From assembly GCA_044358905.1 (NCBI GenBank), contig JBIKND010000002.1, forward strand, positions 1 to 62,265: DNA of 62,265 nucleotides, in the 5' to 3' direction. Below are positions 1-62,265 of this stretch, piece after piece. The position numbers were made by a program, and so were the translations under genes. Positions within the stretch are counted from its first letter, which is position 1; the number at the start of each line of letters is the position of its first letter. Below the pieces are notes generated by a model that searched no databases, was not told the DNA's origin, and saw only the letters and a list, made by a program, of their open reading frames with translations. This DNA comes from Pirellulales bacterium (GTDB lineage: Bacteria > Planctomycetota > Planctomycetia > Pirellulales > UBA1268).

Positions 1-37
1 GGTGTGGGGCAGTTGTTCCGCCGGCAGGAGTTGTGCC

Positions 38-1876
38 ATGCAAGACGCCCCGTCCCCCGCCCCGTCTCCCAATGGAGGCCCGCGATCCTCCGCCTCCGAG
101 GTCTGGGTGCCGCTCGTCGCCCTCGGCCTGCTCGGTGCGGCAGTGTGGTTCGGCACGTCCACGGCTCCGGCGCCGCAGTCCGCGGCGCCGCCGGGCGCGG
201 CAGCCGCTCCGGTCGCCGCCGATCCGTTGCCGAGTTGGAACGACGGCCCGACCAAGAAAGCGATCCTCGACTTCGTGGCGGCCGTGACCCGCGAGGGTGC
301 AAAGTCCTTCGTCCCCGTCGCCGAGCGCGTGGCCGTGTTCGACCACGACGGCACGCTGGTCTGCGAGAAGCCGATCGTCCACGGCTTGTTTCTCGTGGAC
401 CGGGTACGGGAGCTGGTGGAGCGACGGCCGGAGCTCGCGCACGAGGAGCCGTATGCCACGCTGCTCACCGGTGACATCGAGTTCATCCGCAAGCTGGGCA
501 AGAAGTTTTTCCTCGACCTGACCTTCGCGGCGATCGGCGGCATGCCCGAGGAGCAGCTCGAGGCGGAGGCGCGGGAGTTCGTTCGCACCACGAAGCATCC
601 GGTCTTCGACGTGCCCCTCGCCGAGACGACCTACCAGCCGATGCGGGAGCTGATGGCGCTGCTCAAGGCGAAGGGCTTTTCGATCTGGATCTGCTCCGGC
701 AGCGGCATCCACTTCATGCGGCCGGCGGCCGAGGAGTGGTACGGGATCGGCCCGGGGAACGTGATCGCCTCACGGCCGAAGCTGGCGATGCGGGAGATCG
801 AGGGCACCGCGCTGGCCGAAGGCGAGTCGCCCAACAAGCGACTCGACTTGGAGGTCCTGCCCGAGATCGACGTGCTCAACGACGAGGATCGCAAGCCCGT
901 GAGCATCGGCGAGCGGATCGGCCGCCGTCCGATCTTCGCGGCCGGCAACGTGGGTACGGGGGGCGACGTGGCGATGCTGCGGTGGTCGCAGTCGGCCGAT
1001 CGGCCCAATCTGCAGCTGCTTGTGCTTCACGATGACGCCGAGAGGGAAATGTCCTACGGCGAGCCGACCAATGTCTCGTTGACCGCCGCCGAGCGCTACG
1101 GTTGGCAGGTCGTGCGGATGGCGTCGGACTGGAAGACGGTGTTCACCCGGCCCTTGACCAAGCAGCTGGCCGTGGCACCGGTGGCCACCGCGGCGGCGGC
1201 CCCGCCCGTCGCCCCGGGCGAAATCGCGCCGGCGGCTCCCGTCGTCGCGCCGCCGGCGGAGGGGCCGCCACCGGTACGGTGGGAAGAAGAGATCGCCGCC
1301 TTCGAGAAACTCGATCAGGAGTCGCCTCCGGCGGCGGGCGGGATCTGCCTGCTGGGGTCGTCGAACGTCCAAATGTGGACGACCCTGGCGGATGATTTTT
1401 CCGGGCTGAATGTCGTCAACCGGGGCGTGGGAGGGTGCCGGCTCGGCGAGTTGGCCGAGTTCGGACCCCGGCTGCTGGCCGCGGCCAAGCCGCGGGTGAT
1501 CGTCGTCTCGGCCGGGACCAACGACGTGGCGGCGGGCCTCGCGCCTGAGCAGATTCGCGACGACTTTCTCCGCCTCGCGGCCAGCCTGCGGCAGGATCTG
1601 CCCGACACGACGGTGGCGTTCCTGGCGATCGCGCCGAGCATCAGGCGTTGGGACCAGCTCGATCGGCAGACGGCCGCCAACGAGGCGATCCGCGCGACGG
1701 TGGAGGCCGGCGGCCCCGGCCTGGCGTACATCGACGCCAACGCCGCGTTTCTCGGGCCCGACGGCCGGCCGGCGGCGGAGTGCTTCCTCGACGACCATCA
1801 GCATCCGAGCACGATCGGCAACTCGCGGCGGGCGGCCCTCATGCGGCCGGCGCTCGAGCGGCTCTTGAAGGAGTGA
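38..1876 (+). CDS. Fusion protein: N-terminal HAD-superfamily hydrolase domain plus C-terminal SGNH/GDSL-type hydrolase domain, with N-terminal membrane anchor
   Basis: ORF 2..1876. The first ATG is at 38, but the frame is open to the window edge, so the start could lie upstream. Hydrophobic segment VWVPLVALGLLGAAVWFG. HAD motif I FDHDGTL. Ala/Pro linker AVAPVATAAAAPPVAPGEIAPAAPVVAPP. SGNH-like blocks LLGSSNVQMW, NRGVGG, SAGTNDV, DDHQHPS. Confidence 0.7.
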   Translation: MQDAPSPAPSPNGGPRSSASEVWVPLVALGLLGAAVWFGTSTAPAPQSAAPPGAAAAPVAADPLPSWNDGPTKKAILDFVAAVTREGAKSFVPVAERVAVFDHDGTLVCEKPIVHGLFLVDRVRELVERRPELAHEEPYATLLTGDIEFIRKLGKKFFLDLTFAAIGGMPEEQLEAEAREFVRTTKHPVFDVPLAETTYQPMRELMALLKAKGFSIWICSGSGIHFMRPAAEEWYGIGPGNVIASRPKLAMREIEGTALAEGESPNKRLDLEVLPEIDVLNDEDRKPVSIGERIGRRPIFAAGNVGTGGDVAMLRWSQSADRPNLQLLVLHDDAEREMSYGEPTNVSLTAAERYGWQVVRMASDWKTVFTRPLTKQLAVAPVATAAAAPPVAPGEIAPAAPVVAPPAEGPPPVRWEEEIAAFEKLDQESPPAAGGICLLGSSNVQMWTTLADDFSGLNVVNRGVGGCRLGELAEFGPRLLAAAKPRVIVVSAGTNDVAAGLAPEQIRDDFLRLAASLRQDLPDTTVAFLAIAPSIRRWDQLDRQTAANEAIRATVEAGGPGLAYIDANAAFLGPDGRPAAECFLDDHQHPSTIGNSRRAALMRPALERLLKE

Positions 1877-1933
1877 GCCTCCCGCGGCGGTCATCCGCCG
1901 TGCGAGGATCGTGAGGCACGAAGGAGCGGCGGC

Positions 1934-2836
1934 ATGGCCATGGAGCAGGCGGATCGAACGGATGCGTCCGGCGGCATCGACGGAGCGCTGGCGTGGCTCA
2001 TGCGTGGCGAATGGCTCGGCGTGCTGCCCGCCGCGCTCCGGGAGCCCGCGGCCCGCGGGCTCGTGCAGGTGGTTCTGGCGGCGGCGGCGCTGCTCGTGTT
2101 CGCGCCGTGGGCCGACTCGCGCGGCGAGGCGTATCTGGAAGCGACTTTCGCCCGCACGCTCGCCGCTCTCGCGGCGACCCGCGGCCTCGACAGTGCGATT
2201 TCGCTCGCCCAGAGCTCGGAGGTGAGCTTCTCGTTCGGACCCGGCGGCAGCCTCGGGATCGGGCAGGCGCTCGATCCCGTCAACGACCTGGTCGAGCAGT
2301 ACGGTGCACTGCTGCTGACGAGCACGACGGCCCTTGGCGTGCAGCGGCTGGGCATGCAGATCGGGCGGACGCTTGGCTGGTGGCTGTTCGTGCCGGCGCT
2401 GGCGGCCCTGGTCGTAGCGGCCGTGTGCGGGAGTCGGGGCAGGCAGACGGCGATCGTCTGGAGCCGCCGGCTCTTCGGGCTGGCGCTCTTCGCGCGGCTG
2501 GCCCTGCCGGCGGCGGGCTGGATCGATTCGTGGGTGGTGGCGCGGTTTCTCGAGGCCAACTACCAGGAGGCCGCCGCGGTCGTCACGGCCACGACGGAGA
2601 AGATCGAGCGGGTGGAGTCCGACGATCAGCAGCGGCCGTGGTACGAACGCTACAACCCGGTCGACGTGATCGGCGACAAGGCGAAGCGGCTCTACGACGC
2701 CCTGGCCGCCGTCGGCGAATCGATCGTGAACCTGGCCATCTACTTCACGATCTCCACGATCGTCCTGCCGCTGGGCACCCTGTGGCTCCTCTCCCGGCTG
2801 ACCGGGGCGTTTTTTGCCGGTCGCGGCGGGACGTGA
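1934..2836 (+). CDS. Hypothetical multi-pass membrane protein
   Basis: 300-aa ORF with several hydrophobic helices (VVLAAAALLVFAPW, WWLFVPALAALVVAAVCG, LFGLALFARLALPAAGWI, AIYFTISTIVLPLGTLWLL). Composition is coding-like. No family recognised. Confidence 0.55.
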   Translation: MAMEQADRTDASGGIDGALAWLMRGEWLGVLPAALREPAARGLVQVVLAAAALLVFAPWADSRGEAYLEATFARTLAALAATRGLDSAISLAQSSEVSFSFGPGGSLGIGQALDPVNDLVEQYGALLLTSTTALGVQRLGMQIGRTLGWWLFVPALAALVVAAVCGSRGRQTAIVWSRRLFGLALFARLALPAAGWIDSWVVARFLEANYQEAAAVVTATTEKIERVESDDQQRPWYERYNPVDVIGDKAKRLYDALAAVGESIVNLAIYFTISTIVLPLGTLWLLSRLTGAFFAGRGGT

Positions 2837-3124
2837 GGCATACCGGGTGTCCATCGATGTGGGGCCCGGCACGGGAAAACATCGATTTTTCCGGTTTTTC
2901 GCCCAGGTCGGGCTGGTGAGGGGGCTTACCGTGGCGATCCCGTGAAATCCCCTTTCCCAGTACTTGCATGCCCGCGAAGTCAACGTAATCTATCCAACTT
3001 ACCAGGCGGCCGAGGCGTATCGGTCGTCGTAAGAGAAGGGTCTCTTCGACCGACCGACGTTCGGGCGCGTGCGAAAAACCTGCTCGAGTGTGTTTCTTCC
3101 TGTTTCTTTTTCCCGGAGGTTTGC

Positions 3125-5152
3125 GTGATTCGCAAAGTTCTTTCTTGCCTCCTGCCGGCGTTCGCCGTCGTCGCCCTGTGCACCAGCACGTGGGCGAAGG
3201 ACTGCGGCTCCTGCGGTGGCGGTTGCGAGGGTGGCTGCGAAGGCGGTGCCGTCGTGGCCGGTGATGCCTGTGGTGGTTGTGAGGGTGCCGGCGCCGCGTG
3301 CGGCGGGACCAAGACGGTGTATCAGCGTCAGTACGTGACCGAGATGAAGACGGTCACGTCGACCGAGTACACCACCGAGACCCGCGAGCGGACCTACACG
3401 GTCAACAAGCGCGTCCCGCGGACCGAGACGAAGACCCGCACGGTCACCGTGCAGGTTCCCGAGACTCGGACCAAGACCGTGAACTACACGGTCAACAAGA
3501 ACGTGACGGAGACCAAGACGGCCGAGTACACCGTCCAGGTCCCCTACACCGAGTCGGTCGAGCAGACCTACACGGTGCACGTGCCGGTGAGCGAGGAGAA
3601 GACCTCGAACTACACCGTCATGGTCCCGAAGCAGGAAGAGAAGACCTCGACCTACACGGTCCAGGTCCCCTACACCGAGCAGGTCGAGCAGACCTACACG
3701 GTGATGACGAGCGTGCCGGAAGAGAAGACCTCGACCTACTCGGTCCAGGTCCCGTACACCGAGTCGGTCGAGCAGACCTACACGGTGAACGTTCCGGTTT
3801 CGGAAGAGAAGACCTCGACCTACACGGTCCAGGTCCCCTACACCGAGTCGGTCGAGCAGGCCTACACGGTGATGGTGCCGGTTTCGGAAGAGAAGACCGC
3901 CACCTACACGGTGATGGTCCCCTACACCGAGGAGAAGGTTTCGACCTACTCGGTGAACGTTCCCTACACCGAGCAGGTCGAGCAGACCTACACGGTGAAC
4001 GTGCCCTACACCGAGGAGATGACCGGCAGCCGGACCGTGCAGAAGCGCGTCCCGGTTCAGTCGTCGAAGACGGTGCAGGTCCGCGGTGGCCACTGGGCGA
4101 CGCAGCAGGTCGAGGTTCCCTCGGCCGGCACCGACGCCTGCGGCTGCCCCTGCCCCCCGAAGACGTGCTGCAAGCGTGTCTGGGTTCCGACGTGCGAAAC
4201 GAAGGAAGTCCCGGTCACGACCTACCAGTGCACGACTGAGGAGGTCCCCTACTCCTACACGGTCACCAAGTGCCGTCAGGAGCAGCGGAGCCGGATGGTG
4301 AACGTGACGAAGAACCGCACCGAGGAGCGCACCCGGACCTACACGGTCTCGAAGTGCCGCCCCGAGGAGCGGACTCGCACCTACACCGTCACCAAGATGG
4401 TGCCGGAGCAGAAGACCCGTTCGGTGAACGTCACCAAGTACCGCTCGGAAGAGCGGACTCGGAACTACACCGTGACCAAGATGGTTCCGGAGACGAAGAC
4501 CCGCTCGGTCAACGTCACCAAGTACCGCTCCGAGGAGCGGACCCGGACCTACACGGTCACCAAGTGCGTTCCGGAGACGAAGACCCGCTCGGTCAGCGTC
4601 ACCAAGTATCGTCCGGAGGAGCGGACCCGCAGCTACACCGTCACCACCATGGTGCCGGAAGAGCGGACCCGCACCTACACCGTCACGAAGATGGTGCCGG
4701 AGCAGAAGACCCGCACGGTCAACGTGACCAAGTACAAGACCGAGTCGAAGACTCGGGAGTACACGGTCACCAAGTGCGTGCCGGAGACCATGACGAAGGA
4801 AGTTTCCTACACCGTCATGGTTCCCCAGCAGAAGGAAGAGTCGTACACCGTGACGGTGTATGACTGCGTGCCGGAGACGAAGACCGAGAGCTACTCGGTT
4901 CGCGTCCCCCACACGGTCACCAAGGAGGTGCCGGTGCAGAAGTGCGTCACGGTCGCCGTCGAGGTGCCCGTTGAAGGCGGCTGCGGCGGTGCGGCTGGTG
5001 GCTGTGGTGACGCCGGTGCGGCTGGTGCCTGCGGCGACGCCGGTGCCTGCGGCGATGCCGGTGCGGCCGGTGCCTGCGGCGCTGCCGCTGGCGACTGTGG
5101 CGGCAAGGCCAAGGGCTGCCGTCGCAAGGGCTGCCGTCGCTGCGGCTGCTGA
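3125..5152 (+). CDS. YTV-repeat, cysteine-rich secreted protein (planctomycete cell-envelope-type protein)
   Basis: GTG at 3125 lies 6 nt after GGAGG (3115-3119) and opens a signal peptide (VIRKVLSCLLPAFAVVALCTSTWA). There are dozens of x-YTV-x-VP / YTVTK units. Cys/Gly-rich N-terminus (CGSCGGGCEGGCEGG), central Cys cluster (CGCPCPPKTCCK) and Cys/Gly C-terminus (GACGDAGACGDAG...CRRKGCRRCGC). Matches the YTV repeat family described from Rhodopirellula. Confidence 0.85.
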   Translation: MIRKVLSCLLPAFAVVALCTSTWAKDCGSCGGGCEGGCEGGAVVAGDACGGCEGAGAACGGTKTVYQRQYVTEMKTVTSTEYTTETRERTYTVNKRVPRTETKTRTVTVQVPETRTKTVNYTVNKNVTETKTAEYTVQVPYTESVEQTYTVHVPVSEEKTSNYTVMVPKQEEKTSTYTVQVPYTEQVEQTYTVMTSVPEEKTSTYSVQVPYTESVEQTYTVNVPVSEEKTSTYTVQVPYTESVEQAYTVMVPVSEEKTATYTVMVPYTEEKVSTYSVNVPYTEQVEQTYTVNVPYTEEMTGSRTVQKRVPVQSSKTVQVRGGHWATQQVEVPSAGTDACGCPCPPKTCCKRVWVPTCETKEVPVTTYQCTTEEVPYSYTVTKCRQEQRSRMVNVTKNRTEERTRTYTVSKCRPEERTRTYTVTKMVPEQKTRSVNVTKYRSEERTRNYTVTKMVPETKTRSVNVTKYRSEERTRTYTVTKCVPETKTRSVSVTKYRPEERTRSYTVTTMVPEERTRTYTVTKMVPEQKTRTVNVTKYKTESKTREYTVTKCVPETMTKEVSYTVMVPQQKEESYTVTVYDCVPETKTESYSVRVPHTVTKEVPVQKCVTVAVEVPVEGGCGGAAGGCGDAGAAGACGDAGACGDAGAAGACGAAAGDCGGKAKGCRRKGCRRCGC

Positions 5153-5183
5153 GCCAGGCGACGCTTCCGTGTCGTGAATCAGA

Positions 5184-5223
5184 GGGGGCCGGGCGCCATG
5201 GGTGCCCGGCCCCCTCGCTTTTT
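5184..5223 (+). terminator. Rho-independent terminator downstream of the YTV gene
   Basis: Perfect 11-bp GC stem GGGGGCCGGGC (5184-5194) / GCCCGGCCCCC (5204-5214), followed by TCGCTTTTT. Confidence 0.7.
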
Positions 5224-5299
5224 GATGCCAGGGGGTGGCCCCCGGCGGCGATCTCTGATGGAATGATTCGCTTTCCGTTCCGCACGGGAGGCGGGTCCG

Positions 5300-6403
5300 A
5301 TGCCGGCACTGAGCAAATCGAGCCCCCGTCCGGCAACACCGGAGCCGTGTTCCGGGAGCTCCGCTGCGGAGGGTTCCGCCTGGATCAGTCAGGCGCGGCA
5401 GGTCATCCGAGACGCCGATCGCGATTTCTTTCGCGTCTCACCGGCCCGCTACTGGATCGACTTCCTGGTCAGTCTGACGGCGGCGTATCTGGCGGCCGGT
5501 GTTTACCTCACCTCCCCGCTCTGGTCGTGGCGACAGGCCGTCGCCTTCCCGATCGCGGCGTTCTGGCTCTACAGGCTGGGCTCGTTGATCCATGAGGTCT
5601 GCCACCTCGGCGGTCACGAGTTGCCCCTCTTCAAGGCAGCCTGGAACGCCCTGGCGGGCGTGATGCTGCTGACGCCGAGCCCGTTCTTCACCCGGCACCA
5701 CCGCGACCACCACAGTCAGCGGTACTACGGCACGCCGGAGGATCCCGAGTACGTCGCCAACGTGCTCGAGGGGGGCAACCCGCGGAGCATGATCGGCTAC
5801 GTCGTCTACGTGCTGGCGTTTCCGCTGCTCGTGTTCCTGCGGTTCCTGCTGGCGCCGCTCACCTTCCTTCATCCGCAGCTCCGGGAATGGACGCTGCGCA
5901 AGGCCTCGTCACTGACTTTCAATCGGCAGTATGACCGGCGGCTGACAGCGGCCGATCGCCGGGCCATTCTGGCCGTGGAAATTCCCTGTTTCTTGCGGGC
6001 TGCCGTGATTCCCACGCTCGTACTCCTGGGGCTGAACCACTGGTCACGGATTCCGCTGCTCTATGCCTTGGCCGTGGCCACCGTCGTGCTCAATCAGCTC
6101 CGGCAGCTGGCCGACCATCATTTCGAGGGTGACGGCAGCCGGGTGGATCTCGAATCGCACATCGTCGATTCCTGCAACTTCACGCGGAACGACCCGCTCA
6201 CGCTGCTCTTCTTTCCGTTCTCCATCCGCTACCACGCCCTGCATCACCTGTTTCCGTCGATGCCCTACCACAACCTCAAGCCGGCGCACGAGCACCTCGT
6301 GGCCACGCTGCCGGCCGGCTCGCCCTATCACGAGCTCGACCGGCCGGGCTGGTGGAGCGTGGCCAAGGTGACGATGTTCGGCAGCCGTGCGACCGTCGGC
6401 TAA
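5300..6403 (+). CDS. Membrane fatty-acid desaturase family protein
   Basis: Three histidine boxes in the canonical order, HEVCH, HHRDHH and HALHH, with hydrophobic segments between them. Confidence 0.85.
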   Translation: MPALSKSSPRPATPEPCSGSSAAEGSAWISQARQVIRDADRDFFRVSPARYWIDFLVSLTAAYLAAGVYLTSPLWSWRQAVAFPIAAFWLYRLGSLIHEVCHLGGHELPLFKAAWNALAGVMLLTPSPFFTRHHRDHHSQRYYGTPEDPEYVANVLEGGNPRSMIGYVVYVLAFPLLVFLRFLLAPLTFLHPQLREWTLRKASSLTFNRQYDRRLTAADRRAILAVEIPCFLRAAVIPTLVLLGLNHWSRIPLLYALAVATVVLNQLRQLADHHFEGDGSRVDLESHIVDSCNFTRNDPLTLLFFPFSIRYHALHHLFPSMPYHNLKPAHEHLVATLPAGSPYHELDRPGWWSVAKVTMFGSRATVG

Positions 6404-6562
6404 ACCGCATCCCGTTGTGCCGTAGCCACGAGTTGGCAGATTGCGTGAGGCAGGCGAGGGGGTCGGCGAACGCTCGACGAGCGTGTGGCCGCTGCGGCCA
6501 CAGCGAGGAGACTTTTGCCGCCCCCGCGCCGGAGGTGCACCAAAGTCGACTGCGCTCTAACG
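6401..6562 (-). repeat. Intergenic structured repeat, family 1, copy a (MITE/REP-like, about 160 bp)
   Basis: Nearly identical over about 120 nt to 39689-39808, and homologous along its whole length to 39648-39808 and 31432-31614. It fills the entire gap between the convergent desaturase and mscL genes. Its first three bases are the desaturase TAA. Its CTA at 6557-6559 is the mscL stop codon. Confidence 0.8.
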
Positions 6563-6970
6563 CTGCTGCTTGAGCAGGTCGCGAATCTCGGTGAGCAGTT
6601 CCTGGTCCTTCGTCGGCCCCGGGGGGGCGGCGGTTTCGGCGGCCTTCGACTTCATCAGCCAGCCGAGAAACTTGACGATGAAGAAGAACAGCGCGGCGGC
6701 CAGGATCAGGAAGCTGACCACGTCGCCGATGAACTTGCCGTAGGGGATCGTCTTCGCGCCGATCGTCACCGCCCAGTTCTCGTAGCCCTTTTCGCCCGGC
6801 AAGATCACGCCCACGAGCGGCATGATGATGTTGTCGACGAGGCTGGTCACGATCTTGCCGAAGGCACCGCCGATGATCACGCCGACGGCCAGGTCGATGA
6901 CGTTGCCCTTGAAGGCGAAGTTCTTGAACTCCTCGAACAGCGAAAAGGCCTTCTTCGTCGGCAGTACCAT
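6557..6970 (-). CDS. mscL: Large-conductance mechanosensitive channel
   Basis: 137 aa. N-terminus FEEFKNFAFKGNVIDLAVGVIIGGAFGKIVTSLVDNIIMPLVG is the hallmark MscL TM1 region. Size and two-TM topology fit. Confidence 0.95.
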   Translation of the reverse strand: MVLPTKKAFSLFEEFKNFAFKGNVIDLAVGVIIGGAFGKIVTSLVDNIIMPLVGVILPGEKGYENWAVTIGAKTIPYGKFIGDVVSFLILAAALFFFIVKFLGWLMKSKAAETAAPPGPTKDQELLTEIRDLLKQQR

Positions 6971-7181
6971 GGGGCGATCTCCGGGGCGGGTGAGCGGAAT
7001 TGCGGGCCGGGCGATCCGGGCCGCGTGCCGCAGAGGCTAGCGACCCGGCGCCGATCCGGGCAAGCGGCGGCGGGGCCGGAGGGCCAGAACGCGGCCGGAT
7101 ACTTGCTTTCCGAAGGGGAAAATGGTTCGCTGAGTGGATGTCGGCATGGGCCGCGATGACGAACCAACTCGGGAGTGAATC

Positions 7182-8129
7182 ATGATCGTCGGCGTGCGGG
7201 GTGTGGATTCCTGGTGGCGGACTCTCGTGATGGCGGTCGTGGTGGTCGGGGCGGGGGCGGCCGTCGCGGCATCCCGAGTCGCCGCCGAACAGCCGCCGGC
7301 GATGGAGGCCGTGATGCGGGCGGAGGCGGAAGCGACGGTCAAGGCCTTCAATGCAGCCGATGCCGCGGCCCTGGCGAACGCGTTCCTCGAGGCGGGCGAG
7401 CTCGTCGACGAGGATGGCAACGTCTACACCGGCCGGGCCGAGATCGCCGGGTTATTCGAGAAGTTCTTCGCGCGGTTTCCCCAGGCCGTCCTGGAGATGG
7501 AAGTCAGTGGTGCCCGGCCGATCGGCGCGGCGCTGGCGGTCGAGGAGGGCGTGCGGCGGATCACGGCCGACGCGGGCGCTGCGGCCGCCCAGATGCGGTA
7601 CGTCGCCGTGCGGATGAAGCAGGGCGACCGGTGGCCCGTCGTCTCGTACCGCGAGTTTGCCGACGATCCCCTGCCGACGCCGCAGGAGATGCTCGCGGCC
7701 GTCGAGTGGCTCGTGGGGGAGTGGGTGGACGAGAGCGACGAGGGCCGGACGACGATCTCCTACCGCTGGAGCGAAGACGGCAACTTCATCATCGGCGAAT
7801 ACAGCCTCACCATCGGCGGCCAGTCGGCTGGCAAGAGCACGCAGCGCATCGGCTGGGACCCCGTCGAGGGTGAACTGCGGTCGTGGACGTTCGACTCCGA
7901 CGGCGGCTTCGCCGAGGGGGAGTGGGCCGCGGATGGCGCGGGCTGGATCATCAAGTCGGAGGCGACCATGCCGAGCGGTTCCACCGGGTCGGCGACGGTC
8001 ACCATCACGCCCAAGGATCAGGACCACTTCGTCGTCGAGAGCACCGATCGGATCGTCGGCGGCTCACCGGAGCCGGATTTCAAGCTCGTCGTCGCCCGCA
8101 AGCCGCCGGCTCCGGCGGCCGCCAAGTGA
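7182..8129 (+). CDS. Secreted NTF2/SnoaL-like (DUF4440-type) domain protein
   Basis: Signal-like N-terminus (WWRTLVMAVVVVGAGAAVAA). The segment AEATVKAFNAADAAALANAFLEAGELVDEDGNVYTGRAEIAGLFEKFF is typical of SgcJ/EcaC-type NTF2 folds. A second related half follows (WLVGEWVDES...). Family call is from motif memory only. Confidence 0.6.
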   Translation: MIVGVRGVDSWWRTLVMAVVVVGAGAAVAASRVAAEQPPAMEAVMRAEAEATVKAFNAADAAALANAFLEAGELVDEDGNVYTGRAEIAGLFEKFFARFPQAVLEMEVSGARPIGAALAVEEGVRRITADAGAAAAQMRYVAVRMKQGDRWPVVSYREFADDPLPTPQEMLAAVEWLVGEWVDESDEGRTTISYRWSEDGNFIIGEYSLTIGGQSAGKSTQRIGWDPVEGELRSWTFDSDGGFAEGEWAADGAGWIIKSEATMPSGSTGSATVTITPKDQDHFVVESTDRIVGGSPEPDFKLVVARKPPAPAAAK

Positions 8130-8161
8130 TTCCTCTTCATGCCTTTTTCGGAGCTGCCGTG

Positions 8162-10606
8162 ATGCGCGCTTTGGCCGCGACCGCTTGCCTCGTATTCGCT
8201 TTCGTGCTGGCCGCCGACGCCCACGGCCGCCCGTCCATGGGTCGCGCCGGCGGCGGCGGTGCTGGCCATCACGGAGTGGCCCACGGGGGGGCGGCGCCGC
8301 ATGCCCGTCCGCAGATGCCCCAGGCCAGGCCAGCGATGCCGCAGGCCAGGCCGGCAATGCCACAGGCCCGCCCTTCCATGCCGCAGGGCCGGCCGTCCAT
8401 GCCGCAGGCACGCCCGGCGATGCCCCAGGGACGGCCGAATGTCGGTGGCATGCAGCCGCCGCAGGTGCCGCATTTTCAACGGCCGAGTGTCGGTGCCATT
8501 CAGAGCCCGAACCTTGCACGGCCGTCGTTTCCGAACGCGGGTGCCGTTACCCGGCCCGCAGCGCCGCCGCCGACCGCGCGGCCGGGACTGGGATCCACGC
8601 GACCCGCACCAGGCGGTGCGGCAGGCGGAATCGCCCGCCCGCCGTTCGGTGCCGGTCCTGGCCAGGCAAGCATTCCCGGCGGCGGTTTCGCCACGCGTCC
8701 CACGCCTGGCTTTCGGCCCGGGGGCGGGCAGGCGGGGGCCGGCGGTCTGCCGAACGTCGGCGGAAATCGTCCTGGGCTCGGCACGCTTCCGGGAACCCCG
8801 GGGGGCATGCCGGGCTTGAACACGCGGCCGGTGCCAGGGATGCGGCCCGGACTTGGCGCCGCCACGAAGCCGTTTCCGGCGCCCGGCAGCGGCGGTGGCC
8901 TGAACGGCGGAAATCGTCCTGGGCTCGACGGAAATCGACCCGGTCAGGGTGGCGGCGGCCTGGCGGGCGGAAACCGGCCCACCACACTCCCGGGCACGAT
9001 CGGCGGCGGCGATCGGCCGAATCTCGGCGGCAATCGGCCGGGCGTCGGCGGTACTCGGCCGACGCCTTTGCCGGGTGACCTGGGTGCAGGGAACCGTCCG
9101 GGCGTCGGTGGCAACCGTCCGGGGCTCGGCAATCGGCCCGACGGCATCGGCAACCGGCCGGGTATCGGTGGCAATCGTCCCGGCATCGGCGGCAATCGGC
9201 CGACAACGCTGCCCGGCGATCTCGGCGGCCTGACGGGCGGCAATCGTCCGGATGGCGGCTGGAACAGGCCAAACGGCGGCTGGAATCGGCCCGGTATCGG
9301 CGGCAATCGCCCCGGCTGGAACCGTCCCGGCATCGGCGACAACAACAACTTCTGGAACAGCGGCAACATCAACATCAACAACGGCATCAATACCGGCTGG
9401 GGTGGGGGCTGGAACGGGGGCGGTTGGAACGGAGGCGGCTGGAACGGCGGTGCCTGGGGCTATCCGGGCTGGGGGGGCGGCTACGGTTTGAACCAGGGCT
9501 ATGTGAATCCGCACTACGGCAGTTGGTACAACGGCGGCTGGAACAATGGCTGGGGTGGATTCTGGGGCGGCTTCGCCACCGGCGCGGCGACCTGGGGCCT
9601 GGCGTCCGCACTCACGAACTGGGGGCTCGGCTACGGCTCGCTCGGCTACGCCGGCGGGGCTTACGTGAATCCGTATTACTCGGCCGTCCCGGCCACCGTC
9701 GTGGCCGCGTCGCCCTACGACTATTCCCAGCCGATCGTCGTCAACAACTACATCCCGGTCGACGGCGGCTCGACGGCGGGCGTGGCCACGGAGTCCGCTG
9801 CGCCGCCGTCGGCGCCCAGCGACGCTACGGTCGACGCCGCGCTCGAGAAGTTCAAGGCCGGTGACTACGCCGGCGCCTTGGCCGGCTTTGACGCGGCCCT
9901 CAAGGCGTCGCCCAACGATTCGGTGATCCACGAGGTAAGGGCGCTCGCGCTGTTTGCGCTCGGCCGCTACCCCGAGGCCGCCGCCACGCTGAATGCCGTG
10001 CTCGCCGCGGCGCCCGGCATGGACTGGACGACGGTCAGCAACCTGTATCCGTCCGTCGACGTCTATACGGCGCAGCTTCGCAAGCTCGAGGACTTCTGCC
10101 GCGCGAACCCCGGCGACGCGGCCGCCCACTTCGTGCTCGCCTATCAGTACCTCGTCGGCGGGCATTCCGACGCCGCGGCCTCGGCCCTCGAGGTCGTCGT
10201 CGCCAAGCAGCCGGGCGACATGGTGGCGAAGCGGCTTCTCGGGGCACTGAAGCCTACGGCCGAAGCCGCTCAGCCGGAGGCCGGGCAGGCGACGCAGGAG
10301 ACGGAGAAGCCCGCCGCCCCGGAGACCGACCTGGTCGGCACCTGGAAGGCCGGCAGCGGCACCGACGCGATCGTTCTCGAGATCACGGCGGATTCGAAGT
10401 TCAGCTGGAAGGCGGCGCCGGCCGGCAAGCCCGCGGTGGAACTGGCCGGGACGATCGAAACGGCCGCCGACGCGATCGCATTGCACAGCGAGAAGGCGGG
10501 CACGATGGCGGGCAAGGTGACCTCGAAGGGCCCCGACGCTTTCGAGTTTTCGCTGCCCGGGGCGCCGGCGGAAGCGAAGCCCCTGCTGTTTCAGCGGCAG
10601 CGATAG
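8162..10606 (+). CDS. Secreted multi-block low-complexity protein (MPQxRPx heptads, GNRPG repeats, GWNGG/aromatic-Gly block) with C-terminal TPR-like domain
   Basis: ATG at 8162 opens the signal peptide MRALAATACLVFAFVLAADAHG. Later blocks are described in the findings. TPR-like helices: FKAGDYAGALAGFDAALKASPND, ALALFALGRYPEAAATLNAVLAAAP, AHFVLAYQYLVGGHSDAAASALEVVVAKQP. Confidence 0.75.
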   Translation: MRALAATACLVFAFVLAADAHGRPSMGRAGGGGAGHHGVAHGGAAPHARPQMPQARPAMPQARPAMPQARPSMPQGRPSMPQARPAMPQGRPNVGGMQPPQVPHFQRPSVGAIQSPNLARPSFPNAGAVTRPAAPPPTARPGLGSTRPAPGGAAGGIARPPFGAGPGQASIPGGGFATRPTPGFRPGGGQAGAGGLPNVGGNRPGLGTLPGTPGGMPGLNTRPVPGMRPGLGAATKPFPAPGSGGGLNGGNRPGLDGNRPGQGGGGLAGGNRPTTLPGTIGGGDRPNLGGNRPGVGGTRPTPLPGDLGAGNRPGVGGNRPGLGNRPDGIGNRPGIGGNRPGIGGNRPTTLPGDLGGLTGGNRPDGGWNRPNGGWNRPGIGGNRPGWNRPGIGDNNNFWNSGNININNGINTGWGGGWNGGGWNGGGWNGGAWGYPGWGGGYGLNQGYVNPHYGSWYNGGWNNGWGGFWGGFATGAATWGLASALTNWGLGYGSLGYAGGAYVNPYYSAVPATVVAASPYDYSQPIVVNNYIPVDGGSTAGVATESAAPPSAPSDATVDAALEKFKAGDYAGALAGFDAALKASPNDSVIHEVRALALFALGRYPEAAATLNAVLAAAPGMDWTTVSNLYPSVDVYTAQLRKLEDFCRANPGDAAAHFVLAYQYLVGGHSDAAASALEVVVAKQPGDMVAKRLLGALKPTAEAAQPEAGQATQETEKPAAPETDLVGTWKAGSGTDAIVLEITADSKFSWKAAPAGKPAVELAGTIETAADAIALHSEKAGTMAGKVTSKGPDAFEFSLPGAPAEAKPLLFQRQR
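8315..8440 (+). repeat. Six tandem 21-bp repeats (in-frame, encoding MPQ[AG]RP[ASN] heptads)
   Basis: Read directly: atgccccaggccaggccagcg / atgccgcaggccaggccggca / atgccacaggcccgcccttcc / atgccgcagggccggccgtcc / atgccgcaggcacgcccggcg / atgccccagggacggccgaat. Confidence 0.9.
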
Positions 10607-10775
10607 GGCGGATTTGGGTTTCGCAGAGCTTGCGGGAAAGGCCCAATCCGGCTCGGAGACGGCATGAGTTGCGTCGCTGGCGAAGGTCCGCCACGCTCCG
10701 CATCCTCACGCCGATCCCCTCGCCTCCCCTGCCAGAGCTGCCAGTCCACTCTCTGCGTCCGTCGACCTCCCGGAC
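10604..10775 (+). repeat. Intergenic structured repeat, family 1 (subfamily 2), copy b
   Basis: The core ggcatgagttgcgtcgctggcgaaggtccgccacgctccgcatcctcacgccgatcccctcgcctcccc is about 95% identical to 35200-35270 and related to 23018-23108. The copy begins at the TAG stop (10604-10606) of the upstream gene. Confidence 0.75.
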
Positions 10776-10863
10776 GGTGGCAGGGGCGGCCGCGGCAGGC
10801 TAGGATTTGTCGGTCCCCGCGGCTTCGTCGCGGGGCTGCAGCACCCTGGAAGGCGAGCCCGTC

Positions 10864-11220
10864 ATGGAACAGTATCGCAGGATTCAGACCGGCAAGAAGG
10901 GCGAGATTCACCTTGTCGCCTTCAAGGACAAGAAGATCCTCGACGACACGGTCCTCGACGAGATCCGCACGGAACTGACGCAGCTCATCGGCAAGGCGTC
11001 CGGTCCCGACGTGCTCCTCGACTTCGGCAACGTGGAGTTCATGTCGAGCGCCATGCTCGGGCTCCTGGGGCAACTGCACCGCAAGATTTCGGCGGGCCAC
11101 GGCCGGCTGAAGATGTGCTCGATTCGTCCCGAGATCTTCCAGGTCTTCAAGCTCACGAACCTCGACAAGCTGTTCAGCATCCACAAGGACGCGCCGACGG
11201 CCCTGGCCACGTTCACCTGA
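10864..11220 (+). CDS. STAS-domain protein (anti-sigma-factor antagonist type)
   Basis: 118 aa from the ATG at 10864. STAS pattern LLDFGNVEFMSSAMLGLL aligns with SpoIIAA/RsbV ...FMDSSGLG and retains the phosphorylatable Ser position. Confidence 0.85.
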   Translation: MEQYRRIQTGKKGEIHLVAFKDKKILDDTVLDEIRTELTQLIGKASGPDVLLDFGNVEFMSSAMLGLLGQLHRKISAGHGRLKMCSIRPEIFQVFKLTNLDKLFSIHKDAPTALATFT

Positions 11221-11227
11221 CGCCGGC

Positions 11228-12652
11228 ATGGTCGTGGTGCAACAACCAAACGAGCCGGCGGCAGGTCGCGGCGTCGACGTCGTGATCGCCGAGGACAGTC
11301 GCATCCAGGCCCGGATGCTGATCCGGCGGCTCGAGGAGGCCGGGCATACGGTCAGGTGGGGCGAGACCGGCGCCCAGGCGTTGGCGCTGGCCCGCGAGCG
11401 GCGGCCCGACATCATCGTCTCCGACATCGAGATGCCGGAGATGACGGGCTACGAGTTCTGCAAGGCGGCGAAATCGGATCCCGCCCTCAAGACCGTGCCC
11501 TTCATCCTGCTTTCCACGCTCGCCGACCCGATCGACATCATCCGCGGGCTCGATGCGGGTGCCGACAACTACGTCACCAAGCCCTACGAGCCGGAGTTCC
11601 TCCTTGGCCGCATGCAGTCGCTGCTCGCGACGCCGCTGGAGTCGGCCGACGACGACGTGGCGGCCATGCTCGAGGTCACGCTCGCCGGCCAGAAGTTTCG
11701 CGTCAAAGCGGGCCGGCAGCAGGTGCTCAACCTGCTCGTGTCCACGTTCGAGAATGCCGTCGCCAAGAACCAGGAACTCGTGGTCGCCAACCAGGATTTG
11801 TCGGTCGCCCGCGACGGCTTGCAGCGGTCGAACGAGGAGCTCTCCACGGCCAATACCGAGATCTCCCGCATCAACGCCCACATGCTCCGCGATCTCAAAG
11901 CGGCGGCGAAGGTGCAGCGATCCCTCCTTCCGGCCGCCGACGTCGCCATTCCCGGCACGAGCGTCGCCTGGCGGTACGTTCCCTGCCAGAGCCTCGCCGG
12001 CGACTTCCTCAACGTCTTCCGGCTCGACGACGAGCATGCCGGCCTGTTCGTCGTGGACGTCAGCGGGCACGGCGTTCCCTCGTCGCTGATGGCCGTGACG
12101 GTGGGCCGCTTTCTCACCCCGAAGGTCACCGACCAGTCCTTGCTGGTGCGGCAGGGGCCGGACGGCCGGATCACCGTCGCTCGGCCGGCCGATGTGGCCA
12201 CGCAGCTCAATCGTCTGTTTCAGGCGGACGAGTTCTCCGGGCTGTATTTCACGCTGCTCTACGGCGTGCTCCATCTGCCCACGGGAAGGTTCGACTACTG
12301 CTCCGGCGGGCATCCGCCGCTCGTGCGGCTGCCGGCCGGCGGCGGGGCGGTCGAGTTTCACGCCATGGAGAGTTTTCCGATCGCCTTCGTGCCCGACGTC
12401 GAATACGAGCAGAGGACGCTGCAACTCGCGCCCGGCGACAGGCTGTTTCTCTATTCCGACGGCGTGCCCGAGGCGATGGACAAGGACAGGAACCCCTACG
12501 GCGACGAGGCGATGGCGGCCTGCATTGCCGGCTCACGCGTCGCGCCGATCGAAGATGGCGTCAAGGGCCTGCTGGAGGCCGTCGAACACTGGTGCGAGCC
12601 CGAGGGGCCGCTCGACGACGTCTCGATCCTCGGCGTCGAATGGCGGCCGTGA
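11228..12652 (+). CDS. Response regulator with PP2C/SpoIIE-type serine phosphatase output (RsbU-like)
   Basis: Receiver: VVIAEDS...PDIIVSDIEMPEMTG...NYVTKP, with canonical Asp, Thr/Ser and Lys. A coiled-coil linker follows. PP2C/SpoIIE part: AAKVQRSLLP...SLAGDFLNVF...LFVVDVSGHGVPSSL...LFLYSDGVPEA...DDVSILGVE. Confidence 0.9.
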   Translation: MVVVQQPNEPAAGRGVDVVIAEDSRIQARMLIRRLEEAGHTVRWGETGAQALALARERRPDIIVSDIEMPEMTGYEFCKAAKSDPALKTVPFILLSTLADPIDIIRGLDAGADNYVTKPYEPEFLLGRMQSLLATPLESADDDVAAMLEVTLAGQKFRVKAGRQQVLNLLVSTFENAVAKNQELVVANQDLSVARDGLQRSNEELSTANTEISRINAHMLRDLKAAAKVQRSLLPAADVAIPGTSVAWRYVPCQSLAGDFLNVFRLDDEHAGLFVVDVSGHGVPSSLMAVTVGRFLTPKVTDQSLLVRQGPDGRITVARPADVATQLNRLFQADEFSGLYFTLLYGVLHLPTGRFDYCSGGHPPLVRLPAGGGAVEFHAMESFPIAFVPDVEYEQRTLQLAPGDRLFLYSDGVPEAMDKDRNPYGDEAMAACIAGSRVAPIEDGVKGLLEAVEHWCEPEGPLDDVSILGVEWRP

Positions 12653-12653
12653 A

Positions 12654-13481
12654 TCACCGTTTGGGCTTCGGCGTGTAGTGGCTGCAGCCGCCGTGGGTGA
12701 TGCGGTTCCAGCCGTCGTCGATGCCGATCATCGTCTCGGCGCCGCCGAGAAACAGGCTGCCGTCGGGGCGCAGCACCCGGCGGACGCGGCCCACCAGGGC
12801 CGCGCGGGTCGGGACGTCGAAGTAGAGCATCACGTTCCGCAGGAAGACGACGTCGGCCAGCGGCATCATCGGCCAGGTGCCGGTGAGGTTGATGTGGCGA
12901 AACTCCACGAGCTGGCGACACTCCTGCACGATGCTCCAGCGGCCCTGCAGCGGCCGGAAGTATTTCTTCAACAGCCCCGGCGGCAGGCCACGATTCGTCT
13001 CCAACTCGCTGTACACCCCCTCCCGGGCCCGGGCCAGGATCGGCTCCGAGAAGTCCGTGGCGATGATCCGGATCCGCCACGTGGCCAGGAGGTCGCGGAA
13101 GTGCTCGAGGAGCAGCATCGCCATGCTGTAGGGCTCCTGCCCGGTCGAGCAGGCGGCCGACCAGAGCGTGAGCTGCCGGTCGGCGGCCCGTCGCGGCACG
13201 ACGTCGGCGAGCACGGCCCGTAACGCCTCGAATGGGGCGCGGTCACGGAAGAACGACGTCTCGTGCGTCATCATCGCGCACAGCACGTCCTTCTCGAGCG
13301 TCGGGTCGACGCCCTGCCGGACGCGGTCGATGAGGGTCTCGAGGCTCGGAATCTTCCGCTGCTTGACGATCGGCATCAGCCGGGCGACCACGAGGTAGTG
13401 CTTCGACTGGTCGATGCACACGCCCGTCCGCCGGCGCAGCAGGCCGCGGAGGTAGTCGAATTGGGGCTCGGCGACTTTCAT
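12654..13481 (-). CDS. cheR: Chemotaxis protein methyltransferase CheR
   Basis: Starts at the ATG at 13481 (MKVAEPQFDYLRGLL...). CheR N-domain plus SAM-binding domain (LTLWSAACSTGQEPYSMAMLL, FLRNVMLYFD). The upstream part of ORF 12654..13730 is Arg-rich non-coding-like sequence. Confidence 0.9.
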   Translation of the reverse strand: MKVAEPQFDYLRGLLRRRTGVCIDQSKHYLVVARLMPIVKQRKIPSLETLIDRVRQGVDPTLEKDVLCAMMTHETSFFRDRAPFEALRAVLADVVPRRAADRQLTLWSAACSTGQEPYSMAMLLLEHFRDLLATWRIRIIATDFSEPILARAREGVYSELETNRGLPPGLLKKYFRPLQGRWSIVQECRQLVEFRHINLTGTWPMMPLADVVFLRNVMLYFDVPTRAALVGRVRRVLRPDGSLFLGGAETMIGIDDGWNRITHGGCSHYTPKPKR

Positions 13482-13498
13482 CGCGGCTCCGCGCGGCT

Positions 13499-14950
13499 TC
13501 AGCCGCCGCGCCTCTTGAGCCGCAGGGCGACCTCGACGCCGACCTGTGACAGCGGGAGCACGGTGTCGGCGAGGCCCGCCCGCACCACCTCGCCCGGCAT
13601 GCCCCAGACCACGCTCGAGAACTCGTCCTGAGCGAGTACGGCGCCGCCGGCGTCTACGATCGCCCGGGAACCTGCCAGACCGTCGCGGCCCATGCCGGTG
13701 AGGACGACGCCCAGCGTGCCGGCCCCCCACAGCCGGGCCGCCGAGCGGAAGAGCACGTCCGCCGCCGGGCGGCAGGAGTTTTCCGGCGGATCGTCGGTGA
13801 GGCGCATCCGGGGCTGCGCGGCGTCGCCGACGAGTTCCATGTGGCGGCCGCCCGGGGCGAGCAGCACCTCGCCGGGCCGGGCCAGTTCGCCGTCGCTGGC
13901 TTCTCGCACAGGTAGGCCGGCCGTCTTGGCCAGCCTTTCGGCGAGGTGCGAGGTGAAGAACGCCGGCATGTGCTGGACGACGAGGATCGGGACGCGGGCA
14001 TCGGGAACGAATGCGGGCAGCACCTCGGCCAGGGCGCTCGGCCCGCCGGTGGACACGGCGACGACGACGCCCTGGATTCGCTCCTGCCGCGCGAGCCGCG
14101 GCGGTGTGGCCGTGCCGCCGGCGGGCCGCGCCGGCTCGCGTCTGCCGCCCGCGGCCCCACGGGGAACGAGTGCCTTGATGCGGCCGATCACGTCGGAGCG
14201 GATCCGGGCGGCGACCTCGCCGGCGTCGAGGCCGGCGGGCTTCGCGACGTAGTCGTTCGCGCCGGCGAGCAGGGCGTCGACCGTGGCCTTCGCCCCGCGC
14301 TCGGTCAGGCTGGAGAACATCACCACGGGTAGCTTGCCGAACCGGCGGCGAATCTCGCGTAGCGTCGTGATCCCGTCCATCACCGGCATCTCGACGTCGA
14401 GGAGCACGAGATCGGGACGGGCCGTGGGGATCATGTCCAGGCAGGCCGCGCCATGGAAGGCGGCCCCCGCGACCTTGATCTCCTGGTCGGCGCCGAGCGT
14501 CGTCGACAGGATGCTGCGGATCGTGGCCGAATCATCGCAGATCAGCACCCTGATCGGCTCGCGGTGAGTCGCCGGCTCCGGTTCCTTCACCACCCCCAGG
14601 CCGACGAGCTTGCGGGTGAAGGCGGCGGCCGTGAACGGCTTGGCCAGGTAGTCGTCAATCCCGGCCTGCTGCGCGACCGCGATCCGCTCCTGCTCGTGCT
14701 CGGTGGAGATCATGAGGATCGGCAGGCCGCGGTAGGCCGGCTCGCGCCGCAGCCGGCGGACGAGTTCGATCCCGTCCATGACCGGCATGTGCCAGTTGAC
14801 GGTGATCAGGTCGGGCCGGCCGCCCGCCGCGAGGGCGGCGAGCGCCTCCTGGCCGTTTCCGGCCTCGGTGCAGTCGAACCGCAGGTCGACCAGCGTCCGT
14901 GCGACGATGCTCCGCGCCGGTTTCGAATCGTCCACCACGAGCGCACGCAC
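13499..14950 (-). CDS. cheB: Protein-glutamate methylesterase CheB with an additional N-terminal receiver-like domain (REC-REC-CheB)
   Basis: GTG start at 14950, preceded by GGAGGA. REC1 covers aa 1 to about 118. REC2 has canonical Asp (DLVLLDVEMPVMDG). Methylesterase domain: VVAVSTGGPSAL, VVQHMP, VVLTGMGRDG. Confidence 0.9.
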   Translation of the reverse strand: MRALVVDDSKPARSIVARTLVDLRFDCTEAGNGQEALAALAAGGRPDLITVNWHMPVMDGIELVRRLRREPAYRGLPILMISTEHEQERIAVAQQAGIDDYLAKPFTAAAFTRKLVGLGVVKEPEPATHREPIRVLICDDSATIRSILSTTLGADQEIKVAGAAFHGAACLDMIPTARPDLVLLDVEMPVMDGITTLREIRRRFGKLPVVMFSSLTERGAKATVDALLAGANDYVAKPAGLDAGEVAARIRSDVIGRIKALVPRGAAGGRREPARPAGGTATPPRLARQERIQGVVVAVSTGGPSALAEVLPAFVPDARVPILVVQHMPAFFTSHLAERLAKTAGLPVREASDGELARPGEVLLAPGGRHMELVGDAAQPRMRLTDDPPENSCRPAADVLFRSAARLWGAGTLGVVLTGMGRDGLAGSRAIVDAGGAVLAQDEFSSVVWGMPGEVVRAGLADTVLPLSQVGVEVALRLKRRGG

Positions 14951-14999
14951 GACGGGATCCTCCGTGTCCCGACCGGCCGAGGCCGGTCATGGGCCGCGA

Positions 15000-17141
15000 T
15001 CAGTTCTTCTTGTATTCCTCGACGAGCCGCTGCAGGGCCTGGGCCATCCGGGCCAGTTCCTGCGACGAGACCTGCGTGTTCGACGCGCCTTCGGCCGTGC
15101 TCTGGGCCGCCTGTGCGACCTGCACGATGTTCTCGGCGATCTCCGAGGTGCCGGTGGTGGCCTCGGAGATGTTGCGGCTGATCTCGCCGGTCGTGACCGA
15201 CTGCTCCTCGACGGCCGCGGCGATCTTCGTCTGCAGGTCGTCGATCCGCTCGATCACCGTGCCGATCTCGGCGATCGCCTCGACGGCCCGCTGGGTGTCG
15301 CTCTGCATCGACTCGATCCGGCCGCCGATCTCCTCGGTCGCCTTGGCGGTGTCGCGGGCGAGTTCCTTGACCTCGCTGGCCACCACGGCGAAACCCTTGC
15401 CCGCCTCGCCCGCCCGGGCGGCCTCGATCGTGGCGTTGAGGGCGAGGAGGTTCGTCTGCTCGGCGATCGACGTGATCACCTTGATCACCGCGCCGATCTC
15501 CTGGCTCGATCGCCCCAGGGCGGCCATCGTGCCGGAGGTGGCGGTCGCCATCTCCACCGCCTTGCGGGCGGTACTGGCGGCATCTTGGGCGTTCTTGGCG
15601 ATCTCGTGGATGCTCGCCACGAGGTTCTCGATCGAGCCCGACACGGTCCGCGTGTTGCCACTGACCTGCTCCGCGGCGGCCGACACGAGGTTGGCCTGGG
15701 CGGTCGTCTCCTCGGCCGCGGCGCTCATCTGCTGGCTGACGCTCGTCAGTTCTTCCGACGAACTCGCCAGGGCGTGGGTGTTGTCGACGATCCCGCCGAC
15801 GAGGGCCGCCTGTCGCTGGGCCTCGCGGGTCAGCCGTCGGGCGATGAGGGTCGACACGGCGAGGACGGCCGCGGACGTGAGCCCGAACACCATGAGCCCG
15901 AGCTTCAGCAGCCGCGATACCGGCTCGAACACCTCGGCGGAGTCGATCTCCGAGAGCAGGGCCCAGCGGACATCGCCGCGGCCGCTGGCATCGCGGTGGA
16001 TCGTGACCGGCCGCCACGAGACGAGCGACGGCACGCCCCGGTAGTCGGCGGCCTCGGCCGTGCCGGCCTTGCCCTCGTCGATCGCGGAGCGGACCGCGGC
16101 GGTATCAACCTTGAACTCCGGGTTGATGATCGTGGACTTCGCCCCCATCTCCTCCGCGAATCGCGAGTCGCTGCGGAACAGGCGGTCGGCGCCGATCGCG
16201 TACGTCTCGCCGGTGCGGCCCATGCCGGTGGTCTCGCCGATGATGGCATTCACTTTGTCGATCGGCACCTGGAAGGCGACGGCGCCCACGAGCGTCCGGC
16301 CCTCGTAGATCGGTGCCGCCATGAAACTCGCCGGCTCGTTGCAAGAGGGCAGGTAACGCTGGAACTGACCGAAGGCCACGGCGTCGCGGCGGCCGGATGA
16401 CACCGCCTGGAGGAAGGCCGTTCCCAGGCTCGAAGACGCGAGCGGGCCTTCGCGGAGCGAGCCGCCGAAGTCCACCTCCTTCGACACGTTGTAGACGACC
16501 TTGCCGGAAGGGCCGTCGATGAGAAACACGTCGGAAACGCCGTACTTCTCCATGAGACCACGGAAGAACGGATGGTATTTGGCATGGGCCTTCGAATAGG
16601 CCGAGCCATCGTCGGCAGCATCGAGGAGGAACTTCGATCCGATGGGGTTGGGGTTGTTGCGGATATAGAGGTACTGTGCGTAGGCCGAGTCGTCGTCGAG
16701 GGCCTGGGCCAGCGGCCGCACGTCGAGGACATCGTCGGAGCGGCGGCGAAACTCGGCCGCAAAATCGCCGGTGTAGAAAGCCTCGAGGTCGCGGCGGGCG
16801 GCCGCGAGAGCCTTGTCATCCACCTTGTCGTCGGCCCGCAGCGTGGACAGGCCGCCAGTCAGGTCGTTCAGCGCCTCGACGCAGATCCGGCCGTCGGCGA
16901 GCACCGAAAGTTCCTGCCGCAGGGAGGTGAAGTACCGCTCCACGGACTTCGCCGTCACGGCGTTGACGGTGTCGAGCTGTTTGAAGGCTTGCTCCCGCAG
17001 GGCGGCCGCGGATGAGCGGTAACTCGTCAGCCCCATGAAGGCCATGGGAATCAGCGATACGCCGAGGAGCGCGAGAAGCAGTGGATTGGTGAGGAACGAA
17101 CGCCAGCCGCCGGTCGTGCCGGTGGAATCACGGTCTGCCAT
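15000..17141 (-). CDS. Methyl-accepting chemotaxis protein with large periplasmic (Cache-like) sensor region
   Basis: Two TM segments flank a periplasmic region of about 330 aa. Highly conserved MCP hairpin tip: [37 protein letters not shown]. Confidence 0.92.
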
Positions 17142-17172
17142 GGGGACTTCCTGCCTCTCGGTTGCCTGCGGC

Positions 17173-17607
17173 TCAGCGCCGCGTGAGTGAATGAATCATG
17201 CGCTGGGGATCGAGCAGATGCACGAGCTGTTCGGGGGCGGCGTAGATGCCCGTCAACGGGTCGGCACCATCGCCGCCGGGCGTCGTCTGCTCGATCGCGT
17301 CCGCGGGGATCTCGACGACGTCGTGCATCTCGTCGATGACCAGCGCGTACCAGTCGTCCTGCAGCGCGATCACCAGGAGCGTGGCCCGGTCCGGGCTTGG
17401 GCGATCGACGCCCAGGCGGGCGGCGGGGTCGACGACGGGCACGATCCGGCCGCGGAGGTGGACGAGGCCGAGGACGCCGACCGGCGCCAGCGGTACCCGG
17501 GTCGCATGCCCGGCCCGCAGGACCTCCACGACGCCGTCCGCCGGGACGGCGAAGCAGGCGTTACCTATGCGGAACGTGCAGCAGCGGTGGGTGAGGGCGG
17601 TGGTCAT
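17173..17607 (-). CDS. cheW: Chemotaxis coupling protein CheW
   Basis: 144 aa from the ATG at 17607. The start is separated by a 4-nt gap from the cheA stop codon (17612-17614). CheW-like fold pattern: [22 protein letters not shown]...[14 protein letters not shown]. Confidence 0.85.
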
Positions 17608-17611
17608 GGCG

Positions 17612-19855
17612 TCAGGCCTCGAGGAGGGCGCGATGCCGCGCGGCGCCGAGATCGACCACCTCGGTCGCCACCCCACCGAGAGACAGGATGCCGGCGATGC
17701 CGGTGGCCGACGCCGGCTGCAGCGGTGACTCGGCCGCGAGCACGTCGAGAATCGTGCCGACCGAGAGGCCCACGTCTCCGTCGAGCACGACGACGCTGAC
17801 GGTGTCGGCGGTGGCCGGGGCGCCACAGCCTGCCAGGATCGCATCGACGTCGGCCAGCGGCGTGAAGGCGTCGCCCCGGCGGACGACGGTCCGGTCGCCG
17901 ACCACCTGCAGGGCGGTGCGGGAGTGCTTCTCGAGTCGCACTACGTCGGCCAGTGGCACGGCCACCCGTCGGCCCGCGGGCGTGCCGCAGACGAGGTAGC
18001 GGTCGGCAATTTCGGCCGCCGGCACGACGACGGCCTCGGGCTCACGGTCCACCGGCGGCAGGCGGGCCGCCCGCAGCAGGCCACGGAGGTCCAGGATCAG
18101 GACCACGCCCCCGTCGCCGAGCACCGTGGCGCCGGAGTAGAGACCGAGGCCGGCGAGCAGGCCGCCGATCGGCTTGACGACGATGGTCGACAGGCTGGCG
18201 GCATCGAGCAGATCGCGGCAGCGGAAGTGGTCGGCACCGGACTGCATGCCGTCGACGACGAGGCCGAACTCCCGGTCGTCGACCCGCACGAGCACCACTG
18301 TGCCCTCCGTGCGGCAGGCAGTCGTCGCGCGGATGCCGAGGAATTGATCGAGGAACAGGATCGGCACGAGCCGGCCGCGGACCCGCATCACCGGCGCCTC
18401 CGGCAGGCCCTCGATCCGCGGGCCTTGGCGGTCGCGGGACACGGGCACGAGTTCGCCCACCGCCGACTGCGGAATGGCGAACCGCTCGCTGCCGCAGCGG
18501 AAGACGAGCGCCGGCATGATCGCCAGCGTGAGCGGAACATGCACCCGGACGGTCGTGCCGGCGCCGGGCACGCTGTGGATGTCGACCGTGCCGCCGATCG
18601 CCTCGATGTTGGTGCGCACGACGTCCATGCCGACGCCGCGGCCGGAGACGCTCGTCACGGCCGCCGCGGTGGAGAAGCCGGGCTCGAAGATGAACTGCAG
18701 CACGCGGTCCGGCGGCATGGTCGCCGCCTCCGCGGCGGACACGAGCCCCCGGGCGATCGCCTTCTCGCGGACTTTTTCGAAGGCGATCCCGCCCCCGTCG
18801 TCGGAGACCTCGATCGTCACCCGGCCGCTCTCGTTGAAGGCCCGCAGCGAGAGCCGGCCCGCCCGCGGCTTGCCGGCCGCCACGCGGGCCTCCGGCGTCT
18901 CGATGCCATGATCGACGGCGTTGCGGATCAGATGCGTGAGCGGGTCGCGGATGCTCTCGATCAGCGATCGATCGAGCTCGGTGTCGGCGCCGTCGATCGC
19001 CAACTGCACCTCCTTGCCGCAGGAGACGGCGAGGTCACGAACCGTGCGCGGGAAGCGACTGAAGACGTGCTCGACTGGCTGGAGCCGCGTCCGGACCGCG
19101 GTTTCCTGGAGGGCGTTGGTCACGGCGTTGATCCGCTGCGTGCACGCCTGCACGGCGGGGTCGTCGCTGTCGACGCTGCGCAACTGGTTGCGGGCGAGCA
19201 CCAGTTCGCCGACGAGGTCGAGGATCGAGGCGAGCAGGCCGACGTCGACCCGGATGGTGGAGTCGACGATGGTGGGGCCGGCCGGGGCCGCAGCCGGGGG
19301 CTCGGGCGGTGCGGGGGGCGGTGCCGTGGCGGCGTTGGTCGGCGGCGCCTGGGGTGCGGCTGGCGCCGCGGGGACCGGTGGCGGGACTGGCTCGGCAGCG
19401 ACCGATGCGGCGGGCGTCGGCACGCGAGGGGCGGATGGCGGTGCGGCCGTGACGGCCGGCGTTCCCTCCTCGTCCGCTGCCACGGCCGCGAGCGATCGCG
19501 AGAGATCGCGGTAGTCGTGCTCGCCCTCCGCGCCGGTCGCTTCGATCGTCCGCAGGATCGTCCGCACGGCATCGACCATCGAATACAGCGATCCGGTCAC
19601 GCGATCGTTGAGCGTGAGCTTGCCGTCCCGGAGCTTGCCGAGCAGGTGCTCGCCGCTGTGGGCGAGGGCGCCGAGCTTCGAGAAACCGAAGAAACCGCTG
19701 TTTCCCTTGATCGTGTGGACGGTGCGGAAGATGCTCGCCACGCGCTGCGAATCGTCGGGGTGCTCCTCGAGCGCGAGCAGATCGCGGTCAAGCTGGTCGA
19801 GGTTCTCGCTCGATTCGACGAGAAACTCGCCGATGAACTCGCGGTTGTCGCTCAT
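17612..19855 (-). CDS. cheA: Chemotaxis histidine kinase CheA (Hpt - Pro/Ala linker - dimerisation - HATPase - two CheW-like domains; no receiver)
   Basis: Hpt motif FRTVHTIKGNSGFFGF. HATPase motifs HLIRNAVDHGIE, DDGGGI, GRGVGMDVV. P5 CheW-like domain, followed by a second CheW-like domain at the C-terminus. Confidence 0.93.
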   Translation of the reverse strand: MSDNREFIGEFLVESSENLDQLDRDLLALEEHPDDSQRVASIFRTVHTIKGNSGFFGFSKLGALAHSGEHLLGKLRDGKLTLNDRVTGSLYSMVDAVRTILRTIEATGAEGEHDYRDLSRSLAAVAADEEGTPAVTAAPPSAPRVPTPAASVAAEPVPPPVPAAPAAPQAPPTNAATAPPPAPPEPPAAAPAGPTIVDSTIRVDVGLLASILDLVGELVLARNQLRSVDSDDPAVQACTQRINAVTNALQETAVRTRLQPVEHVFSRFPRTVRDLAVSCGKEVQLAIDGADTELDRSLIESIRDPLTHLIRNAVDHGIETPEARVAAGKPRAGRLSLRAFNESGRVTIEVSDDGGGIAFEKVREKAIARGLVSAAEAATMPPDRVLQFIFEPGFSTAAAVTSVSGRGVGMDVVRTNIEAIGGTVDIHSVPGAGTTVRVHVPLTLAIMPALVFRCGSERFAIPQSAVGELVPVSRDRQGPRIEGLPEAPVMRVRGRLVPILFLDQFLGIRATTACRTEGTVVLVRVDDREFGLVVDGMQSGADHFRCRDLLDAASLSTIVVKPIGGLLAGLGLYSGATVLGDGGVVLILDLRGLLRAARLPPVDREPEAVVVPAAEIADRYLVCGTPAGRRVAVPLADVVRLEKHSRTALQVVGDRTVVRRGDAFTPLADVDAILAGCGAPATADTVSVVVLDGDVGLSVGTILDVLAAESPLQPASATGIAGILSLGGVATEVVDLGAARHRALLEA

Positions 19856-20014
19856 CCCCTCGGACGGCCTGGCGGGCCGGACCTTGGCGCCTGCGTTAAC
19901 GGTGCGGAATGCGGCGACCTTGCCGCCCTGCCGTCTCGGTCAAGCATACACCGCGATTCACGCCGCCGGGCGCCGGTCCGACCGGTGCGACCGTCAGGAT
20001 CGGTCTCCTGGCAA

Positions 20015-21286
20015 TCACGGAGTTCCGGCGGCTAGCCGGAGCGCCTCCGCGGTCCGCTGGGCGTCGAGCAACGGCCACAGCGCGTCGATGTCGTCCTTGA
20101 AGATGTCGCCGATGAGGATGTCGGTGATCAACGCCTTGCGGTCGGGGTGGGAGCGGACGAACCGGCCGAAGTTCAGGCCGTCGTAGAAGGCGCACACGAG
20201 TTTCCGCATCCGCTCCAGGCCCGCGACGTAGCCGGGGCCCCAGCAGCCGAGCCGATTCGCCGACACGTCTCCCGCCGCCAGAGCGGCGACGATCGCATCC
20301 GCCGCCAGCGTACCGCTCTTGAGGGCCAGGAGGATGCCGGACGAATACAGCGGATCGAGGAACCCAAAGGCGTCGCCCACGAGCACCCAGCCGTCTCCGG
20401 CCACCTGCCGGGATCGGTACGAATATTCCTTGGCCACGCGGAAGGGCCCGATCTGCTCGGCGGACGCGATCCGCGGTTGCACGCCGGGGCAGCGATCGAC
20501 CTCCTCGAAGAAGATTGCTTCCGCATCCTTGCCGGGACGTTCCTTGAACAGGTAGTCGAACGGCGCGACGACGCCGACGCTGACGACGTCGTCCTGCAGC
20601 GGGATGTACCAGAACCAGCCCTTCTTGCCGCGGGTCTGCATCACGAGCGTGGAGCCTGCGTCACGCCCGGTGTCGCGAGCGGCCCCTTTCCAGTACGTCC
20701 AGATCGCCGCCTTCTTGAGGACCGGGTCCCATTCGCGGAGGCCGAGCCGATCCTGGATGATGCAACTCTGTCCGGCAGCGTCGACCACCACCTGGCAGCG
20801 GATCGTCTCTTCGGTCCCGCGATCGTCGACCACACGCACGCCGACCGCCCGGCCACCCTCGAAGAGCACGTCGAGCACCCGCACGCCCTCGCGGACCTCG
20901 GCCCCGTGTTCCCGGGCGTTGTCGAGCATCATGGTGTCGAACTCGGCTCGGCTTACCTGCCAGGTACGGGCGCTCTCATGAGGCTTATAGTCGGCGAAAT
21001 AGAAAGGCTCGGACAGCCGCCCCTGCTCGGAGACGAACTGCACGCTGTGCTTCTCCACGAACGGGCTGCCGCGCAACTTGGGGAGCATGCCCAACCGGTC
21101 GAGTGCCCAGAACGTCTCGGGAATCAGCGACTCACCGATGTGGTAGCGGGGAAACCGCTCCCGCTCCAGCACGAGGACGCGCCGGCCTTCCTTGGCCACG
21201 AGCGTGGCGGCGGTGGCCCCGGCCGGGCCGCCGCCGATGACGACGACCTCCGGGTCGACGGACCGGATCATGGTGAAGTCCTCCAC
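20015..21286 (-). CDS. FAD-dependent oxidoreductase with flavin-dependent halogenase signature motifs
   Basis: GxGxxG (VIGGGPAG), GESLIP, WxWxIP motif (GWFWYIPL), and GDAFGFLDPLYSSG, which matches Fx.Px.Sx.G. About 420 aa, the usual size of non-Trp flavin halogenase or geranylgeranyl-reductase-like enzymes. Confidence 0.75.
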   Translation of the reverse strand: MEDFTMIRSVDPEVVVIGGGPAGATAATLVAKEGRRVLVLERERFPRYHIGESLIPETFWALDRLGMLPKLRGSPFVEKHSVQFVSEQGRLSEPFYFADYKPHESARTWQVSRAEFDTMMLDNAREHGAEVREGVRVLDVLFEGGRAVGVRVVDDRGTEETIRCQVVVDAAGQSCIIQDRLGLREWDPVLKKAAIWTYWKGAARDTGRDAGSTLVMQTRGKKGWFWYIPLQDDVVSVGVVAPFDYLFKERPGKDAEAIFFEEVDRCPGVQPRIASAEQIGPFRVAKEYSYRSRQVAGDGWVLVGDAFGFLDPLYSSGILLALKSGTLAADAIVAALAAGDVSANRLGCWGPGYVAGLERMRKLVCAFYDGLNFGRFVRSHPDRKALITDILIGDIFKDDIDALWPLLDAQRTAEALRLAAGTP

Positions 21287-21436
21287 GAAAACCGTAGACG
21301 GCCCGCCCGATCCGTCAACCTCGGGGGTCGCAGGCTATGGAACATGTCTGCCGCCGCTGCCGACCGGCGAAAACCTTGGCTTTTCGCCCGGTCGGCCGAG
21401 TGGACAAAGGCCATGGAGGGCTTTGTCCACGTACAA

Positions 21437-21763
21437 TCAAGACTCGAACTTTTGCAGGGCTTCCAGGGCGGCCAGCGCCCGGGCGGTGCCGCCGAACTGG
21501 CTGACGAGCTTCTTGGCCGCCAACAGGTCCTCGATCGAGATCGCCCCGCTCCGGCCGCCCGCCGCGGCCGCCTTCCGGCCCCGCGACGGCCGCAGGCCCA
21601 TGCGCTTGAGCACCATGCTGACCTGCGGCGAGGAAACGGTGACGCCCTGCTTCTTGAGGGCGGCGATGATCACCACCGGACGCGGCTTCTCGCCTTTGTC
21701 CTGCATGGCCTTGGCGGCTTTGCGGATCTCCTCGGACTTGTTGACACCCTTCTTTTCGGCCAT
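21437..21763 (-). CDS. Small Lys/Ala-rich hypothetical protein
   Basis: 108-aa ORF with coding-like composition (MAEKKGVNKSEEIRKAAKAMQDKGEKPRPVVIIAALKKQG...). An unusually AT-rich divergent promoter region lies upstream. No family recognised. Confidence 0.6.
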   Translation of the reverse strand: MAEKKGVNKSEEIRKAAKAMQDKGEKPRPVVIIAALKKQGVTVSSPQVSMVLKRMGLRPSRGRKAAAAGGRSGAISIEDLLAAKKLVSQFGGTARALAALEALQKFES

Positions 21764-21879
21764 CGTTTCGTATGCTCCGGCAAAGTTCGGTACTATGAAA
21801 TCTCACAGGATGTAAACATACATTCAAAACGCCAGGATACAAGGATGCCGCCGTCAGCCCTGATTTCCCGCGACCGCGA

Positions 21880-22980
21880 GTGCCGCCGCCTGTGACCTGC
21901 AATCCATCCGATATCGCCCTGATGCGTCGGGCGCTCGATCTGGCCAGTCGCGGCGCTGGGCACGTGGAGCCCAATCCGCAGGTGGGGGCGGTCGTGGTCG
22001 CGCCCGACGGCGCGATCGTGGGCGAGGGATGGCATGCCGTCTACGGGGGGGCACACGCCGAAGTCGCGGCGCTCGCCGCCGCCGGTCCGGCCGCCCGCGG
22101 CGCAACACTCCATGTGACTCTCGAGCCGTGCTGTCATCATGGGAAGACTCCTCCCTGCACCGCGGCGATCATCGCAGCGGGCATCGCGCGCGTGGTCGTC
22201 GCGGCCGGTGATCCCTTCCCTGCCGTCGCCGGCCGCGGGATCGCCGCGCTGCGGGCGGCCGGCATCGCCGTCGAGACAGGCGCGCTCGAGGCCGAGGCGT
22301 GCCGCCTGATCGCGCCGTTTCGCAAGCTCGTCGAGACCGGCACGCCGTGGGTGATCGCCAAGTGGGCGATGAGCCTCGACGGCCGATTGGCGGCGGCGCC
22401 GGGTGCCGACCGCTGGATCAGTTCCCCCGAGTCGCGCGCCCTCGTTCACGCTCTCCGCGGACGGATCGACGCGATCGCCGTCGGCATCGGCACGGTGCTG
22501 GGAGACGACCCACTGCTCACCGCGCGGCCGCCGGGCCCACGGCAGCCGCTGCGGATCGTGCTCGACTCGACCGCGCGGCTGCCGCTGACGGCGGCCCTCG
22601 TCCGCACCGCCCGCGAGGTGCCGGTGCTGGTCGCGGCCGGTCCCGCGGCCGACGCCGCCCGCGTCGGGGCGCTGCGGGAGGCCGGCTGCGAGGTCTGGCA
22701 GGGAGCTGCCGAGGCGCCGATCGAACGGCTGCGGGAGTTGCTCGGCGAACTGGGCCGCCGTCGGATCACGAACCTCATGGTCGAAGGCGGGCCGGCCGTG
22801 CTCCGCACGCTCTTCGCTGCCGGCGCGGCGGATGAGATCCAGGCCTTCGTGGCGCCGCGGGTGATCGGCGGCGACCCCGCCGCGCTGCCCACGCTCCCCG
22901 ACGTGCCTGCCTGTGACGTCGAGGAGGTCGCCCTGCCCGGCGGCGACATCCTCCTCCGCGGCCTCGTGCGCCAGCGCTAG
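21880..22980 (+). CDS. ribD: Bifunctional riboflavin biosynthesis protein RibD (pyrimidine deaminase / uracil reductase)
   Basis: Deaminase zinc motifs HAEVAAL and TLEPCCHHGKTPPC. C-terminal RibD reductase domain (WVIAKWAMSLDGRLA, VEGGPAVL). Confidence 0.9.
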   Translation: MPPPVTCNPSDIALMRRALDLASRGAGHVEPNPQVGAVVVAPDGAIVGEGWHAVYGGAHAEVAALAAAGPAARGATLHVTLEPCCHHGKTPPCTAAIIAAGIARVVVAAGDPFPAVAGRGIAALRAAGIAVETGALEAEACRLIAPFRKLVETGTPWVIAKWAMSLDGRLAAAPGADRWISSPESRALVHALRGRIDAIAVGIGTVLGDDPLLTARPPGPRQPLRIVLDSTARLPLTAALVRTAREVPVLVAAGPAADAARVGALREAGCEVWQGAAEAPIERLRELLGELGRRRITNLMVEGGPAVLRTLFAAGAADEIQAFVAPRVIGGDPAALPTLPDVPACDVEEVALPGGDILLRGLVRQR

Positions 22981-23130
22981 AGCGCTTTCGACTTAGGTGT
23001 AGCACCGGCTCGGGGGCGCATGAGTTGCGTCGCTGGCGAAAGTCCGTGTCTTGGCCTTGCGTTCCTCGGCCAAGACAGTCCGCATCCTCACGCCGACCCC
23101 CTCGCCTGCAATCTCTGGTCGACTTCCCTA
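22978..23130 (+). repeat. Intergenic structured repeat, family 1 (subfamily 2), copy c
   Basis: Starts with the ribD TAG (22978-22980). Left terminus TAGAGCGCTTTCGACTTAGGTGTAGCACCGGCTCGGGGGCG. Right part CGCCGACCCCCTCGCCTGC is shared, reverse-complemented, with copies a/d/f. Ends at CTA 23128-23130, the stop of the minus-strand gene. Confidence 0.8.
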
Positions 23131-25395
23131 CGGCTTCGCCGGCATGTCGCGGATGACGTTGCGCCAGTGCGTGACCGTCGCCTCGTCGACGATTGCCGTT
23201 TCGGCGGTGGCGGCCCGGAAGCACTTCGCCACCTCGAGCGCCACGGCGACGTGCTCGAGTGCCTCCTTCGCCTCCGCCGTCTCGTCCTCGGCGGAGAGTT
23301 CCTCGTCCGCATCCACGCGGCCGTCGCGTTGCTGCGCGCAGCCGTAGCGGGTGACGTACACGACCCAGGGCCGGATCGCGTCGACGAGGCCGGCGAAGTC
23401 GAGGGCGGCCGCCCCGGCGAGCGGCTCCTCGAAGGTGGCGAGCTGTGAGCCGGTTTCGATGCGTCCCGCCGCCAGCAGCCGGCCGGCCTGCGCGGGCACG
23501 AGCGAGAACACGGCCGCCTCTTCGCCGACACCGATCGCCGGACGGAGCTGCTCATCGAGGCCCGACTCGGGCAGCGCGAACGACCAGATCGAGCCGGCCC
23601 CGACCTTCGCCTTCTCCGGCTCGGGCACCTCGTAGCCCGCCGGCACGGCGTTGGGATCCATCGCGCGTGCGGCGTCGACGAGGTCGTCGGCGAGCGCGAA
23701 GAGATCGCTCAAGCCCTCGCGGAACAGCTTCGGATCGGCCAGCGGCAGCACGATGGCCGGCTCGATCAGCGGCAGCGGCTCGGCCGAGGCCGGCAGGTCC
23801 TTCTGCACGCGGGTCGTCTTCGTCTTGGCGTCGAGCACGAGGCCCACCTGACCGTCGGCGAGCGCCGGCACGATCTTTTTCCGCAGCACGTCCACGAGTT
23901 TGGTGCCCAGCGGGACGACGTGCTCATCGAAGGCCTCGACCTTTTCCCGGTCGTCGTCGTCCGTCCGCTGCAGGCCGTATTTCATGAACAGGCCCCAGCC
24001 GCCCGCCGCCAGCGCCGCCAGGTCGTCGAGCAGGGCCGGATCGGACTTGATCCGCGACACGATCGCCGCCAAAGGCGCGCCGCCGACGTGCTCCAGCAGG
24101 TCGAGCCGCCGCGAGCCGTCGAAGGGCTGATTCCGCGCCCAGTCCCAGGCGAAGCCCTCGTAGCCCTGGTCGGTCAGAAACGAGAAGGCGAGCCAGGGGC
24201 CGGGCTCGGGCAGCCGTCGGCCCAGGTCTTTCTCGGCCTTGGCGAGCAGGCGTTGCGTGTCGGCGGCCGCCTCCGCGGGGAGGTCCGCCTGCTGGATCGC
24301 GGCGTCGGCGGCCTGGTTCAGCATCCGAAAGCCGCTCGTGGCACTGTCCTTGTTGAGGTCGGCCATCTCATCGCTGACGTACGAGATCGCGGTGATCGGC
24401 TTGTCCTTGTGGTCCCGGAGCTTGGCGAACGGCAGGGTGTCGAGGAGCCCCTGGCGGCCGCTGCCCGCCACGGCGAGTTTCTGCAGGTGGTCGATCGAGT
24501 CGCCGATCGAGAGAATCACGCGGTCGCCGATCACGCCCAGCGCGACGACGACGTCGAGGGTCCGCAGCCGGTCGAGCACCTTCTCCAGGTCGGCCGTGTC
24601 GTCGAGCCCTTCGGCCAGTTCGTTTTCCAACTCACCCCACGGCAGCTGGTCGCCGTTGACCTTGAAGGCCACGACCTCGCCGCCGGCGATCGGCTTGCGT
24701 ACGAGTGCGTTTGCCATGTCGGGATTCGCCTGGGTCACGAGCTTGAGCAGCACCTCGATCCGCTTGAGCTGCGACTTCGCGGCGTCGAGTTTCGTGGTCC
24801 GGAAGCCCCAGACGACGTCGGGCACCACGAGGAGATCGAGGTTCGCCGCCAGTCCCTTCACGATCGCGGCTTTCTGCACGCCCGGGAGCGTGTCGGCGTC
24901 GCCGCCGCCGAGTTCCGCTTGCAGCGGGGCCGTGCCCTGCAACTCCTGCACCTTCTGAAGCAGCTTGAGGAACGCGATGCACGAAGGCTCGCCGTAGACG
25001 AACGTGTCGGTGGCCACCATGTCGGCGAGTACGTCGAGAGCCTGTTCGTTCTCCGGGAGCTGCATGAAGGTCTCGACCATCGAGAACGGGCTGCCCGGCA
25101 TCGACCGCTGCTCCTCGAGCGAGTCGAAGGCCCGCCGCAACGCCGGCAACTCCTTGAGCGCGGCAAACGCGTTGCTTTTGACAAATCGATCGTATTGCTC
25201 GCGGGCCCGGAGGGTCGCCGACAGGAAGGCCGCGTCGGCGGGGACGACGGCCGCCGCGCTCTCCGCGAGCCCAGCGGCCCGGCCGGGCCTGGCCGGCGTC
25301 ACGGCAGCGAGCAGCAGCGCCGCGGTGACGAGCCGCAGCCGGGTCGGCAGGATGACGCGGTGGCGGGGCAGCAACGCGAAAAACACGCAGCACAT
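23128..25395 (-). CDS. Large secreted hypothetical protein (no recognisable domain)
   Basis: 755-aa ORF. The N-terminus has a hydrophobic signal-like segment (LRLVTAALLLAAVTPARPGRAAG). Amino-acid usage is balanced and coding-like (many D/E/K/L/F), unlike the shadow ORFs. Confidence 0.7.
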   Translation of the reverse strand: MCCVFFALLPRHRVILPTRLRLVTAALLLAAVTPARPGRAAGLAESAAAVVPADAAFLSATLRAREQYDRFVKSNAFAALKELPALRRAFDSLEEQRSMPGSPFSMVETFMQLPENEQALDVLADMVATDTFVYGEPSCIAFLKLLQKVQELQGTAPLQAELGGGDADTLPGVQKAAIVKGLAANLDLLVVPDVVWGFRTTKLDAAKSQLKRIEVLLKLVTQANPDMANALVRKPIAGGEVVAFKVNGDQLPWGELENELAEGLDDTADLEKVLDRLRTLDVVVALGVIGDRVILSIGDSIDHLQKLAVAGSGRQGLLDTLPFAKLRDHKDKPITAISYVSDEMADLNKDSATSGFRMLNQAADAAIQQADLPAEAAADTQRLLAKAEKDLGRRLPEPGPWLAFSFLTDQGYEGFAWDWARNQPFDGSRRLDLLEHVGGAPLAAIVSRIKSDPALLDDLAALAAGGWGLFMKYGLQRTDDDDREKVEAFDEHVVPLGTKLVDVLRKKIVPALADGQVGLVLDAKTKTTRVQKDLPASAEPLPLIEPAIVLPLADPKLFREGLSDLFALADDLVDAARAMDPNAVPAGYEVPEPEKAKVGAGSIWSFALPESGLDEQLRPAIGVGEEAAVFSLVPAQAGRLLAAGRIETGSQLATFEEPLAGAAALDFAGLVDAIRPWVVYVTRYGCAQQRDGRVDADEELSAEDETAEAKEALEHVAVALEVAKCFRAATAETAIVDEATVTHWRNVIRDMPAKP

Positions 25396-25447
25396 GGGCG
25401 GGATCCTCTGGGCGGGGCGGGGCGACGGACCGATCGCTCGCTAGCAT

Positions 25448-26416
25448 ATGCGAATCCGTGGCCCGGAGAACACCGGTTTCAGTCCGGCCACGAGCCCGAC
25501 GGCGTCGCCAGGAACATCGCTCGTGCACATCGAATCCACATGGATCGCCGATACGTTCGCCGAGGCCTTCCGGCTTCGGTTCACGCGGCTGATCGTCACT
25601 GCCCACGATGCCCATTGGCTCGACGCCGCCGTGCGGGCGGCCTGCGGCTACGGCACGAGCGTGATCGGATGCGATGCGGAAGTCGGCGTGGAGCGGATGC
25701 TGACGGCCACTGAAACCCCGGACGGACGCCCGGGCGCGGCGCTGCTGGCCTTCGCGTTCTCGACGGAGGCCCTCGGCAAGGCGGTGGCCAATCGCACGTC
25801 GCAGTGCCTGCTCACCTGCCCGACGACGGCGGTTTTCGACGGCTTGCCAACGGCCGAGGAGCGGGTCCCGCTCGGGAGCCACGCGCGATTTTTTGGTGAC
25901 GGTTTCGAGAAGTCGAAGGTCCTCGACGGGCGGCGGTTCTGGCGGATCCCCGTGATGGACGGCGAGTTCCTGATCGAGGAGTCGGTGGGCGTGGACAAGG
26001 GCGTCGGGGGCGGCAATTTCATTCTGCAGGCGCGGAGCCTCGATCACGGTCTGGCCGCGGCCCGCCGTGCCGTCGCCGCGATCGCTCCGATGGCCGGGGT
26101 GATCACACCTTTCCCCGGCGGCGTCGTCCGTTCCGGCAGCAAGGTCGGCTCGCGATACGCGGCGCTGCGGGCCTCCACCAACGACGCCTTTTGTCCGGCG
26201 CTCGTGGGCCGGGCGGGCGGAGAACTGCTCCCTGAAGTCGCCTGTGCACTGGAGATCGTGATCGACGGGATCGACGAGGCGGCGGTTGCGGCCGCGATGG
26301 CGGCGGGATTGCGGGCCGCCGCCGGCCCCGATGTGCCGGCGATCTCGGCCGGCAACTACGGTGGCAAACTGGGCAAGTTCCACTTCCATCTTCGCCAGAT
26401 TCTCGGCGCGGCGTGA
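25448..26416 (+). CDS. fhcD: Formylmethanofuran--tetrahydromethanopterin N-formyltransferase (Ftr / FhcD-like)
   Basis: Collinear with archaeal Ftr as I remember it: IADTFAEAF, GYGTSVIGC, ETPDGRPG, FFGDGFE...DGRRFWRIPVMDGEFLIEES, GGGNF, PFPGGVVRSGSKVGS, ASTNDAFCP, ISAGNYGGKLGKFHFHL. Confidence 0.88.
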   Translation: MRIRGPENTGFSPATSPTASPGTSLVHIESTWIADTFAEAFRLRFTRLIVTAHDAHWLDAAVRAACGYGTSVIGCDAEVGVERMLTATETPDGRPGAALLAFAFSTEALGKAVANRTSQCLLTCPTTAVFDGLPTAEERVPLGSHARFFGDGFEKSKVLDGRRFWRIPVMDGEFLIEESVGVDKGVGGGNFILQARSLDHGLAAARRAVAAIAPMAGVITPFPGGVVRSGSKVGSRYAALRASTNDAFCPALVGRAGGELLPEVACALEIVIDGIDEAAVAAAMAAGLRAAAGPDVPAISAGNYGGKLGKFHFHLRQILGAA

Positions 26417-26525
26417 ACGCGCCCGCCTGCCCGGGCGAGTGGGCTTCACCGCCACTGACGGGCCTGCTATCTCCTCGCGGCCGCAGTTTCCAGCCGCCGT
26501 TGGCGGCCGCCCCGGGGTTGTCATC

Positions 26526-28874
26526 ATGTCCGAGCAAGAACGTCCATCGCGACAGAGTCTGGTCGTGCCCCCGCGGCATTCGCCCGTGCCTGTCGTGCTC
26601 GGGGCACTGGGCTGCGGCGCCGTGGGCTTCGGTCTCGTGTGGGCGCTCGGCATCGGTCGCCCGGCGACCGGAGCCAGGGACATCGCCGCGCAGATTCAGG
26701 CGCCGGTTGCGGAGGCTGCGCCGCCTGAATCGCCCGCCGAGCCGGCGCCGTTTCCCGGCAGCGACGAAACCATGCGCGAACTTCCGGCCGACCGCTGGCA
26801 GCCGCGCGGGTCGGCCGCCGCGGAGCCGCCGTCCACCGCTGATCGCTACGCCCGTCCGGCGTCGTTCGAACTGTCCGACGCGGTGGTCACCGTCTCCGGT
26901 GAGGAGCGGCCGCTGTCGCGGTTCTCCGCGACGGACGTGCCGCCCATGCCGACGGAGCCAGCGGGCGACGAGCAACCGGCCGCAGCACCGGTCACTGAAC
27001 CGTCCACCACCGTCCCGGCTCCCGCCGCGACCGACATCGATCTCCCGCCAGCCGCGGCGGAGACGGTCACTGCCCCGATGGCGGAGCCGACCGCGACCGA
27101 CGGCGCCTCCGAGCCGCCCCCGGCCGAAGAGGCCCGCGCTGCTGCCGATGGCGAGGACGCCGGCGATCTTCCGGCTGACACCCGCGCGGCCAGGACGGCC
27201 CCCGATCCGCCGTTCGCGTCTCCGTTCGCCGCGGCACCCGCGGCACCCCTGCCGCCGGCTGCCTTGCCACCCGCGATTCCCGATCACCCACCGGCCCGAC
27301 CCGCGGTGCCCGACCACCCGGCGCCTCCGCCGCCGAGCGTGCGCGGCGCCACGGCCGCCGTGCCCTACGCCGCCGCGCCGCCGATGGTGCCGGGCGCGTT
27401 TGCCGGCAGCCCGCCGCCCGCGGGAGCCGGACCGCCGCGCCCCGTCGCGGTCGGTCAGGGGCGGCCCGGCCCGCTGCAGCTCGAGGGCATCCAAACTCCG
27501 CAGCTCGCCGTCGAAAAGCGTGGGCCGCGCGAGGTGCAGGTGGGCAAGCCGGCCCGCTACGAGATCCTGGTGCGCAATGTGGGCAGCGCGACGGCCCATG
27601 ACGTGACGCTGCGCGACGCGATCCCCTTCGGCACCGCGTTGGTCACCACCGCGCCGCCGGCCAGCCCGGTGACGGCGGCGACAGGCACCGAATCCGAAGG
27701 CGAACTAATCTGGGCCCTGGGGACGCTCGATCCCGGCGGGCAGGCCCGCGTCGTCATGGAGGTCATGCCTCAGGAAGAGGGCGAGATCGGCAGCATCGCG
27801 AGCGTGAGTTTTCGGGCCGATGCCTCGATCCGCTCCCGGGCCACCAAGCCCGCGCTGCGAATCGAGGCCACGGAGCCGAAGCCGGTGCTGATCGGTCGCG
27901 ACACCCAGCTCACGATCACCGTGAGCAATCCGGGCAGCGGCGTCGCCACCGGCGTGGTGCTCGAAGGGTTCCTGCCGGAGAACGTCTCGCACCGCGCCGG
28001 CAGCGAACTGGAGTTCGATGTCGGGCAATTGCGGCCCGGCGAGTCGCGGACGATCGATCTCGTGCTCGGCACGCGCGGGCCCGGCGTGCAGATGGCCCGG
28101 TTCGCCGCCCGGGCCGACGGCGGCGTGGATGCCGAGAAGACGACAAAACTGGAGGTCACGGCCCCGACGTTGGAACTGGCGGTCGACATGCCGTTGCGTC
28201 GGTTCCTGCAGCGGCCGGCCACCTGCTCGATCGCGATGGTGAATGCCGGCACGGCACCGGCGCGGGCGGTCGAACTCGCCGCGCAGCTGCCGCCGGGTAT
28301 GAAGTTCGTGCGGGCCAACAACGCCGGCTGGCACGACGAGCGCACCCATCGGGTGCTGTGGAATCTCGAGGAACTGCCGCCCGGCGAGACCGGCACGGTC
28401 GAGGTGGTGGTGATGCCGGTGGCGCTGGGGCCGCAGAAGATCATGGCCGCGGCCCGCAGTGCCGACGGCCTGGCCGACCAGGTGGCCCACGTCTGCGAGG
28501 TGGAGGGGCTCGCGGCGGTGAGCTTCGAGGTCATGGACAGCGAGGATCCGATCGAGGTCGACGGCGTGACCGAATACGTCGTCCGCGTGGGCAACCAGGG
28601 CACGAAGCCGGCGACGGGCGTCCGTGTGACGGCCAGCCTGCTCGGCGACCTGGAGCCGGTCGAGGCCCAGGGGCCGGCGGGGCACCGCGTGGAGAACCGC
28701 GCGGTCGTCTTCGAACCGCTCGTGAAACTCGCCCCCTCCGAGGAAGCGGTGTTCAGGATCCGCGCCCGCGGCCGTCGGGCCGGCGACCAGCGGGTCCAGG
28801 TGCAGGTCGTCAGCGAAGACCACGCCGCCCCGATCACCAAGGAAGAGATCACGCGGGTCTACGACGATCGCTGA
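26526..28874 (+). CDS. Membrane-anchored protein with long Pro/Ala-rich spacer and multiple DUF11-type repeat domains
   Basis: ATG at 26526. TM segment PVPVVLGALGCGAVGFGLVWALG. About 270 aa of Pro/Ala-rich sequence. Then repeated Ig-like modules with the DUF11 pattern (VGKPARYEILVRNVGSATAHDVTLRDAIP; LTITVSNPGSGVATGVVLEGFLP; CSIAMVNAGTAPARAVELAAQLP; YVVRVGNQGTKPATGVRVTASL). Confidence 0.75.
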   Translation: MSEQERPSRQSLVVPPRHSPVPVVLGALGCGAVGFGLVWALGIGRPATGARDIAAQIQAPVAEAAPPESPAEPAPFPGSDETMRELPADRWQPRGSAAAEPPSTADRYARPASFELSDAVVTVSGEERPLSRFSATDVPPMPTEPAGDEQPAAAPVTEPSTTVPAPAATDIDLPPAAAETVTAPMAEPTATDGASEPPPAEEARAAADGEDAGDLPADTRAARTAPDPPFASPFAAAPAAPLPPAALPPAIPDHPPARPAVPDHPAPPPPSVRGATAAVPYAAAPPMVPGAFAGSPPPAGAGPPRPVAVGQGRPGPLQLEGIQTPQLAVEKRGPREVQVGKPARYEILVRNVGSATAHDVTLRDAIPFGTALVTTAPPASPVTAATGTESEGELIWALGTLDPGGQARVVMEVMPQEEGEIGSIASVSFRADASIRSRATKPALRIEATEPKPVLIGRDTQLTITVSNPGSGVATGVVLEGFLPENVSHRAGSELEFDVGQLRPGESRTIDLVLGTRGPGVQMARFAARADGGVDAEKTTKLEVTAPTLELAVDMPLRRFLQRPATCSIAMVNAGTAPARAVELAAQLPPGMKFVRANNAGWHDERTHRVLWNLEELPPGETGTVEVVVMPVALGPQKIMAAARSADGLADQVAHVCEVEGLAAVSFEVMDSEDPIEVDGVTEYVVRVGNQGTKPATGVRVTASLLGDLEPVEAQGPAGHRVENRAVVFEPLVKLAPSEEAVFRIRARGRRAGDQRVQVQVVSEDHAAPITKEEITRVYDDR

Positions 28875-28890
28875 AGTTTTCCGTGCGTCG

Positions 28891-29020
28891 GGGGTGCCCC
28901 CACCACGTCTCCGGACGTTCACTCCGGACCTCCGGTCCTTCGTTCACTGCATGTCCGCGGCGCTTCGGCATCCATGCCTGCGCTTGCTCCCATAGCCCGG
29001 CGACATGGTGAGGGCACCCC
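28891..29020. repeat. Imperfect 19-nt inverted repeat pair flanking about 92 nt (intergenic)
   Basis: ggggtgcccccaccacgtc (28891-28909) versus the reverse complement of gacatggtgagggcacccc (29002-29020), 17/19 match. Confidence 0.5.
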
Positions 29021-29174
29021 CTCCTGAATGCTCTCACGCATGAGTTTCTTGGATTGAGCCACTGGTTTTCGGTCGAGGGGATGGACTCGGGCGGCCTGTG
29101 CTCCGTATTCTCTTTCATACGGGCAGGGCAGGACGCATCCGGAACACTCGCGTTTCGGAAGGGAATACTCTCGA

Positions 29175-31424
29175 ATGGAGTTCGCCATGCCCCGCCACCG
29201 CAGCATTCGCACGATTGTTCCTCGAGGCCGGCGCGGTCTCTTCTCCGAGCGGCTCGAGCCACGGCTGTTGTTGGCCGCCGACGTGGACGGCGTGACCACG
29301 CTGGCTTGGGACGGCCGCACCGTGGTCGCCCGTGCCGACGCGTGGATCGTGAACCCCGGCACGGCAGGCCTCGCCCTGCGGCCAGGGTGGACGAGCCGCT
29401 CGCTGGGCGAAGGCATGTTCAGCGTCACGGCACCCGGAACGGCGGCGGCCGAGATCCGCGGCTGGGCCGCCACCGCGGGCGTGCGGTCGGTGGAGCCCGA
29501 CGCCATCATCACCGGTGCCGCGCTGCCCAATGACCCGTCCTTCAGCCGGCTGTGGGGCCTGCACAACACCGGCCAGACGGGCGGTCTCGCCGACGCCGAC
29601 CTCGACGCTCCCGAAGCCTGGGACGTGACCACGGGATCGCGGTCGGTGGTCGTGGCCGTCGTGGACACCGGGATCGACTACCGCCATCCCGACCTCGCCG
29701 CGAACATGTGGCGGAATCCCGGCGAGGTGGCCGGCGACGGGATCGACAACGACCGCAACGGCTTCGTGGACGACGTCCACGGGTGGGACTTCGCCAACAA
29801 CGACGCCGATCCGTTCGACGACGAGGGTCACGGCACGCACGTGGCCGGCACGATCGGCGCGGTGGGCAACAACGGCGTGGGCGTGACGGGCGTGGCCTGG
29901 AACGTGTCGCTGATGGGACTCAAGTTCCTGGGCGCGGACGGCAGCGGCACGACGAGCGCCGCGATCGCCGCGCTCAACTACGCCACGCGGATGCGGCGGG
30001 ATTTCGGCGTCAACGTCGTCGCCACCAACAACAGTTGGGGCGGCGGCGGGGCGTCGACGGCCCTCCGCGACGCGGTCGTGGCCGGCGAGACCGCGGGCAT
30101 CGTGTGCGTGGCCGCCGCCGGGAACGAGACGGCCAACAACGATTCCACGCCCTCCTTCCCCGGCAACTACGCCACGCTCTCGGTGGCGGCGACCGACGCC
30201 TCCAACCGCCTCGCGTCGTTCTCGAACTACGGTGCCACGACCGTGGACGTCGCGGCGCCCGGCGTCGGTATTTACTCGACCGTGCCCAACGGGGCCTATG
30301 CGTCCTACAGCGGCACGTCGATGGCGACGCCGCAGGTTTCGGGAGTCGTGGCGCTGCTGAAGGCGGCCAATCCGCAGGCGACGGTGAGCCAGGTCCGCGC
30401 GGCCATCCTTTCCACCGCCGTGCCGGTGCCGGCGCTGGCCGGCAAGGTGGCGACGGGCGGACTGATCAACGCCGCTGCCGCCGTGGCCGCGATCGGTGGC
30501 ACGGCGCCGCCTCCGCCCGCGGCCGCGCCGCTGGCGGACGTGGTCGACGTCACGCCCGACCCGCGGACCACGGCCGTCGCGGCGGTGGTCGTGCAGTTCG
30601 ACCGGGCCGTGACGGGGTTCGATCTGGCGGACGTGACCCTGACCCGCGACGGGGCGGCGGTGTCGCTCGCCGGGGCGACGGTGACGACGAGCGACAACGT
30701 CCGCTGGACGATCGACGGCCTGACGGTGGCCACCACGTCGGCTGGGAGTTACGTGCTCACCGTCGCTGCGTCCGGCAGCGGGATCACGGCGGTCAACGGC
30801 GGCACGGCCCTGGCGGCCCCCGCCTCCGATGCCTGGGTGACGCAGGCTGCCACGCTCGTGGACGCCGGCGACACGCTCGCCACGGCAGCGGTGGTGGGGA
30901 CGACGTCAGGCGAGATCCGCCTCTCGGGCACGATCGGCGACGGTTCGTTCACGACCCGCGACGTCGATCTCTACCGGGTCACGCTGGCCCGCGGACAGAC
31001 GCTCGTGATCGACGTCGATGCCGCTTCCCTGTCTGGCGGCTCCACGCTCGACAGCTACGTCCGGCTCTTCAACGCGTCGGGCAAGCAGCTCGCCGCGAAC
31101 GACGACTCGGGCGGGTCGCTCGACAGCTACCTGGCCGTTCGCGTCTCGGCCGCCGGCACCTACTACGTGGGCGTGTCGGGCTACGGGAACGGCTCCTACT
31201 CGCCCACCCGCGCCGGTTCCGGCCGCTCGGGCTCGACGGGCGCGTACCAGGTGCGGCTCGCGTTTTCGGCCACGACGGCGGGCAAAACCATCGGCTCGGC
31301 AGGGCGGCGGGACGCGGCCAGTCCGCCCGCGCTGGCATCGGCCTTCGCGATGTACGGCGTCAACTGGCAGGCCGCGCTCCCGGCGGCCACCGTACCGAAC
31401 CGCGTTCGCCGGATCGGCTGCTGA
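29175..31424 (+). CDS. Secreted subtilisin-family (S8) serine peptidase with C-terminal pre-peptidase (PPC)-like domain
   Basis: Catalytic triad motifs VAVVDTGIDYRHPDL (Asp), HGTHVAGTIGA (His), GTSMATPQVSG (Ser). C-terminal DVDLYRVTLARGQTLVIDVDA...YYVGVSGYGN resembles PPC domains. N-terminal RGLFSERLEPRLLLA motif. Confidence 0.9.
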   Translation: MEFAMPRHRSIRTIVPRGRRGLFSERLEPRLLLAADVDGVTTLAWDGRTVVARADAWIVNPGTAGLALRPGWTSRSLGEGMFSVTAPGTAAAEIRGWAATAGVRSVEPDAIITGAALPNDPSFSRLWGLHNTGQTGGLADADLDAPEAWDVTTGSRSVVVAVVDTGIDYRHPDLAANMWRNPGEVAGDGIDNDRNGFVDDVHGWDFANNDADPFDDEGHGTHVAGTIGAVGNNGVGVTGVAWNVSLMGLKFLGADGSGTTSAAIAALNYATRMRRDFGVNVVATNNSWGGGGASTALRDAVVAGETAGIVCVAAAGNETANNDSTPSFPGNYATLSVAATDASNRLASFSNYGATTVDVAAPGVGIYSTVPNGAYASYSGTSMATPQVSGVVALLKAANPQATVSQVRAAILSTAVPVPALAGKVATGGLINAAAAVAAIGGTAPPPPAAAPLADVVDVTPDPRTTAVAAVVVQFDRAVTGFDLADVTLTRDGAAVSLAGATVTTSDNVRWTIDGLTVATTSAGSYVLTVAASGSGITAVNGGTALAAPASDAWVTQAATLVDAGDTLATAAVVGTTSGEIRLSGTIGDGSFTTRDVDLYRVTLARGQTLVIDVDAASLSGGSTLDSYVRLFNASGKQLAANDDSGGSLDSYLAVRVSAAGTYYVGVSGYGNGSYSPTRAGSGRSGSTGAYQVRLAFSATTAGKTIGSAGRRDAASPPALASAFAMYGVNWQAALPAATVPNRVRRIGC

Positions 31425-31431
31425 ACAACGC

Positions 31432-31614
31432 CAGAGCGTATCTCGTTTTGTTGTTGTGACGAGGTAGCAGTTTTCGTGAGGTAGGCGAGGGGGTCAGCGA
31501 ACGCTCGAGGAGCGTGGGGCGTATCCTCGCCCCAGCGAGAATCTGAAAGACCGCGAAGCGGCGACTTTTGCCGCCCCCGCGCCGGTGCTACACCAACGTC
31601 GGCTGCGCTTTACC
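31432..31614 (-). repeat. Intergenic structured repeat, family 1, copy d
   Basis: Shares its left terminus (CAGAGCGTATCTCGTTTTGTTGT...), the GGTAGGCGAGGGGGTCAGCGAACGCTCGAGGAGCGT core, and its right terminus (TTTGCCGCCCCCGCGCCGGTGCTACACCAACGTCGGCTGCGCTTTACC) with copies a and f. The right end contains the pheT stop TTA (31610-31612). Confidence 0.8.
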
Positions 31615-33667
31615 GCCGTAGTTCGGCGCCGATCTCGCGGCCGCAGGCGGCCACGATCGCGTCGATCGCCCGCGCCGCCTCCTCGCCCGAGAGCGTCCCG
31701 GAGTCGCTCCGCAGCCGGACCGCCACGAGAAAGCTCTTCTTTCCAGCCCCCAGCCGCTCGGCATCCTCCCAGACCTGGACGAGCCGGCAGGCGTCGAGCA
31801 AGGGGCCGGCGGCGGCACGGATCGTCATCTGGACCCGGGCCCACGGCACGTCGGCGGCCACGACGAGGTTGATGTCGCGTTCCACGGCGGGAAAGTCGCT
31901 GGGGCGTTCGAGCGCCACAGTGCGCTCCACCGCGAACGTGAGCCGGTCGAGCCGCAGTTCCAAAAGCACGAGCGGACCTTCGAGCGCGTGACGGCGGAGT
32001 TGGGCCGGCGCGGCCTCGCCGACGACGCCCACGCGGCAAGGCTCGTGTCCCGGCCGTGCGAGCACGATCTCGGCTCCCCGGCCGCGGGCGAAGAGATCGA
32101 GGTCGAGCGGTCGGTAGGCGACGGTGGCCGCGGCCGAGCGGTCGTCGATGCCGAGCCGGGCGAGGACGGCGTCGGCCAAGCCCTTGCCGCGAAAGAAGCC
32201 GCCCCCGGCGACGCAGCCGAGCAGGAGCGGCTCCTCCGCCGGACTCGCCTCCGGCTCGGTGGAGGCGGGCCGCGCCAGGTAGGCGCGGGCGATTTCGAAG
32301 AGGTCGGCGTCGGCCGTGCCCACGGCCACGTTGCCGGCCCGGGCCTCGAGCAGGCTCGGCAGGATCGTGCGCCGTAGGCGGTCGGCCCCGCGCACCAGGG
32401 CCGGCGAGATCACGAGCGGCTCCGCAGTGCCCCACGGGCTGGCCGTCTCCTCGAGCGGCGCAGCCACGACGCTCCGGGTCATGGCTTCGCAGAAGCCTGC
32501 GGCCACCATGACTTCGCCCGCGGCGCGGATCGTCCGCTCGCGGGGCGACCACTCCACCGGTCGGGCCGGGACGGCCACGTTCTCGGGCACGCAGTCATAA
32601 CCTTCGATCCGGGCGACCTCCTCGACGAGGTCGATCTCGCGCCAGGCGTCCCGCCGCCAGGTCGGCGCCCGCCACCGGTTCGGTGCCTGCGGATCGGCGA
32701 CGAAGCCGAGGCCCGTGAGAATCTCCCGCTGCCGCTGCGACGGCACCTCGATGCCGAGCACCTCCGCCACGCGGCCGGGATCGAGCGGGATCGAGGCCGG
32801 CGTGCACGCCAGCCGGCCCGCTTCCACGGCCCCGGCCTCGAGGGCGCCGCCTGCCAGATCGAGGATCAGGGCCGCCGCCCGGCGGCTCGCCCAGTCGACC
32901 ATCGCGGGATCGGGTCCGCGCTCGAAGCGATAGGAGGAACCGCTCGCCAGCACGAGGCCGCGGGCCGCGGCCCGCACCGGCAGCGGCGCGAACTGCGCCG
33001 ACTCGAGAAGGATGTCGGTCGTGTCGGCGGTGATTTCCGTGTCGGCCCCCCCCATCACGCCGGCCAGCGCCACGGGCCGCTCCGCATCGGCGATCACGCA
33101 CATCCGGTCGGTCAGGTCGTAGGTCTTGTGGTTGATCGCCCGAAACGGCTCGCCAGCCACGGCGCGACGGACGACGATCCGGCCACCGCGCAGCTTCGCC
33201 AGGTCGAACGCGTGGAGCGGCTGGCCCGCCTCGAGCATCACGTAGTTGGTCACGTCCACCACGTTGTTGACGCTCGCCACTCCCACCGTCCGCAGCCGGT
33301 CGACGAGCCATCGTGGGCTCGGGCCGATTCGCGCGCCGCGGATGACCCGGGCGGTGTAGAAGGGGCAGATGTCGGCGGCCTGGATCTCGACGGCCACGCT
33401 CCGCGCGGCGAGCACGGATCCCTCCAGGGGCCGCGGGTCGGGGACGTGCAGCGGCCGTCCGCACAGCAGCGCCGCTTCGCGGGCCACGCCGATGTGGCCG
33501 AGGCAGTCGGGCCGATTGCTCGTGACCTCGATCTCCACCGCCTCGTCGTCGCCCACGGCCGTGGTCGACTCGTGGTTCAGGCCGGCCATCAGCAACCGCT
33601 CGACGAGGTCGGCGGTCTTGCCGGGGAACTGCACGTAGTCGGCGAGCCAGTTCTTGGAGATGATCAT
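31610..33667 (-). CDS. pheT: Phenylalanine--tRNA ligase beta subunit
   Basis: 685 aa. N-terminus MIISKNWLADYV is typical of PheT. B3/4, B5 and FDX-ACB regions are recognisable. Lies immediately downstream of pheS with a 4-nt gap. Confidence 0.93.
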   Translation of the reverse strand: MIISKNWLADYVQFPGKTADLVERLLMAGLNHESTTAVGDDEAVEIEVTSNRPDCLGHIGVAREAALLCGRPLHVPDPRPLEGSVLAARSVAVEIQAADICPFYTARVIRGARIGPSPRWLVDRLRTVGVASVNNVVDVTNYVMLEAGQPLHAFDLAKLRGGRIVVRRAVAGEPFRAINHKTYDLTDRMCVIADAERPVALAGVMGGADTEITADTTDILLESAQFAPLPVRAAARGLVLASGSSYRFERGPDPAMVDWASRRAAALILDLAGGALEAGAVEAGRLACTPASIPLDPGRVAEVLGIEVPSQRQREILTGLGFVADPQAPNRWRAPTWRRDAWREIDLVEEVARIEGYDCVPENVAVPARPVEWSPRERTIRAAGEVMVAAGFCEAMTRSVVAAPLEETASPWGTAEPLVISPALVRGADRLRRTILPSLLEARAGNVAVGTADADLFEIARAYLARPASTEPEASPAEEPLLLGCVAGGGFFRGKGLADAVLARLGIDDRSAAATVAYRPLDLDLFARGRGAEIVLARPGHEPCRVGVVGEAAPAQLRRHALEGPLVLLELRLDRLTFAVERTVALERPSDFPAVERDINLVVAADVPWARVQMTIRAAAGPLLDACRLVQVWEDAERLGAGKKSFLVAVRLRSDSGTLSGEEAARAIDAIVAACGREIGAELRR

Positions 33668-33671
33668 CGCT

Positions 33672-34691
33672 TCAGAACTGCCTCAGGAACCGGACGTCGT
33701 TGCGATAAAAGTCGCGGATGTCGGCGACGCCGTAGCGGCGGGCGGCGATCCGCTCGACGCCGAGGCCGAAGGCGAATCCCGACACCTGATCCGGGTCGTA
33801 GCCCACCGCCTCGAGCACGGCGGGATCGACCATGCCGGCGCCGCCCATCTCGATCCAGCGGCCGCCCCACTCCATGTCCACCTCGACGCTCGGCTCGGTG
33901 AAGGGGAAGAACGAGGGCCGGAACCGCACGTGCACGTCGCCGCCCAGGAAGCTCGAGGCGAACAGCCGCAGCACGCTCTTGAGGTGGGCCATGGTGGTGC
34001 CGGGCTCGATGAGCAGTCCCTCCACCTGATGGAACATCGGGTAGTGGGTGGCGTCGGCGGTGTCGGGCCGATAGACGCGGCCCAGCGACACGATCCGCAG
34101 CGGCGGCTCGCGGTTCTCCATGACGCGGATCTGCACGGTGCTCGTCTGCGAACGGAGTAGGAGCGGGTCGGCCCCGCGGGCGACGGCGAGGTAGAAGTTG
34201 TCGAGCGGGTCGCGGGCGGGGTGCTCGGCGGGGATGGCGAGGGCCTCGAAGTTGTGCCACTGATCCTCGACCTCCGGGCCGTCCACGCTCTCGAAGCCGA
34301 GACGGCCCATGATCTCCTGCACCCGCCGGATGGTCTGCGTGAGCGGGTGGAAGTGGCCCAGCGGCACGTGCTCGCCCGGCAGCGTGACGTCGATGCCGCC
34401 GGCATCGGCGTCGCAGCCTCCGCCGGCGAGCCGGTCTTGGGCGGCGGCCAGCAGGTCGGCGATCGTCGTCTTCGTCTCGTTGAAGTGCCGCCCGCCGGCG
34501 GGCTTGTCGTCGACGGCGAGGCTGCCGAGGAGTTTCTGGATCGCCTTCAGCCGACCAGCCCGGGCGCCGACGAACTCGACCCGCGCCGCCTCGAGGGCCG
34601 CGGCGTCGGCCGCCGCGGAGAGGGCGGCGGCCGCGTCGGACCGCAGCGATTCCAGTTCGGCGAGGAACGTGGCGAGCGGGACGGCTGTCAC
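33672..34691 (-). CDS. pheS: Phenylalanine--tRNA ligase alpha subunit
   Basis: Class II aaRS motifs ([32 protein letters not shown]). Position is between rplT and pheT. Confidence 0.95.
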
Positions 34692-34695
34692 GGCG

Positions 34696-35073
34696 TCACG
34701 CGACCGCGGCCGGCTCCGGCAGGCCGAGGGCCTTGCGAACGGCGGCGACGACCGTGTCGAAGCCGGTGGGATCGACGACGGCCATTTCGGCGAGCGTGCG
34801 GCGATCGAGCTCGCAGCCGATCTTCTCGAGGCCGGCGATCAGCTGGCTGTAGCGAAGCCCGCGCTCGCGAACGGCGGCATTGATGCGAACGATCCACAGC
34901 CGGCGGAAGTCGCGCTTCTTGCGGCGTCGGTCGCGGTGGGCGTAGACACCGGCCCGGACGATCGATTCCTTGGCGGTCCGCAGGAGGCGGCGCCGACCGC
35001 CCACCGAGCCCTTCACTCGCTTGAAGAGCCGCTTCTTGGCGCGGAGACGGGGAACGACGCTCTTGGTACGCAT
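34696..35073 (-). CDS. rplT: 50S ribosomal protein L20
   Basis: [22 protein letters not shown]...[24 protein letters not shown] is unmistakable L20. Confidence 0.97.
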
Positions 35074-35184
35074 GGGCGGAAACCTTCCGGACGGTCAGGG
35101 GGATGGGTGAGCAAATTTCCCTTGAATCTGGCGAAATGCAAGGGGTGTCGATGTTTCCCACGGCATGAGCGAGATGAGCGAGCC

Positions 35185-35275
35185 CAAACCGGCCGGGGAC
35201 GGCATGAGTTGCGTCGCCGGCGAAGGTCCGCCAGGCTCCGCATCCTCACGCCGATCCCCTTGCCTCCCCCGCTCC
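35185..35275 (+). repeat. Intergenic structured repeat, family 1 (subfamily 2), copy e (core only), inside the rpmI-rplT spacer
   Basis: ggcatgagttgcgtcgccggcgaaggtccgccaggctccgcatcctcacgccgatccccttgcctcccc is about 95% identical to copy b (10661-10730). Confidence 0.75.
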
Positions 35276-35313
35276 GGCAAGGAGCCGGCAGGAGGCAGGG
35301 AGTGGTGGGGCGG

Positions 35314-35517
35314 TCAGTAGCTGTACTTGCCGAGCGCCTCGTGGATCTTGAGGGTGTCGGCCTTCGCCAGCACGCCGGTGCCGCGGAGGTTGCGCTTCCG
35401 CTTGCTGGTGAGCCGCACCTGGAGGTGGCTCGTGCCCGCGCGGCGGTGCTTCACCTTGCCCTTCGCGGTGATCCGGAAACGCTTCTTCACGCCCTTGTGG
35501 GTTTTCTGCTTCGGCAT
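35314..35517 (-). CDS. rpmI: 50S ribosomal protein L35
   Basis: MPKQKTHKGVKKRFRITAKGKVKHRRAGTSHL... is canonical L35. 67 aa. Confidence 0.97.
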   Translation of the reverse strand: MPKQKTHKGVKKRFRITAKGKVKHRRAGTSHLQVRLTSKRKRNLRGTGVLAKADTLKIHEALGKYSY

Positions 35518-35548
35518 CGGAATCTCCTTTGGCTCTTCGGCTGCGGGT

Positions 35549-36049
35549 TTACTTGGGGGCCAGCGTGCAGACGAGTCGCCGACCCATCTGCTGGGGTGGC
35601 GATTCGACTTTGCCGACCGGGTCGAGGTGCTCGAGGATGTTTTTCATCACCCGTTGCCCCTCGTCGATATGGGCCAGTTCCCGTCCGCGGAACACGACCG
35701 AGACGATCACCTTGTCCTTGTGCATCAGAAACCCCTTGGCCTGATTCACCTTGAACTCGATGTCGTGCTCTCCGGTCTTGGGCCGCAGGCGGATCTCCTT
35801 GATCTTCGTGTGGTGGACGTGGGTCTTGTGAAGTTTCTTCTTCTGCTGGTACTTGAACTTGCCGAAGTCCATGATTCGGCAGACGGGCGGCTTCTCGTTC
35901 GGTGCCACCTCGACGAGGTCGAGGCCGGCCTCACGCGCGAGATTCAAGGCCTCCTCGGTGGGGATGATCCCGAGCTGGCCTCCCTCCGCCGAGATCACGC
36001 GGATCGGCGTGATGCGGATCTGCTCGTTGATGCGATGCTGCTTGTCGAT
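35549..36049 (-). CDS. infC: Translation initiation factor IF-3, probable non-AUG (ATC) start
   Basis: The track ORF starts at GTG 35998. However, the conserved IF-3 N-terminal segment ([15 protein letters not shown]) continues in frame upstream, to a stop at 36053-36055. The only plausible start is ATC 36047-36049, with GGAG about 9 nt upstream. C-domain motifs [13 protein letters not shown] and IKEIRLRP are present. Confidence 0.85.
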
Positions 36050-36216
36050 GGCTCACGACTCCGGACGCGGATGGGCTCCGGCGGCCGGGAAGAACTCGTG
36101 TTTCTTCGCACGTCGGGCCGGCGGCGCTCCTCTTGAAAATGGCGAGCAGCCCCGCCTTGCGGCAGGAAACGCTCGTCAACGGCGGTTCCAGATGATCCCA
36201 GCCGCGGGGGGCAGCG

Positions 36217-37761
36217 TCAAGGCGTCACGGTTTCGCGCGGGGCCCGCGCCTCGCGCTCGGCCGGAGCCCCGGGGGTGGGGGTGGGGATGGCCGGAAAGGC
36301 CAGCCCGTCGACGAACTCGCGGTCGGCGGCGGCGAACCGCTTGGCGGCGGAGGCTTCGAGCATGAAGGTTGCCGCCGCCCGGCGGCCGCTGGCGTCGGTC
36401 AGGACGTGGTGAATCCAGCGGAAGGGAAGATTTTCCGCGGTCCCTTCCGACACGACGCGGACGATCCGCACCCCATCGCTTCGGGTCGCCTCGGACGCGC
36501 TTGCGAACCGGCCGAACTGGCCGGCGAGCGACCGCTCGATATCGCGCTGCACCTCGGCGATCGTGGGCGGGGCGAGGGCGTCGCTGCGGGGGAGGACGGT
36601 CAGCGAGCACTGGCCGACGAGCGCCCCGCGGTCCACCAGCCGCAGCACCAGCCCCGTCGGGCCGTCCTCGACCACCCGCCAGCGGTCATCGCAGACGAGG
36701 TCGTAGCCGCCGTCGCGGTTTTGGTGCCATACGAGCCCGGGCCGACCGGCCCCGCGGCGCCGGTCGGACGGGGCGGCGGCCGTGGCCGCGTCAGGTTCCT
36801 TTACGGCACCGGCGGCGACGGGCCGCCGCGCGACGGCCACCCGCGCCTCGACGTCGAAGCCCGGGGCGACGTGGCTCGCCTGGCGTCGCTCCCGGATCGT
36901 GACCGCCGCGACTCGCGCGGCGGTCAGTCGCCACGCCGCCGTGTCGCCGTCGACCGCCGTGGTCGCGACGCTGCACTCGCCCTCGATGGCGAGATGCGTG
37001 GGCACGCCGTCCACGGCGCCGTCGATGATCCCGGTGAGCCGCACCGTCGCGAGGTCGTCCTCCACGGCCGTCAGTTCGGCGTCGAGGCTGCCCGATTCGA
37101 TCGTGTCGATCGCCAGCATCCCGGCCGTGGCATCCGCCGGCACCGTCCACTTCGCGCCCACGGCGACCGATTCGGTCGGCAGGAGGCGGTCGAGCAGCAG
37201 GGAATCGAACGGCGTGTCGAGAAGGTCCGACTCCTCGCGGGAGAGAAACCCGTCCGCGAGGTAGGGTGCCGGGGTCGTGCCGCGGAGGGCGAACTCGACC
37301 CGGCGGGCATCGGCCGGCAGCGTTATCTCGTTGGATTGCTCGTTGACGCTGACCAGGGCCTTGGCTTCGCTGTAGAGACGGCTGGCGGTCGCTTCACCCG
37401 CGATGGCGGGCTGCTCGAGAAAGTCGAACCGGGCCTCGACGGTGATCGGCTGGCGGACTGGATCCGTGTCCCGGCCTGTGGGCGCGAAGAGTTCACCGCG
37501 GACGTCCAGTTCGATCCGCACGCGGCTCGCCACCGGCTCGGGCGGCGGCGGATCCGCCGGCGGGGCGGTCTCGGCCGGAGTCTCCGCCGGTGCCGCTTCG
37601 AGAACGGCCGAAGCGGATTCGTCTTCGTCACCCGGTTCGACGGCCGTGGCTGCCGGAACGTCGGGGAGCACGTCGTCCGGTGTCGAGTCCGGGTCGTTGG
37701 CGACCGCTGCGCAGGCGATGAGCAGTGCCATCAACCAGCCACCCGACGTGATTGATCGCAT
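36217..37761 (-). CDS. Secreted hypothetical protein (no recognisable domain)
   Basis: 514-aa ORF. Signal peptide-like N-terminus MRSITSGGWLMALLIACAAVA, an acidic Pro-rich region, then globular-looking sequence with balanced composition. Confidence 0.65.
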   Translation of the reverse strand: MRSITSGGWLMALLIACAAVANDPDSTPDDVLPDVPAATAVEPGDEDESASAVLEAAPAETPAETAPPADPPPPEPVASRVRIELDVRGELFAPTGRDTDPVRQPITVEARFDFLEQPAIAGEATASRLYSEAKALVSVNEQSNEITLPADARRVEFALRGTTPAPYLADGFLSREESDLLDTPFDSLLLDRLLPTESVAVGAKWTVPADATAGMLAIDTIESGSLDAELTAVEDDLATVRLTGIIDGAVDGVPTHLAIEGECSVATTAVDGDTAAWRLTAARVAAVTIRERRQASHVAPGFDVEARVAVARRPVAAGAVKEPDAATAAAPSDRRRGAGRPGLVWHQNRDGGYDLVCDDRWRVVEDGPTGLVLRLVDRGALVGQCSLTVLPRSDALAPPTIAEVQRDIERSLAGQFGRFASASEATRSDGVRIVRVVSEGTAENLPFRWIHHVLTDASGRRAAATFMLEASAAKRFAAADREFVDGLAFPAIPTPTPGAPAEREARAPRETVTP

Positions 37762-38155
37762 CTTCCGTCCGCCCCCCCGTGCCGCGCAGATCCCGTTGTG
37801 TTGGCATCGGCAGAATGCCGCCCAATACCAAGTGTCCCCCCTACAATCGCCCCATTTTCAAAGGGTCTTTATGCTGCAAGGGCTGCTGGAATGAGACGCT
37901 TGTCAAGGGCGGGCCGAGCCACAACTCGAAGCGGCACAGGGGTTTGCGTCGCGGACTCCGGCCGGGGTCGACTGCGGCCTGGAGGACGCGGCGGAAAAAC
38001 ACTCAAGAGACGCCGCGGCGACGGTGAACCGGGATTGGACCGTCGCCGTATAACTGGGGCGTCCTGAAACACGGATGGACGGGGTCAAGGATGTCCCCGG
38101 AGTTCTTTCGTCTTCGAGCACCTGTCGGCACGGAACGGCCGACGCGGAGGAAACC

Positions 38156-39634
38156 ATGCGTACCAACGATTTCGGGCAGAGCGTGCGGATGTTCGATGCC
38201 ACCGCCGGTGGCGACGATCGCGGCAATCCGGTCGAGTCGGCGGTCGTGCCGCCCCACGAGCAGGTGCTGTCGATCGAGGACCTGGCACAGCGGTTCAACG
38301 TCTCCACGAAGACGATTTCCCGATGGCGCGACCACGGCCTCGTCGCCCAACGCTACGACGTGGGCGGCCGGAGGCGGGTCGGCTTCCTGGCGAGCGCGGT
38401 CGAGCGGTTCATCGCGTCGAATCCCCTGCGGATCGAGCGGGGCAGCCGCTTCAGCCAGCTCTCCGACGATGAGCACGAGAAAATCGTGGGCTGGGCGCGG
38501 CGACTGGCGTTGGCCGGGGCCTGCCCGGCAGACGTCCACCGGCGTATCGCCCAGCGGCTCGGTCGCAGCGTGGAGACGATCCGCTACACGCTCAAGCGTC
38601 ACGATCAGGACCATCCCGAGACGGCCGTCTTTCCGGCCGCCGACGGCCGTCTGCGGCCGGAGAGTTGCGCCCGGATCTACCAGCACCATCTCCACGGCGA
38701 GCCGGTGGAGTCGATCGCCCGGCGTTATCACCGCTCGAAGGCGAGCATCTACCGGGTGATCCTCGGTCAGCGGGCCGAGCACATCCGCCAGTTGCCGCTC
38801 GACCTGATCCCCAACGCGCTGTTCTCGCGGGTCAGTGCCGAGAAGGTGGTCAACCAGCCCTTCCCCGGCCCGGTCGATGTGAAGAAGGTGCGGCGGCCGA
38901 GCGGCCTGCCCGCCTACCTCGCGAGCCTCTACGAAGTGCCGCTGCTCACCCGCGAGCAAGAGGTTTGGCTGTTCCGCAAGTTCAACTATCTCAAGCACAA
39001 GGCTGCCACGCTCCGCGAGCAGCTCGACCCGGAGCGGCCGAATGCCCGGCTGATGGACCAGATCGAGCGGCTGTACGACGAAATCGTGGAGCTGAAGAAC
39101 CGCATCGTGCGGTCGAATCTGCGGCTGGTGGTGTCGATCGCCAAGCGGCGGGTGTCGCCCGGCGACAGCTTCTTCGACTTGGTCAGTGACGGGAACATGT
39201 CGCTGATTCGCGCGGTGGAGAAGTTCGACTACGCCCGCGGCAACAAGTTCAGCACCTATGCGTCGTGGGCGATCATGAAGAATTACGCCCGCACGATCCC
39301 CGACGAGCATCGCCGCCGCGACCGCTTCCGGGCGGCCGACATGGAAATGCTGCAGACCGCGACCGACCGGCGGGCCGACGAATACCAGCAGCGGCTGGCC
39401 GCCAGCGACCGGCTGCAGCAGGTGAGCAAGTTCCTCGACCGCCTCGACCAGCGCGAGCAGACGATCATCATCCGCCGCTACGGGCTGGACCACGAGCACG
39501 AGCCGCAGACCCTGAAGGAGGTCGGCTCGGCGCTGGGCGTGACGAAGGAGCGGGTGCGGCAGATCGAGGCCAAGGCGCTCGAGAAGCTCCGCGAGGCGGC
39601 CGCCTCCGAGGCGATGCTGCCCGAACTGGAGTGA
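38156..39634 (+). CDS. Sigma-70 family RNA polymerase sigma factor with about 250-aa N-terminal extension carrying HTH-like segments
   Basis: ATG at 38156, preceded by GGAGGA. Region 2: RSNLRLVVSIAKRRV...DLVSDGNMSLIRAVEKFDYARGNKFSTYASWAIMK. Region 4: TLKEVGSALGVTKERVRQIEAKALEKLR. N-terminal HTH-like segments: LSIEDLAQRFNVSTKTISRWRDHGL and ESIARRYHRSKASIYRVI. Confidence 0.85.
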   Translation: MRTNDFGQSVRMFDATAGGDDRGNPVESAVVPPHEQVLSIEDLAQRFNVSTKTISRWRDHGLVAQRYDVGGRRRVGFLASAVERFIASNPLRIERGSRFSQLSDDEHEKIVGWARRLALAGACPADVHRRIAQRLGRSVETIRYTLKRHDQDHPETAVFPAADGRLRPESCARIYQHHLHGEPVESIARRYHRSKASIYRVILGQRAEHIRQLPLDLIPNALFSRVSAEKVVNQPFPGPVDVKKVRRPSGLPAYLASLYEVPLLTREQEVWLFRKFNYLKHKAATLREQLDPERPNARLMDQIERLYDEIVELKNRIVRSNLRLVVSIAKRRVSPGDSFFDLVSDGNMSLIRAVEKFDYARGNKFSTYASWAIMKNYARTIPDEHRRRDRFRAADMEMLQTATDRRADEYQQRLAASDRLQQVSKFLDRLDQREQTIIIRRYGLDHEHEPQTLKEVGSALGVTKERVRQIEAKALEKLREAAASEAMLPELE

Positions 39635-39647
39635 CGTCCGGCGCGGC

Positions 39648-39808
39648 TAGAGCGCATCTCGTTTTGCTGTAGCGAAGGGTTGGTAGTTTGCGCGAGGTAG
39701 GTGAGGGGGTCGGCGAACGCTCGACGAGCGTGTGGCCGCTGCGGCCACAGCGAGGAGACTTTTGCCGCCCCCGAGCCGGTGCTACACCAAAGTCGGATTC
39801 GGGCTAAC
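39648..39808 (-). repeat. Intergenic structured repeat, family 1, copy f (full length, with terminal inverted repeats)
   Basis: Left terminus TAGAGCGCATCTCGTTTTGCTGTAGC. The right terminus, reverse-complemented, is GTTAGCCCGAATCCGACTTTGGTGTAGC. The core is almost identical to copy a. The CTA at 39804-39806 is the stop of the minus-strand PPIase gene. Confidence 0.85.
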
Positions 39809-41774
39809 GCGGCTGCACCGGGGCGTCGAGCGAGGCGGGGACGACACCCGAGGCGGCAGGCTGTTTGACCGAGCCGGCCCGCGGTTTGGCTAGGTCTTGC
39901 GCGTCGGCCCGGGTGAGGGTCGAGCCGGGCAGGCCCTTTCCCGGCTGGCCGGGCGTCGTTGGCCGCGTCGGTGATTGGCTCGTGCCCGCGAGCAGATTGT
40001 CGATCGCGGCCGACTCCCGCAGGTGGGTGAAGTAGCGGGCCATCTCGATCCGCTGCTTCTTCTCGAAGAGGTCGGCGTGGAGCTCGTCGCGGACTTCCGC
40101 GAACGATACCTGCGCGGGCTCCGTGTAGCCCTCGCAGAACAGCACCATGAACCGGTCGGCGACCTGCACCACGCCGGAGAGCTCGCCCGGCTTGAGGGTG
40201 AACGCCTCCCGCTCCAGGGCCGGCTGACCGCCCCAGCGGCGAATCGGCGACACCTCGCCGCGCAGCGACTTGGTCGTCGGATCGACCGAGTAGGTCTCGG
40301 CCAAGTTGCCGATGTTCTCGAGCGTCGGGTTCTGCCGCGCGAGCTGCCACACTTCCTGGGCCCGCCGCTGGTTGTCGAGCACGATCACGCGGCACTTGCA
40401 CCGTGGGCCGAAGGTCGCGGCGAACGCCTTGTCGAGGTCGTCCTGCAGCACCGGCACGCCGCCGACGAGTTTCTTGAGGGACACGCTCGGCCAGACCACG
40501 TCCTCCAGGTAGTGTCGCAGCGGCACCTTTTCCGACCCGGTGACGTGCTTGAGCCAGGCGTCCGCGTCGGCCTTGCCGTCGGGCCGCTTGAACCCCATCG
40601 ACTCGGCGGCCCGGGCGATCTCGGCGTCGATGTCGGCCTGCACGACCTGCTGGCGTTCCCGCGCGAGCGCCTGCTCGATGAGCCGCCGGGTGACGAGGAT
40701 TTCCAGCACCTCCGTGCCGTGGCGCTCGAGGCACACCGCGCGGACCTGCTCGGTCGCGACCGGCAGGCCGTTGATCAGGGCGGCCACTCCGGGGCGGGCC
40801 GCCGACTTGGCGGGATCGTTGAGCACGTTTTCGACGGTGGCCGCGTCTTGGAGGCGGCGAAACACCTCGCCGGAGGCCTGGCGGCTCTTCGCGTCGCGCA
40901 GGTCGGCGGCCAGGTGCTGGCGGACATCGTCGAGTTTCACGCCCGCGCCCGGCAGGTGTCCCTCGCACTTGATGATGATGAACTGGTCGGCGACCTGCAC
41001 CACCGGCGAGATCTCATTCGGCTGGAGCGCGAAGGCGGCATGGTCGAACTGCGGCTCCCCGGAATGGAGCCGGATCGGTTGCACCCAGCCGTCGGCGCTG
41101 GCGCTGCCTACGTCCACCGAGTGGCGGCGGGCGAGGCCCGGGAAGTCGTCGGGGGAGGCCACCGCCCGGGCCCGCAGGTCGTCGGCCTCCTTGCGGGTCC
41201 GGCTGACGATGATCCGGGCCTTCACGGCCGGACCGAATTGTTTCTCGAAGGCCTGCTGGATCTGGTCGGCCGAGGGCTCGGCGGTGCCGGCCGACAGCCG
41301 TCGCAGGGCGAGCATCGGCCAGACGATGTCGTCGGCATACTGCCGTGCCGTCACACCGCGCTCCCGTTGGATGAGCTCGATGTACTTGTCCTTGGGGACG
41401 TTGAAGCGGCGCGACATCGCGTCGATCTCGGCATCCACGTCTTGAGCCGAGACGGTGACGCCGGCCTGGCGGCAGGCCTGCTCGATGATCTGGCGATTGA
41501 CGATCGTCTCCAGGACCGTCGTGCCGTGCCGTGCGAGACATTCGGCGGCGAGCTGGTCGTGCGTGATCTCGAAGCCGTTGACGATCGCCACGGGCTTCGC
41601 GCCGGGCGGCAACGCGCCGGGCTTGGCCGTCGCGGGCTGCTGCTTCGCGGTGGGCGGTCCGGCGTCGGCCTGCGTGCCTCCGGCGATCAGCCGCCAGGCG
41701 ATGCAGACGGCCACGATGCCCATCGCGATGACCGCCTCGCGCGCGTACCTCCAGCCCGCTCCCGTGCCACCCAT
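39804..41774 (-). CDS. Periplasmic/membrane-anchored peptidyl-prolyl isomerase, SurA/PpiD-like with two parvulin-type domains
   Basis: ATG at 41774 (MGGTGAGWRYAREAVIAMGIVAVCIAW, a TM anchor). SurA-N-like helices are repeated. Two PpiC-like modules end in VVQVADQFIIIKCEG and VVQVADRFMVLFCEG. Confidence 0.8.
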   Translation of the reverse strand: MGGTGAGWRYAREAVIAMGIVAVCIAWRLIAGGTQADAGPPTAKQQPATAKPGALPPGAKPVAIVNGFEITHDQLAAECLARHGTTVLETIVNRQIIEQACRQAGVTVSAQDVDAEIDAMSRRFNVPKDKYIELIQRERGVTARQYADDIVWPMLALRRLSAGTAEPSADQIQQAFEKQFGPAVKARIIVSRTRKEADDLRARAVASPDDFPGLARRHSVDVGSASADGWVQPIRLHSGEPQFDHAAFALQPNEISPVVQVADQFIIIKCEGHLPGAGVKLDDVRQHLAADLRDAKSRQASGEVFRRLQDAATVENVLNDPAKSAARPGVAALINGLPVATEQVRAVCLERHGTEVLEILVTRRLIEQALARERQQVVQADIDAEIARAAESMGFKRPDGKADADAWLKHVTGSEKVPLRHYLEDVVWPSVSLKKLVGGVPVLQDDLDKAFAATFGPRCKCRVIVLDNQRRAQEVWQLARQNPTLENIGNLAETYSVDPTTKSLRGEVSPIRRWGGQPALEREAFTLKPGELSGVVQVADRFMVLFCEGYTEPAQVSFAEVRDELHADLFEKKQRIEMARYFTHLRESAAIDNLLAGTSQSPTRPTTPGQPGKGLPGSTLTRADAQDLAKPRAGSVKQPAASGVVPASLDAPVQPR

Positions 41775-41939
41775 CGTTGCGCCCTCCTTGGCATGTGTGC
41801 CGCGCTCCGCGGCAGAATGATGGGAATAGGCAATCCGGCGACGGCGATCAAGGTGAGCCGGCCCGGCGCGGGGCGTTTGCCGGGCCCATCGGCCCTGGTT
41901 TACCCTGGGGCCTTTCTCCCCCCTGCGCAAAGCCCCCAG

Positions 41940-42644
41940 ATGCCCGCCCCCTTGCCGCCCAAACCCGCCGATCAGGACCTGCCGACCTGCCTGGAGATCC
42001 TCGGGCTACGGCCGCCCCTGACGCTCGAGGACGTCAAGCAGACCTACCTCGCCAAGGCGATGGCCGCCCACCCCGATCGCGGCGGCGATCCGGCCGCCTT
42101 CGTGCGCCTGCAAAAGGCCTTCGAGGAGGCCAACGACTACGTGAAGTTCAAGGCCAGCAAGATCGAGTGGCTGGCGTCGAAGATCGAGGCCTACGCGCAG
42201 CAGCAGGAGGTGGCGACCGAGACCATCGAACGCGGCGGCGAGATCGAGATGGAGGAGACCGACTGGCTGCGGAAGTCGTTCGGCGAGGACTTCGGCCACG
42301 TGGCCGACAAGCTGGTCACGGTCCGCTTGCGAAACGCGTCCGCGGACGACGTGTTCGCGATCCTCATCGGTTTCCGGGCCGAGTCGCTCAAGGATCTCGC
42401 CGTGCTCGACCTCGCCGGCGGCACGATCAGCGACGAGGGGCTCCTGCAACTCAAGGAACTCAAGAACCTGCGCCGGCTCGACCTGCGCGGCACGCGGGTC
42501 GGGAAGCTCGGGGCGGAGGCCGCCCAGTGGTTCGAGAAGCTCGAGTTCCTGGGGCTGCCGAAGGGGAGCGTCGGCATGCTGGGCCGGCTGGCGATGCCCC
42601 GGCGGGTGAAACTGGAGATCGGCGACGGACCTGCGGAGGCATGA
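41940..42644 (+). CDS. J-domain protein fused to leucine-rich repeats
   Basis: Only the last 234 codons of ORF 39975..42644 look coding. J domain: LEILGLRPPLTLEDVKQTYLAKAMAAHPDRGGD, with the HPD motif. C-terminal LRR-like segment: LKDLAVLDLAGGTISDEGLLQLKELKNLRRLDLRGTRV. Confidence 0.75.
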   Translation: MPAPLPPKPADQDLPTCLEILGLRPPLTLEDVKQTYLAKAMAAHPDRGGDPAAFVRLQKAFEEANDYVKFKASKIEWLASKIEAYAQQQEVATETIERGGEIEMEETDWLRKSFGEDFGHVADKLVTVRLRNASADDVFAILIGFRAESLKDLAVLDLAGGTISDEGLLQLKELKNLRRLDLRGTRVGKLGAEAAQWFEKLEFLGLPKGSVGMLGRLAMPRRVKLEIGDGPAEA

Positions 42645-42645
42645 G

Positions 42646-43437
42646 ATGCGTGCGTGGCAGACGGCGATGGCGGTGGTCGGAGCCCTGGTCATGAGCGCCG
42701 CGGAGTCCACGGCGTCGGCGGACGCGCCCGGCGCGTTCGCGGAGCGCACGGTGTCGGTGCCCGAGGAGGGCAAGCCGTTCGTGTTCAAGTACCGGCTGCT
42801 GAAGCCCGCGGCCGTCGAGCCGGGGAAGCAGTATCCGCTCGTGCTCTTCCTGCACGGGGCCGGCGAGCGGGGCAGCGACAACGAACTCCAGCTCAAGTAT
42901 CTGCCGACATGGCTGGCCGAGGAGGAGAATCGGCGTCTGCATCCGTGCTTCGTCGTCGCGCCGCAGTGCCGTGCCGATCACAAGTGGGTGGAGATCGACT
43001 GGTCCGACAAGTCGAGCCTGCCGCAGCAGCCCGAGCCGACGGTGGACATGGCTGCGGCCGTGGCGGCGCTCGATGCGGTCGTGCAGACCGAGCCCGTCGA
43101 TCCCGGCCGCGTGTACCTGACCGGCATCTCGATGGGCGGCTACGGCTCCTGGGATCTCGCCGCGCGGATGCCGGAGCGGTTTGCGGCCGTGATCCCGGTC
43201 TGCGGCGGCGGCGACGAGGCCACGGCCCCGAAGCTGAAGGCCCTGCCCATCTGGTGCTTCCACGGCGACGCCGACAGGGCGGTGCCGGTGGAGCGGTCGC
43301 GGACGATGGTCGAGGCCGTGAAGGCCGCGGGCGGCACGGTGAAGTACACGGAGTACGAGGGCGTGGGCCACGACTCCTGGACGCCCGCCTATCGCGACCC
43401 CGCCACGCTCGAGTGGCTCTTCAAGCAGCGACGCTGA
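42646..43437 (+). CDS. Secreted alpha/beta-hydrolase (carboxylesterase / PHB-depolymerase-type esterase family)
   Basis: Signal peptide. YPLVLFLHGAGERG. Nucleophile elbow GISMGG. Distal HGDADRAVP and GVGHDSW, giving a Ser-Asp-His arrangement. The start lies 1 nt after the upstream stop (TGAGATG). Confidence 0.8.
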   Translation: MRAWQTAMAVVGALVMSAAESTASADAPGAFAERTVSVPEEGKPFVFKYRLLKPAAVEPGKQYPLVLFLHGAGERGSDNELQLKYLPTWLAEEENRRLHPCFVVAPQCRADHKWVEIDWSDKSSLPQQPEPTVDMAAAVAALDAVVQTEPVDPGRVYLTGISMGGYGSWDLAARMPERFAAVIPVCGGGDEATAPKLKALPIWCFHGDADRAVPVERSRTMVEAVKAAGGTVKYTEYEGVGHDSWTPAYRDPATLEWLFKQRR

Positions 43438-43455
43438 CCGGCCGCCAGCCGGTGG

Positions 43456-44418
43456 TCACTCCGGGAAGAGTCGCGTCGAGAGGTAGCGCTCGCCGAGGTC
43501 GGGGAGCACCACGACGACGAGCTTGCCGGCGTTCTCGGGCCGACGGGCGACCTGCAGGGCGCCCCACGCCGCCGCGCCGCAGGAGATGCCGCACATCAGC
43601 CCCTCCCGCTTGGCCATCTGCCGGGCCGTCTCCATCGCGTCCTCGTCGTCAACCTTCACCACCTCGTCGATGACGTCGAGGTTGAGGATCTCGGGGATGA
43701 AGCCGGCGCCGATGCCCTGGATCGTGTGCCGGCCCGGCTTGATCGGCTGGCCGGAAAGCTTCTGCGTGATCACCGGGCTGTTGGCCGGTTCGACGGCCAC
43801 GACCTTCACGCCCGGCTTCTTCGCCTTGAGCACCTCGCCGACGCCGGTGATCGTGCCGCCGGTGCCCACGCCACAGACGACGATATCGACCTGCCCCTCG
43901 GTGTCGGCCCAGATCTCCTCGGCGGTCGTGCGCCGGTGGATCTCGGGATTGGCCGGGTTCTTGAACTGCTGCGGCATGAAGAACTGGCTGCTCGACTGGG
44001 TGATCTCCTCGGCGTGGCGGACGGCGCCGGGCATACCCTCGGCCGCGGGCGTGAGCACGAGCTCGGCTCCGAGCGCCTTCAGCATCCTGCGGCGCTCCAG
44101 GCTCATGCTCTCGGGCATGGTGACGCGGAGCTTGTAGCCGCGGGCAGCGCAGACGTAGGCCAGGCCAATGCCGGTGTTGCCGCTGGTGGGCTCGATGATG
44201 ACGGTGTCGGGGCCGATGCGGCCGTCGCGCTCGGCGGCATCGACCATGGCGCAGGCGATCCGGTCCTTGACGCTCCACAGCGGGTTCATGTTCTCGATCT
44301 TGCCGGCGACCGTGGCCACGCAGCCCTCGGTGACCCGCCGCAGGCGGACCAGCGGCGTGCGGCCGATGCACTGGGTGATGTCTTCGCGGATGCCGGCCGG
44401 GAGCTTCGTCGTGACCAT
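43456..44418 (-). CDS. cysK: Cysteine synthase A (O-acetylserine sulfhydrylase)
   Basis: ATG at 44418, preceded by GGAGGTGA. PLP-lysine motif [29 protein letters not shown]. Confidence 0.93.
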
Positions 44419-44561
44419 GAAATCACCTCCGGAATACGGTCTGCGAACCACCCGGCCTCTCGGCCAGCGCAGGCCGCACCACCCCGATTATCGGCACGAT
44501 CGGCCCGAAACTGGAATCTGTCGCTGCTACGACGAAGCCATTTCGACGCGGTGACAGTTCC

Positions 44562-44711
44562 GAGAAGCCCCGGGCGGAAGCCCGGGGACACCGGGTGAGA
44601 AGACCTTCCCGTGGTCCATGGGGGAAGGGTGTCGGCCCAAGCCCGGGTCGGGCTCGTGTCGGCTTGCAACCGGGGAGATGCGTCCCCCGGCTTCCGCCCG
44701 GGGGCTTCTTG
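44562..44711. repeat. GC-rich palindromic-unit pair, family 2, copy 1 (inverted units flanking about 75 nt)
   Basis: Left unit GAGAAGCCCCGGGCGGAAGCCCGGGGACACCGG (44562-44594). Right unit CCGGGGAGATGCGTCCCCCGGCTTCCGCCCGGGGGCTTCTTG (44670-44711). Each unit is itself a hairpin (CCCCGGGC-GGAA-GCCCGGGG), and the two units are mutually reverse-complementary. Confidence 0.8.
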
Positions 44712-44742
44712 TGCTGGGGGCTTCATCCAGCGGCGAGCCGAA

Positions 44743-45399
44743 TCACGGCAGCCGCTTCACGCGGATGTTGCGGTAGTGGACCTCGCTGCCGGGGTCGTGG
44801 GCCTGGATGGCGAAGGTGCCCGCGGAGAGTTTCCGCGTGCCCGTCACGCCCTCGGGCTCCACGAACTCGTAGAGCACGCGGCCATCGACCCGCACCGTCA
44901 CGGCCTTGCCCACCACCATCACTTCGAGCGTGAACCACGTGTCGTCCTCCGCCGGGGCGGTGAAGTTTTTGACCACGTTGTAGAGGCTGCCGGTGCGGAC
45001 CGGGTCGCCCTGGGAGTTGTTGACCTGCACCTCGTGGCCATGGGCCGGCCAGCCGTCGGGCTGCGGGCGGGTGTGGATGAAGAGACCGGAGTTCGCTCCC
45101 GGCCGCGTCATCACTTCCGCCTTGAAGTGAAAGTTCTTGAACTCGGCCGGCTTGGCGGTATCGGCGCCGACGTAGAACAGGTGGCTGCGGGGCCCCTTGC
45201 AGACGATCGCCCCGTCGACGACCCGCCAGCTGTCGGGGTTTTCGTTCGGCTTCCAGCCTGCCAGACTCTTACCATCGAAGAGCGGCTCGAAGCCGGCTTC
45301 GTCGGCTCCCGCGAATCCGCCTATGACCGCCATCAGGCATGCGCCGAGCGCGGCGACCGCGATCCCGCGAACCCAGCCCCATCGACCTGCGTATTCCAT
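44743..45399 (-). CDS. DUF1080 (3-keto-disaccharide hydrolase-like) domain protein, secreted
   Basis: ATG at 45399. Signal peptide (WVRGIAVAALGACLMAVIGGFAGA). DUF1080 pattern: FEPLFDGKSLAGWK...WRVVDGAIVC...NSGLFIHTRP...HEVQVNNS...FAIQAHDPGSEVHYRNIRVK. Confidence 0.8.
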   Translation of the reverse strand: MEYAGRWGWVRGIAVAALGACLMAVIGGFAGADEAGFEPLFDGKSLAGWKPNENPDSWRVVDGAIVCKGPRSHLFYVGADTAKPAEFKNFHFKAEVMTRPGANSGLFIHTRPQPDGWPAHGHEVQVNNSQGDPVRTGSLYNVVKNFTAPAEDDTWFTLEVMVVGKAVTVRVDGRVLYEFVEPEGVTGTRKLSAGTFAIQAHDPGSEVHYRNIRVKRLP

Positions 45400-45447
45400 G
45401 TTCGAACCCCCTGTCGCCCGGGGTCGGCCGCTGCCGCCGCGGGAATC

Positions 45448-48330
45448 GTGAAGGACACTGCGATTTCCAACTCTGCCGTCCAAGGCCTTGAGCATACGGG
45501 CGGGGCAGCGACCCTGTCACCCCGTCGGCCCGCCCCGGAGGCCGCCGGCCCGCCGGCCGCTCCGGTTCCGGTCTTGGCCGTGGACACCGACGTCGCCCTC
45601 GACGGCGGTCCGGCCCGCGAGCGGCTCGTGGTCACCAGCGACCGGCTCGCGGCCGAGGCCGACGGAGTCGTGCTCCGCGCCGTGGCCTGGCCGTCGGTCG
45701 CGGAAGTGCGCACGACCGCGGGTCTCGGGGGCGGCACGTTTCAGGTGAAGGCCGACGGCGCATGGCTCGATCTCGTCCGGTACTCGAACTCGCTGGCGAC
45801 GAGGTTCCACAAGGTCTCGCGGGCCCTCGAGCGGTCGCGGGAGGCGTTGGCGGCGGGGGAACCCTGCGATCCCGTCACGCTCGACGGCCCGCTCGATCCT
45901 CCCCGCTGCGGCTCCTGCAGCCTCCGGCTGGCCAACCAGGAGGATGCCTGCCCGCGGTGCATGCAGAAGGGGCAGATCCTGCGGCGCGTGGGGGAACTGC
46001 TCGCGCCCTACACGAAGGGCGCCATCCTGCTCTGCGGGCTGACGTTGCTGGGAGTCGTCGCGGAACTCGTGCCGCCGAAACTCCAGCAGTACATGGTGGA
46101 CGAAATCCTGTCAGCGCAGGCCCGCGACGGCCTGGCCGACGCCGGGTCGGCCGTGCCCGACTTCCGCACGGCCCTGCTCGTGGTCGTGCTGGCCCTGGCC
46201 TTCTCGCGGATCCTGCTCTCGGTCGTCGGCGTGCTCAAGGGCCGGCTGGCGACGGCGATCGGCACCGGCCTCACGGCGACGCTGCGCGACGAGATGGTGC
46301 GCAAGCTGCAGAGCCTGTCGGTCGCCTACTACGACCGGCACCAGGTCGGCTCGATGATCAGCCGCGTGGCCCACGACAGCGAGGTGCTGCACGGACTGAT
46401 GCACCAGATCACCGGCGGCTTCCTGCTCCAGATCGTGCAGCTCGTGGGCGTGGGGGCGATGCTCGTGTGGATCAACCCCAAGCTCGCACTCTACACGCTG
46501 ATCCCGGTGCCGCTGGTGATCCTCGGCTCGTGGATCTTCTGGCGGCACGTCTACCCACGGCACTACCGTCTCTGGGATGCCTCCAGCAAGCAGATGGCCA
46601 CGCTCTCCGGCATGCTCTCCGGGATCCGCGTCGTGAAGGCCTTCGCCCAGGAGCCGCGGGAGAGCGACCGCTTCCACGGGGCCAGCGACCACCTGCGGCG
46701 GTGGCGGGAGTGGGTCGAGCACACGAACACGACCTACGCCGCCTCGATGCAGATCGTGTTTGGTCTGGGCGGCCTGATCGTGTGGTACGTCGGCGGCCGC
46801 GACGTGATCGGCGGCAGCATGACGCTCGGCCAGCTGATCGCGTTCCTCGCCTACCTGGCGATGTTCTACGCGCCGCTCGGGGCGCTCTCGAACTTCACGA
46901 CCTGGCTGACGAGCTTCCTCTCCGGCAGCAAACGGGTGCTGGAACTGCTCGACACGCCGGCCCTGATCGCCGAGCCGGCGGTGCCCGAGCCGTGGAGCGA
47001 CGTCCGCGGCGAGATCCGCTTCGAGAACGTGACCTTCGGCTACGACCGCAACCAGCCGGTGCTGCACGACGTCTCGTTCACGGTCGCCCCGGGGGAGATG
47101 GTCGGGATCGTCGGCCGCTCGGGCTCCGGCAAGACCACGCTCGTGAGCCTGCTCGCCCGGTTCCACGACGTGCAGGAAGGCCGGATCCTCGTGGACGGCC
47201 ACGACATCCGCGACCTCGCGATGCGCGACCTGCGGGAGAAACTCGGGATCGTGTTCCAGGACTCGTTCCTCTTCCGGGGCACGATCTGGAAAAACCTCGC
47301 CTACGGCCGGCCGCAGGCGACGATCGAGGAGGGGCTGGCCGCGGCCAAGGCGGCCGGCGCCCACGACTTCCTCTGCCGCCAGCCGCTGGCCTACGAGACG
47401 CTCCTCGGCGAGCACGGCGCCGGTCTTTCCGGCGGCGAAAAGCAGCGGCTTTCGATCGCCCGCACGCTCCTCTACGACCCGCGGGTGCTCGTGCTCGACG
47501 AGGCCACGAGCAACATCGACGCCGAGGCTGAGAAGAGCATCCAGGAGGCCCTTGCCGTGCTCGTCCGCGGCCGGACGACGATCGCCATCGCCCACCGGCT
47601 CTCCACGCTCCGCAACGCCGACCGGATCCTCGCCTTCGACCGGGGTCGGCTCGTCGAGCAGGGCACGCACGCGGAGCTCCTGGCGGCCGACGGCATCTAC
47701 GCCCGACTCGTCCGTATCCAGACGCAGGTCTCGAAGCAGCCCACGGTGGACGCGCTGCTGGTCGAGGAGGCGACCGCACGCGAGCCCGCGCCCGCGGAGA
47801 CCGCCGCGCCGCCGGCCCCCGGGATCGTGTGGCTCGATCCGGCCGCGCACCGCTTCCGCATCGGACCGCAGGAGCGGATCGAACTCTGGGCGGCGGCGGG
47901 CACGGCGCCCGAGGCCGCGGGACTGTTCGTCGTGCGGACGTTTCCCGCCTCGCATCCCGAGGCCTATCTCTCCGTCCGTGGCTGGAGCGAGACGGGCGAG
48001 GAGATCGAGATCGGGATGCTCCGCGACCTCGGCGCCTGGCCGGAGGCAGACCGGGAGGTCGTCCGCACGGCGCTGCGCCGCCGGGCGCTCGTCCGGTCGA
48101 TCCGCCGCGTGCACGACGTCAAACTCGCCCACGGGTATCTCGACTTCGACGTCGAGAGCGACGTGGGGCGGCGGACGTTCACCGCACGATGGACCCAGAG
48201 CCAGGTCAGCGACTTCGGCGGCGACGGCAAGATGCTCATCGATACGGAGGAGAACCGCTGGGTCGTGCCGCGGGTGGACGACCTTCCGAAGGCCGACCGC
48301 GAGCGATTCCTGCAGTACGTCTACTGGTGA
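45448..48330 (+). CDS. ABC exporter (fused TMD-NBD, MsbA-like) with N-terminal PH-like domain plus CxxC..CxxC zinc ribbon and C-terminal DUF1854 domain
   Basis: Start is uncertain: GTG 45448, or alternatively TTG 45574 or GTG 45580. ORF sequence upstream of that overlaps the DUF1080 gene antisense. Six-TM exporter domain. Walker A GRSGSGKTT, signature LSGGEKQR, Walker B VLVLDEATS. C-terminal ...LIDTEENRWVVPRVDDLPKADRERFLQYVYW matches my memory of DUF1854. Confidence 0.85.
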   Translation: MKDTAISNSAVQGLEHTGGAATLSPRRPAPEAAGPPAAPVPVLAVDTDVALDGGPARERLVVTSDRLAAEADGVVLRAVAWPSVAEVRTTAGLGGGTFQVKADGAWLDLVRYSNSLATRFHKVSRALERSREALAAGEPCDPVTLDGPLDPPRCGSCSLRLANQEDACPRCMQKGQILRRVGELLAPYTKGAILLCGLTLLGVVAELVPPKLQQYMVDEILSAQARDGLADAGSAVPDFRTALLVVVLALAFSRILLSVVGVLKGRLATAIGTGLTATLRDEMVRKLQSLSVAYYDRHQVGSMISRVAHDSEVLHGLMHQITGGFLLQIVQLVGVGAMLVWINPKLALYTLIPVPLVILGSWIFWRHVYPRHYRLWDASSKQMATLSGMLSGIRVVKAFAQEPRESDRFHGASDHLRRWREWVEHTNTTYAASMQIVFGLGGLIVWYVGGRDVIGGSMTLGQLIAFLAYLAMFYAPLGALSNFTTWLTSFLSGSKRVLELLDTPALIAEPAVPEPWSDVRGEIRFENVTFGYDRNQPVLHDVSFTVAPGEMVGIVGRSGSGKTTLVSLLARFHDVQEGRILVDGHDIRDLAMRDLREKLGIVFQDSFLFRGTIWKNLAYGRPQATIEEGLAAAKAAGAHDFLCRQPLAYETLLGEHGAGLSGGEKQRLSIARTLLYDPRVLVLDEATSNIDAEAEKSIQEALAVLVRGRTTIAIAHRLSTLRNADRILAFDRGRLVEQGTHAELLAADGIYARLVRIQTQVSKQPTVDALLVEEATAREPAPAETAAPPAPGIVWLDPAAHRFRIGPQERIELWAAAGTAPEAAGLFVVRTFPASHPEAYLSVRGWSETGEEIEIGMLRDLGAWPEADREVVRTALRRRALVRSIRRVHDVKLAHGYLDFDVESDVGRRTFTARWTQSQVSDFGGDGKMLIDTEENRWVVPRVDDLPKADRERFLQYVYW

Positions 48331-48549
48331 GGTGCCGCGTCAGCCGCGGGAGGCGGTCGGGGCGACGGTTCCTTGCGGCGGCCACGGGTCGCCACTACAA
48401 CCTGTCCAAGGAAACCGGGTGTTTCGGCGCCCGGTCCAGGGCACAACCCTGTGACGCTCGTCAGGGAAGACGGGACAATACCGGTCCGCTGCGATCGACC
48501 ATGCGAGTTTCGGGTTTCTTGTTCCTTCCCTTTCTTCTGGAGACGAGTG

Positions 48550-49701
48550 ATGAATCTTGTTGACCTCATTGCCGGCCAGCTTTCGTCGGGCGACGTGCTC
48601 GGCAAGCTCGGCGGCCTCATCGGCGCCAACGAGTCGCAGACCAAGACGGCCACCAGCGCCGCGGTGCCGGCCCTGCTCAACGTGTTCTCGAAGCTGGCTT
48701 CGACGAACAGCGGTGCCGACCAGCTCGCCAAGGCGATGGGCGGCCTCGACCTCGGCATGCTCGGCAACCTCGCCGGCGCGCTTGGCGGCAGCCAGGCCTC
48801 GGGCCTCGGCAGCCTGGGCGGCAACCTCCTCGGCTCGCTGCTCGGCGGCGGTAGCGGTGGCAACAACCTTTCGAGCCTGGTGGGTGCGCTGGCGTCGTTC
48901 GCCGGCATGCAGCCGGGCATCATGAAGACGCTGCTCACCTACCTGGCGCCGATCGTGCTCGGCATGGTGGCCAAGCAGTTCACGGGCAAGCCGGACGCGG
49001 CCGGGATCTCGCGGTTGTTCTCCGAGCAGTCGTCGAACATCCGCGGCGCCATGCCGAAGGGCTTCTCGCTGCCCGATCTCGCGCTGGGTGCCGTCTCGGG
49101 CGGCGGCCGGCCGAGCGAGCCGGCCCGCAGCCACGGCCACGCGCACGCCGAGGAGAAGGCGGGCATGCCCGGCTGGCTCCTGCCGCTGCTCGTGCTCGGG
49201 GCGCTGGGCCTGGGCTATTACCTCTGGAACGAGAACCAGAAGAAGAAGGCCCAGGAAGGCGTCGTCGCCGTTCGCGAGGACGTCGCCAAGAATGGCCCGG
49301 TCGTGGTGGATCGCACCGAGGTCATCGAGAAGGCGGGCAAGAATCTGATCGACACCGTCACGGAGACGATCGCGATCGACCCGAAGTTCCTCGAGGCGGG
49401 CAAGGTGGCGGGCGGCCTGTTCACCGGCCTGACGAAGGCCCTCGGCGGGGTGACGGACGAGGCTTCGGCCAAGGCCGCCCTCCCGGAACTGGAGAAGTTC
49501 GCCCCGATGCTGACGACGCTCGAGGAGGAGACCGGCCGGCTGCCGGCCGACGAGAAGCCCGCGTTCGCCAAGGTGATCGCGGACAACCTCGGCCTGCTCG
49601 GCAAGCTCATCGAGAAGGTGATGGCGATCCCGGGCGTCCGGGACGTGCTCGGCCCGGTCGTGACGCCGATGGTCGAGACGCTCACCAAGATGAGCAAGTG
49701 A
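48550..49701 (+). CDS. DUF937-domain protein with central TM segment
   Basis: ATG at 48550. N-terminus MNLVDLIAGQLSSGDVLGKLGGLIGANESQTKTATSAAVPALLNVFSKLA is the DUF937 pattern. TM segment: MPGWLLPLLVLGALGLGYYLW. Confidence 0.75.
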   Translation: MNLVDLIAGQLSSGDVLGKLGGLIGANESQTKTATSAAVPALLNVFSKLASTNSGADQLAKAMGGLDLGMLGNLAGALGGSQASGLGSLGGNLLGSLLGGGSGGNNLSSLVGALASFAGMQPGIMKTLLTYLAPIVLGMVAKQFTGKPDAAGISRLFSEQSSNIRGAMPKGFSLPDLALGAVSGGGRPSEPARSHGHAHAEEKAGMPGWLLPLLVLGALGLGYYLWNENQKKKAQEGVVAVREDVAKNGPVVVDRTEVIEKAGKNLIDTVTETIAIDPKFLEAGKVAGGLFTGLTKALGGVTDEASAKAALPELEKFAPMLTTLEEETGRLPADEKPAFAKVIADNLGLLGKLIEKVMAIPGVRDVLGPVVTPMVETLTKMSK

Positions 49702-49727
49702 TCGTCGCCTGACGGCACGCGTTCAAT

Positions 49728-49768
49728 CCCGGCCCGGGGCGGCCCAGCCACCCCGGGCCGGTTCGTTT
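49728..49768 (+). terminator. Rho-independent terminator after the DUF937 gene
   Basis: Stem CCGGCCCGGGG (49729-49739) / CCCCGGGCCGG (49751-49761), followed by TTCGTTTG. Confidence 0.65.
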
Positions 49769-49844
49769 GCCCTGTAGCGGCGGTCTCTGACCGTCGTGGT
49801 CTGGCCGGCCCGTGGGGGCATGGGAGGCTCGGTGGCGTGCTTGC

Positions 49845-49955
49845 CCGGAGTCCCCGGGCTTCCGCCCGGGGCTTTTTGTGCTCGAGAGTGGCCTGCCACC
49901 GTTCGCTCCGGTCCCGGTTCCAAGAAGCCCCGGGCGGGAGCCCGGGGACTCCGGG
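49845..49955. repeat. GC-rich palindromic-unit pair, family 2, copy 2
   Basis: CCCGGAGTCCCCGGGCTTCCGCCCGGGGCTTTTTGTGCTCGAG (49845-49887) and CAAGAAGCCCCGGGCGGGAGCCCGGGGACTCCGGG (49921-49955). These are the same units as at 44562-44711 but in the opposite relative order. Confidence 0.8.
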
Positions 49956-49984
49956 TATGAATGCCTTTCCGTCGCAGCGTTGAC

Positions 49985-52591
49985 TCACAGCAGCGCGAGC
50001 GGGTTCCGCTTCTCTTCGAGCGTGCCGCGGGTCACGCCCACGCGGTTGGCGGCGTTGAGCGCCTTCCAGACGTCGCGGCCCGTCGTCCGACCGGCGAGCA
50101 GGCCGCGGTAGGCGGCCACGATCCGCCCGATCTCGGCGGCCGGCTCGTCGAGCAGTTCGAGCCGAAAGTGGCGGATGCCGCGGTCGAGCAGGGTCGGCAC
50201 CACCTCGGCGCCGCTCTGCGGCACGGCGCTCCAGAGCGTGTTGCGGCAGCCGACGTCGGCCGTGAGCGGGTGCTCGACGCCGATCCGGTCGCGGAGCTTG
50301 ACCGCGTGCTCGTCGCAGGGGCGGCCACAGTTGGTCTTGTTGGTGCCGGGGGAGAGCACGGCGCAGAACACGCAGTGCTCCATGTGGAACATCGGCATGT
50401 GCTGGTGGATCACGACCTCGAGCCAGTGCGGCGGTGTCGCCGCCGCGAGGGCCAGCAGTTGCTCGCGGTTGAGGTCGTAGGAAGCCGTCACCCGCGTGCA
50501 GCCGGCGGTCGTGAAGAACTCGGCGGAGTGCTCGTTGGTCACGTTGAGCGAGAAGTCGCCGACGACCGGCAGGCCGCGGTCGCGGAAGAACCGCAGCCCC
50601 GCCCAGTTGCGGACGAGGATCCCGTCGGGTTCCTGCTTGGCGAGCACGTGGAAGATGCCCAGTTCGTCGGGCTTTTGAATCCGCGGCGTGGCCAGGAGCA
50701 GCGTCGCGCCGCTGGCACGGCAGGTGGTCACGGCCTCGCGGTATTGGCGGATGTCGGCGAAGTCGGCCGTGAGGCGTCGCTCGCCGAGGTCCAGCACCGC
50801 CTGCAATTGGGCGAGCGAGCGGACGAGGAGGTGAAGCGTGGGGATGGCGGCCGGCAACGGGCTGGCCGCGGCGGCGCCGACGGGAAGCTCGGTGGACACA
50901 CGCGGGGTGGCGGGCGGTGCCGACTCGGGATCGGGCGCGGGGCGGTTCTCCGGGCCGAAGTCCCCCGGCTTCCGCCAGGGGCTTTTCGGCAAGGATGGCG
51001 ACGAGGCGGCGGCGTCGAGGGCGGCGACGAGGTCGTGGCGGAGCTTGCCCAGCACGCTGAAGGGCAGCATCGGCCGGCCCTGGATGTCGGCCGTGAGTGC
51101 GCGAAGCTCGAACGGCGTACCGCCGAGGCGACCGAGTTGGGCACGAAGCGTGTCGGCGTCGATCGCATGCTTCGTCGCCTCCTGGGCGGGCGATTCCGAT
51201 TCGGCCTCGATCCGTGTGCCCGTAGCCGTCACGGCCGACACTTTCACCGGAGCCCCCGGGGCCGCCGTCACGTGCATGTCCACCGGCTGCCGCCGCAGCA
51301 GTCCGTCGCCTGCGAACGTCTTCCGCAGCCGTGACGTGAGCTGCGGGTCGTCGGTCTTCCAGACGGCCTGGCCGGGCCTGATCGCGTCGAGGTCGAAGGT
51401 GTCGCGCCCGAAGGTGAGTTCCACCCGTCCCGCCGTCACGGGCTCGGTCACCGAGATGCCCGCCTGAAAAACCTCGTAGACGCGGCCGCCCACGGCGTCG
51501 TCGCTCGTCGCGCCCGCAGCGAAGGCGACGCCGTCGCCACGTTTCACTCCGCCGGCGAGCCCCGACGCGAGATCGACCGTCACGCGGCCGCGCCGCACCT
51601 CCACGACCGTCCCGAGTCGCACGCCGCGTTTCGCGCTCGTTTCGGCCGGCACGAGCATCTTGTGGTCGCAGCCCTGGAGCCAGCCCGGGGAAAAGCCACG
51701 GGAGAAGGAGAGTTCCATCTCCTCCACGTCGCGGGGCGCGAACTCGACCGGCCGGCCGGCGACGGCCGTGTCGATCGCCGTGCGATAGTGGCGGGTGATG
51801 TTGGCAACGTACTCCGGCGTCTTCAGTCGGCCCTCGATCTTGAACGACGACACGCCGGCCGCGATCAGTTCCGGCGTCAGGGCGTAGGCGGCCAGATCCT
51901 GGGGGGAGAGCAGGTATTTTTGCTTGCCGAGATCGACGTCCTTGCCGTCGCAGACGAGGTCGTAGGGCAGCCGGCAGGCCTGGGCACACTGGCCGCGGTT
52001 GGCGCTGCGGCCGCCGAGCGACTCGCTCGTCAGGCATTGCCCCGAGTAGGCCACGCACAGGGCGCCGTGCACGAACACCTCCAGGGGCATGGCCGTGAGC
52101 CGGCGGATCGCAAGGATCTCGTCGATCGACAACTCCCGGGCGACGACCACCCGATCCATGCCGAGTTCCTCGGCCAGCGCGATCGTCTCGGCGCTGGTGA
52201 GCGTCATCTGCGTCGAGGCGTGCAGCGATAGGGCGGGCACGATTTCCTTGAGCAGCCGGGCCGCGCCCACGTCCTGCACGAGCACGGCATCGACCCCCGC
52301 CTCGGCCACGGCCAGGGCCACCCGCTCGAACTCGGCCAGTTCGTCGCTGAAGACGAGCGTGTTGAGCGTGGCGTAGCCCTTGAGGCCGTGGCGGTGCAGC
52401 ATCGCCATCAGCCGCGGCAGCTCGGCGAGTGGAAAGTTGGCCGCCCGGGCCCGGGCGTTGAAGCCGGCGTCGAGGCCGAAGTAGACGGCGTCGGCGCCGT
52501 TGGCGATCGCCGCGCGGACGCAGTCCCAATCGCCCGCCGGGGCGAGCAACTCGGGCACGGTGGCAATCGAAGCATCAGTCATCGGTTTCAC
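49985..52591 (-). CDS. Peptidase U32 family protein (N-terminal U32 domain, DUF3656-like middle, second U32-like C-terminal domain)
   Basis: U32 signature EVFVHGALCVAYSGQCLTS with downstream Cys cluster (RGQCAQACR). The C-terminal half repeats the theme (HMPMFHMEHCVFCAVLSPGTNKTNCGRPC). Confidence 0.88.
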   Translation of the reverse strand: MKPMTDASIATVPELLAPAGDWDCVRAAIANGADAVYFGLDAGFNARARAANFPLAELPRLMAMLHRHGLKGYATLNTLVFSDELAEFERVALAVAEAGVDAVLVQDVGAARLLKEIVPALSLHASTQMTLTSAETIALAEELGMDRVVVARELSIDEILAIRRLTAMPLEVFVHGALCVAYSGQCLTSESLGGRSANRGQCAQACRLPYDLVCDGKDVDLGKQKYLLSPQDLAAYALTPELIAAGVSSFKIEGRLKTPEYVANITRHYRTAIDTAVAGRPVEFAPRDVEEMELSFSRGFSPGWLQGCDHKMLVPAETSAKRGVRLGTVVEVRRGRVTVDLASGLAGGVKRGDGVAFAAGATSDDAVGGRVYEVFQAGISVTEPVTAGRVELTFGRDTFDLDAIRPGQAVWKTDDPQLTSRLRKTFAGDGLLRRQPVDMHVTAAPGAPVKVSAVTATGTRIEAESESPAQEATKHAIDADTLRAQLGRLGGTPFELRALTADIQGRPMLPFSVLGKLRHDLVAALDAAASSPSLPKSPWRKPGDFGPENRPAPDPESAPPATPRVSTELPVGAAAASPLPAAIPTLHLLVRSLAQLQAVLDLGERRLTADFADIRQYREAVTTCRASGATLLLATPRIQKPDELGIFHVLAKQEPDGILVRNWAGLRFFRDRGLPVVGDFSLNVTNEHSAEFFTTAGCTRVTASYDLNREQLLALAAATPPHWLEVVIHQHMPMFHMEHCVFCAVLSPGTNKTNCGRPCDEHAVKLRDRIGVEHPLTADVGCRNTLWSAVPQSGAEVVPTLLDRGIRHFRLELLDEPAAEIGRIVAAYRGLLAGRTTGRDVWKALNAANRVGVTRGTLEEKRNPLALL
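50957..50989. repeat. Family-2 palindromic unit embedded in frame within the U32 CDS
   Basis: gaagtcccccggcttccgccaggggcttttcgg shares a 17-nt exact run (gtcccccggcttccgcc) plus flanks with the unit at 44681-44711. On the minus strand it encodes KSPWRKPGDFG in an inter-domain Pro-rich linker. Confidence 0.6.
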
Positions 52592-52637
52592 GAAGTATAG
52601 AACGCGTCACAGACACCGCTGCTTCACGATCGAGGAG

Positions 52638-52776
52638 GCTCGGGGCTGCCCGTGCCCAGGGAGCCGGCGTAGTTGACCAGCGGAGGCACGGATGCCGCAG
52701 CGCAGGCAACTCCGAGCGAGCGAAGGCCCGGACGGCCTTCGCGAGCGTCCGGCGAGCGGGCACGGGCAGCCCTGAG
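52638..52776. repeat. 19-nt inverted repeat pair (18/19) enclosing about 100 nt with internal hairpin, acs-U32 intergenic region
   Basis: ctcggggctgcccgtgccc (52638-52656) versus gggcacgggcagccctgag (52758-52776). The internal hairpin gcgaaggcc-cggac-ggccttcgc sits at about 52723-52745. Confidence 0.55.
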
Positions 52777-52815
52777 CCGGCCCCCACGAAAACTGCTCTC
52801 AAATCGCAGCGACCC

Positions 52816-54792
52816 TCACTCCTGATCGCCGCGCAACTTCGCGAGAACCGTGTAGTCCTCGAGCGTGGTCGTGTCGCCGACGGTCTCCTTGCCGGCGGCG
52901 ATGTCCCGCAGGAGCCGCCGCATGATCTTGCCGCTGCGGGTCTTGGGCAGCGTGGCGGTGAAGTGGATGTCGTCCGGAGCGGCCAGGGCGCCGATCTGCT
53001 GGCGGACGTGCTTTCGCAGGGCGTCCTTGAGGGCGTCGTCGGGCTCGCCCGCACGAAGCGTGACGAACACGGCCACGGCCTCGCCCTTCACGTCGTGCGG
53101 CCGGCCCACGGCGGCCGCCTCGGCCACGCTCGGATGGCTGACGAGGGCGCTTTCGATCTCGATCGTGGAGAGCCGGTGGCCGGCGACGTTGAGTACGTCA
53201 TCGATGCGGCCCATGATCCAGTAGTAGCCGTCCTTGTCCTGACGGGCATTGTCGCCGGCAAGATATTTGCCCGGGACCTTCGACCAGTAGGTCTCGACGA
53301 ACCGCGCGTCGTCGCCCCAAATGCCGCGGAGCATTCCCGGCCAAGGCTTCTGCATCACCAGCCAGCCACCCTCTCCCGGCTCGACCGGTTCGCCGGAGGC
53401 GTCCACGATCTCGGGGCAGACGCCGGGCAGCGGCAGCGTGCAACTGCCGGGCTTCGTGGGTGTGCAGCCGGGCAGCGGGCTCATCATGATTCCGCCCGTT
53501 TCGGTCTGCCACCAGGTGTCGACGATCGGGCAGCGCTTGCCGCCGATCACCTCGTGGTACCACATCCAGGCCTCGGGATTGATGCCTTCGCCCACGCTGC
53601 CGAGCAGCCGCAGGCTGGAGAGGTCGCGGCCCTCGATGTGCTGCATGCCCCACTTCATGAACGAGCGGATGGCGGTGGGGGCGGTGTAGAAGATCGTCGG
53701 CTTCTCCTGCTCGATGATCTCCCAGAAGCGGCCTTCGTGCGGAGCGTTCGGGGCGCCCTCGTAGATAAGGATGCTCGCGCCGGCGGCCAGCGGGCCGTAG
53801 GTCACGTAGCTGTGGCCCGTGATCCAGCCGCAGTCGGCCGTGCACCAGAACAGGTCTTCCTCTTGCAGGTCAAAAACCCACTCGGCCGTGGTCTTCGCCC
53901 AGAGCAGATAGCCGGCCGTGGTGTGCTTGATGCCCTTGGGCTTTCCAGTGGAGCCGCTCGTGTAGAGGATGAAGAGTGGGGCTTCGGAGTCCATCGGCGT
54001 CGGGGGCTTGTCGGCGGGCATCCCTGCCACGAGGTCGTGCCACCAGACGTCGCGGCCCGGCACCATGTCGCAGGGCTGCCCGGTGCGCTTGAGCACGATC
54101 ACATGCTGCACGGTCGTGGGGCCGTTGGCCGTGGAGGCGAGGGCGGCATCGACGTTCTTCTTGAGCGGCAACTGGGCCCCGCGCCGCCAGCCGCCGTCGG
54201 CCGTGATCACGGCCACCGCCTTGGCGTCGTGATTGCGGTCGGCGATCGCCTCGCTGGAGAAGCCGCCGAAGATCACGGAGTGCACGGCACCGATCCGAGC
54301 GCAAGCGAGCATCGCGATCACGAGTTCGGGCGTCATCGGCATGTAGATGGAGACGACGTCGCCCGCCTTGATACCGAGCTTCTCGAGGCCCGCCGCGAAC
54401 CGGCAGACCTCGGCGTGCAACTGCCGGTAGGTGTATTCCCGGCGCTCGCCCACAGGCTCGCCCACCCACACCAGCGCGATCTTGTCGCCCTTGCCGGCGG
54501 CGATGTGGTGGTCGAGGCAGGCGGCGGAGGCGTTCGTATGGCCGCCCACGAACCACTTCGCATGTGGCGGCTCCCAGTGGAGCACCTTCGAATAGGGCTT
54601 CATCCAGGGGAGGGCCTGAGCCCGCTCGTGCCAGAAGGCCTCGGGGTCGGCGGCCGCCTCGTCGTAGAGCTTCTTGTATTCGGCGAGCGACCCGATCCGG
54701 GCCCGCTTCGAGAACTCGGCCGGCGGCGGAAACAGCCGGTCCTCCTGCATCACGCTGGCCACGCGGCCGGCCGCCTTTTCTGGCAGTGCCAT
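52816..54792 (-). CDS. acs: Acetyl-coenzyme A synthetase
   Basis: 658 aa. AMP-binding motif [11 protein letters not shown]. Other motifs: [17 protein letters not shown]. Collinear with Acs throughout. Confidence 0.96.
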
Positions 54793-55007
54793 GGTTCGTC
54801 GTCCCCCGGTCGATCCAAACTCGGTGTTCTACGGGCTTCCGGCCCAGGAGCAGACCATGCCCGGGATTCGTGGGCAAGGGCCGCCCTGGGTCAGGCGGCG
54901 TTCACGAGGCCACGTGAAAAGGCGAGCCACGCCGCAAGTCGTTCGACCACGCCGCGCCGTTCGGCAAAGTCGTGCCGCGTCGCTTCAGCACGCGACAGTG
55001 CGGGCCG

Positions 55008-56123
55008 TCAAGCGAAGGGACTCGAGTCGGCGGCGTCGCCGAAGGCGATGCCGAGGGCCCGGGCCGCCTGGACGGCCGAATCCCGCGGATCGACGGTGGA
55101 GAGCTGGCGGATCGCCGCGGCGATGGGCACGCTCTGGAAGTCCGGAGGCCGGTAGCAGACCATCTCGCCGAAGCGGCCCTCGTGCACCAGCCGCACGGCG
55201 TGGGCGCCGTACTGGGTCGCCAACGCCCGGTCGAACGTCGTCGGCGTGCCGCCGCGCTGGAGGTGGCCGAGCACCACCGTCCGCACCTCGCGGGCGAGCC
55301 GCCGAGCGATCTCTGCGGCCACGATCTCGCCGATGCCGCCGAGCTTCACCTGCCGCCGCTCCCCCTGGCCCCCGTCGTGCACGAGCCCGCCGTCCGGGAG
55401 CCGCGCCCCTTCGGCGACGACCACGAGCGTGAACCGCTTGCCCTCCGCCTCGCGGGCCTCCACGGCGCGGCACACCTGGTCGAAATCCCAGTCGATCTCC
55501 GGCAGCAGGATCACGTCGCCCCCGCCGGAGATGCCCGCGTGCAGGGCGATCCAGCCGGCGTGGCGGCCCATCACCTCGAGCACCATGATCCGCTCGTGGC
55601 TGGCGGCCGTGGTGTGGAGGCGGTCGAGGGCGTCCGTGGCGCAGGCGACGGCGGAGTCGAAGCCGAAGGTGAAGGCGGTGCAGCCCAGGTCATTGTCGAT
55701 CGTCTTGGGCACGCCCACCACCGGGATGCCGTGCTCGTGCAGCTGCTGCGCGATGGCGAGCGAGCCGTCGCCGCCGACGCAGATCAGGCCGCCGACGCCG
55801 AGTTGGCGGAGCGTGTCGGCCGCCTGGGCGAGCAGGGCGGCGTCGATGCCGACGCGGTCGCCTTCGCCGACGAGCGCCGAAAACCGCCCCTTGTTCGTGG
55901 AGCCGAGGATCGTGCCGCCTTGGAGGAGGATGCCGGCGGTGTTCTGTGGCGTGAGCGGCATGTAGGCCACCGGTTCGACGAGGCCCTCGTAGCCGCGGAG
56001 GAAGCCGACGCAGTCGTAGCCGAGCCGGTGAGCCGCCTTGGTGGCGGCCCGGATGACGGCGTTCAGGCCGGGGCAGTCGCCGCCGCCCGTGAGGATGCCG
56101 ATCGTGGGTTTGCGGGGAGGCAT
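55008..56123 (-). CDS. pfkA: 6-phosphofructokinase (PfkA family, actinobacterial-like subgroup)
   Basis: GILTGGGDCPGLNAVIRA, VGGDGSLA, PKTIDNDL, MGRHAGWIAL. Confidence 0.9.
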   Translation of the reverse strand: MPPRKPTIGILTGGGDCPGLNAVIRAATKAAHRLGYDCVGFLRGYEGLVEPVAYMPLTPQNTAGILLQGGTILGSTNKGRFSALVGEGDRVGIDAALLAQAADTLRQLGVGGLICVGGDGSLAIAQQLHEHGIPVVGVPKTIDNDLGCTAFTFGFDSAVACATDALDRLHTTAASHERIMVLEVMGRHAGWIALHAGISGGGDVILLPEIDWDFDQVCRAVEAREAEGKRFTLVVVAEGARLPDGGLVHDGGQGERRQVKLGGIGEIVAAEIARRLAREVRTVVLGHLQRGGTPTTFDRALATQYGAHAVRLVHEGRFGEMVCYRPPDFQSVPIAAAIRQLSTVDPRDSAVQAARALGIAFGDAADSSPFA

Positions 56124-56132
56124 GGCAGCAGA

Positions 56133-56711
56133 TTACCCGCAAACCTGCCCCAGCCAATCGAGCAGCGTCGGATAGGCGGCGACGCCCAAATCGGCCCGCC
56201 GCTCCGGGGCCTTCGGGGCCGTCGGGTCGGGCACGACCGCCGCCACGTTGATGCCGGCGGCGAGTCCTGCCTCCCAGTCTACGGGCGAGTCGCCCACCAT
56301 CCAGGCGGCCGCCGCGTCGATGCGATGGCCGGCGAGCATCTCGCGGATGAAGCGGGGCGATGGCTTGCGATAGGGCGACGCCTCCCCTGGCGCCTCCGGC
56401 GCGATGCAGACGGCGGTGAACAGGTCGTCGCCGAGGCCGAGCAGGTCGAGCATTGTCTGATTGACGGCCGCGACGTCGGCGAGCGTGTACATGCCGCGTC
56501 CCACGCCCGATTGGTTGGTGAACAGGAACAGTTTCGCGCCCGCCCTGCGGACCTGTACCAGCGCCTCACGGACGCCGGGAAGGAGGACGACGCGGCCCGG
56601 ATCGTGAAGGTAGGGCTCATGCACGATGAGCGTGCCGTCCCGGTCCAGAAACAACGCGTCAACGACACGACGTTTCGCGAGGGTGTACTGCGGCTCGGGA
56701 TTTCTTTCCAT
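56133..56711 (-). CDS. gmhB: D-glycero-D-manno-heptose 1,7-bisphosphate phosphatase (HAD-IIIA)
   Basis: ATG at 56711. Motifs LFLDRDGTLI and FTNQSGVGRG are typical of GmhB. Adjacent to hldE/hldD. Confidence 0.8.
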   Translation of the reverse strand: MERNPEPQYTLAKRRVVDALFLDRDGTLIVHEPYLHDPGRVVLLPGVREALVQVRRAGAKLFLFTNQSGVGRGMYTLADVAAVNQTMLDLLGLGDDLFTAVCIAPEAPGEASPYRKPSPRFIREMLAGHRIDAAAAWMVGDSPVDWEAGLAAGINVAAVVPDPTAPKAPERRADLGVAAYPTLLDWLGQVCG

Positions 56712-56796
56712 GCATTCAGTTTGGGGTATGATCGAGCCTGGGTTCAACGCATCCCCGCCGGCGCTGCGGGTGGAGCGAAGCCAGGCGGCGGACAGG

Positions 56797-58284
56797 ATGA
56801 GCACCGACCATCAGATTCCGATGACGACCCGTGCAAAACCGGCCGGGCGATCGCCCATGATTCTCGTCGTCGGCGATGCGATGCTCGACCGCTATCTCGA
56901 CGGCGCCGCCGAACGCATCTCGCCAGAAGCTCCGGTGCCGGTGCTGCAGGTGCGGCGGTCGTTCGAACGGCCCGGTGGAGCGGCGAACGTGGCGGCGAAC
57001 GTGGCCGCGCTCGGCGGGACGCCCACGCTCGTGGCGGTCGTCGGCGCCGATCCGGCCGCCGAGCGGCTGCGGGCGGTGCTCGGGGAGTCGGGCGCTTCGC
57101 CGGAGGCGATCTTGGCGACGCGGACTATCCGCACCACGGTCAAGACGCGGCTGCTTGCCGGTCACTCGCAGATCGCGAGATTCGACGAGGAGAGTGCCTT
57201 CACCGACACCGCCGCGCGGGCGGACCTGTTGGCCGTGGTCGATCACCTGCTGCCCCGGGCGCGGCTCGCGGTGATCTCGGACTACGCCAAGGGGGTGTGC
57301 GACGGCGCCGTCTGCCGAGGCGTGATCGAGGGGGCGGCGCGGATCGGCATTCCGGTGATCGTCGATCCGAAGGGGATTGATTTCACGCGGTATGCCGGTG
57401 CGGCCGTGATCACGCCCAACCGCGCCGAAGCCGCAGCGGTGTGCGGCTTTGCGATCCGCGACAGCGACGACGCCATCCGTGCCGGTCGGGCGATTTGCGA
57501 ACGTTACGGCATCGCGGCGGCGGTGGTCACGCTCGGCGAACAGGGAATGGTGATCGTGGCCGGCGATCGCGTGGCCGTGATTCCCACGCAGGCTCGGCGC
57601 GTCTTCGACGTCACCGGCGCCGGCGACACGGCCGTGGCAATGCTGGCGGTGTCGCTGGCCGAGGGTACCCCGCTCGAGGAGGCATGTTTTCTGGCGAATG
57701 CGGCTGCCGGCCTGCAGGTGGGGCGGGTCGGCACGTCGCGGATCTCTCGGAGCGAGGTCGAGGACGCGATCGCCAGCCAGTCGGCTGCCGCGCGTGGCAA
57801 GGTGCTCGATATCGCCGGCCTGCGGCGGGCGGTGCGTCAGGCCCGGGCCGAGGGCAAGCGGATCGGCTTCACCAACGGCTGCTTCGACATCCTCCATCAC
57901 GGCCACGTCGCACTCCTGGAGGCCGCGGCGAAGGAGTGCGACCTGCTGGTGGTGGGCGTCAATTCCGACGCCTCGGTGCGGCGGCTGAAGGGGGCGCCAC
58001 GGCCGTTCGTGCCGGCTGCGGCGCGGCAGGCCGTGCTTGCGGCGCTTTCCAGTGTCGCCTGGGTCTGCGAGTTCGAGGGCGACACGCCTTTGGAGCTGAT
58101 CGAGGCCGTTGAGCCCGACGTGCTCGTGAAGGGGGCCGACTACCGGCCCGACCAGGTGGTGGGGGCCGACCTGGTGCTGGCCCGCGGCGGCCGTGTGGTC
58201 ACGCCGCTCTTCGTGCAGAACGTCTCGACCACGAACATCGTCGATCGGATTCTCGCGTCGCAGAAGGGAATGGATCGCCCATGA
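56797..58284 (+). CDS. hldE: Bifunctional D-beta-D-heptose 7-phosphate kinase / heptose 1-phosphate adenylyltransferase
   Basis: Start is approximate: ATG 56797, with other in-frame ATGs nearby. PfkB-type kinase half: ILVVGDAMLDRYL...ISPEAPVPV...DVTGAGDT. Cytidylyltransferase half: GFTNGCFDILHHGHVALLEAA. Confidence 0.9.
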   Translation: MSTDHQIPMTTRAKPAGRSPMILVVGDAMLDRYLDGAAERISPEAPVPVLQVRRSFERPGGAANVAANVAALGGTPTLVAVVGADPAAERLRAVLGESGASPEAILATRTIRTTVKTRLLAGHSQIARFDEESAFTDTAARADLLAVVDHLLPRARLAVISDYAKGVCDGAVCRGVIEGAARIGIPVIVDPKGIDFTRYAGAAVITPNRAEAAAVCGFAIRDSDDAIRAGRAICERYGIAAAVVTLGEQGMVIVAGDRVAVIPTQARRVFDVTGAGDTAVAMLAVSLAEGTPLEEACFLANAAAGLQVGRVGTSRISRSEVEDAIASQSAAARGKVLDIAGLRRAVRQARAEGKRIGFTNGCFDILHHGHVALLEAAAKECDLLVVGVNSDASVRRLKGAPRPFVPAAARQAVLAALSSVAWVCEFEGDTPLELIEAVEPDVLVKGADYRPDQVVGADLVLARGGRVVTPLFVQNVSTTNIVDRILASQKGMDRP

Positions 58285-59216
58285 TCCTGCTCACCGGGGC
58301 CGCCGGCTTTATCGGCTCGAACATTCTCGCCGCGCTCAACGCCCGCGGCCGCGACGACGTGATCGCCGTCGACGACCTGACCGATGGAACGAAGTGTGCC
58401 AACCTCTCGAATCGGGGCTTCGCCGACTACCTTGACGCCGAAGAACTGCTCGGCTCGCTGGATCGGCTGCCGCGGCTCACCGGAATCCTTCACCAGGGAG
58501 CCTGCGTCGACACGACGGCCCGCGATGGAAAGGCCGTGATGCGGGTGAACTACACGTTTTCCAAGACGCTGCTGGAGCTCGCCCGGCGGCACCACTGCCC
58601 GTTCGTCTACGCCAGTTCGGCGGCGATCTACGGCGACGGGCAGGCGGGCTTTCGCGAGGAGCCGGCGTGCGAGCGGGCCCGCACGCCGTATGCGTTCTCC
58701 AAGTGGGCATTCGACCAATTCGTCCGACGTCTGGGGCCCGCGGCCGGTGTGCCCGTCGTCGGCCTCCGCTATTTCAACGTCTACGGGCCCGGCGAGGGGC
58801 ACAAGGGACGCATGGCGAGCGTCGCCTGGCACTGCTTCCAGGCCGTGTGGCGGGGCGAGCCGCCGCGGCTGTTCGCGGGGAGCGACGGCTTCGTGCGCGA
58901 CTTCGTCTACGTCGCCGACGTGGCCGACGTGAACCTGTTCTTCCTCGACGAGGCCGGCGCGGGCCGGGACCGCAGCGGCCTCTACAACGTGGGCACCGGA
59001 GCACCGCGGTCTTTCGGCGACATGGGGCGGATCGTTGCCGCCGTCGCCGGCAGTCCCCCGCCCGTGACGATCCCTTTCCCCGACGACCTGCGCGGGCAGT
59101 ATCAGGCCTACACGTGCGCCGACATCGCGCGGATGCGGGGGGCGGGCTACGACGCGCCGTTCACGTCGCTGGAGGACGGCATCGCCGCCTATTGGCGGGC
59201 GGTCGAGAAAGGGTAG
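58281..59216 (+). CDS. hldD: ADP-L-glycero-D-manno-heptose 6-epimerase
   Basis: MILLTGAAGFIGSN Rossmann motif and YAFSKWAFD (YxxxK). ATGA start/stop overlap with hldE. Confidence 0.9.
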   Translation: MILLTGAAGFIGSNILAALNARGRDDVIAVDDLTDGTKCANLSNRGFADYLDAEELLGSLDRLPRLTGILHQGACVDTTARDGKAVMRVNYTFSKTLLELARRHHCPFVYASSAAIYGDGQAGFREEPACERARTPYAFSKWAFDQFVRRLGPAAGVPVVGLRYFNVYGPGEGHKGRMASVAWHCFQAVWRGEPPRLFAGSDGFVRDFVYVADVADVNLFFLDEAGAGRDRSGLYNVGTGAPRSFGDMGRIVAAVAGSPPPVTIPFPDDLRGQYQAYTCADIARMRGAGYDAPFTSLEDGIAAYWRAVEKG

Positions 59217-59217
59217 G

Positions 59218-60444
59218 TCAGGATGTGCGGGCGGCGCGGATCGCCATTACCTCCCGCACCCGCTCGAAGACGTGATCGACGGTGATCACTTGCATGCAGA
59301 GGTTGTTGGTGCAGGGGGAGAGCCGGTTGTTGGCGGCGTTCACGCAGGGGCTGCAGGGCAAGCCGGCGTGGATGATGTGGCTGCGCGGGCCGCGGACTCC
59401 GAACACGGCGGGGGTTTCGGGTCCGAAGAGCGTGACCACGTCGATGCCGGTGAGGGCGGCGAAGTGGGCCGGGCCGCTGTCGTTGGTGACGAGCAGGTCG
59501 GCAAGCGAGTAGAGCACGAGGAGTTGCCGCATGGTGGTCTTGCCCGCCAGCGAGAAGCAGCGGGTGTCGGCCACCTCGCTGACGAGCGGTTCCACGGCGG
59601 CGGCCTCGGACGGGGCGCCGGTGAAGGCGATGCGGACGTCGGGATAGGCGGCGAGCAGCCGGCGGGCGAGATCCACGTAGCGTCGGCTCTCCCATTTCCG
59701 TAGGGGCAGGAGGTCGCTGGCGTTGGCATTGAGGAGGACGAGCGGGCCCGTGGCCGCCTCTCCGCCCACGGCCTGGATGACGCGGCGCACATCGTCGCGT
59801 TCGCCGGTGGTTGGCTCGAACTGCATCAGTTCGGCGTCGAGCGATCGCGGGTCGATGTCGAGCGCGGGCAGGTCGTGCGGGTCGCGTTCGGCCGCCTCCA
59901 CCATCACCGACATCACCGTCTGCATGTGGAGGTGCGGATTGCAGATCAGGCGATGGGTGAGGAGGTCGCCGCGCCAGGGGCCGTCGCCGTGGAAGGCGTG
60001 GTAGCCGACCCGCCGCGAGGCGCCGCTCAGGTAGGCGAGCACGGCCGAGGCACGGGAGAACAGTTCGTAGTCGAGCACGGTGTCGATGTGCAGGCTGCGG
60101 ATGCGGCCGACGGCCGCGAGCAGGCCGCGGAGTGTGGTCACGAGGCCGCCGGTCGGCACGGCGATCACGTTCTCCGGCGGCACGACGTCGAGGAGGTCGA
60201 GGATCGGCCGGTTCTCTGCGAGGACCATGAAGAACACGTTCTCGCGCCCGACTTTGCGGACGGCGGCCTCGAGGGCCGGGTAGGCGAGGACGGTCGCCCC
60301 CTGTTCGACGAGTTTGAGGAAGAGGATCTTCCGCACGGGGCCGGCAGGTCGGCGGCGGTCGAAGAGTTTTCGCCAGAGCGTGAGGACGGCGCAGGCCGGG
60401 ATCCCGAGCCAGCGGTCGGCGAAGCGAATGGAGGCGGCGTTCAT
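59218..60444 (-). CDS. Glycosyltransferase family 9 (LPS heptosyltransferase-like)
   Basis: ATG at 60444 (MNAASIRFADRW...). GT9 C-terminal motif LLVTNDSGPAHFAALTGIDVVTLFGPETP. ATGA overlap with the upstream membrane-protein gene. Confidence 0.8.
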   Translation of the reverse strand: MNAASIRFADRWLGIPACAVLTLWRKLFDRRRPAGPVRKILFLKLVEQGATVLAYPALEAAVRKVGRENVFFMVLAENRPILDLLDVVPPENVIAVPTGGLVTTLRGLLAAVGRIRSLHIDTVLDYELFSRASAVLAYLSGASRRVGYHAFHGDGPWRGDLLTHRLICNPHLHMQTVMSVMVEAAERDPHDLPALDIDPRSLDAELMQFEPTTGERDDVRRVIQAVGGEAATGPLVLLNANASDLLPLRKWESRRYVDLARRLLAAYPDVRIAFTGAPSEAAAVEPLVSEVADTRCFSLAGKTTMRQLLVLYSLADLLVTNDSGPAHFAALTGIDVVTLFGPETPAVFGVRGPRSHIIHAGLPCSPCVNAANNRLSPCTNNLCMQVITVDHVFERVREVMAIRAARTS

Positions 60445-62265
60445 GTGGCGTGGGAGTCCGCGTGCGGTGGCGTCGATCGAGGCGCCCGCAACCAGATCGC
60501 CAGGGAGACCACGGCGGCGACCAGGCTCGAGCACAAGCCGTACCCTACCGACGTTGGGAAGAAGGATAGCACCACATCCGAGGTGCCGGCATCGAGGGGA
60601 ATGGCGCGAAACAGCACGTTGGCCCGCAGGACGGGCGCTGCTCGACCGTTGACCGTCGCCCGCCAGTCCCGGTGCCAGGCTTCCGCCACGAAAAGCATAC
60701 AAGGCTTGTCGCTGACCGCACGGAGCCGCACGTGCGAACCGGAATCCGAAACCAACGTCACGGTTCCAGGGCTGTCATCCGCGGGGTCGCCCGTCGCGGC
60801 GGCGCTCGTGATTGAAGCGGACCCATCCGCTTCGATGACCACCTCCCGCAGCGGATCGACGGCCGGTGAGAATACTGCCTCCTGCGCAGCAGCTTCGGAA
60901 GCGACCACACGCCAGCGGGAATACAATCCGAACCGCGGCAAGGCTGGCTCATGTCGCGTCACGTGTTCCGATCGCGTTGCTCCGCCCCACAAAACGGCCG
61001 CCGGGTCGATCGTCGGCGAGACGATCGCGCGAACGCCGAGCAGGTTCGCCGCCCGCTCCCGCTCCAGGGCGGATTGGGACCAGAGCGCCTGATACACGAC
61101 AGCATGCCGTCGCTTCGGCACCGCAGCCGTGCGGACCTGCGCGATGCCGTACATTTCCCAACGGTTGCCGACGCCGAGATCCTCCGCCCAGCGAATGATT
61201 TCCGCCCGTGGCTCACCGTACAGGTACAACTGAATCTCAGTGGCCGGGGAGAAGGCCCGCCCTCTCTCGCCCTTCACGGCGGCGATGACCGCCGACGGCT
61301 CGCGGTCATAAATTCCGGCCGTGGTCAGTGGATGGACGTGCCGCCCCACTTCGGACAAATCCGCGAACAGGAGGAGGGGACCGGCCCAGACCAACAGCCG
61401 CCGAGAGTCGGGCAGTCGTAGCACCGCCATGATCCAAGCGGCATTCACCACAGCGAGCAACGCGGACCGGCCAAGATCGAGCACGGCTGATCGCACCTGC
61501 CCTCCGTCGACGGCGTCGCCGCAGGCTACGAGCCAGCGGGCATAGTCGCCACTGAAGGCCGCCGGCAGGCACAGCAGCAGCATGGCCACCGGAATCCCGG
61601 TGGCGGCCATCACGTTCGCCCGCCAAGACCTCTGCGCCGCGGACCGTGTGAGTCTGTCGAATCCGACTGCCGCGAGCAGTGGGATGCTCAATCCGGCGAA
61701 GGCGAGAAACTTGGTTGGAAAACGAAACCTTCCGAGGCCCGGGAGCAAGGAATGCAAGACCGGATAGAGGCCGAAATACTTCCCGGCAGCCATGGCGAGG
61801 CCGAAGGTGAGCATCGCCCAAGCAAAGACGATTCGCGCCCGGTCGAGCCGGGTTTCGGCGGGATCATGCCGCCGGGGCGCCGCCCAGGCCAGCAACTGCA
61901 CGGTGAGCATGCCGGTGTAACAGGTTCCGAGAGCGAACTCGTAGACGCGGGGCGCCCAGTAACGATCCGGATATCCCGGGGTGCCGAAAACGAATGGAGC
62001 GAGAAACTGCAGCCAATGCCAGGGCGAGGCCGAGGCATTCTCGATACCGGGATCCATGCCTTGGGCGCGGATGGAATTGCGAATAATGTCGGGCAGCACC
62101 ACCACCTGCGGCGCTGCCAGGGCGAGGCCGAGCGCCAACCCCAGGCCGCAAACCGCCAGGCCATGCCACGTCTGCCGGCCGCGATAGGTCACGCACGCGA
62201 GCCAGACCGCATAGACACTCACGATCAGGGTCGAATAGTAGAACCATTCCGCGACGGTCACGATC
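60441..62265 (-). CDS. Large polytopic membrane protein, YfhO/GT-C-like (possibly 5'-truncated by window edge)
   Basis: More than 600 aa. About 10 or more TM helices are followed by a soluble C-terminal region, an architecture resembling YfhO/PMT-type membrane glycosyltransferases. Family call is from architecture only. The ORF reaches the window end. Confidence 0.5.
   Translation of the reverse strand, partial: IVTVAEWFYYSTLIVSVYAVWLACVTYRGRQTWHGLAVCGLGLALGLALAAPQVVVLPDIIRNSIRAQGMDPGIENASASPWHWLQFLAPFVFGTPGYPDRYWAPRVYEFALGTCYTGMLTVQLLAWAAPRRHDPAETRLDRARIVFAWAMLTFGLAMAAGKYFGLYPVLHSLLPGLGRFRFPTKFLAFAGLSIPLLAAVGFDRLTRSAAQRSWRANVMAATGIPVAMLLLCLPAAFSGDYARWLVACGDAVDGGQVRSAVLDLGRSALLAVVNAAWIMAVLRLPDSRRLLVWAGPLLLFADLSEVGRHVHPLTTAGIYDREPSAVIAAVKGERGRAFSPATEIQLYLYGEPRAEIIRWAEDLGVGNRWEMYGIAQVRTAAVPKRRHAVVYQALWSQSALERERAANLLGVRAIVSPTIDPAAVLWGGATRSEHVTRHEPALPRFGLYSRWRVVASEAAAQEAVFSPAVDPLREVVIEADGSASITSAAATGDPADDSPGTVTLVSDSGSHVRLRAVSDKPCMLFVAEAWHRDWRATVNGRAAPVLRANVLFRAIPLDAGTSDVVLSFFPTSVGYGLCSSLVAAVVSLAIWLRAPRSTPPHADSHAT

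Follow-up and report, generated by a model that had tools for sequence, protein, structure and literature searches.

Six related repeats between genes of a Pirellulales contig

The window, that is, the whole stretch of 62,265 nucleotides analyzed here, is contig C46 of a Pirellulales metagenome-assembled genome (G000; 3.77 Mb, 298 contigs, 70% G+C). It contains six related repeats, located between genes for a desaturase, MscL, RibD, PheT and a PPIase, whose names in the original prediction agree with the Pfam assignments; Pfam further identified a TPR protein, an S8 peptidase, a sigma-70 factor and L35 among the flanking gene products. All six copies described in that prediction were recovered in their places, and the shared sequence boxes and the reversed orientation of copies b, c and e proved to be correct. 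The copies are as follows.

Copy a, 6401..6559, plus strand: two arms (left 6401-6452, right 6538-6559) around an A-type core at about 6453-6533; the termini are TAA, the desaturase stop, and CTA, the mscL stop (TAG on the minus strand)
Copy b, 10641..10729, minus strand: bare B-type core without arms, reading GGnA-GGCGAGGGGATCGGCG...GAGCCGG-ATTGGGC
Copy c, 22978..23110, minus strand: B-type core with an extra hairpin cassette and a right arm only (22978-23004), whose terminal TAG is the ribD stop
Copy d, 31432..31612, plus strand: two-armed copy whose A-type core has two extra hairpin cassettes (left arm 31433-31483 and right arm 31586-31609 by the arm HMMs); pheT ends on the right terminal TTA (its TAA stop), and the left terminus is decayed, with CA for TA
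Copy e, 35183..35270, minus strand: bare B-type core, located between rpmI (L35) and the gene that follows on the minus strand
Copy f, 39648..39806, plus strand: two arms (left 39648-39699, right 39780-39806) around an A-type core at about 39700-39780; the PPIase gene ends on the right terminal CTA (its TAG stop), and the left terminus lies 13 nt past the stop (TGA) of the sigma-factor gene

The identity between copies a and f amounts to 87% over 173 nt, and that between b and e to 94% over 79 nt.

Distribution of the repeat in the genome and in related bacteria

A genome-wide profile search, proposed in the original prediction, was performed with an nhmmer profile built from the six window copies and revealed that the family extends beyond the window, to about 100 loci on some 70 contigs of G000. 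None of these copies lies inside a gene of the set obtained with a codon-usage gene caller (2962 genes, 87% coding), so the intergenic placement reported for the window holds throughout the genome. That the similarity of the six copies reflects a local segmental duplication, or a chance likeness of GC-rich intergenic DNA, is favored by nothing beyond their location within 34 kb and is practically excluded by the number of contigs occupied, by hundreds more copies in congeners and by the unrelated flanks.

Outside G000, copy f (A type) was matched in 21 of the 24 species sampled from the genus and in none of 16 genomes of other families. The B core found matches in two further (sister) genera of the family and in none of 228 genomes from 29 other families of the order, these counts being lower bounds with three candidates scored per genome. 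An exact 25-mer of the A core was present in at least 92 stretches. Their MAGs, which come from lakes and similar waters, have the label Pirellulales, Planctomycetaceae or Planctomycetia, with the exception of two labelled Candidatus Kuenenia. It should be mentioned that one of the latter two is the congener G048. The repeat is a genome-wide, probably mobile family of freshwater Pirellulales. A literature search found no paper on this repeat family in Planctomycetes.

Arms and core form two nested layers

The original prediction treated the six copies as a single type of element. Alignment of all copies on the GGCGAGGGGGTCGGCG box revealed instead two nested layers, arms and core. The core, about 80-90 nt long, is common to every copy; it starts at its 5' side with GGnA-GGCGAGGGG(G/A)TCGGCG and finishes at its 3' side with TGCCG(C/T)CCCCGAGCCGG. 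Its inner cassettes are exchangeable between two types, AACGCTCGACGAGCGT-hairpin-AGCGAGGAGACTTTT in type A and TGAGGATGCGGAGCGT-hairpin-AGCGACGCAACTCAT in type B. Optional extra hairpins, mini forms and one copy without a cassette were also revealed. About 60 cores stand alone, without arms; the anchor-based search for cores was limited to copies bearing the cassette signatures.

The arms are present in about a third of the copies and have a length of 52 nt (left) and 27 nt (right). They begin with (C)TAGAGCGCATCTCG... on the left and end with ...GCGCTCTA(G/A) on the right, which gives the general pattern (C)TA-GAGCGC...GCGCTC-TA(G/A), and the two arms are identical to each other at 22 of 30 positions. 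The two-armed copies are 159-181 bp in length and share no ORF. Arm HMMs trained on 16 copies, all from outside the window, matched both arms of copies a (6403-6452 and 6538-6559), d and f (39648-39699 and 39780-39801), the right arm only of copy c, and nothing in copies b and e. We also considered copy b as a decayed two-armed copy; this was rejected, as HMMs made without the window copies find no arm there. The motif TGTAGC occurs in the arms at an internal position.

Taken together, the element is probably a composite non-coding mobile repeat, in which a hairpin core is nested within IS630-type arms. The core would then be a separate layer, older than the arms.

A candidate partner of the IS630 family

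Elements of the IS630/Tc1-mariner group insert at the TA dinucleotide and duplicate it. The search for a cognate transposase suggested in the original prediction yielded a candidate in G000 itself, an IS630-family element with matching ends. This IS, located through a Pfam DDE_3 match at C61:3602-4021, occupies C61:3115-4129 (1015 bp) and has TA on both sides. Its ORF of 316 aa matches DDE_3 (E 3.9e-31, 108 bits) and HTH_Tnp_IS630 (25 bits), both above the cut-offs, and also HTH_23. The left end reads ggc-TA-GAGCGCGTCTGAC... (given also as ggc-TA-GAGCGCGTCTGACATAGG...) and the right end ...CCGGACGCGCTC-TA-ggc. The two ends are identical to each other at 22 of 30 positions and to the MITE arms at 18-21 of 30, with full identity in the terminal 8 nt (TAGAGCGC).

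IS copies examined in nine other species have matching ends, mostly flanked by TA on both sides, and differ in their outer flanks. Of 68 genomes of the genus, 14 have the transposase (G000 and 13 of 67 sampled congeners); in the congeners it is mostly split across two overlapping frames near residue 115-118. The search did not find it in G048 or G061, the two closest relatives, though both carry many copies of the repeat, mostly with a different left arm. No core was found inside the IS, and one of 20 IS loci of relatives has an adjacent MITE.

From the similarity of the termini we infer that the arms are moved in trans by an IS630 transposase of the C61 type, i.e., that its DDE transposase would recognize the arms of the non-coding copies.

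Insertion target and empty sites

The flanks of the armed copies have the form C-TA ... TA-G/A, with TA at both ends in most two-armed copies. In G000 the termini are mostly TA, usually with C before it and G or A on its outward side. In other MAGs (80 loci, at least 15 MAGs) TA is kept in 26 of 42 termini, and C precedes it in 19 of these 26. Some termini have TC, GA or CA instead of TA, and several copies carry TCGAGCGC at both ends in its place; the latter ends may have arisen by hairpin-templated repair or by AT-to-GC drift. As judged from these flanks, the target probably reads C-TA-G/A, and the arms would insert at TA with duplication of TA, preferably within this context. It resembles CTAG, for which a preference has been reported in IS630 itself.

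The relatives used for the comparison of orthologous sites were G048 and G061, the closest ones (85-91% gene identity), followed by G015 and G042. A search for empty sites, also proposed in the original prediction, identified orthologous sites without the element for copies a, c, d and f.

Site a, empty in G015 and G042: the relatives have TGA, a spacer of 12-15 nt and TCA
Site c, empty in G048, G061, G015 and G042: the TAG of the 755-aa gene is present in all four
Site d, empty in G015 and G042: the pheT TAG is at the same codon position
Site f, empty in G048 and G015: the PPIase gene of G048 has TAG at the same position

The empty sites of f (in G048) and d (in G015 and G042) contain a single TA, which is part of the TAG stop. 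The reverse case was found as well, with a filled site in G061 (C12) and an empty one in G000 (C258) that reads GGC-TA-CGCGG. Few of the empty sites are clean, and most intergenic comparisons with the relatives are too diverged. No empty sites were obtained for the C61 IS or for the bare cores, the intergenic DNA of the closest relatives being too diverged or occupied by other repeats. At site f, G061 and G042 have insertions of 1.5-2 kb; considered as possible IS, these turned out to be ordinary genes.

Thus, the suggestion of a MITE with a TA or TAR target, of the IS630/mariner type, is supported for the arm-bearing copies, which have a matching IS, C-TA...TA-G/A flanks and empty orthologous sites.

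Termini of the repeat on stop codons

According to the original prediction, seven termini coincide exactly with the stop codon of a flanking gene. Five of them are canonical (the left and right ends of copy a and the right ends of copies c, d and f), and two are not supported. The homologous part of copy b stops 34 nt short of the TAG (10604-10606) of the upstream TPR gene. Beside copy c, the 755-aa gene has its TAG 21 nt outside the core, and this TAG is ancestral, being kept at the same position in the four element-free relatives, which also refutes the suggestion that this gene ends on a TAG internal to the element. At the other side of copy c the situation is different: ribD of G048 and G061 reads seven codons further, to a TGA, and ribD of G000 is shorter by these seven codons.

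Genome-wide, 16 of 56 recognizable arm termini in G000 are the exact stop of the incoming gene. An incoming gene ends no more than 40 nt away from 27 of the termini, and the distance is exactly 0 for 16 of these; counted by element, 14 of 36 (39%) are located on a stop codon. In the other MAGs, the stop of a long high-GC3 ORF forms 11 of 42 termini, and this stop was TAG in all 11 cases; in G000 as a whole, TGA accounts for 2177 stops (78%), TAG for 464 and TAA for 162. We compared these numbers with the availability of harmless sites, defined as TA sites, intergenic or within a stop codon, at which an insertion leaves the genes intact. The share of stop codons is 9% among all such TA sites, 18% among YTAR and 23% among CTAG sites. 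The binomial probability of 14 out of 36 is about 4e-6 at an expectation of 10% and 7e-3 at 20%. The coincidence with stop codons is far above chance throughout the genome.

The observed 39% is about twice the availability of CTAG or YTAR sites, and target preference accounts for roughly half of the excess. The remaining excess we ascribe, by inference, to selection or to the preservation of termini that serve as stops; together, a CTAR/TA target and selection account for most of the excess. The following scenario can be proposed. At 70% G+C, C-TA-G/A sites would be rare, and many of the harmless ones would be TAG or TAA stops. On either strand the first base of the element is G (TA|GAGCGC), and a stop codon that is hit would be rebuilt as TAG from either side; an insertion there would thus be harmless and survive. 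Insertions near promoters would be lost, and termini that serve as stops would be kept. Sometimes the terminal TAG would become a new, earlier stop, as in ribD at copy c. Copies d and f fit an insertion into a pre-existing TAG.

In two cases, copy a and the copy at C282:16787, both termini are located on the stops of convergent genes. If these copies arose by simple TA insertion, either the two stops overlapped ancestrally on one TA (C-TA-A) or the spacer was deleted later. None of the 407 present-day convergent pairs of G000 has stops that overlap on one TA. It is possible that the double-stop copies lost the spacer at a later time, the terminal TAG acting as a back-up stop. It should be mentioned that site a in more distant relatives has the spacer described above and not an overlap.

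The armed copies are enriched in convergent gaps, with 18 in tandem, 11 in convergent and three in divergent gaps, against a background of 1806, 407 and 451 gaps, respectively, in G000.

Placement and history of the bare cores

Besides the terminus claims, the original prediction considered a terminator cassette tolerated only at the 3' ends of genes. This does not agree with the placement of the cores, which occur in gaps of all types and in both orientations. The bare cores, which form the majority of the copies, lie in 36 tandem, six convergent and 11 divergent gaps, a background-like distribution, and no strong preference of the cores for either gene end was found. Relative to tandem genes, 23 cores have the same and 13 the opposite orientation (p = 0.13), and the armed copies are divided equally (9:9). 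A scan for intrinsic terminators revealed no terminator-like site in any core, and the regional count did not fall outside that of shuffles; in type A the TTTT sits inside a stem, and type B has no TTTT.

The ends of bare B-type copies are sharp and asymmetric (GGnA on the 5' and GAGCCGG-nTTGGGC on the 3' side), with unrelated flanks. On inspection of these flanks, neither inverted ends nor a visible target duplication was found. At one orthologous site of G000 and G048 the core is about 95% identical, versus 65% for the flanks, and the two cores differ by a whole 21-nt cassette. At another, the two species have different cassettes and different left arms, and two sites of G000 keep approximately the last 15 nt of a core that is complete in the relatives. 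The sequence history of the core thus resembles turnover accompanied by gene conversion among the copies; a function is neither proved nor excluded. The bare cores might spread by gene conversion between copies, by a single-strand DNA route or through another enzyme. No gene family recurs beside the cores, where we found only small clusters of generic paralogues.

Structure of the core

The A and B types align column for column (48 copies from several species). In this alignment RNAalifold predicts one long irregular hairpin with 20 pairs, nine of which are changed on both sides; when the outer GGC/GCC stem is included, 95.8% of the cells are paired and double changes occur in 10 of 23 pairs. 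The covariation analysis that had been suggested thus revealed compensatory changes in the core above all 500 shuffles (score 0.298; shuffle mean 0.109; slid partners at most 0.078), much of this signal being the contrast between A and B, with few independent events.

The hairpin is composed of the GGC/GCC stem, a tandem G.A motif, a GGGGG/CCCCC stem, a bulged T, a CGGCG/UGCCG stem and the inner cassettes. The CGGCG/UGCCG stem contains a G.U pair that is invariant in all 48 copies. Two symmetric GA/GA internal loops in a CGAG context, which flank the stems, can be read from the sequence. The shown strand is predicted to be more stable than its complement by 7-10 kcal/mol. In Rfam 15 the window had no hit at the gathering score, and copies f and b had no relevant hit at E values up to 10.

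These features allow other readings of the core. There is some chance, a small one, that it is an independent structured ssDNA or RNA element under selection, with two tandem G.A motifs and the invariant G.U pair, which spreads by another mechanism or enzyme, lacking inverted ends and target duplication, and was captured secondarily by an IS630-type MITE.

A more specific proposal, that the core is a functional structured RNA (a 3'-UTR stabilizer, a processing site or a small RNA) merely spread by the arms, appears improbable. The compensatory changes that preserve the fold across both cassette types are in line with it, as are the better folding of the shown strand, the invariant G.U pair, which would be C.A on the opposite strand, and the high conservation of the orthologous core relative to the flanking intergenic DNA. 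However, such an RNA agrees poorly with the mixed orientation in tandem gaps, with the 11 cores in divergent promoter gaps, with the lack of a terminator signal in the cores and of a match in Rfam even at the permissive threshold, and with the orthologous sites where cassettes are swapped or 15-nt remnants are left, which have the look of turnover or gene conversion.

Similarly, we consider it doubtful that the bare core is an ssDNA element like REP/REPIN or IS200/IS605, moved by an HUH tyrosine transposase independently of the arms. Its sharp asymmetric ends without an inverted repeat or target duplication, with an invariant A and GG just 5' of it, would suit such an element, and so would the strand-specific G.T pair, the bulged T, the tandem G.A motif, the GNA triloops such as GCGAAGC and the tandem arrays of cores, as in BIMEs. 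However, the core is multi-branched and much longer than a REP, no clean empty site of a bare core was obtained, and no candidate gene family accompanies the cores. The sole Y1_Tnp-like gene (C77:4332-4595, 22.9 bits, borderline) is flanked by palindromic units of the CCCGGGCTTCCGCCCGGGG type and not by the core. Thus, the REP-associated (RAYT/Y1) transposase named as a possible partner in the original prediction comes down to a single gene tied to another repeat family. We return below to the composite repeat with IS630-type arms.

Comparison with known systems

The nearest precedent is RUP of Streptococcus pneumoniae, a simple unit of 107 bp according to the accounts in PMC2229807 and PMC3049150, for which mobilization in trans by IS630-Spn1 was proposed (Oggioni and Claverys, 1999, as presented in the same two papers). 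As far as these accounts go, RUP and the armed copies have in common about 100 non-coding intergenic copies, inverted ends that resemble those of an IS630-family element of the same genome, and insertion at TA. They differ in that the arms of the Pirellulales repeat surround a covarying hairpin core of modular build, which is found dispersed alone as well; an association with stop codons is not reported for RUP within the accounts in PMC2229807 and PMC3049150. The hosts also differ, a pneumococcus in one case and a planctomycete with 70% G+C in the other.

The Correia (NEMIS) elements of Neisseria are likewise TA-flanked, gene-adjacent MITEs of about 100-160 bp with inverted ends and a long hairpin, but have no sequence similarity to the Pirellulales repeat. 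Correia elements are associated with IHF sites, promoters and cleavage by RNase III; no cognate transposase is known for them. With REPIN/RAYT systems and BIMEs the repeat shares high-copy hairpins confined to a genus or a family, the occurrence of mosaic variants and of tandem arrays, and concerted evolution. The association with RAYT is what sets these systems apart, since in G000 the RAYT-like gene is flanked by a different repeat family. REPs are palindromes of 20-40 nt that bear a tag, GTAG or CGTC, at one end; the core is a multi-part hairpin of 80-90 nt, running from GGnA-GGCGAG to GAGCCGG-nTTGGGC.

The modular boxA-B-C build of BOX in pneumococci resembles that of the core, and 36 genes end in BOX (PMC3049150); in GTAG REPs a TAG stop is often supplied by the termini (PMC3733652). 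Unlike in BOX and GTAG REPs, the stop in our case consists of the TA target duplication and the first base of an IS630-type end, with no GTAG tag.

Four features of IS630-type MITEs were revealed in the armed copies: similar inverted repeats, TA duplication, small size without coding capacity, and a partner with DDE and IS630-HTH domains. The repeat is probably a new example of a familiar kind of element, an IS630-type MITE.

Implications

Annotations should mask the copies as repeats instead of recording them as regulatory RNAs. A candidate transposase can now be named for a repeat family that breaks the assemblies of many freshwater Pirellulales MAGs. The bare core is the sole part that could lead to novelty and deserves a modest second look. 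For the biology of these bacteria, the family provides a quantified example of how the target preference of a transposon, together with a GC-rich genome, places repeats exactly on stop codons, and such repeats can replace the gene's own stop, as in ribD.

Surroundings and reading frame of the IS630-family element

The IS630-family element of the source genome (G000:C61:3115-4129, 1015 bp) is immediately abutted by an orphan, decayed MITE right arm (CTCAAGCGAGATCGACTCTGGTGTAGCACCGGC) at C61:3083-3114 (L088), and the IS inserted here either within a pre-existing MITE copy or next to one. Most genomes encode the IS630-family transposase in two overlapping frames, split near residue 115-118 (loci L089-L096, L102 and L103, in relatives and in G000:C199). 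By contrast, the G000:C61 copy is one uninterrupted frame of 316 aa. The split may reflect either a programmed frameshift or decay.

Tandem arrays and the site of copy f

Three-unit tandem arrays of B-type cores were revealed at G000:C23:8319-8633 and, in the close congener G061, at C187:10590-10880 (L123). Their periods are 124 nt and 104 nt, and the spacers between the cores are likewise repeated.

Two relatives contain 1.5-2 kb of extra DNA at the copy-f site, which lies between the genes for the sigma factor and the PPIase:
G061:C86:10650-12750 (L125), extra DNA
G042:C202:10100-11700 (L126), extra DNA
This DNA includes a gene of ~636 aa and is neither the IS630-family element nor the main repeat.

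The list of direct repeats in the window is dominated by the TYTV-type repeats of a single gene (3317-5152), which contains many tandem units of 42 nt (14 aa). Separately, the record CAZJHQ01 (L134 and other loci) appears to correspond to the Pirellulales congener G048, and the public label of this MAG, 'uncultured Candidatus Kuenenia sp.', looks wrong.

Other repeat families

A second family consists of AAGCCCCGGGCGGAAGCCCGGGGAC-type palindromes, found in the window at two places:
44565-44595, AAGCCCCGGGCGGAAGCCCGGGGAC-type palindrome
49834-49965, AAGCCCCGGGCGGAAGCCCGGGGAC-type palindrome
Copies of this type also flank the sole Y1_Tnp-like gene of the source genome (C77:4332-4595, L087), whose product is a small HUH protein with the motifs ITWSTYGSWLPGD and SSHVHVVV. 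Together, the palindromes and this gene look like a classical REP-RAYT pair.

A repeat distinct from the main element forms a ~150-nt insertion at G000:C190:6375-6532 (L108). The orthologous junctions are only 4-6 nt apart in G048 and G061, where similar copies were also found at other places; this is a clean insertion of a further small element. Two more palindromic families, GTGGACAAAGCC...GGCTTTGTCCAC and GCTGTAGCGGCGGTCTC...GAGACCGCCGCTACAGT, adjoin copies of the main element:
G000:C4:4375-4420, flank of a copy
G000:C197:25440-25480, flank of a copy
G000:C37:1130-1160, flank of a copy
G000:C226:1303-1416, a further location
In this genus, the DNA between genes is a mosaic of several repeat families.

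Follow-up and report, generated by a model that had tools for sequence, protein, structure and literature searches.

A planctomycete chemosensory operon with a CheY-like domain fused to CheB lies tail to tail with a STAS/receiver-phosphatase gene pair

Organization of the locus

The window that we analysed is a 62,265-nucleotide stretch of DNA from a planctomycete sampled from lake water. YTV and FTR genes, together with named relatives, bear out its placement in Planctomycetota. Two sets of genes converge in it. The plus strand carries the gene for a STAS protein (10864-11220; 118 residues; Pfam PF01740, E 1.2e-10) and, 7 nt downstream, the gene for a receiver phosphatase, REC-PP2C (11228-12652; 474 residues; Response_reg, E 2.7e-22; SpoIIE PF07228, E 5.3e-39). 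The minus strand carries cheA (17612-19855; 747 residues; Hpt, dimerisation, HATPase and CheW-like domains in Pfam), cheW (17173-17607; 144 residues; Pfam CheW, E 5e-28), mcp (15000-17141; 713 residues; Pfam MCPsignal, E 5.8e-34), cheB (13499-14950; 483 residues; two receivers and CheB_methylest in Pfam) and cheR (12654-13481; a 275-residue MCP methyltransferase; Pfam CheR, E 2.4e-50, with CheR_N), with gaps of 4, 31, 49 and 17 nt in that order. The stop codons of REC-PP2C (TGA, 12650-12652) and cheR (TCA, 12654-12656) face each other across 1 nt. An earlier sequence-only reading had this gene content, the coordinates, the gaps and the junction right.

That reading had also remarked on what is missing, again correctly. 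The 62-kb window holds neither a stand-alone CheY nor an RsbW/SpoIIAB-type GHKL kinase, CheA has no receiver domain in Pfam, and no cognate sigma factor adjoins the STAS/PP2C pair; the only sigma-70 gene of the window (38054-39634) is about 18 kb from cheA, with unrelated genes between. In relatives, too, the called genes around the pair include no GHKL kinase.

The STAS protein and the receiver phosphatase

The STAS protein scores 54.6 bits against TIGR00377 (cutoff 53.45). Alignment to 1TH8 places Ser62 (codon 11047-11049) at the position of the phosphorylated serine of SpoIIAA, and both Ser61 and Ser62 are invariant in 79/79 orthologues. The dN/dS of the gene is 0.05-0.19.

REC-PP2C comprises a receiver (residues 18-127) with acceptor Asp66 (codon 11423-11425), a helical linker (residues 130-245, approximately) and a PPM/SpoIIE domain (residues 268-472) with the motifs GDF, DVSGHG, SDG and DD. 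Asp66, Thr97 and Lys118 of the receiver are invariant in all 80 orthologues, as are the metal-binding residues Asp259, Asp277, Asp411, Asp463 and Asp464 in the alignment of the protein. Pfam finds no HATPase domain in it, the PPM domain ending at residue 472 of 474. The receiver is not CheY-like; its motif is SDIEMP and it shares about 30% identity with the first receiver of CheB. The linker had been called a coiled coil, which stands as a prediction only: AF2 places two long helices there (163-196 and 202-231) with low confidence. The best match in the PDB is RssB of Pseudomonas aeruginosa (3EQ2/3F7A, E 5e-36), which is also the best NCBIfam match. The alignment to 3EQ2 covers the receiver as well as the linker and PPM domain, and the phosphatase motifs are intact in both proteins (PMC12143880). 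Orthology with RssB was considered and rejected, the score being 139.3 bits against an equivalog cutoff of 700 (NF045505).

Judged from these residues, the STAS protein is a putative antagonist with a SpoIIAA-type phosphorylatable serine, and the phosphatase keeps its metal-binding motifs, so that these two features of a partner switch are present at the level of sequence. The two genes, always paired and highly conserved, would form the front end of such a switch, probably an autonomous one.

The chemosensory proteins

Pfam and NCBIfam identify a complete core set, namely CheA (with the P1 histidine, P3, P4 and P5), CheW, MCP, CheB and CheR. In CheA the P1/Hpt domain, which retains His47 (19715-19717), is followed by a Pro/Ala-rich linker, P3, P4, P5 and an extra, divergent CheW-like domain at the C-terminus (17615-18067); no P2 domain is detected by Pfam. 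The extra domain has no match in Pfam or BLAST, and was assigned by profile-profile comparison with CheW (probability 91.5%, E 8.8e-7). The MCP has two transmembrane segments and no HAMP domain. Its sensory region had been described as Cache-like; a periplasmic domain of that kind is present, but its dCache_1 match falls below the Pfam cutoff (37 versus 45 bits). The signalling hairpin, its arms some 141 and 134 residues long, could belong to the classes 36H-40H, as judged from arm lengths and PDB alignments.

CheB (NCBIfam CheB, 415 bits) has two receivers ahead of its methylesterase domain (13538-14068), whose catalytic residues Ser300, His327 and Asp423 are invariant among orthologues. The second receiver, REC2 (14216-14554), is canonical, with Asp185. 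The first, REC1 (14597-14950), finds CheY (PRK10610) as its best match and carries Asn52 at the acceptor position (codon AAC, 14795-14797; motif TVNWHMP). Canonical receivers in this neighbourhood are thus confined to CheB REC2 and the PP2C regulator, as the sequence-only reading had it. Asn52 is invariant in 37/37 orthologues and REC1 is as well conserved as REC2.

A group of metagenomic outgroup operons (L085-L089, L092, L099 and L101) bears on the origin of REC1. They share the CheA architecture, including the extra CheW-like domain, and their CheB and CheR proteins are homologous at 40-50% identity. They have, however, a separate cheY (about 122 codons, DWNMP) directly upstream of cheB, in the place of REC1, and no STAS/PP2C genes after cheR, whereas in the present clade the receiver is fused and reads NWHMP. 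On this comparison REC1 is the former CheY, fused in frame to CheB in this clade and, with its Asp replaced by Asn, now a pseudo-receiver. The operon had been described as lacking CheY, which holds in that no phosphorylatable CheY is encoded there but not in that CheY persists as a domain of CheB. The REC1 motif YLAKPFTAA and the DWNMP cheY of the outgroup suggest a motor-type system as the ancestor.

Conservation of the gene order

Adjacency of cheR, PP2C and STAS in relatives can be viewed from either side. Starting from the pair, che genes follow PP2C in 47 of 71 species-level loci. In eight the che operon has been cleanly deleted, PP2C abutting the gene that otherwise follows cheA, and che is absent from a further 16. 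Unrelated genes have entered between PP2C and cheR in five loci. In terms of clades, the pair is intact in at least four from which the whole operon has been cleanly deleted and in about ten others without che. Starting from the che operon, PP2C-STAS adjoins in eight of ten CheB lineages, yet two abundant lineages (P0191 and P0169) have the NWHMP-type operon beside other genes, away from the pair. Each unit also occurs alone.

The cheR-PP2C junction is the best kept of those around the pair, with cheR downstream of PP2C in 40/62 loci compared with 17/64 for the upstream neighbour of STAS. It extends to the distant relatives L081-L083, in two of which (L082 and L083) CheB identity is just 60%, while the outer flanks of the seven-gene block vary between lineages. 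The PP2C receiver is conserved to the same degree without and with che (0.884 versus 0.896, p = 0.25) and has no group-specific residues. We also note that cheR occurs in tight convergent overlap with unrelated genes.

Comparison with known systems

Chemosensory clusters with STAS/PP2C genes are on record (PMC9855816; PMC9239204), as are receiver-controlled PPM phosphatases (PMC12143880). Che1 (F7) with CrsR-CrsA in Shewanella oneidensis and HptB-HsbR-HsbA in P. aeruginosa likewise link a chemosensory cluster to a receiver phosphatase and a STAS protein; the Shewanella precedent had been given as Che3, and the correct cluster is Che1 (PMC9855816). The non-motility output in these organisms was proposed from genetic linkage (PMC9855816; PMC6482189), and the step from Che1 to CrsR is itself only proposed, in the words 'could be' (PMC9855816). 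CrsR and HsbR have a GHKL kinase/anti-sigma unit as third domain, unlike REC-PP2C. Furthermore, crsR and crsA are inside the che1 locus and Che1 has CheY1, whereas here the other strand encodes the pair and CheY is a fused pseudo-receiver.

RssB-RssC of the Pseudomonadaceae (PA2798/PA2797 in P. aeruginosa, and Azotobacter vinelandii) consists, like our pair, of two genes in one transcription unit, one for a REC-helical linker-PPM protein and one for a single-domain STAS protein, and its operon contains no GHKL kinase. The two genes stand in the opposite order, as STAS comes first in our pair, and no che operon lies beside rssBC. Its known role is as an adaptor for proteolysis of sigma-S, a proteobacterial factor.

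In Bacillus cereus the receiver-PP2C protein RsbY is phosphorylated by a kinase and dephosphorylates the STAS antagonist RsbV, and RsbM, a CheR-type methyltransferase, modulates the RsbK side (PMC4574943, PMC9912610). Our pair resembles RsbY/RsbV in combining a receiver-PP2C with a STAS antagonist. The B. cereus kinase, however, is a hybrid sensor kinase methylated on its own signalling helix, and genes for RsbW and SigB lie alongside. In our locus CheA, part of an MCP array, is the candidate for the role of kinase, and neither RsbW nor a sigma factor is nearby.

A possible chemosensory input to the switch

We tentatively favour, at somewhat less than even odds, a plausible but unproven arrangement in which the tail-to-tail switch pair takes a sensory input, one that it can do without, from the che operon, CheA feeding PP2C. 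Once phosphorylated, Asp66 would control, by way of the helical linker, the activity of a PPM phosphatase working as a dimer, and this enzyme would dephosphorylate the STAS protein at Ser62. Unphosphorylated STAS could then bind a partner encoded elsewhere, either a GHKL kinase/anti-sigma factor or some other target. The che operon derives from a standard cheA-cheW-(mcp)-cheY-cheB-cheR operon. With cheY now joined to cheB and Asn standing where its acceptor Asp was, phosphate from CheA could pass, within the operon, only to CheB REC2; in genomes that have the operon CheA would also phosphorylate REC-PP2C next door. The Cache-like MCP, on binding its ligand, would in this way alter the phosphorylation state of STAS rather than steer a motor. 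All phosphotransfer steps, the way in which regulation runs and the identity of the downstream partner are inferred.

Several observations lend this arrangement partial support. The operon has no phosphorylatable CheY and stands beside a canonical, invariant acceptor in REC-PP2C and Ser62 in STAS; the adjacency is retained across lineages while the outer flanks change; purifying selection acts throughout; and che-linked STAS/PP2C genes have published precedents. Dephosphorylation of STAS in response to the array, as first suggested, keeps the intact acceptors, the dead CheY and the preserved junction in its favour, but has against it the convergent genes and a pair conserved equally without che. 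Being convergent, the two units share no transcript. As the pair is also found where che is absent, at least one further input to it must exist, and with its receiver equally conserved there, CheA cannot be the sole phosphodonor of the PP2C regulator and may not be one at all. The case is weakened further by the junction insertions, the che operons apart from the pair and the non-CheY-like PP2C receiver, and an orphan CheY may be encoded elsewhere in the genome. The CheY acceptor is missing where PP2C adjoins, but phylogenetically this counts as one event. Persistence of the junction may even be neutral, as 1-20 nt offers little target for rearrangement.

Alternatively, the two units may be functionally independent neighbours that lie side by side because compact genomes have passed this gene order down, an explanation that we consider a serious possibility while holding it short of probable. 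A histidine kinase from another part of the genome would act on the pair, and the che output would run through an orphan CheY elsewhere or through protein contacts of the pseudo-CheY-CheB. Such independence agrees with the convergent orientation, the clean deletions that leave the pair untouched, the other che-less clades, the uniform receiver, the junction insertions and the separate operons of P0191 and P0169. The overlap of cheR with unrelated genes makes close packing look like a genome property, and the two-gene rssB-rssC precedent works without che (PMC12143880, PMC12923157). Independence leaves unexplained, however, why the operon's CheY lost its acceptor while still under purifying selection and why the cheR-PP2C junction persists longer than the rest of the block's junctions, and it calls for two components not seen here, a kinase and a CheY.

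The operon might instead be a relic, deleted lineage by lineage after motor control was lost and with no current sensory output. Repeated independent loss fits this, as does the single transition, GAC to AAC, that removed the CheY acceptor. We think it improbable, as more than 50 species-level genomes have all five genes intact, purifying selection is seen in every segment (dN/dS 0.03-0.3, with 0.04-0.15 for the pseudo-receiver), frameshifts or raised dN/dS across most orthologues are not observed, the Asn and its flanking motif are invariant, and the CheB triad and CheA histidine are kept.

Similarly improbable is the reverse direction, in which STAS/PP2C would regulate the array, for example by unphosphorylated STAS binding MCP, CheA or the pseudo-CheY: in Campylobacterota clusters a STAS protein has been suggested to act on a chemoreceptor (PMC9239204), and the pseudo-CheY and the additional CheW-like domain in CheA present surfaces for docking that are otherwise unexplained, but the pair persists without che, and the extra domain is also conserved in the outgroup operons, which have no STAS/PP2C pair nearby.

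Gene organization

Six-frame open reading frames, codon-position GC and profile searches of the window matched exactly the gene map claimed by the sequence-only reading. On the plus strand, a STAS protein of 118 residues (10864-11220) is followed after 7 nt by a response regulator of 474 residues, REC-PP2C (11228-12652), with a receiver at residues 18-127 and a SpoIIE/PP2C phosphatase at residues 268-472. Convergent to this pair, the minus strand carries cheA (19855-17612), cheW (17607-17173), mcp (17141-15000), cheB (14950-13499) and cheR (13481-12654), with intergenic gaps of 4, 31, 49 and 17 nt from cheA to cheR. A single nucleotide separates the PP2C stop codon (TGA, 12650-12652) from that of cheR (TCA, 12654-12656). 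A promoter and terminator scan of 10400-20300 gave nothing exceeding shuffled expectation.

Pfam searches with all substantial ORFs in the 62-kb window bore out the absence of a stand-alone CheY and of an RsbW/SpoIIAB-type kinase. They returned one sigma-70 family gene (38054-39634, plus strand), the product of which has regions 2 and 4 at its C-terminus and a long N-terminal part with several weak, separate helix-turn-helix matches. This gene has no synteny link to the pair or to the che locus.

A pseudo-CheY fused to CheB

CheB contains two receivers. The second, REC2, is canonical and is the sole acceptor inside the che operon. The first, REC1 (14597-14950, minus strand), has CheY as its top family match and ends in YLAKPFTAA, which we take to be like the C-terminus of enteric CheY. 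Its acceptor position is occupied by Asn52 (codon AAC, 14795-14797; motif TVNWHMP); AAC is one transition from the aspartate codon GAC, and NWHMP stands in place of the CheY hallmark DWNMP. The asparagine is present in all 37 full-length CheB orthologues. A first count that gave aspartate in eight orthologues was rejected, tblastn having matched the PP2C receiver where cheB was missing. Because the asparagine is invariant, conservation equals that of REC2 and of the catalytic domain, and dN/dS is 0.04-0.15, REC1 is, on sequence evidence, a maintained and non-decaying pseudo-receiver.

A metagenome scan with the CheB alignment recovered outgroup operons (L087, L092 and L099 among them; CheB identity 40-50%), which also carry the unusual C-terminal domain of CheA described below. 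In these the counterpart of REC1 is encoded separately, by a gene of about 122 codons that has its own stop codon, lies directly upstream of cheB and specifies the canonical CheY motif VDWNMPVMDG. No STAS/PP2C genes were found after cheR in the outgroups (checked to 9 kb in L099, 3.4 kb in L092 and 2.5 kb in L087). There are no flagellar genes among the neighbours of the L099 operon, which is uninformative on chemosensory class. In the closer relatives L081-L083 (CheB identity 60-70%) the in-frame fusion, the asparagine and the convergent PP2C-STAS genes are all present. Loss of the CheY acceptor co-occurs with the switch-pair adjacency, and phylogenetically this is one event, not many.

Since the outgroups have a separate DWNMP cheY and the window the fused asparagine form, the earlier description of the operon as CheY-less is to be reworded: it encodes no phosphorylatable CheY, but CheY itself is present, fused to CheB with its acceptor gone. 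We found no report of a natural CheY::CheB fusion with an asparagine acceptor in the literature searched.

The related operons L094 (12169-13347) and L095 (3823-5078) have two stand-alone DWNMP cheY genes after cheR and a single-receiver CheB; the place of cheY with respect to cheB and cheR is thus not fixed in this che lineage.

CheA and the chemoreceptor

CheA comprises P1 (His47), P3, P4 and P5, with no recognisable P2. The two stretches that Pfam assigns to CheW were considered as two domains and rejected in favour of a single split P5. After P5 there is an extra domain of 151 residues (597-747; window 17615-18067, minus strand), which has no Pfam match and no BLASTP similarity and which profile-profile comparison relates to the CheW family (probability 91.5%, E 8.8e-7). 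It also occurs in distant che operons with a normal cheY and is therefore a trait of this CheA lineage, not of the PP2C link.

The MCP spans the membrane with two segments and lacks a HAMP domain; its periplasmic domain is Cache-like, with a score under the Pfam cutoff. The arms of its signalling hairpin are about 141 and 134 residues long, and alignments to Tsr and TM1143 are ambiguous on the heptad class. In L007, from a relative that is close in other respects, dN is 0.43-0.49 in the segment that holds cheW and the ligand-binding region of mcp (9926-12528), compared with 0.04-0.11 in the remaining operon, which suggests that this segment was replaced via recombination.

The STAS/REC-PP2C pair

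The STAS protein scores above the threshold set for the superfamily model of anti-sigma-factor antagonists, and alignment places its Ser62 at the position of the serine that is phosphorylated in SpoIIAA. The receiver of REC-PP2C is canonical (E22, D23, D66, T97 and K118) and the phosphatase carries the PPM metal-binding motifs GDF, DVSGHG, SDG and DD; both sets are invariant among orthologues. Both among solved structures and among NCBI curated families, REC-PP2C is matched best by the Pseudomonas-type RssB (3EQ2/3F7A, E 5e-36). Two long helices are predicted, with low confidence, for the linker between receiver and phosphatase; if present, they would fit the crossing-linker mechanism reported for RsbU and RssB (PMC12143880). 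When REC-PP2C was modelled with AlphaFold2 on an alignment of 19 sequences, mean pLDDT was 63.7 and the model was weak outside the receiver.

Conservation of the pair is striking. Relatives of the regulator at 77-93% identity fall into more than 120 protein clusters, and relatives are present in 373 species-level genomes. STAS adjoins PP2C in 79 of 80 loci, the exception (L074) beginning within the PP2C gene. Across the 80 loci, crude ORF clustering in which some antisense ORFs were mis-called gave no conserved kinase or sigma neighbour of the pair.

Conservation of the adjacency

The adjacency of cheR, PP2C and STAS, from which the sequence-only reading had argued, is retained in many relatives but not in all. 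Seen from the pair, 71 species-level loci were informative. The che operon directly follows PP2C in 47; in a further eight PP2C abuts the FAD-halogenase-like gene that in the window is found beyond cheA (20015-21286), a clean absence of the 7.2-kb operon, and in 16 other genes follow. Only the eight are counted as clean deletions. The che-less loci are spread over many separate clades of the regulator tree, at least four of them clean deletions. Conservation of the REC-PP2C receiver is 0.884 in che-less and 0.896 in che-bearing loci (p = 0.25), with no residues specific to either group. In five loci unrelated genes interrupt the PP2C-cheR junction; they encode a HAD-like phosphatase, a sulfatase or a further receiver protein. 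In L042 the gene for an extra receiver-domain protein (2541-3706) separates PP2C from cheR and is read from the same strand as PP2C.

Seen from the che side, the survey covered ten CheB lineages, six of which were sequence-checked (including both non-adjacent ones) and proved to be of the NWHMP type. PP2C-STAS adjoins cheR in eight of the ten. The other two lineages are abundant; in one a CBM9/GSDH protein is encoded beside the che genes and in the other DUF480, DUF202 and alpha-2-macroglobulin genes. A reading of che-less loci as proof of che-less genomes was tempered, since two lineages have the operon elsewhere.

The outer flanks of the seven-gene block vary by lineage. Upstream of STAS there is a TPR protein, His_Phos_1 with RNase HII, a fatty-acid desaturase, BBP7 or a methyltransferase, and upstream of cheA the FAD-halogenase-like gene, CCP_MauG or a 3-keto-disaccharide hydrolase. 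In the set of 80 closest loci, PP2C is followed by cheR in 40 of 62 cases, and STAS is preceded by the upstream neighbour found in the window in only 17 of 64. These counts and the varying flanks speak in favour of selection on the junction. Two points count against it: the junction is only 1-20 nt long and so presents a small target for breakage, and cases of equally tight convergent ends exist between cheR and unrelated genes.

In the window, the large TPR protein upstream of STAS (7883-10606, plus strand; start likely after 8129) has one N-terminal hydrophobic segment and matches no Pfam family across its first 590 or so residues; its TPR repeats are confined to the region around residues 650-780. 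It precedes the pair in only about a quarter of relatives.

Comparison with known systems

Among characterised two-gene units, rssB-rssC of Pseudomonadaceae comes closest: it shares the architecture of the pair and likewise has no local kinase. The differences are that REC-PP2C scores far under the orthologue cutoff of the RssB curated family and that the host is not a proteobacterium. RssB and RssC jointly deliver sigma-S to ClpXP (PMC12143880, PMC12923157). The closest receiver-PP2C with a known action on a STAS antagonist is RsbY of Bacillus cereus, the kinase of which is tuned by a CheR-type methyltransferase.

The Shewanella precedent had been given as Che3. This is not the case; it is the Che1 (F7) cluster that is associated with CrsR-CrsA, and Che3 is the chemotaxis system (PMC9855816). 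Three features set it apart from the locus here: CrsR has a third, kinase/anti-sigma domain (PMC6482189) that REC-PP2C lacks, crsR and crsA are among the genes of the che1 locus (PMC9855816), and Che1 includes CheY1. The link from Che1 to CrsR is itself tentative (PMC9855816). STAS genes have also been noted in che clusters of Campylobacterota (PMC9239204).

Proposed mechanism and alternatives

The proposal that the array drives dephosphorylation of the STAS protein is supported in part: the absence of a CheY acceptor and the adjacency favour it, but the pair persists without che genes. Because it does so, there must be at least one phosphodonor besides CheA, or a phosphorylation-independent role. 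The evidence is best accommodated by a model in which the pair forms a self-contained front end of a switch, comparable to RssB/RssC and RsbY/RsbV, its kinase or target is encoded at another site, and the che operon is a dispensable accessory. Chemosensory input would be optional, as the switch can be retained when a lineage loses the array.

The neighbouring REC-PP2C receiver would be the obvious candidate output of the che operon, and we consider phosphotransfer from CheA to it quite possible, falling just short of likely. A fuller reading, which we hold as possible but rather doubtful, is that an ancestral motor-type chemotaxis operon was rewired in an abundant freshwater planktonic planctomycete clade: cheY would have become an asparagine pseudo-receiver on cheB, CheA~P would pass its phosphoryl group to REC-PP2C and the array would set serine phosphorylation of STAS. 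A methylation-adapting chemoreceptor array would then drive a partner switch with neither a local kinase nor a local sigma factor.

The same observations bear on the main rival, full independence of the two modules, with an orphan CheY or the pseudo-CheY-CheB fusion as the output of the che operon. With the pair persisting at che-less loci on one side, and the missing acceptor and the adjacency on the other, we regard this as conceivable though somewhat improbable. For a reversed flow, in which STAS acts on the array, we found nothing in support, and the idea that the che operon is a vestige is contradicted by dN/dS values, which show all segments to be under purifying selection.

All the families involved are already known. 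It is the configuration that is new, namely a CheB with a pseudo-CheY joined to it, a CheA extended by a CheW-like domain and a tail-to-tail, kinase-less REC-PP2C/STAS pair, found together in an abundant clade of freshwater planctomycetes. Non-motility outputs of chemosensory arrays have been recognised in just a few model systems, and links from array to partner switch have only been proposed so far, Shewanella included. The locus provides a natural, testable case with an evolutionary before (outgroups with a separate canonical cheY) and after (a fused, acceptor-less CheY beside the REC-PP2C/STAS pair), in organisms that recur across many lake metagenomes. Should CheA feed the phosphatase, this would show how a chemotaxis pathway is converted to the control of protein phosphorylation or gene expression, and would give access to the signalling biology of Planctomycetota, a phylum in which nothing of the kind has been characterised. 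If it does not, a function is still needed for the conserved pseudo-CheY-CheB fusion and for a kinase-less STAS/REC-PP2C pair that is RssB/RssC-like outside Proteobacteria.

Source organism and other genes of the window

Placement in Planctomycetota follows from YTV-repeat genes, a formylmethanofuran-H4MPT formyltransferase gene and the names of relatives. The formylmethanofuran-tetrahydromethanopterin formyltransferase (FTR) gene (25445-26416, plus strand) encodes both lobes and supports this assignment; the H4MPT-linked C1-transfer gene set, including FTR, is typical of Planctomycetota. The nearest relatives are MAGs from lake water that carry the label Pirellulales or Planctomycetaceae. The window sequence was found in at least 20 lake-water metagenomes, and no run with a match was present among the RNA runs searched.

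An ORF on the minus strand (44743-45516) strongly matches 3-keto-disaccharide hydrolase (E 1.7e-38) and is nested in a plus-strand ORF of 1243 codons (44599-48330), overlapping its 5' part. The larger ORF encodes ABC-transporter domains from residue 477 on, and the ABC-transporter gene probably starts much downstream of the ORF start.
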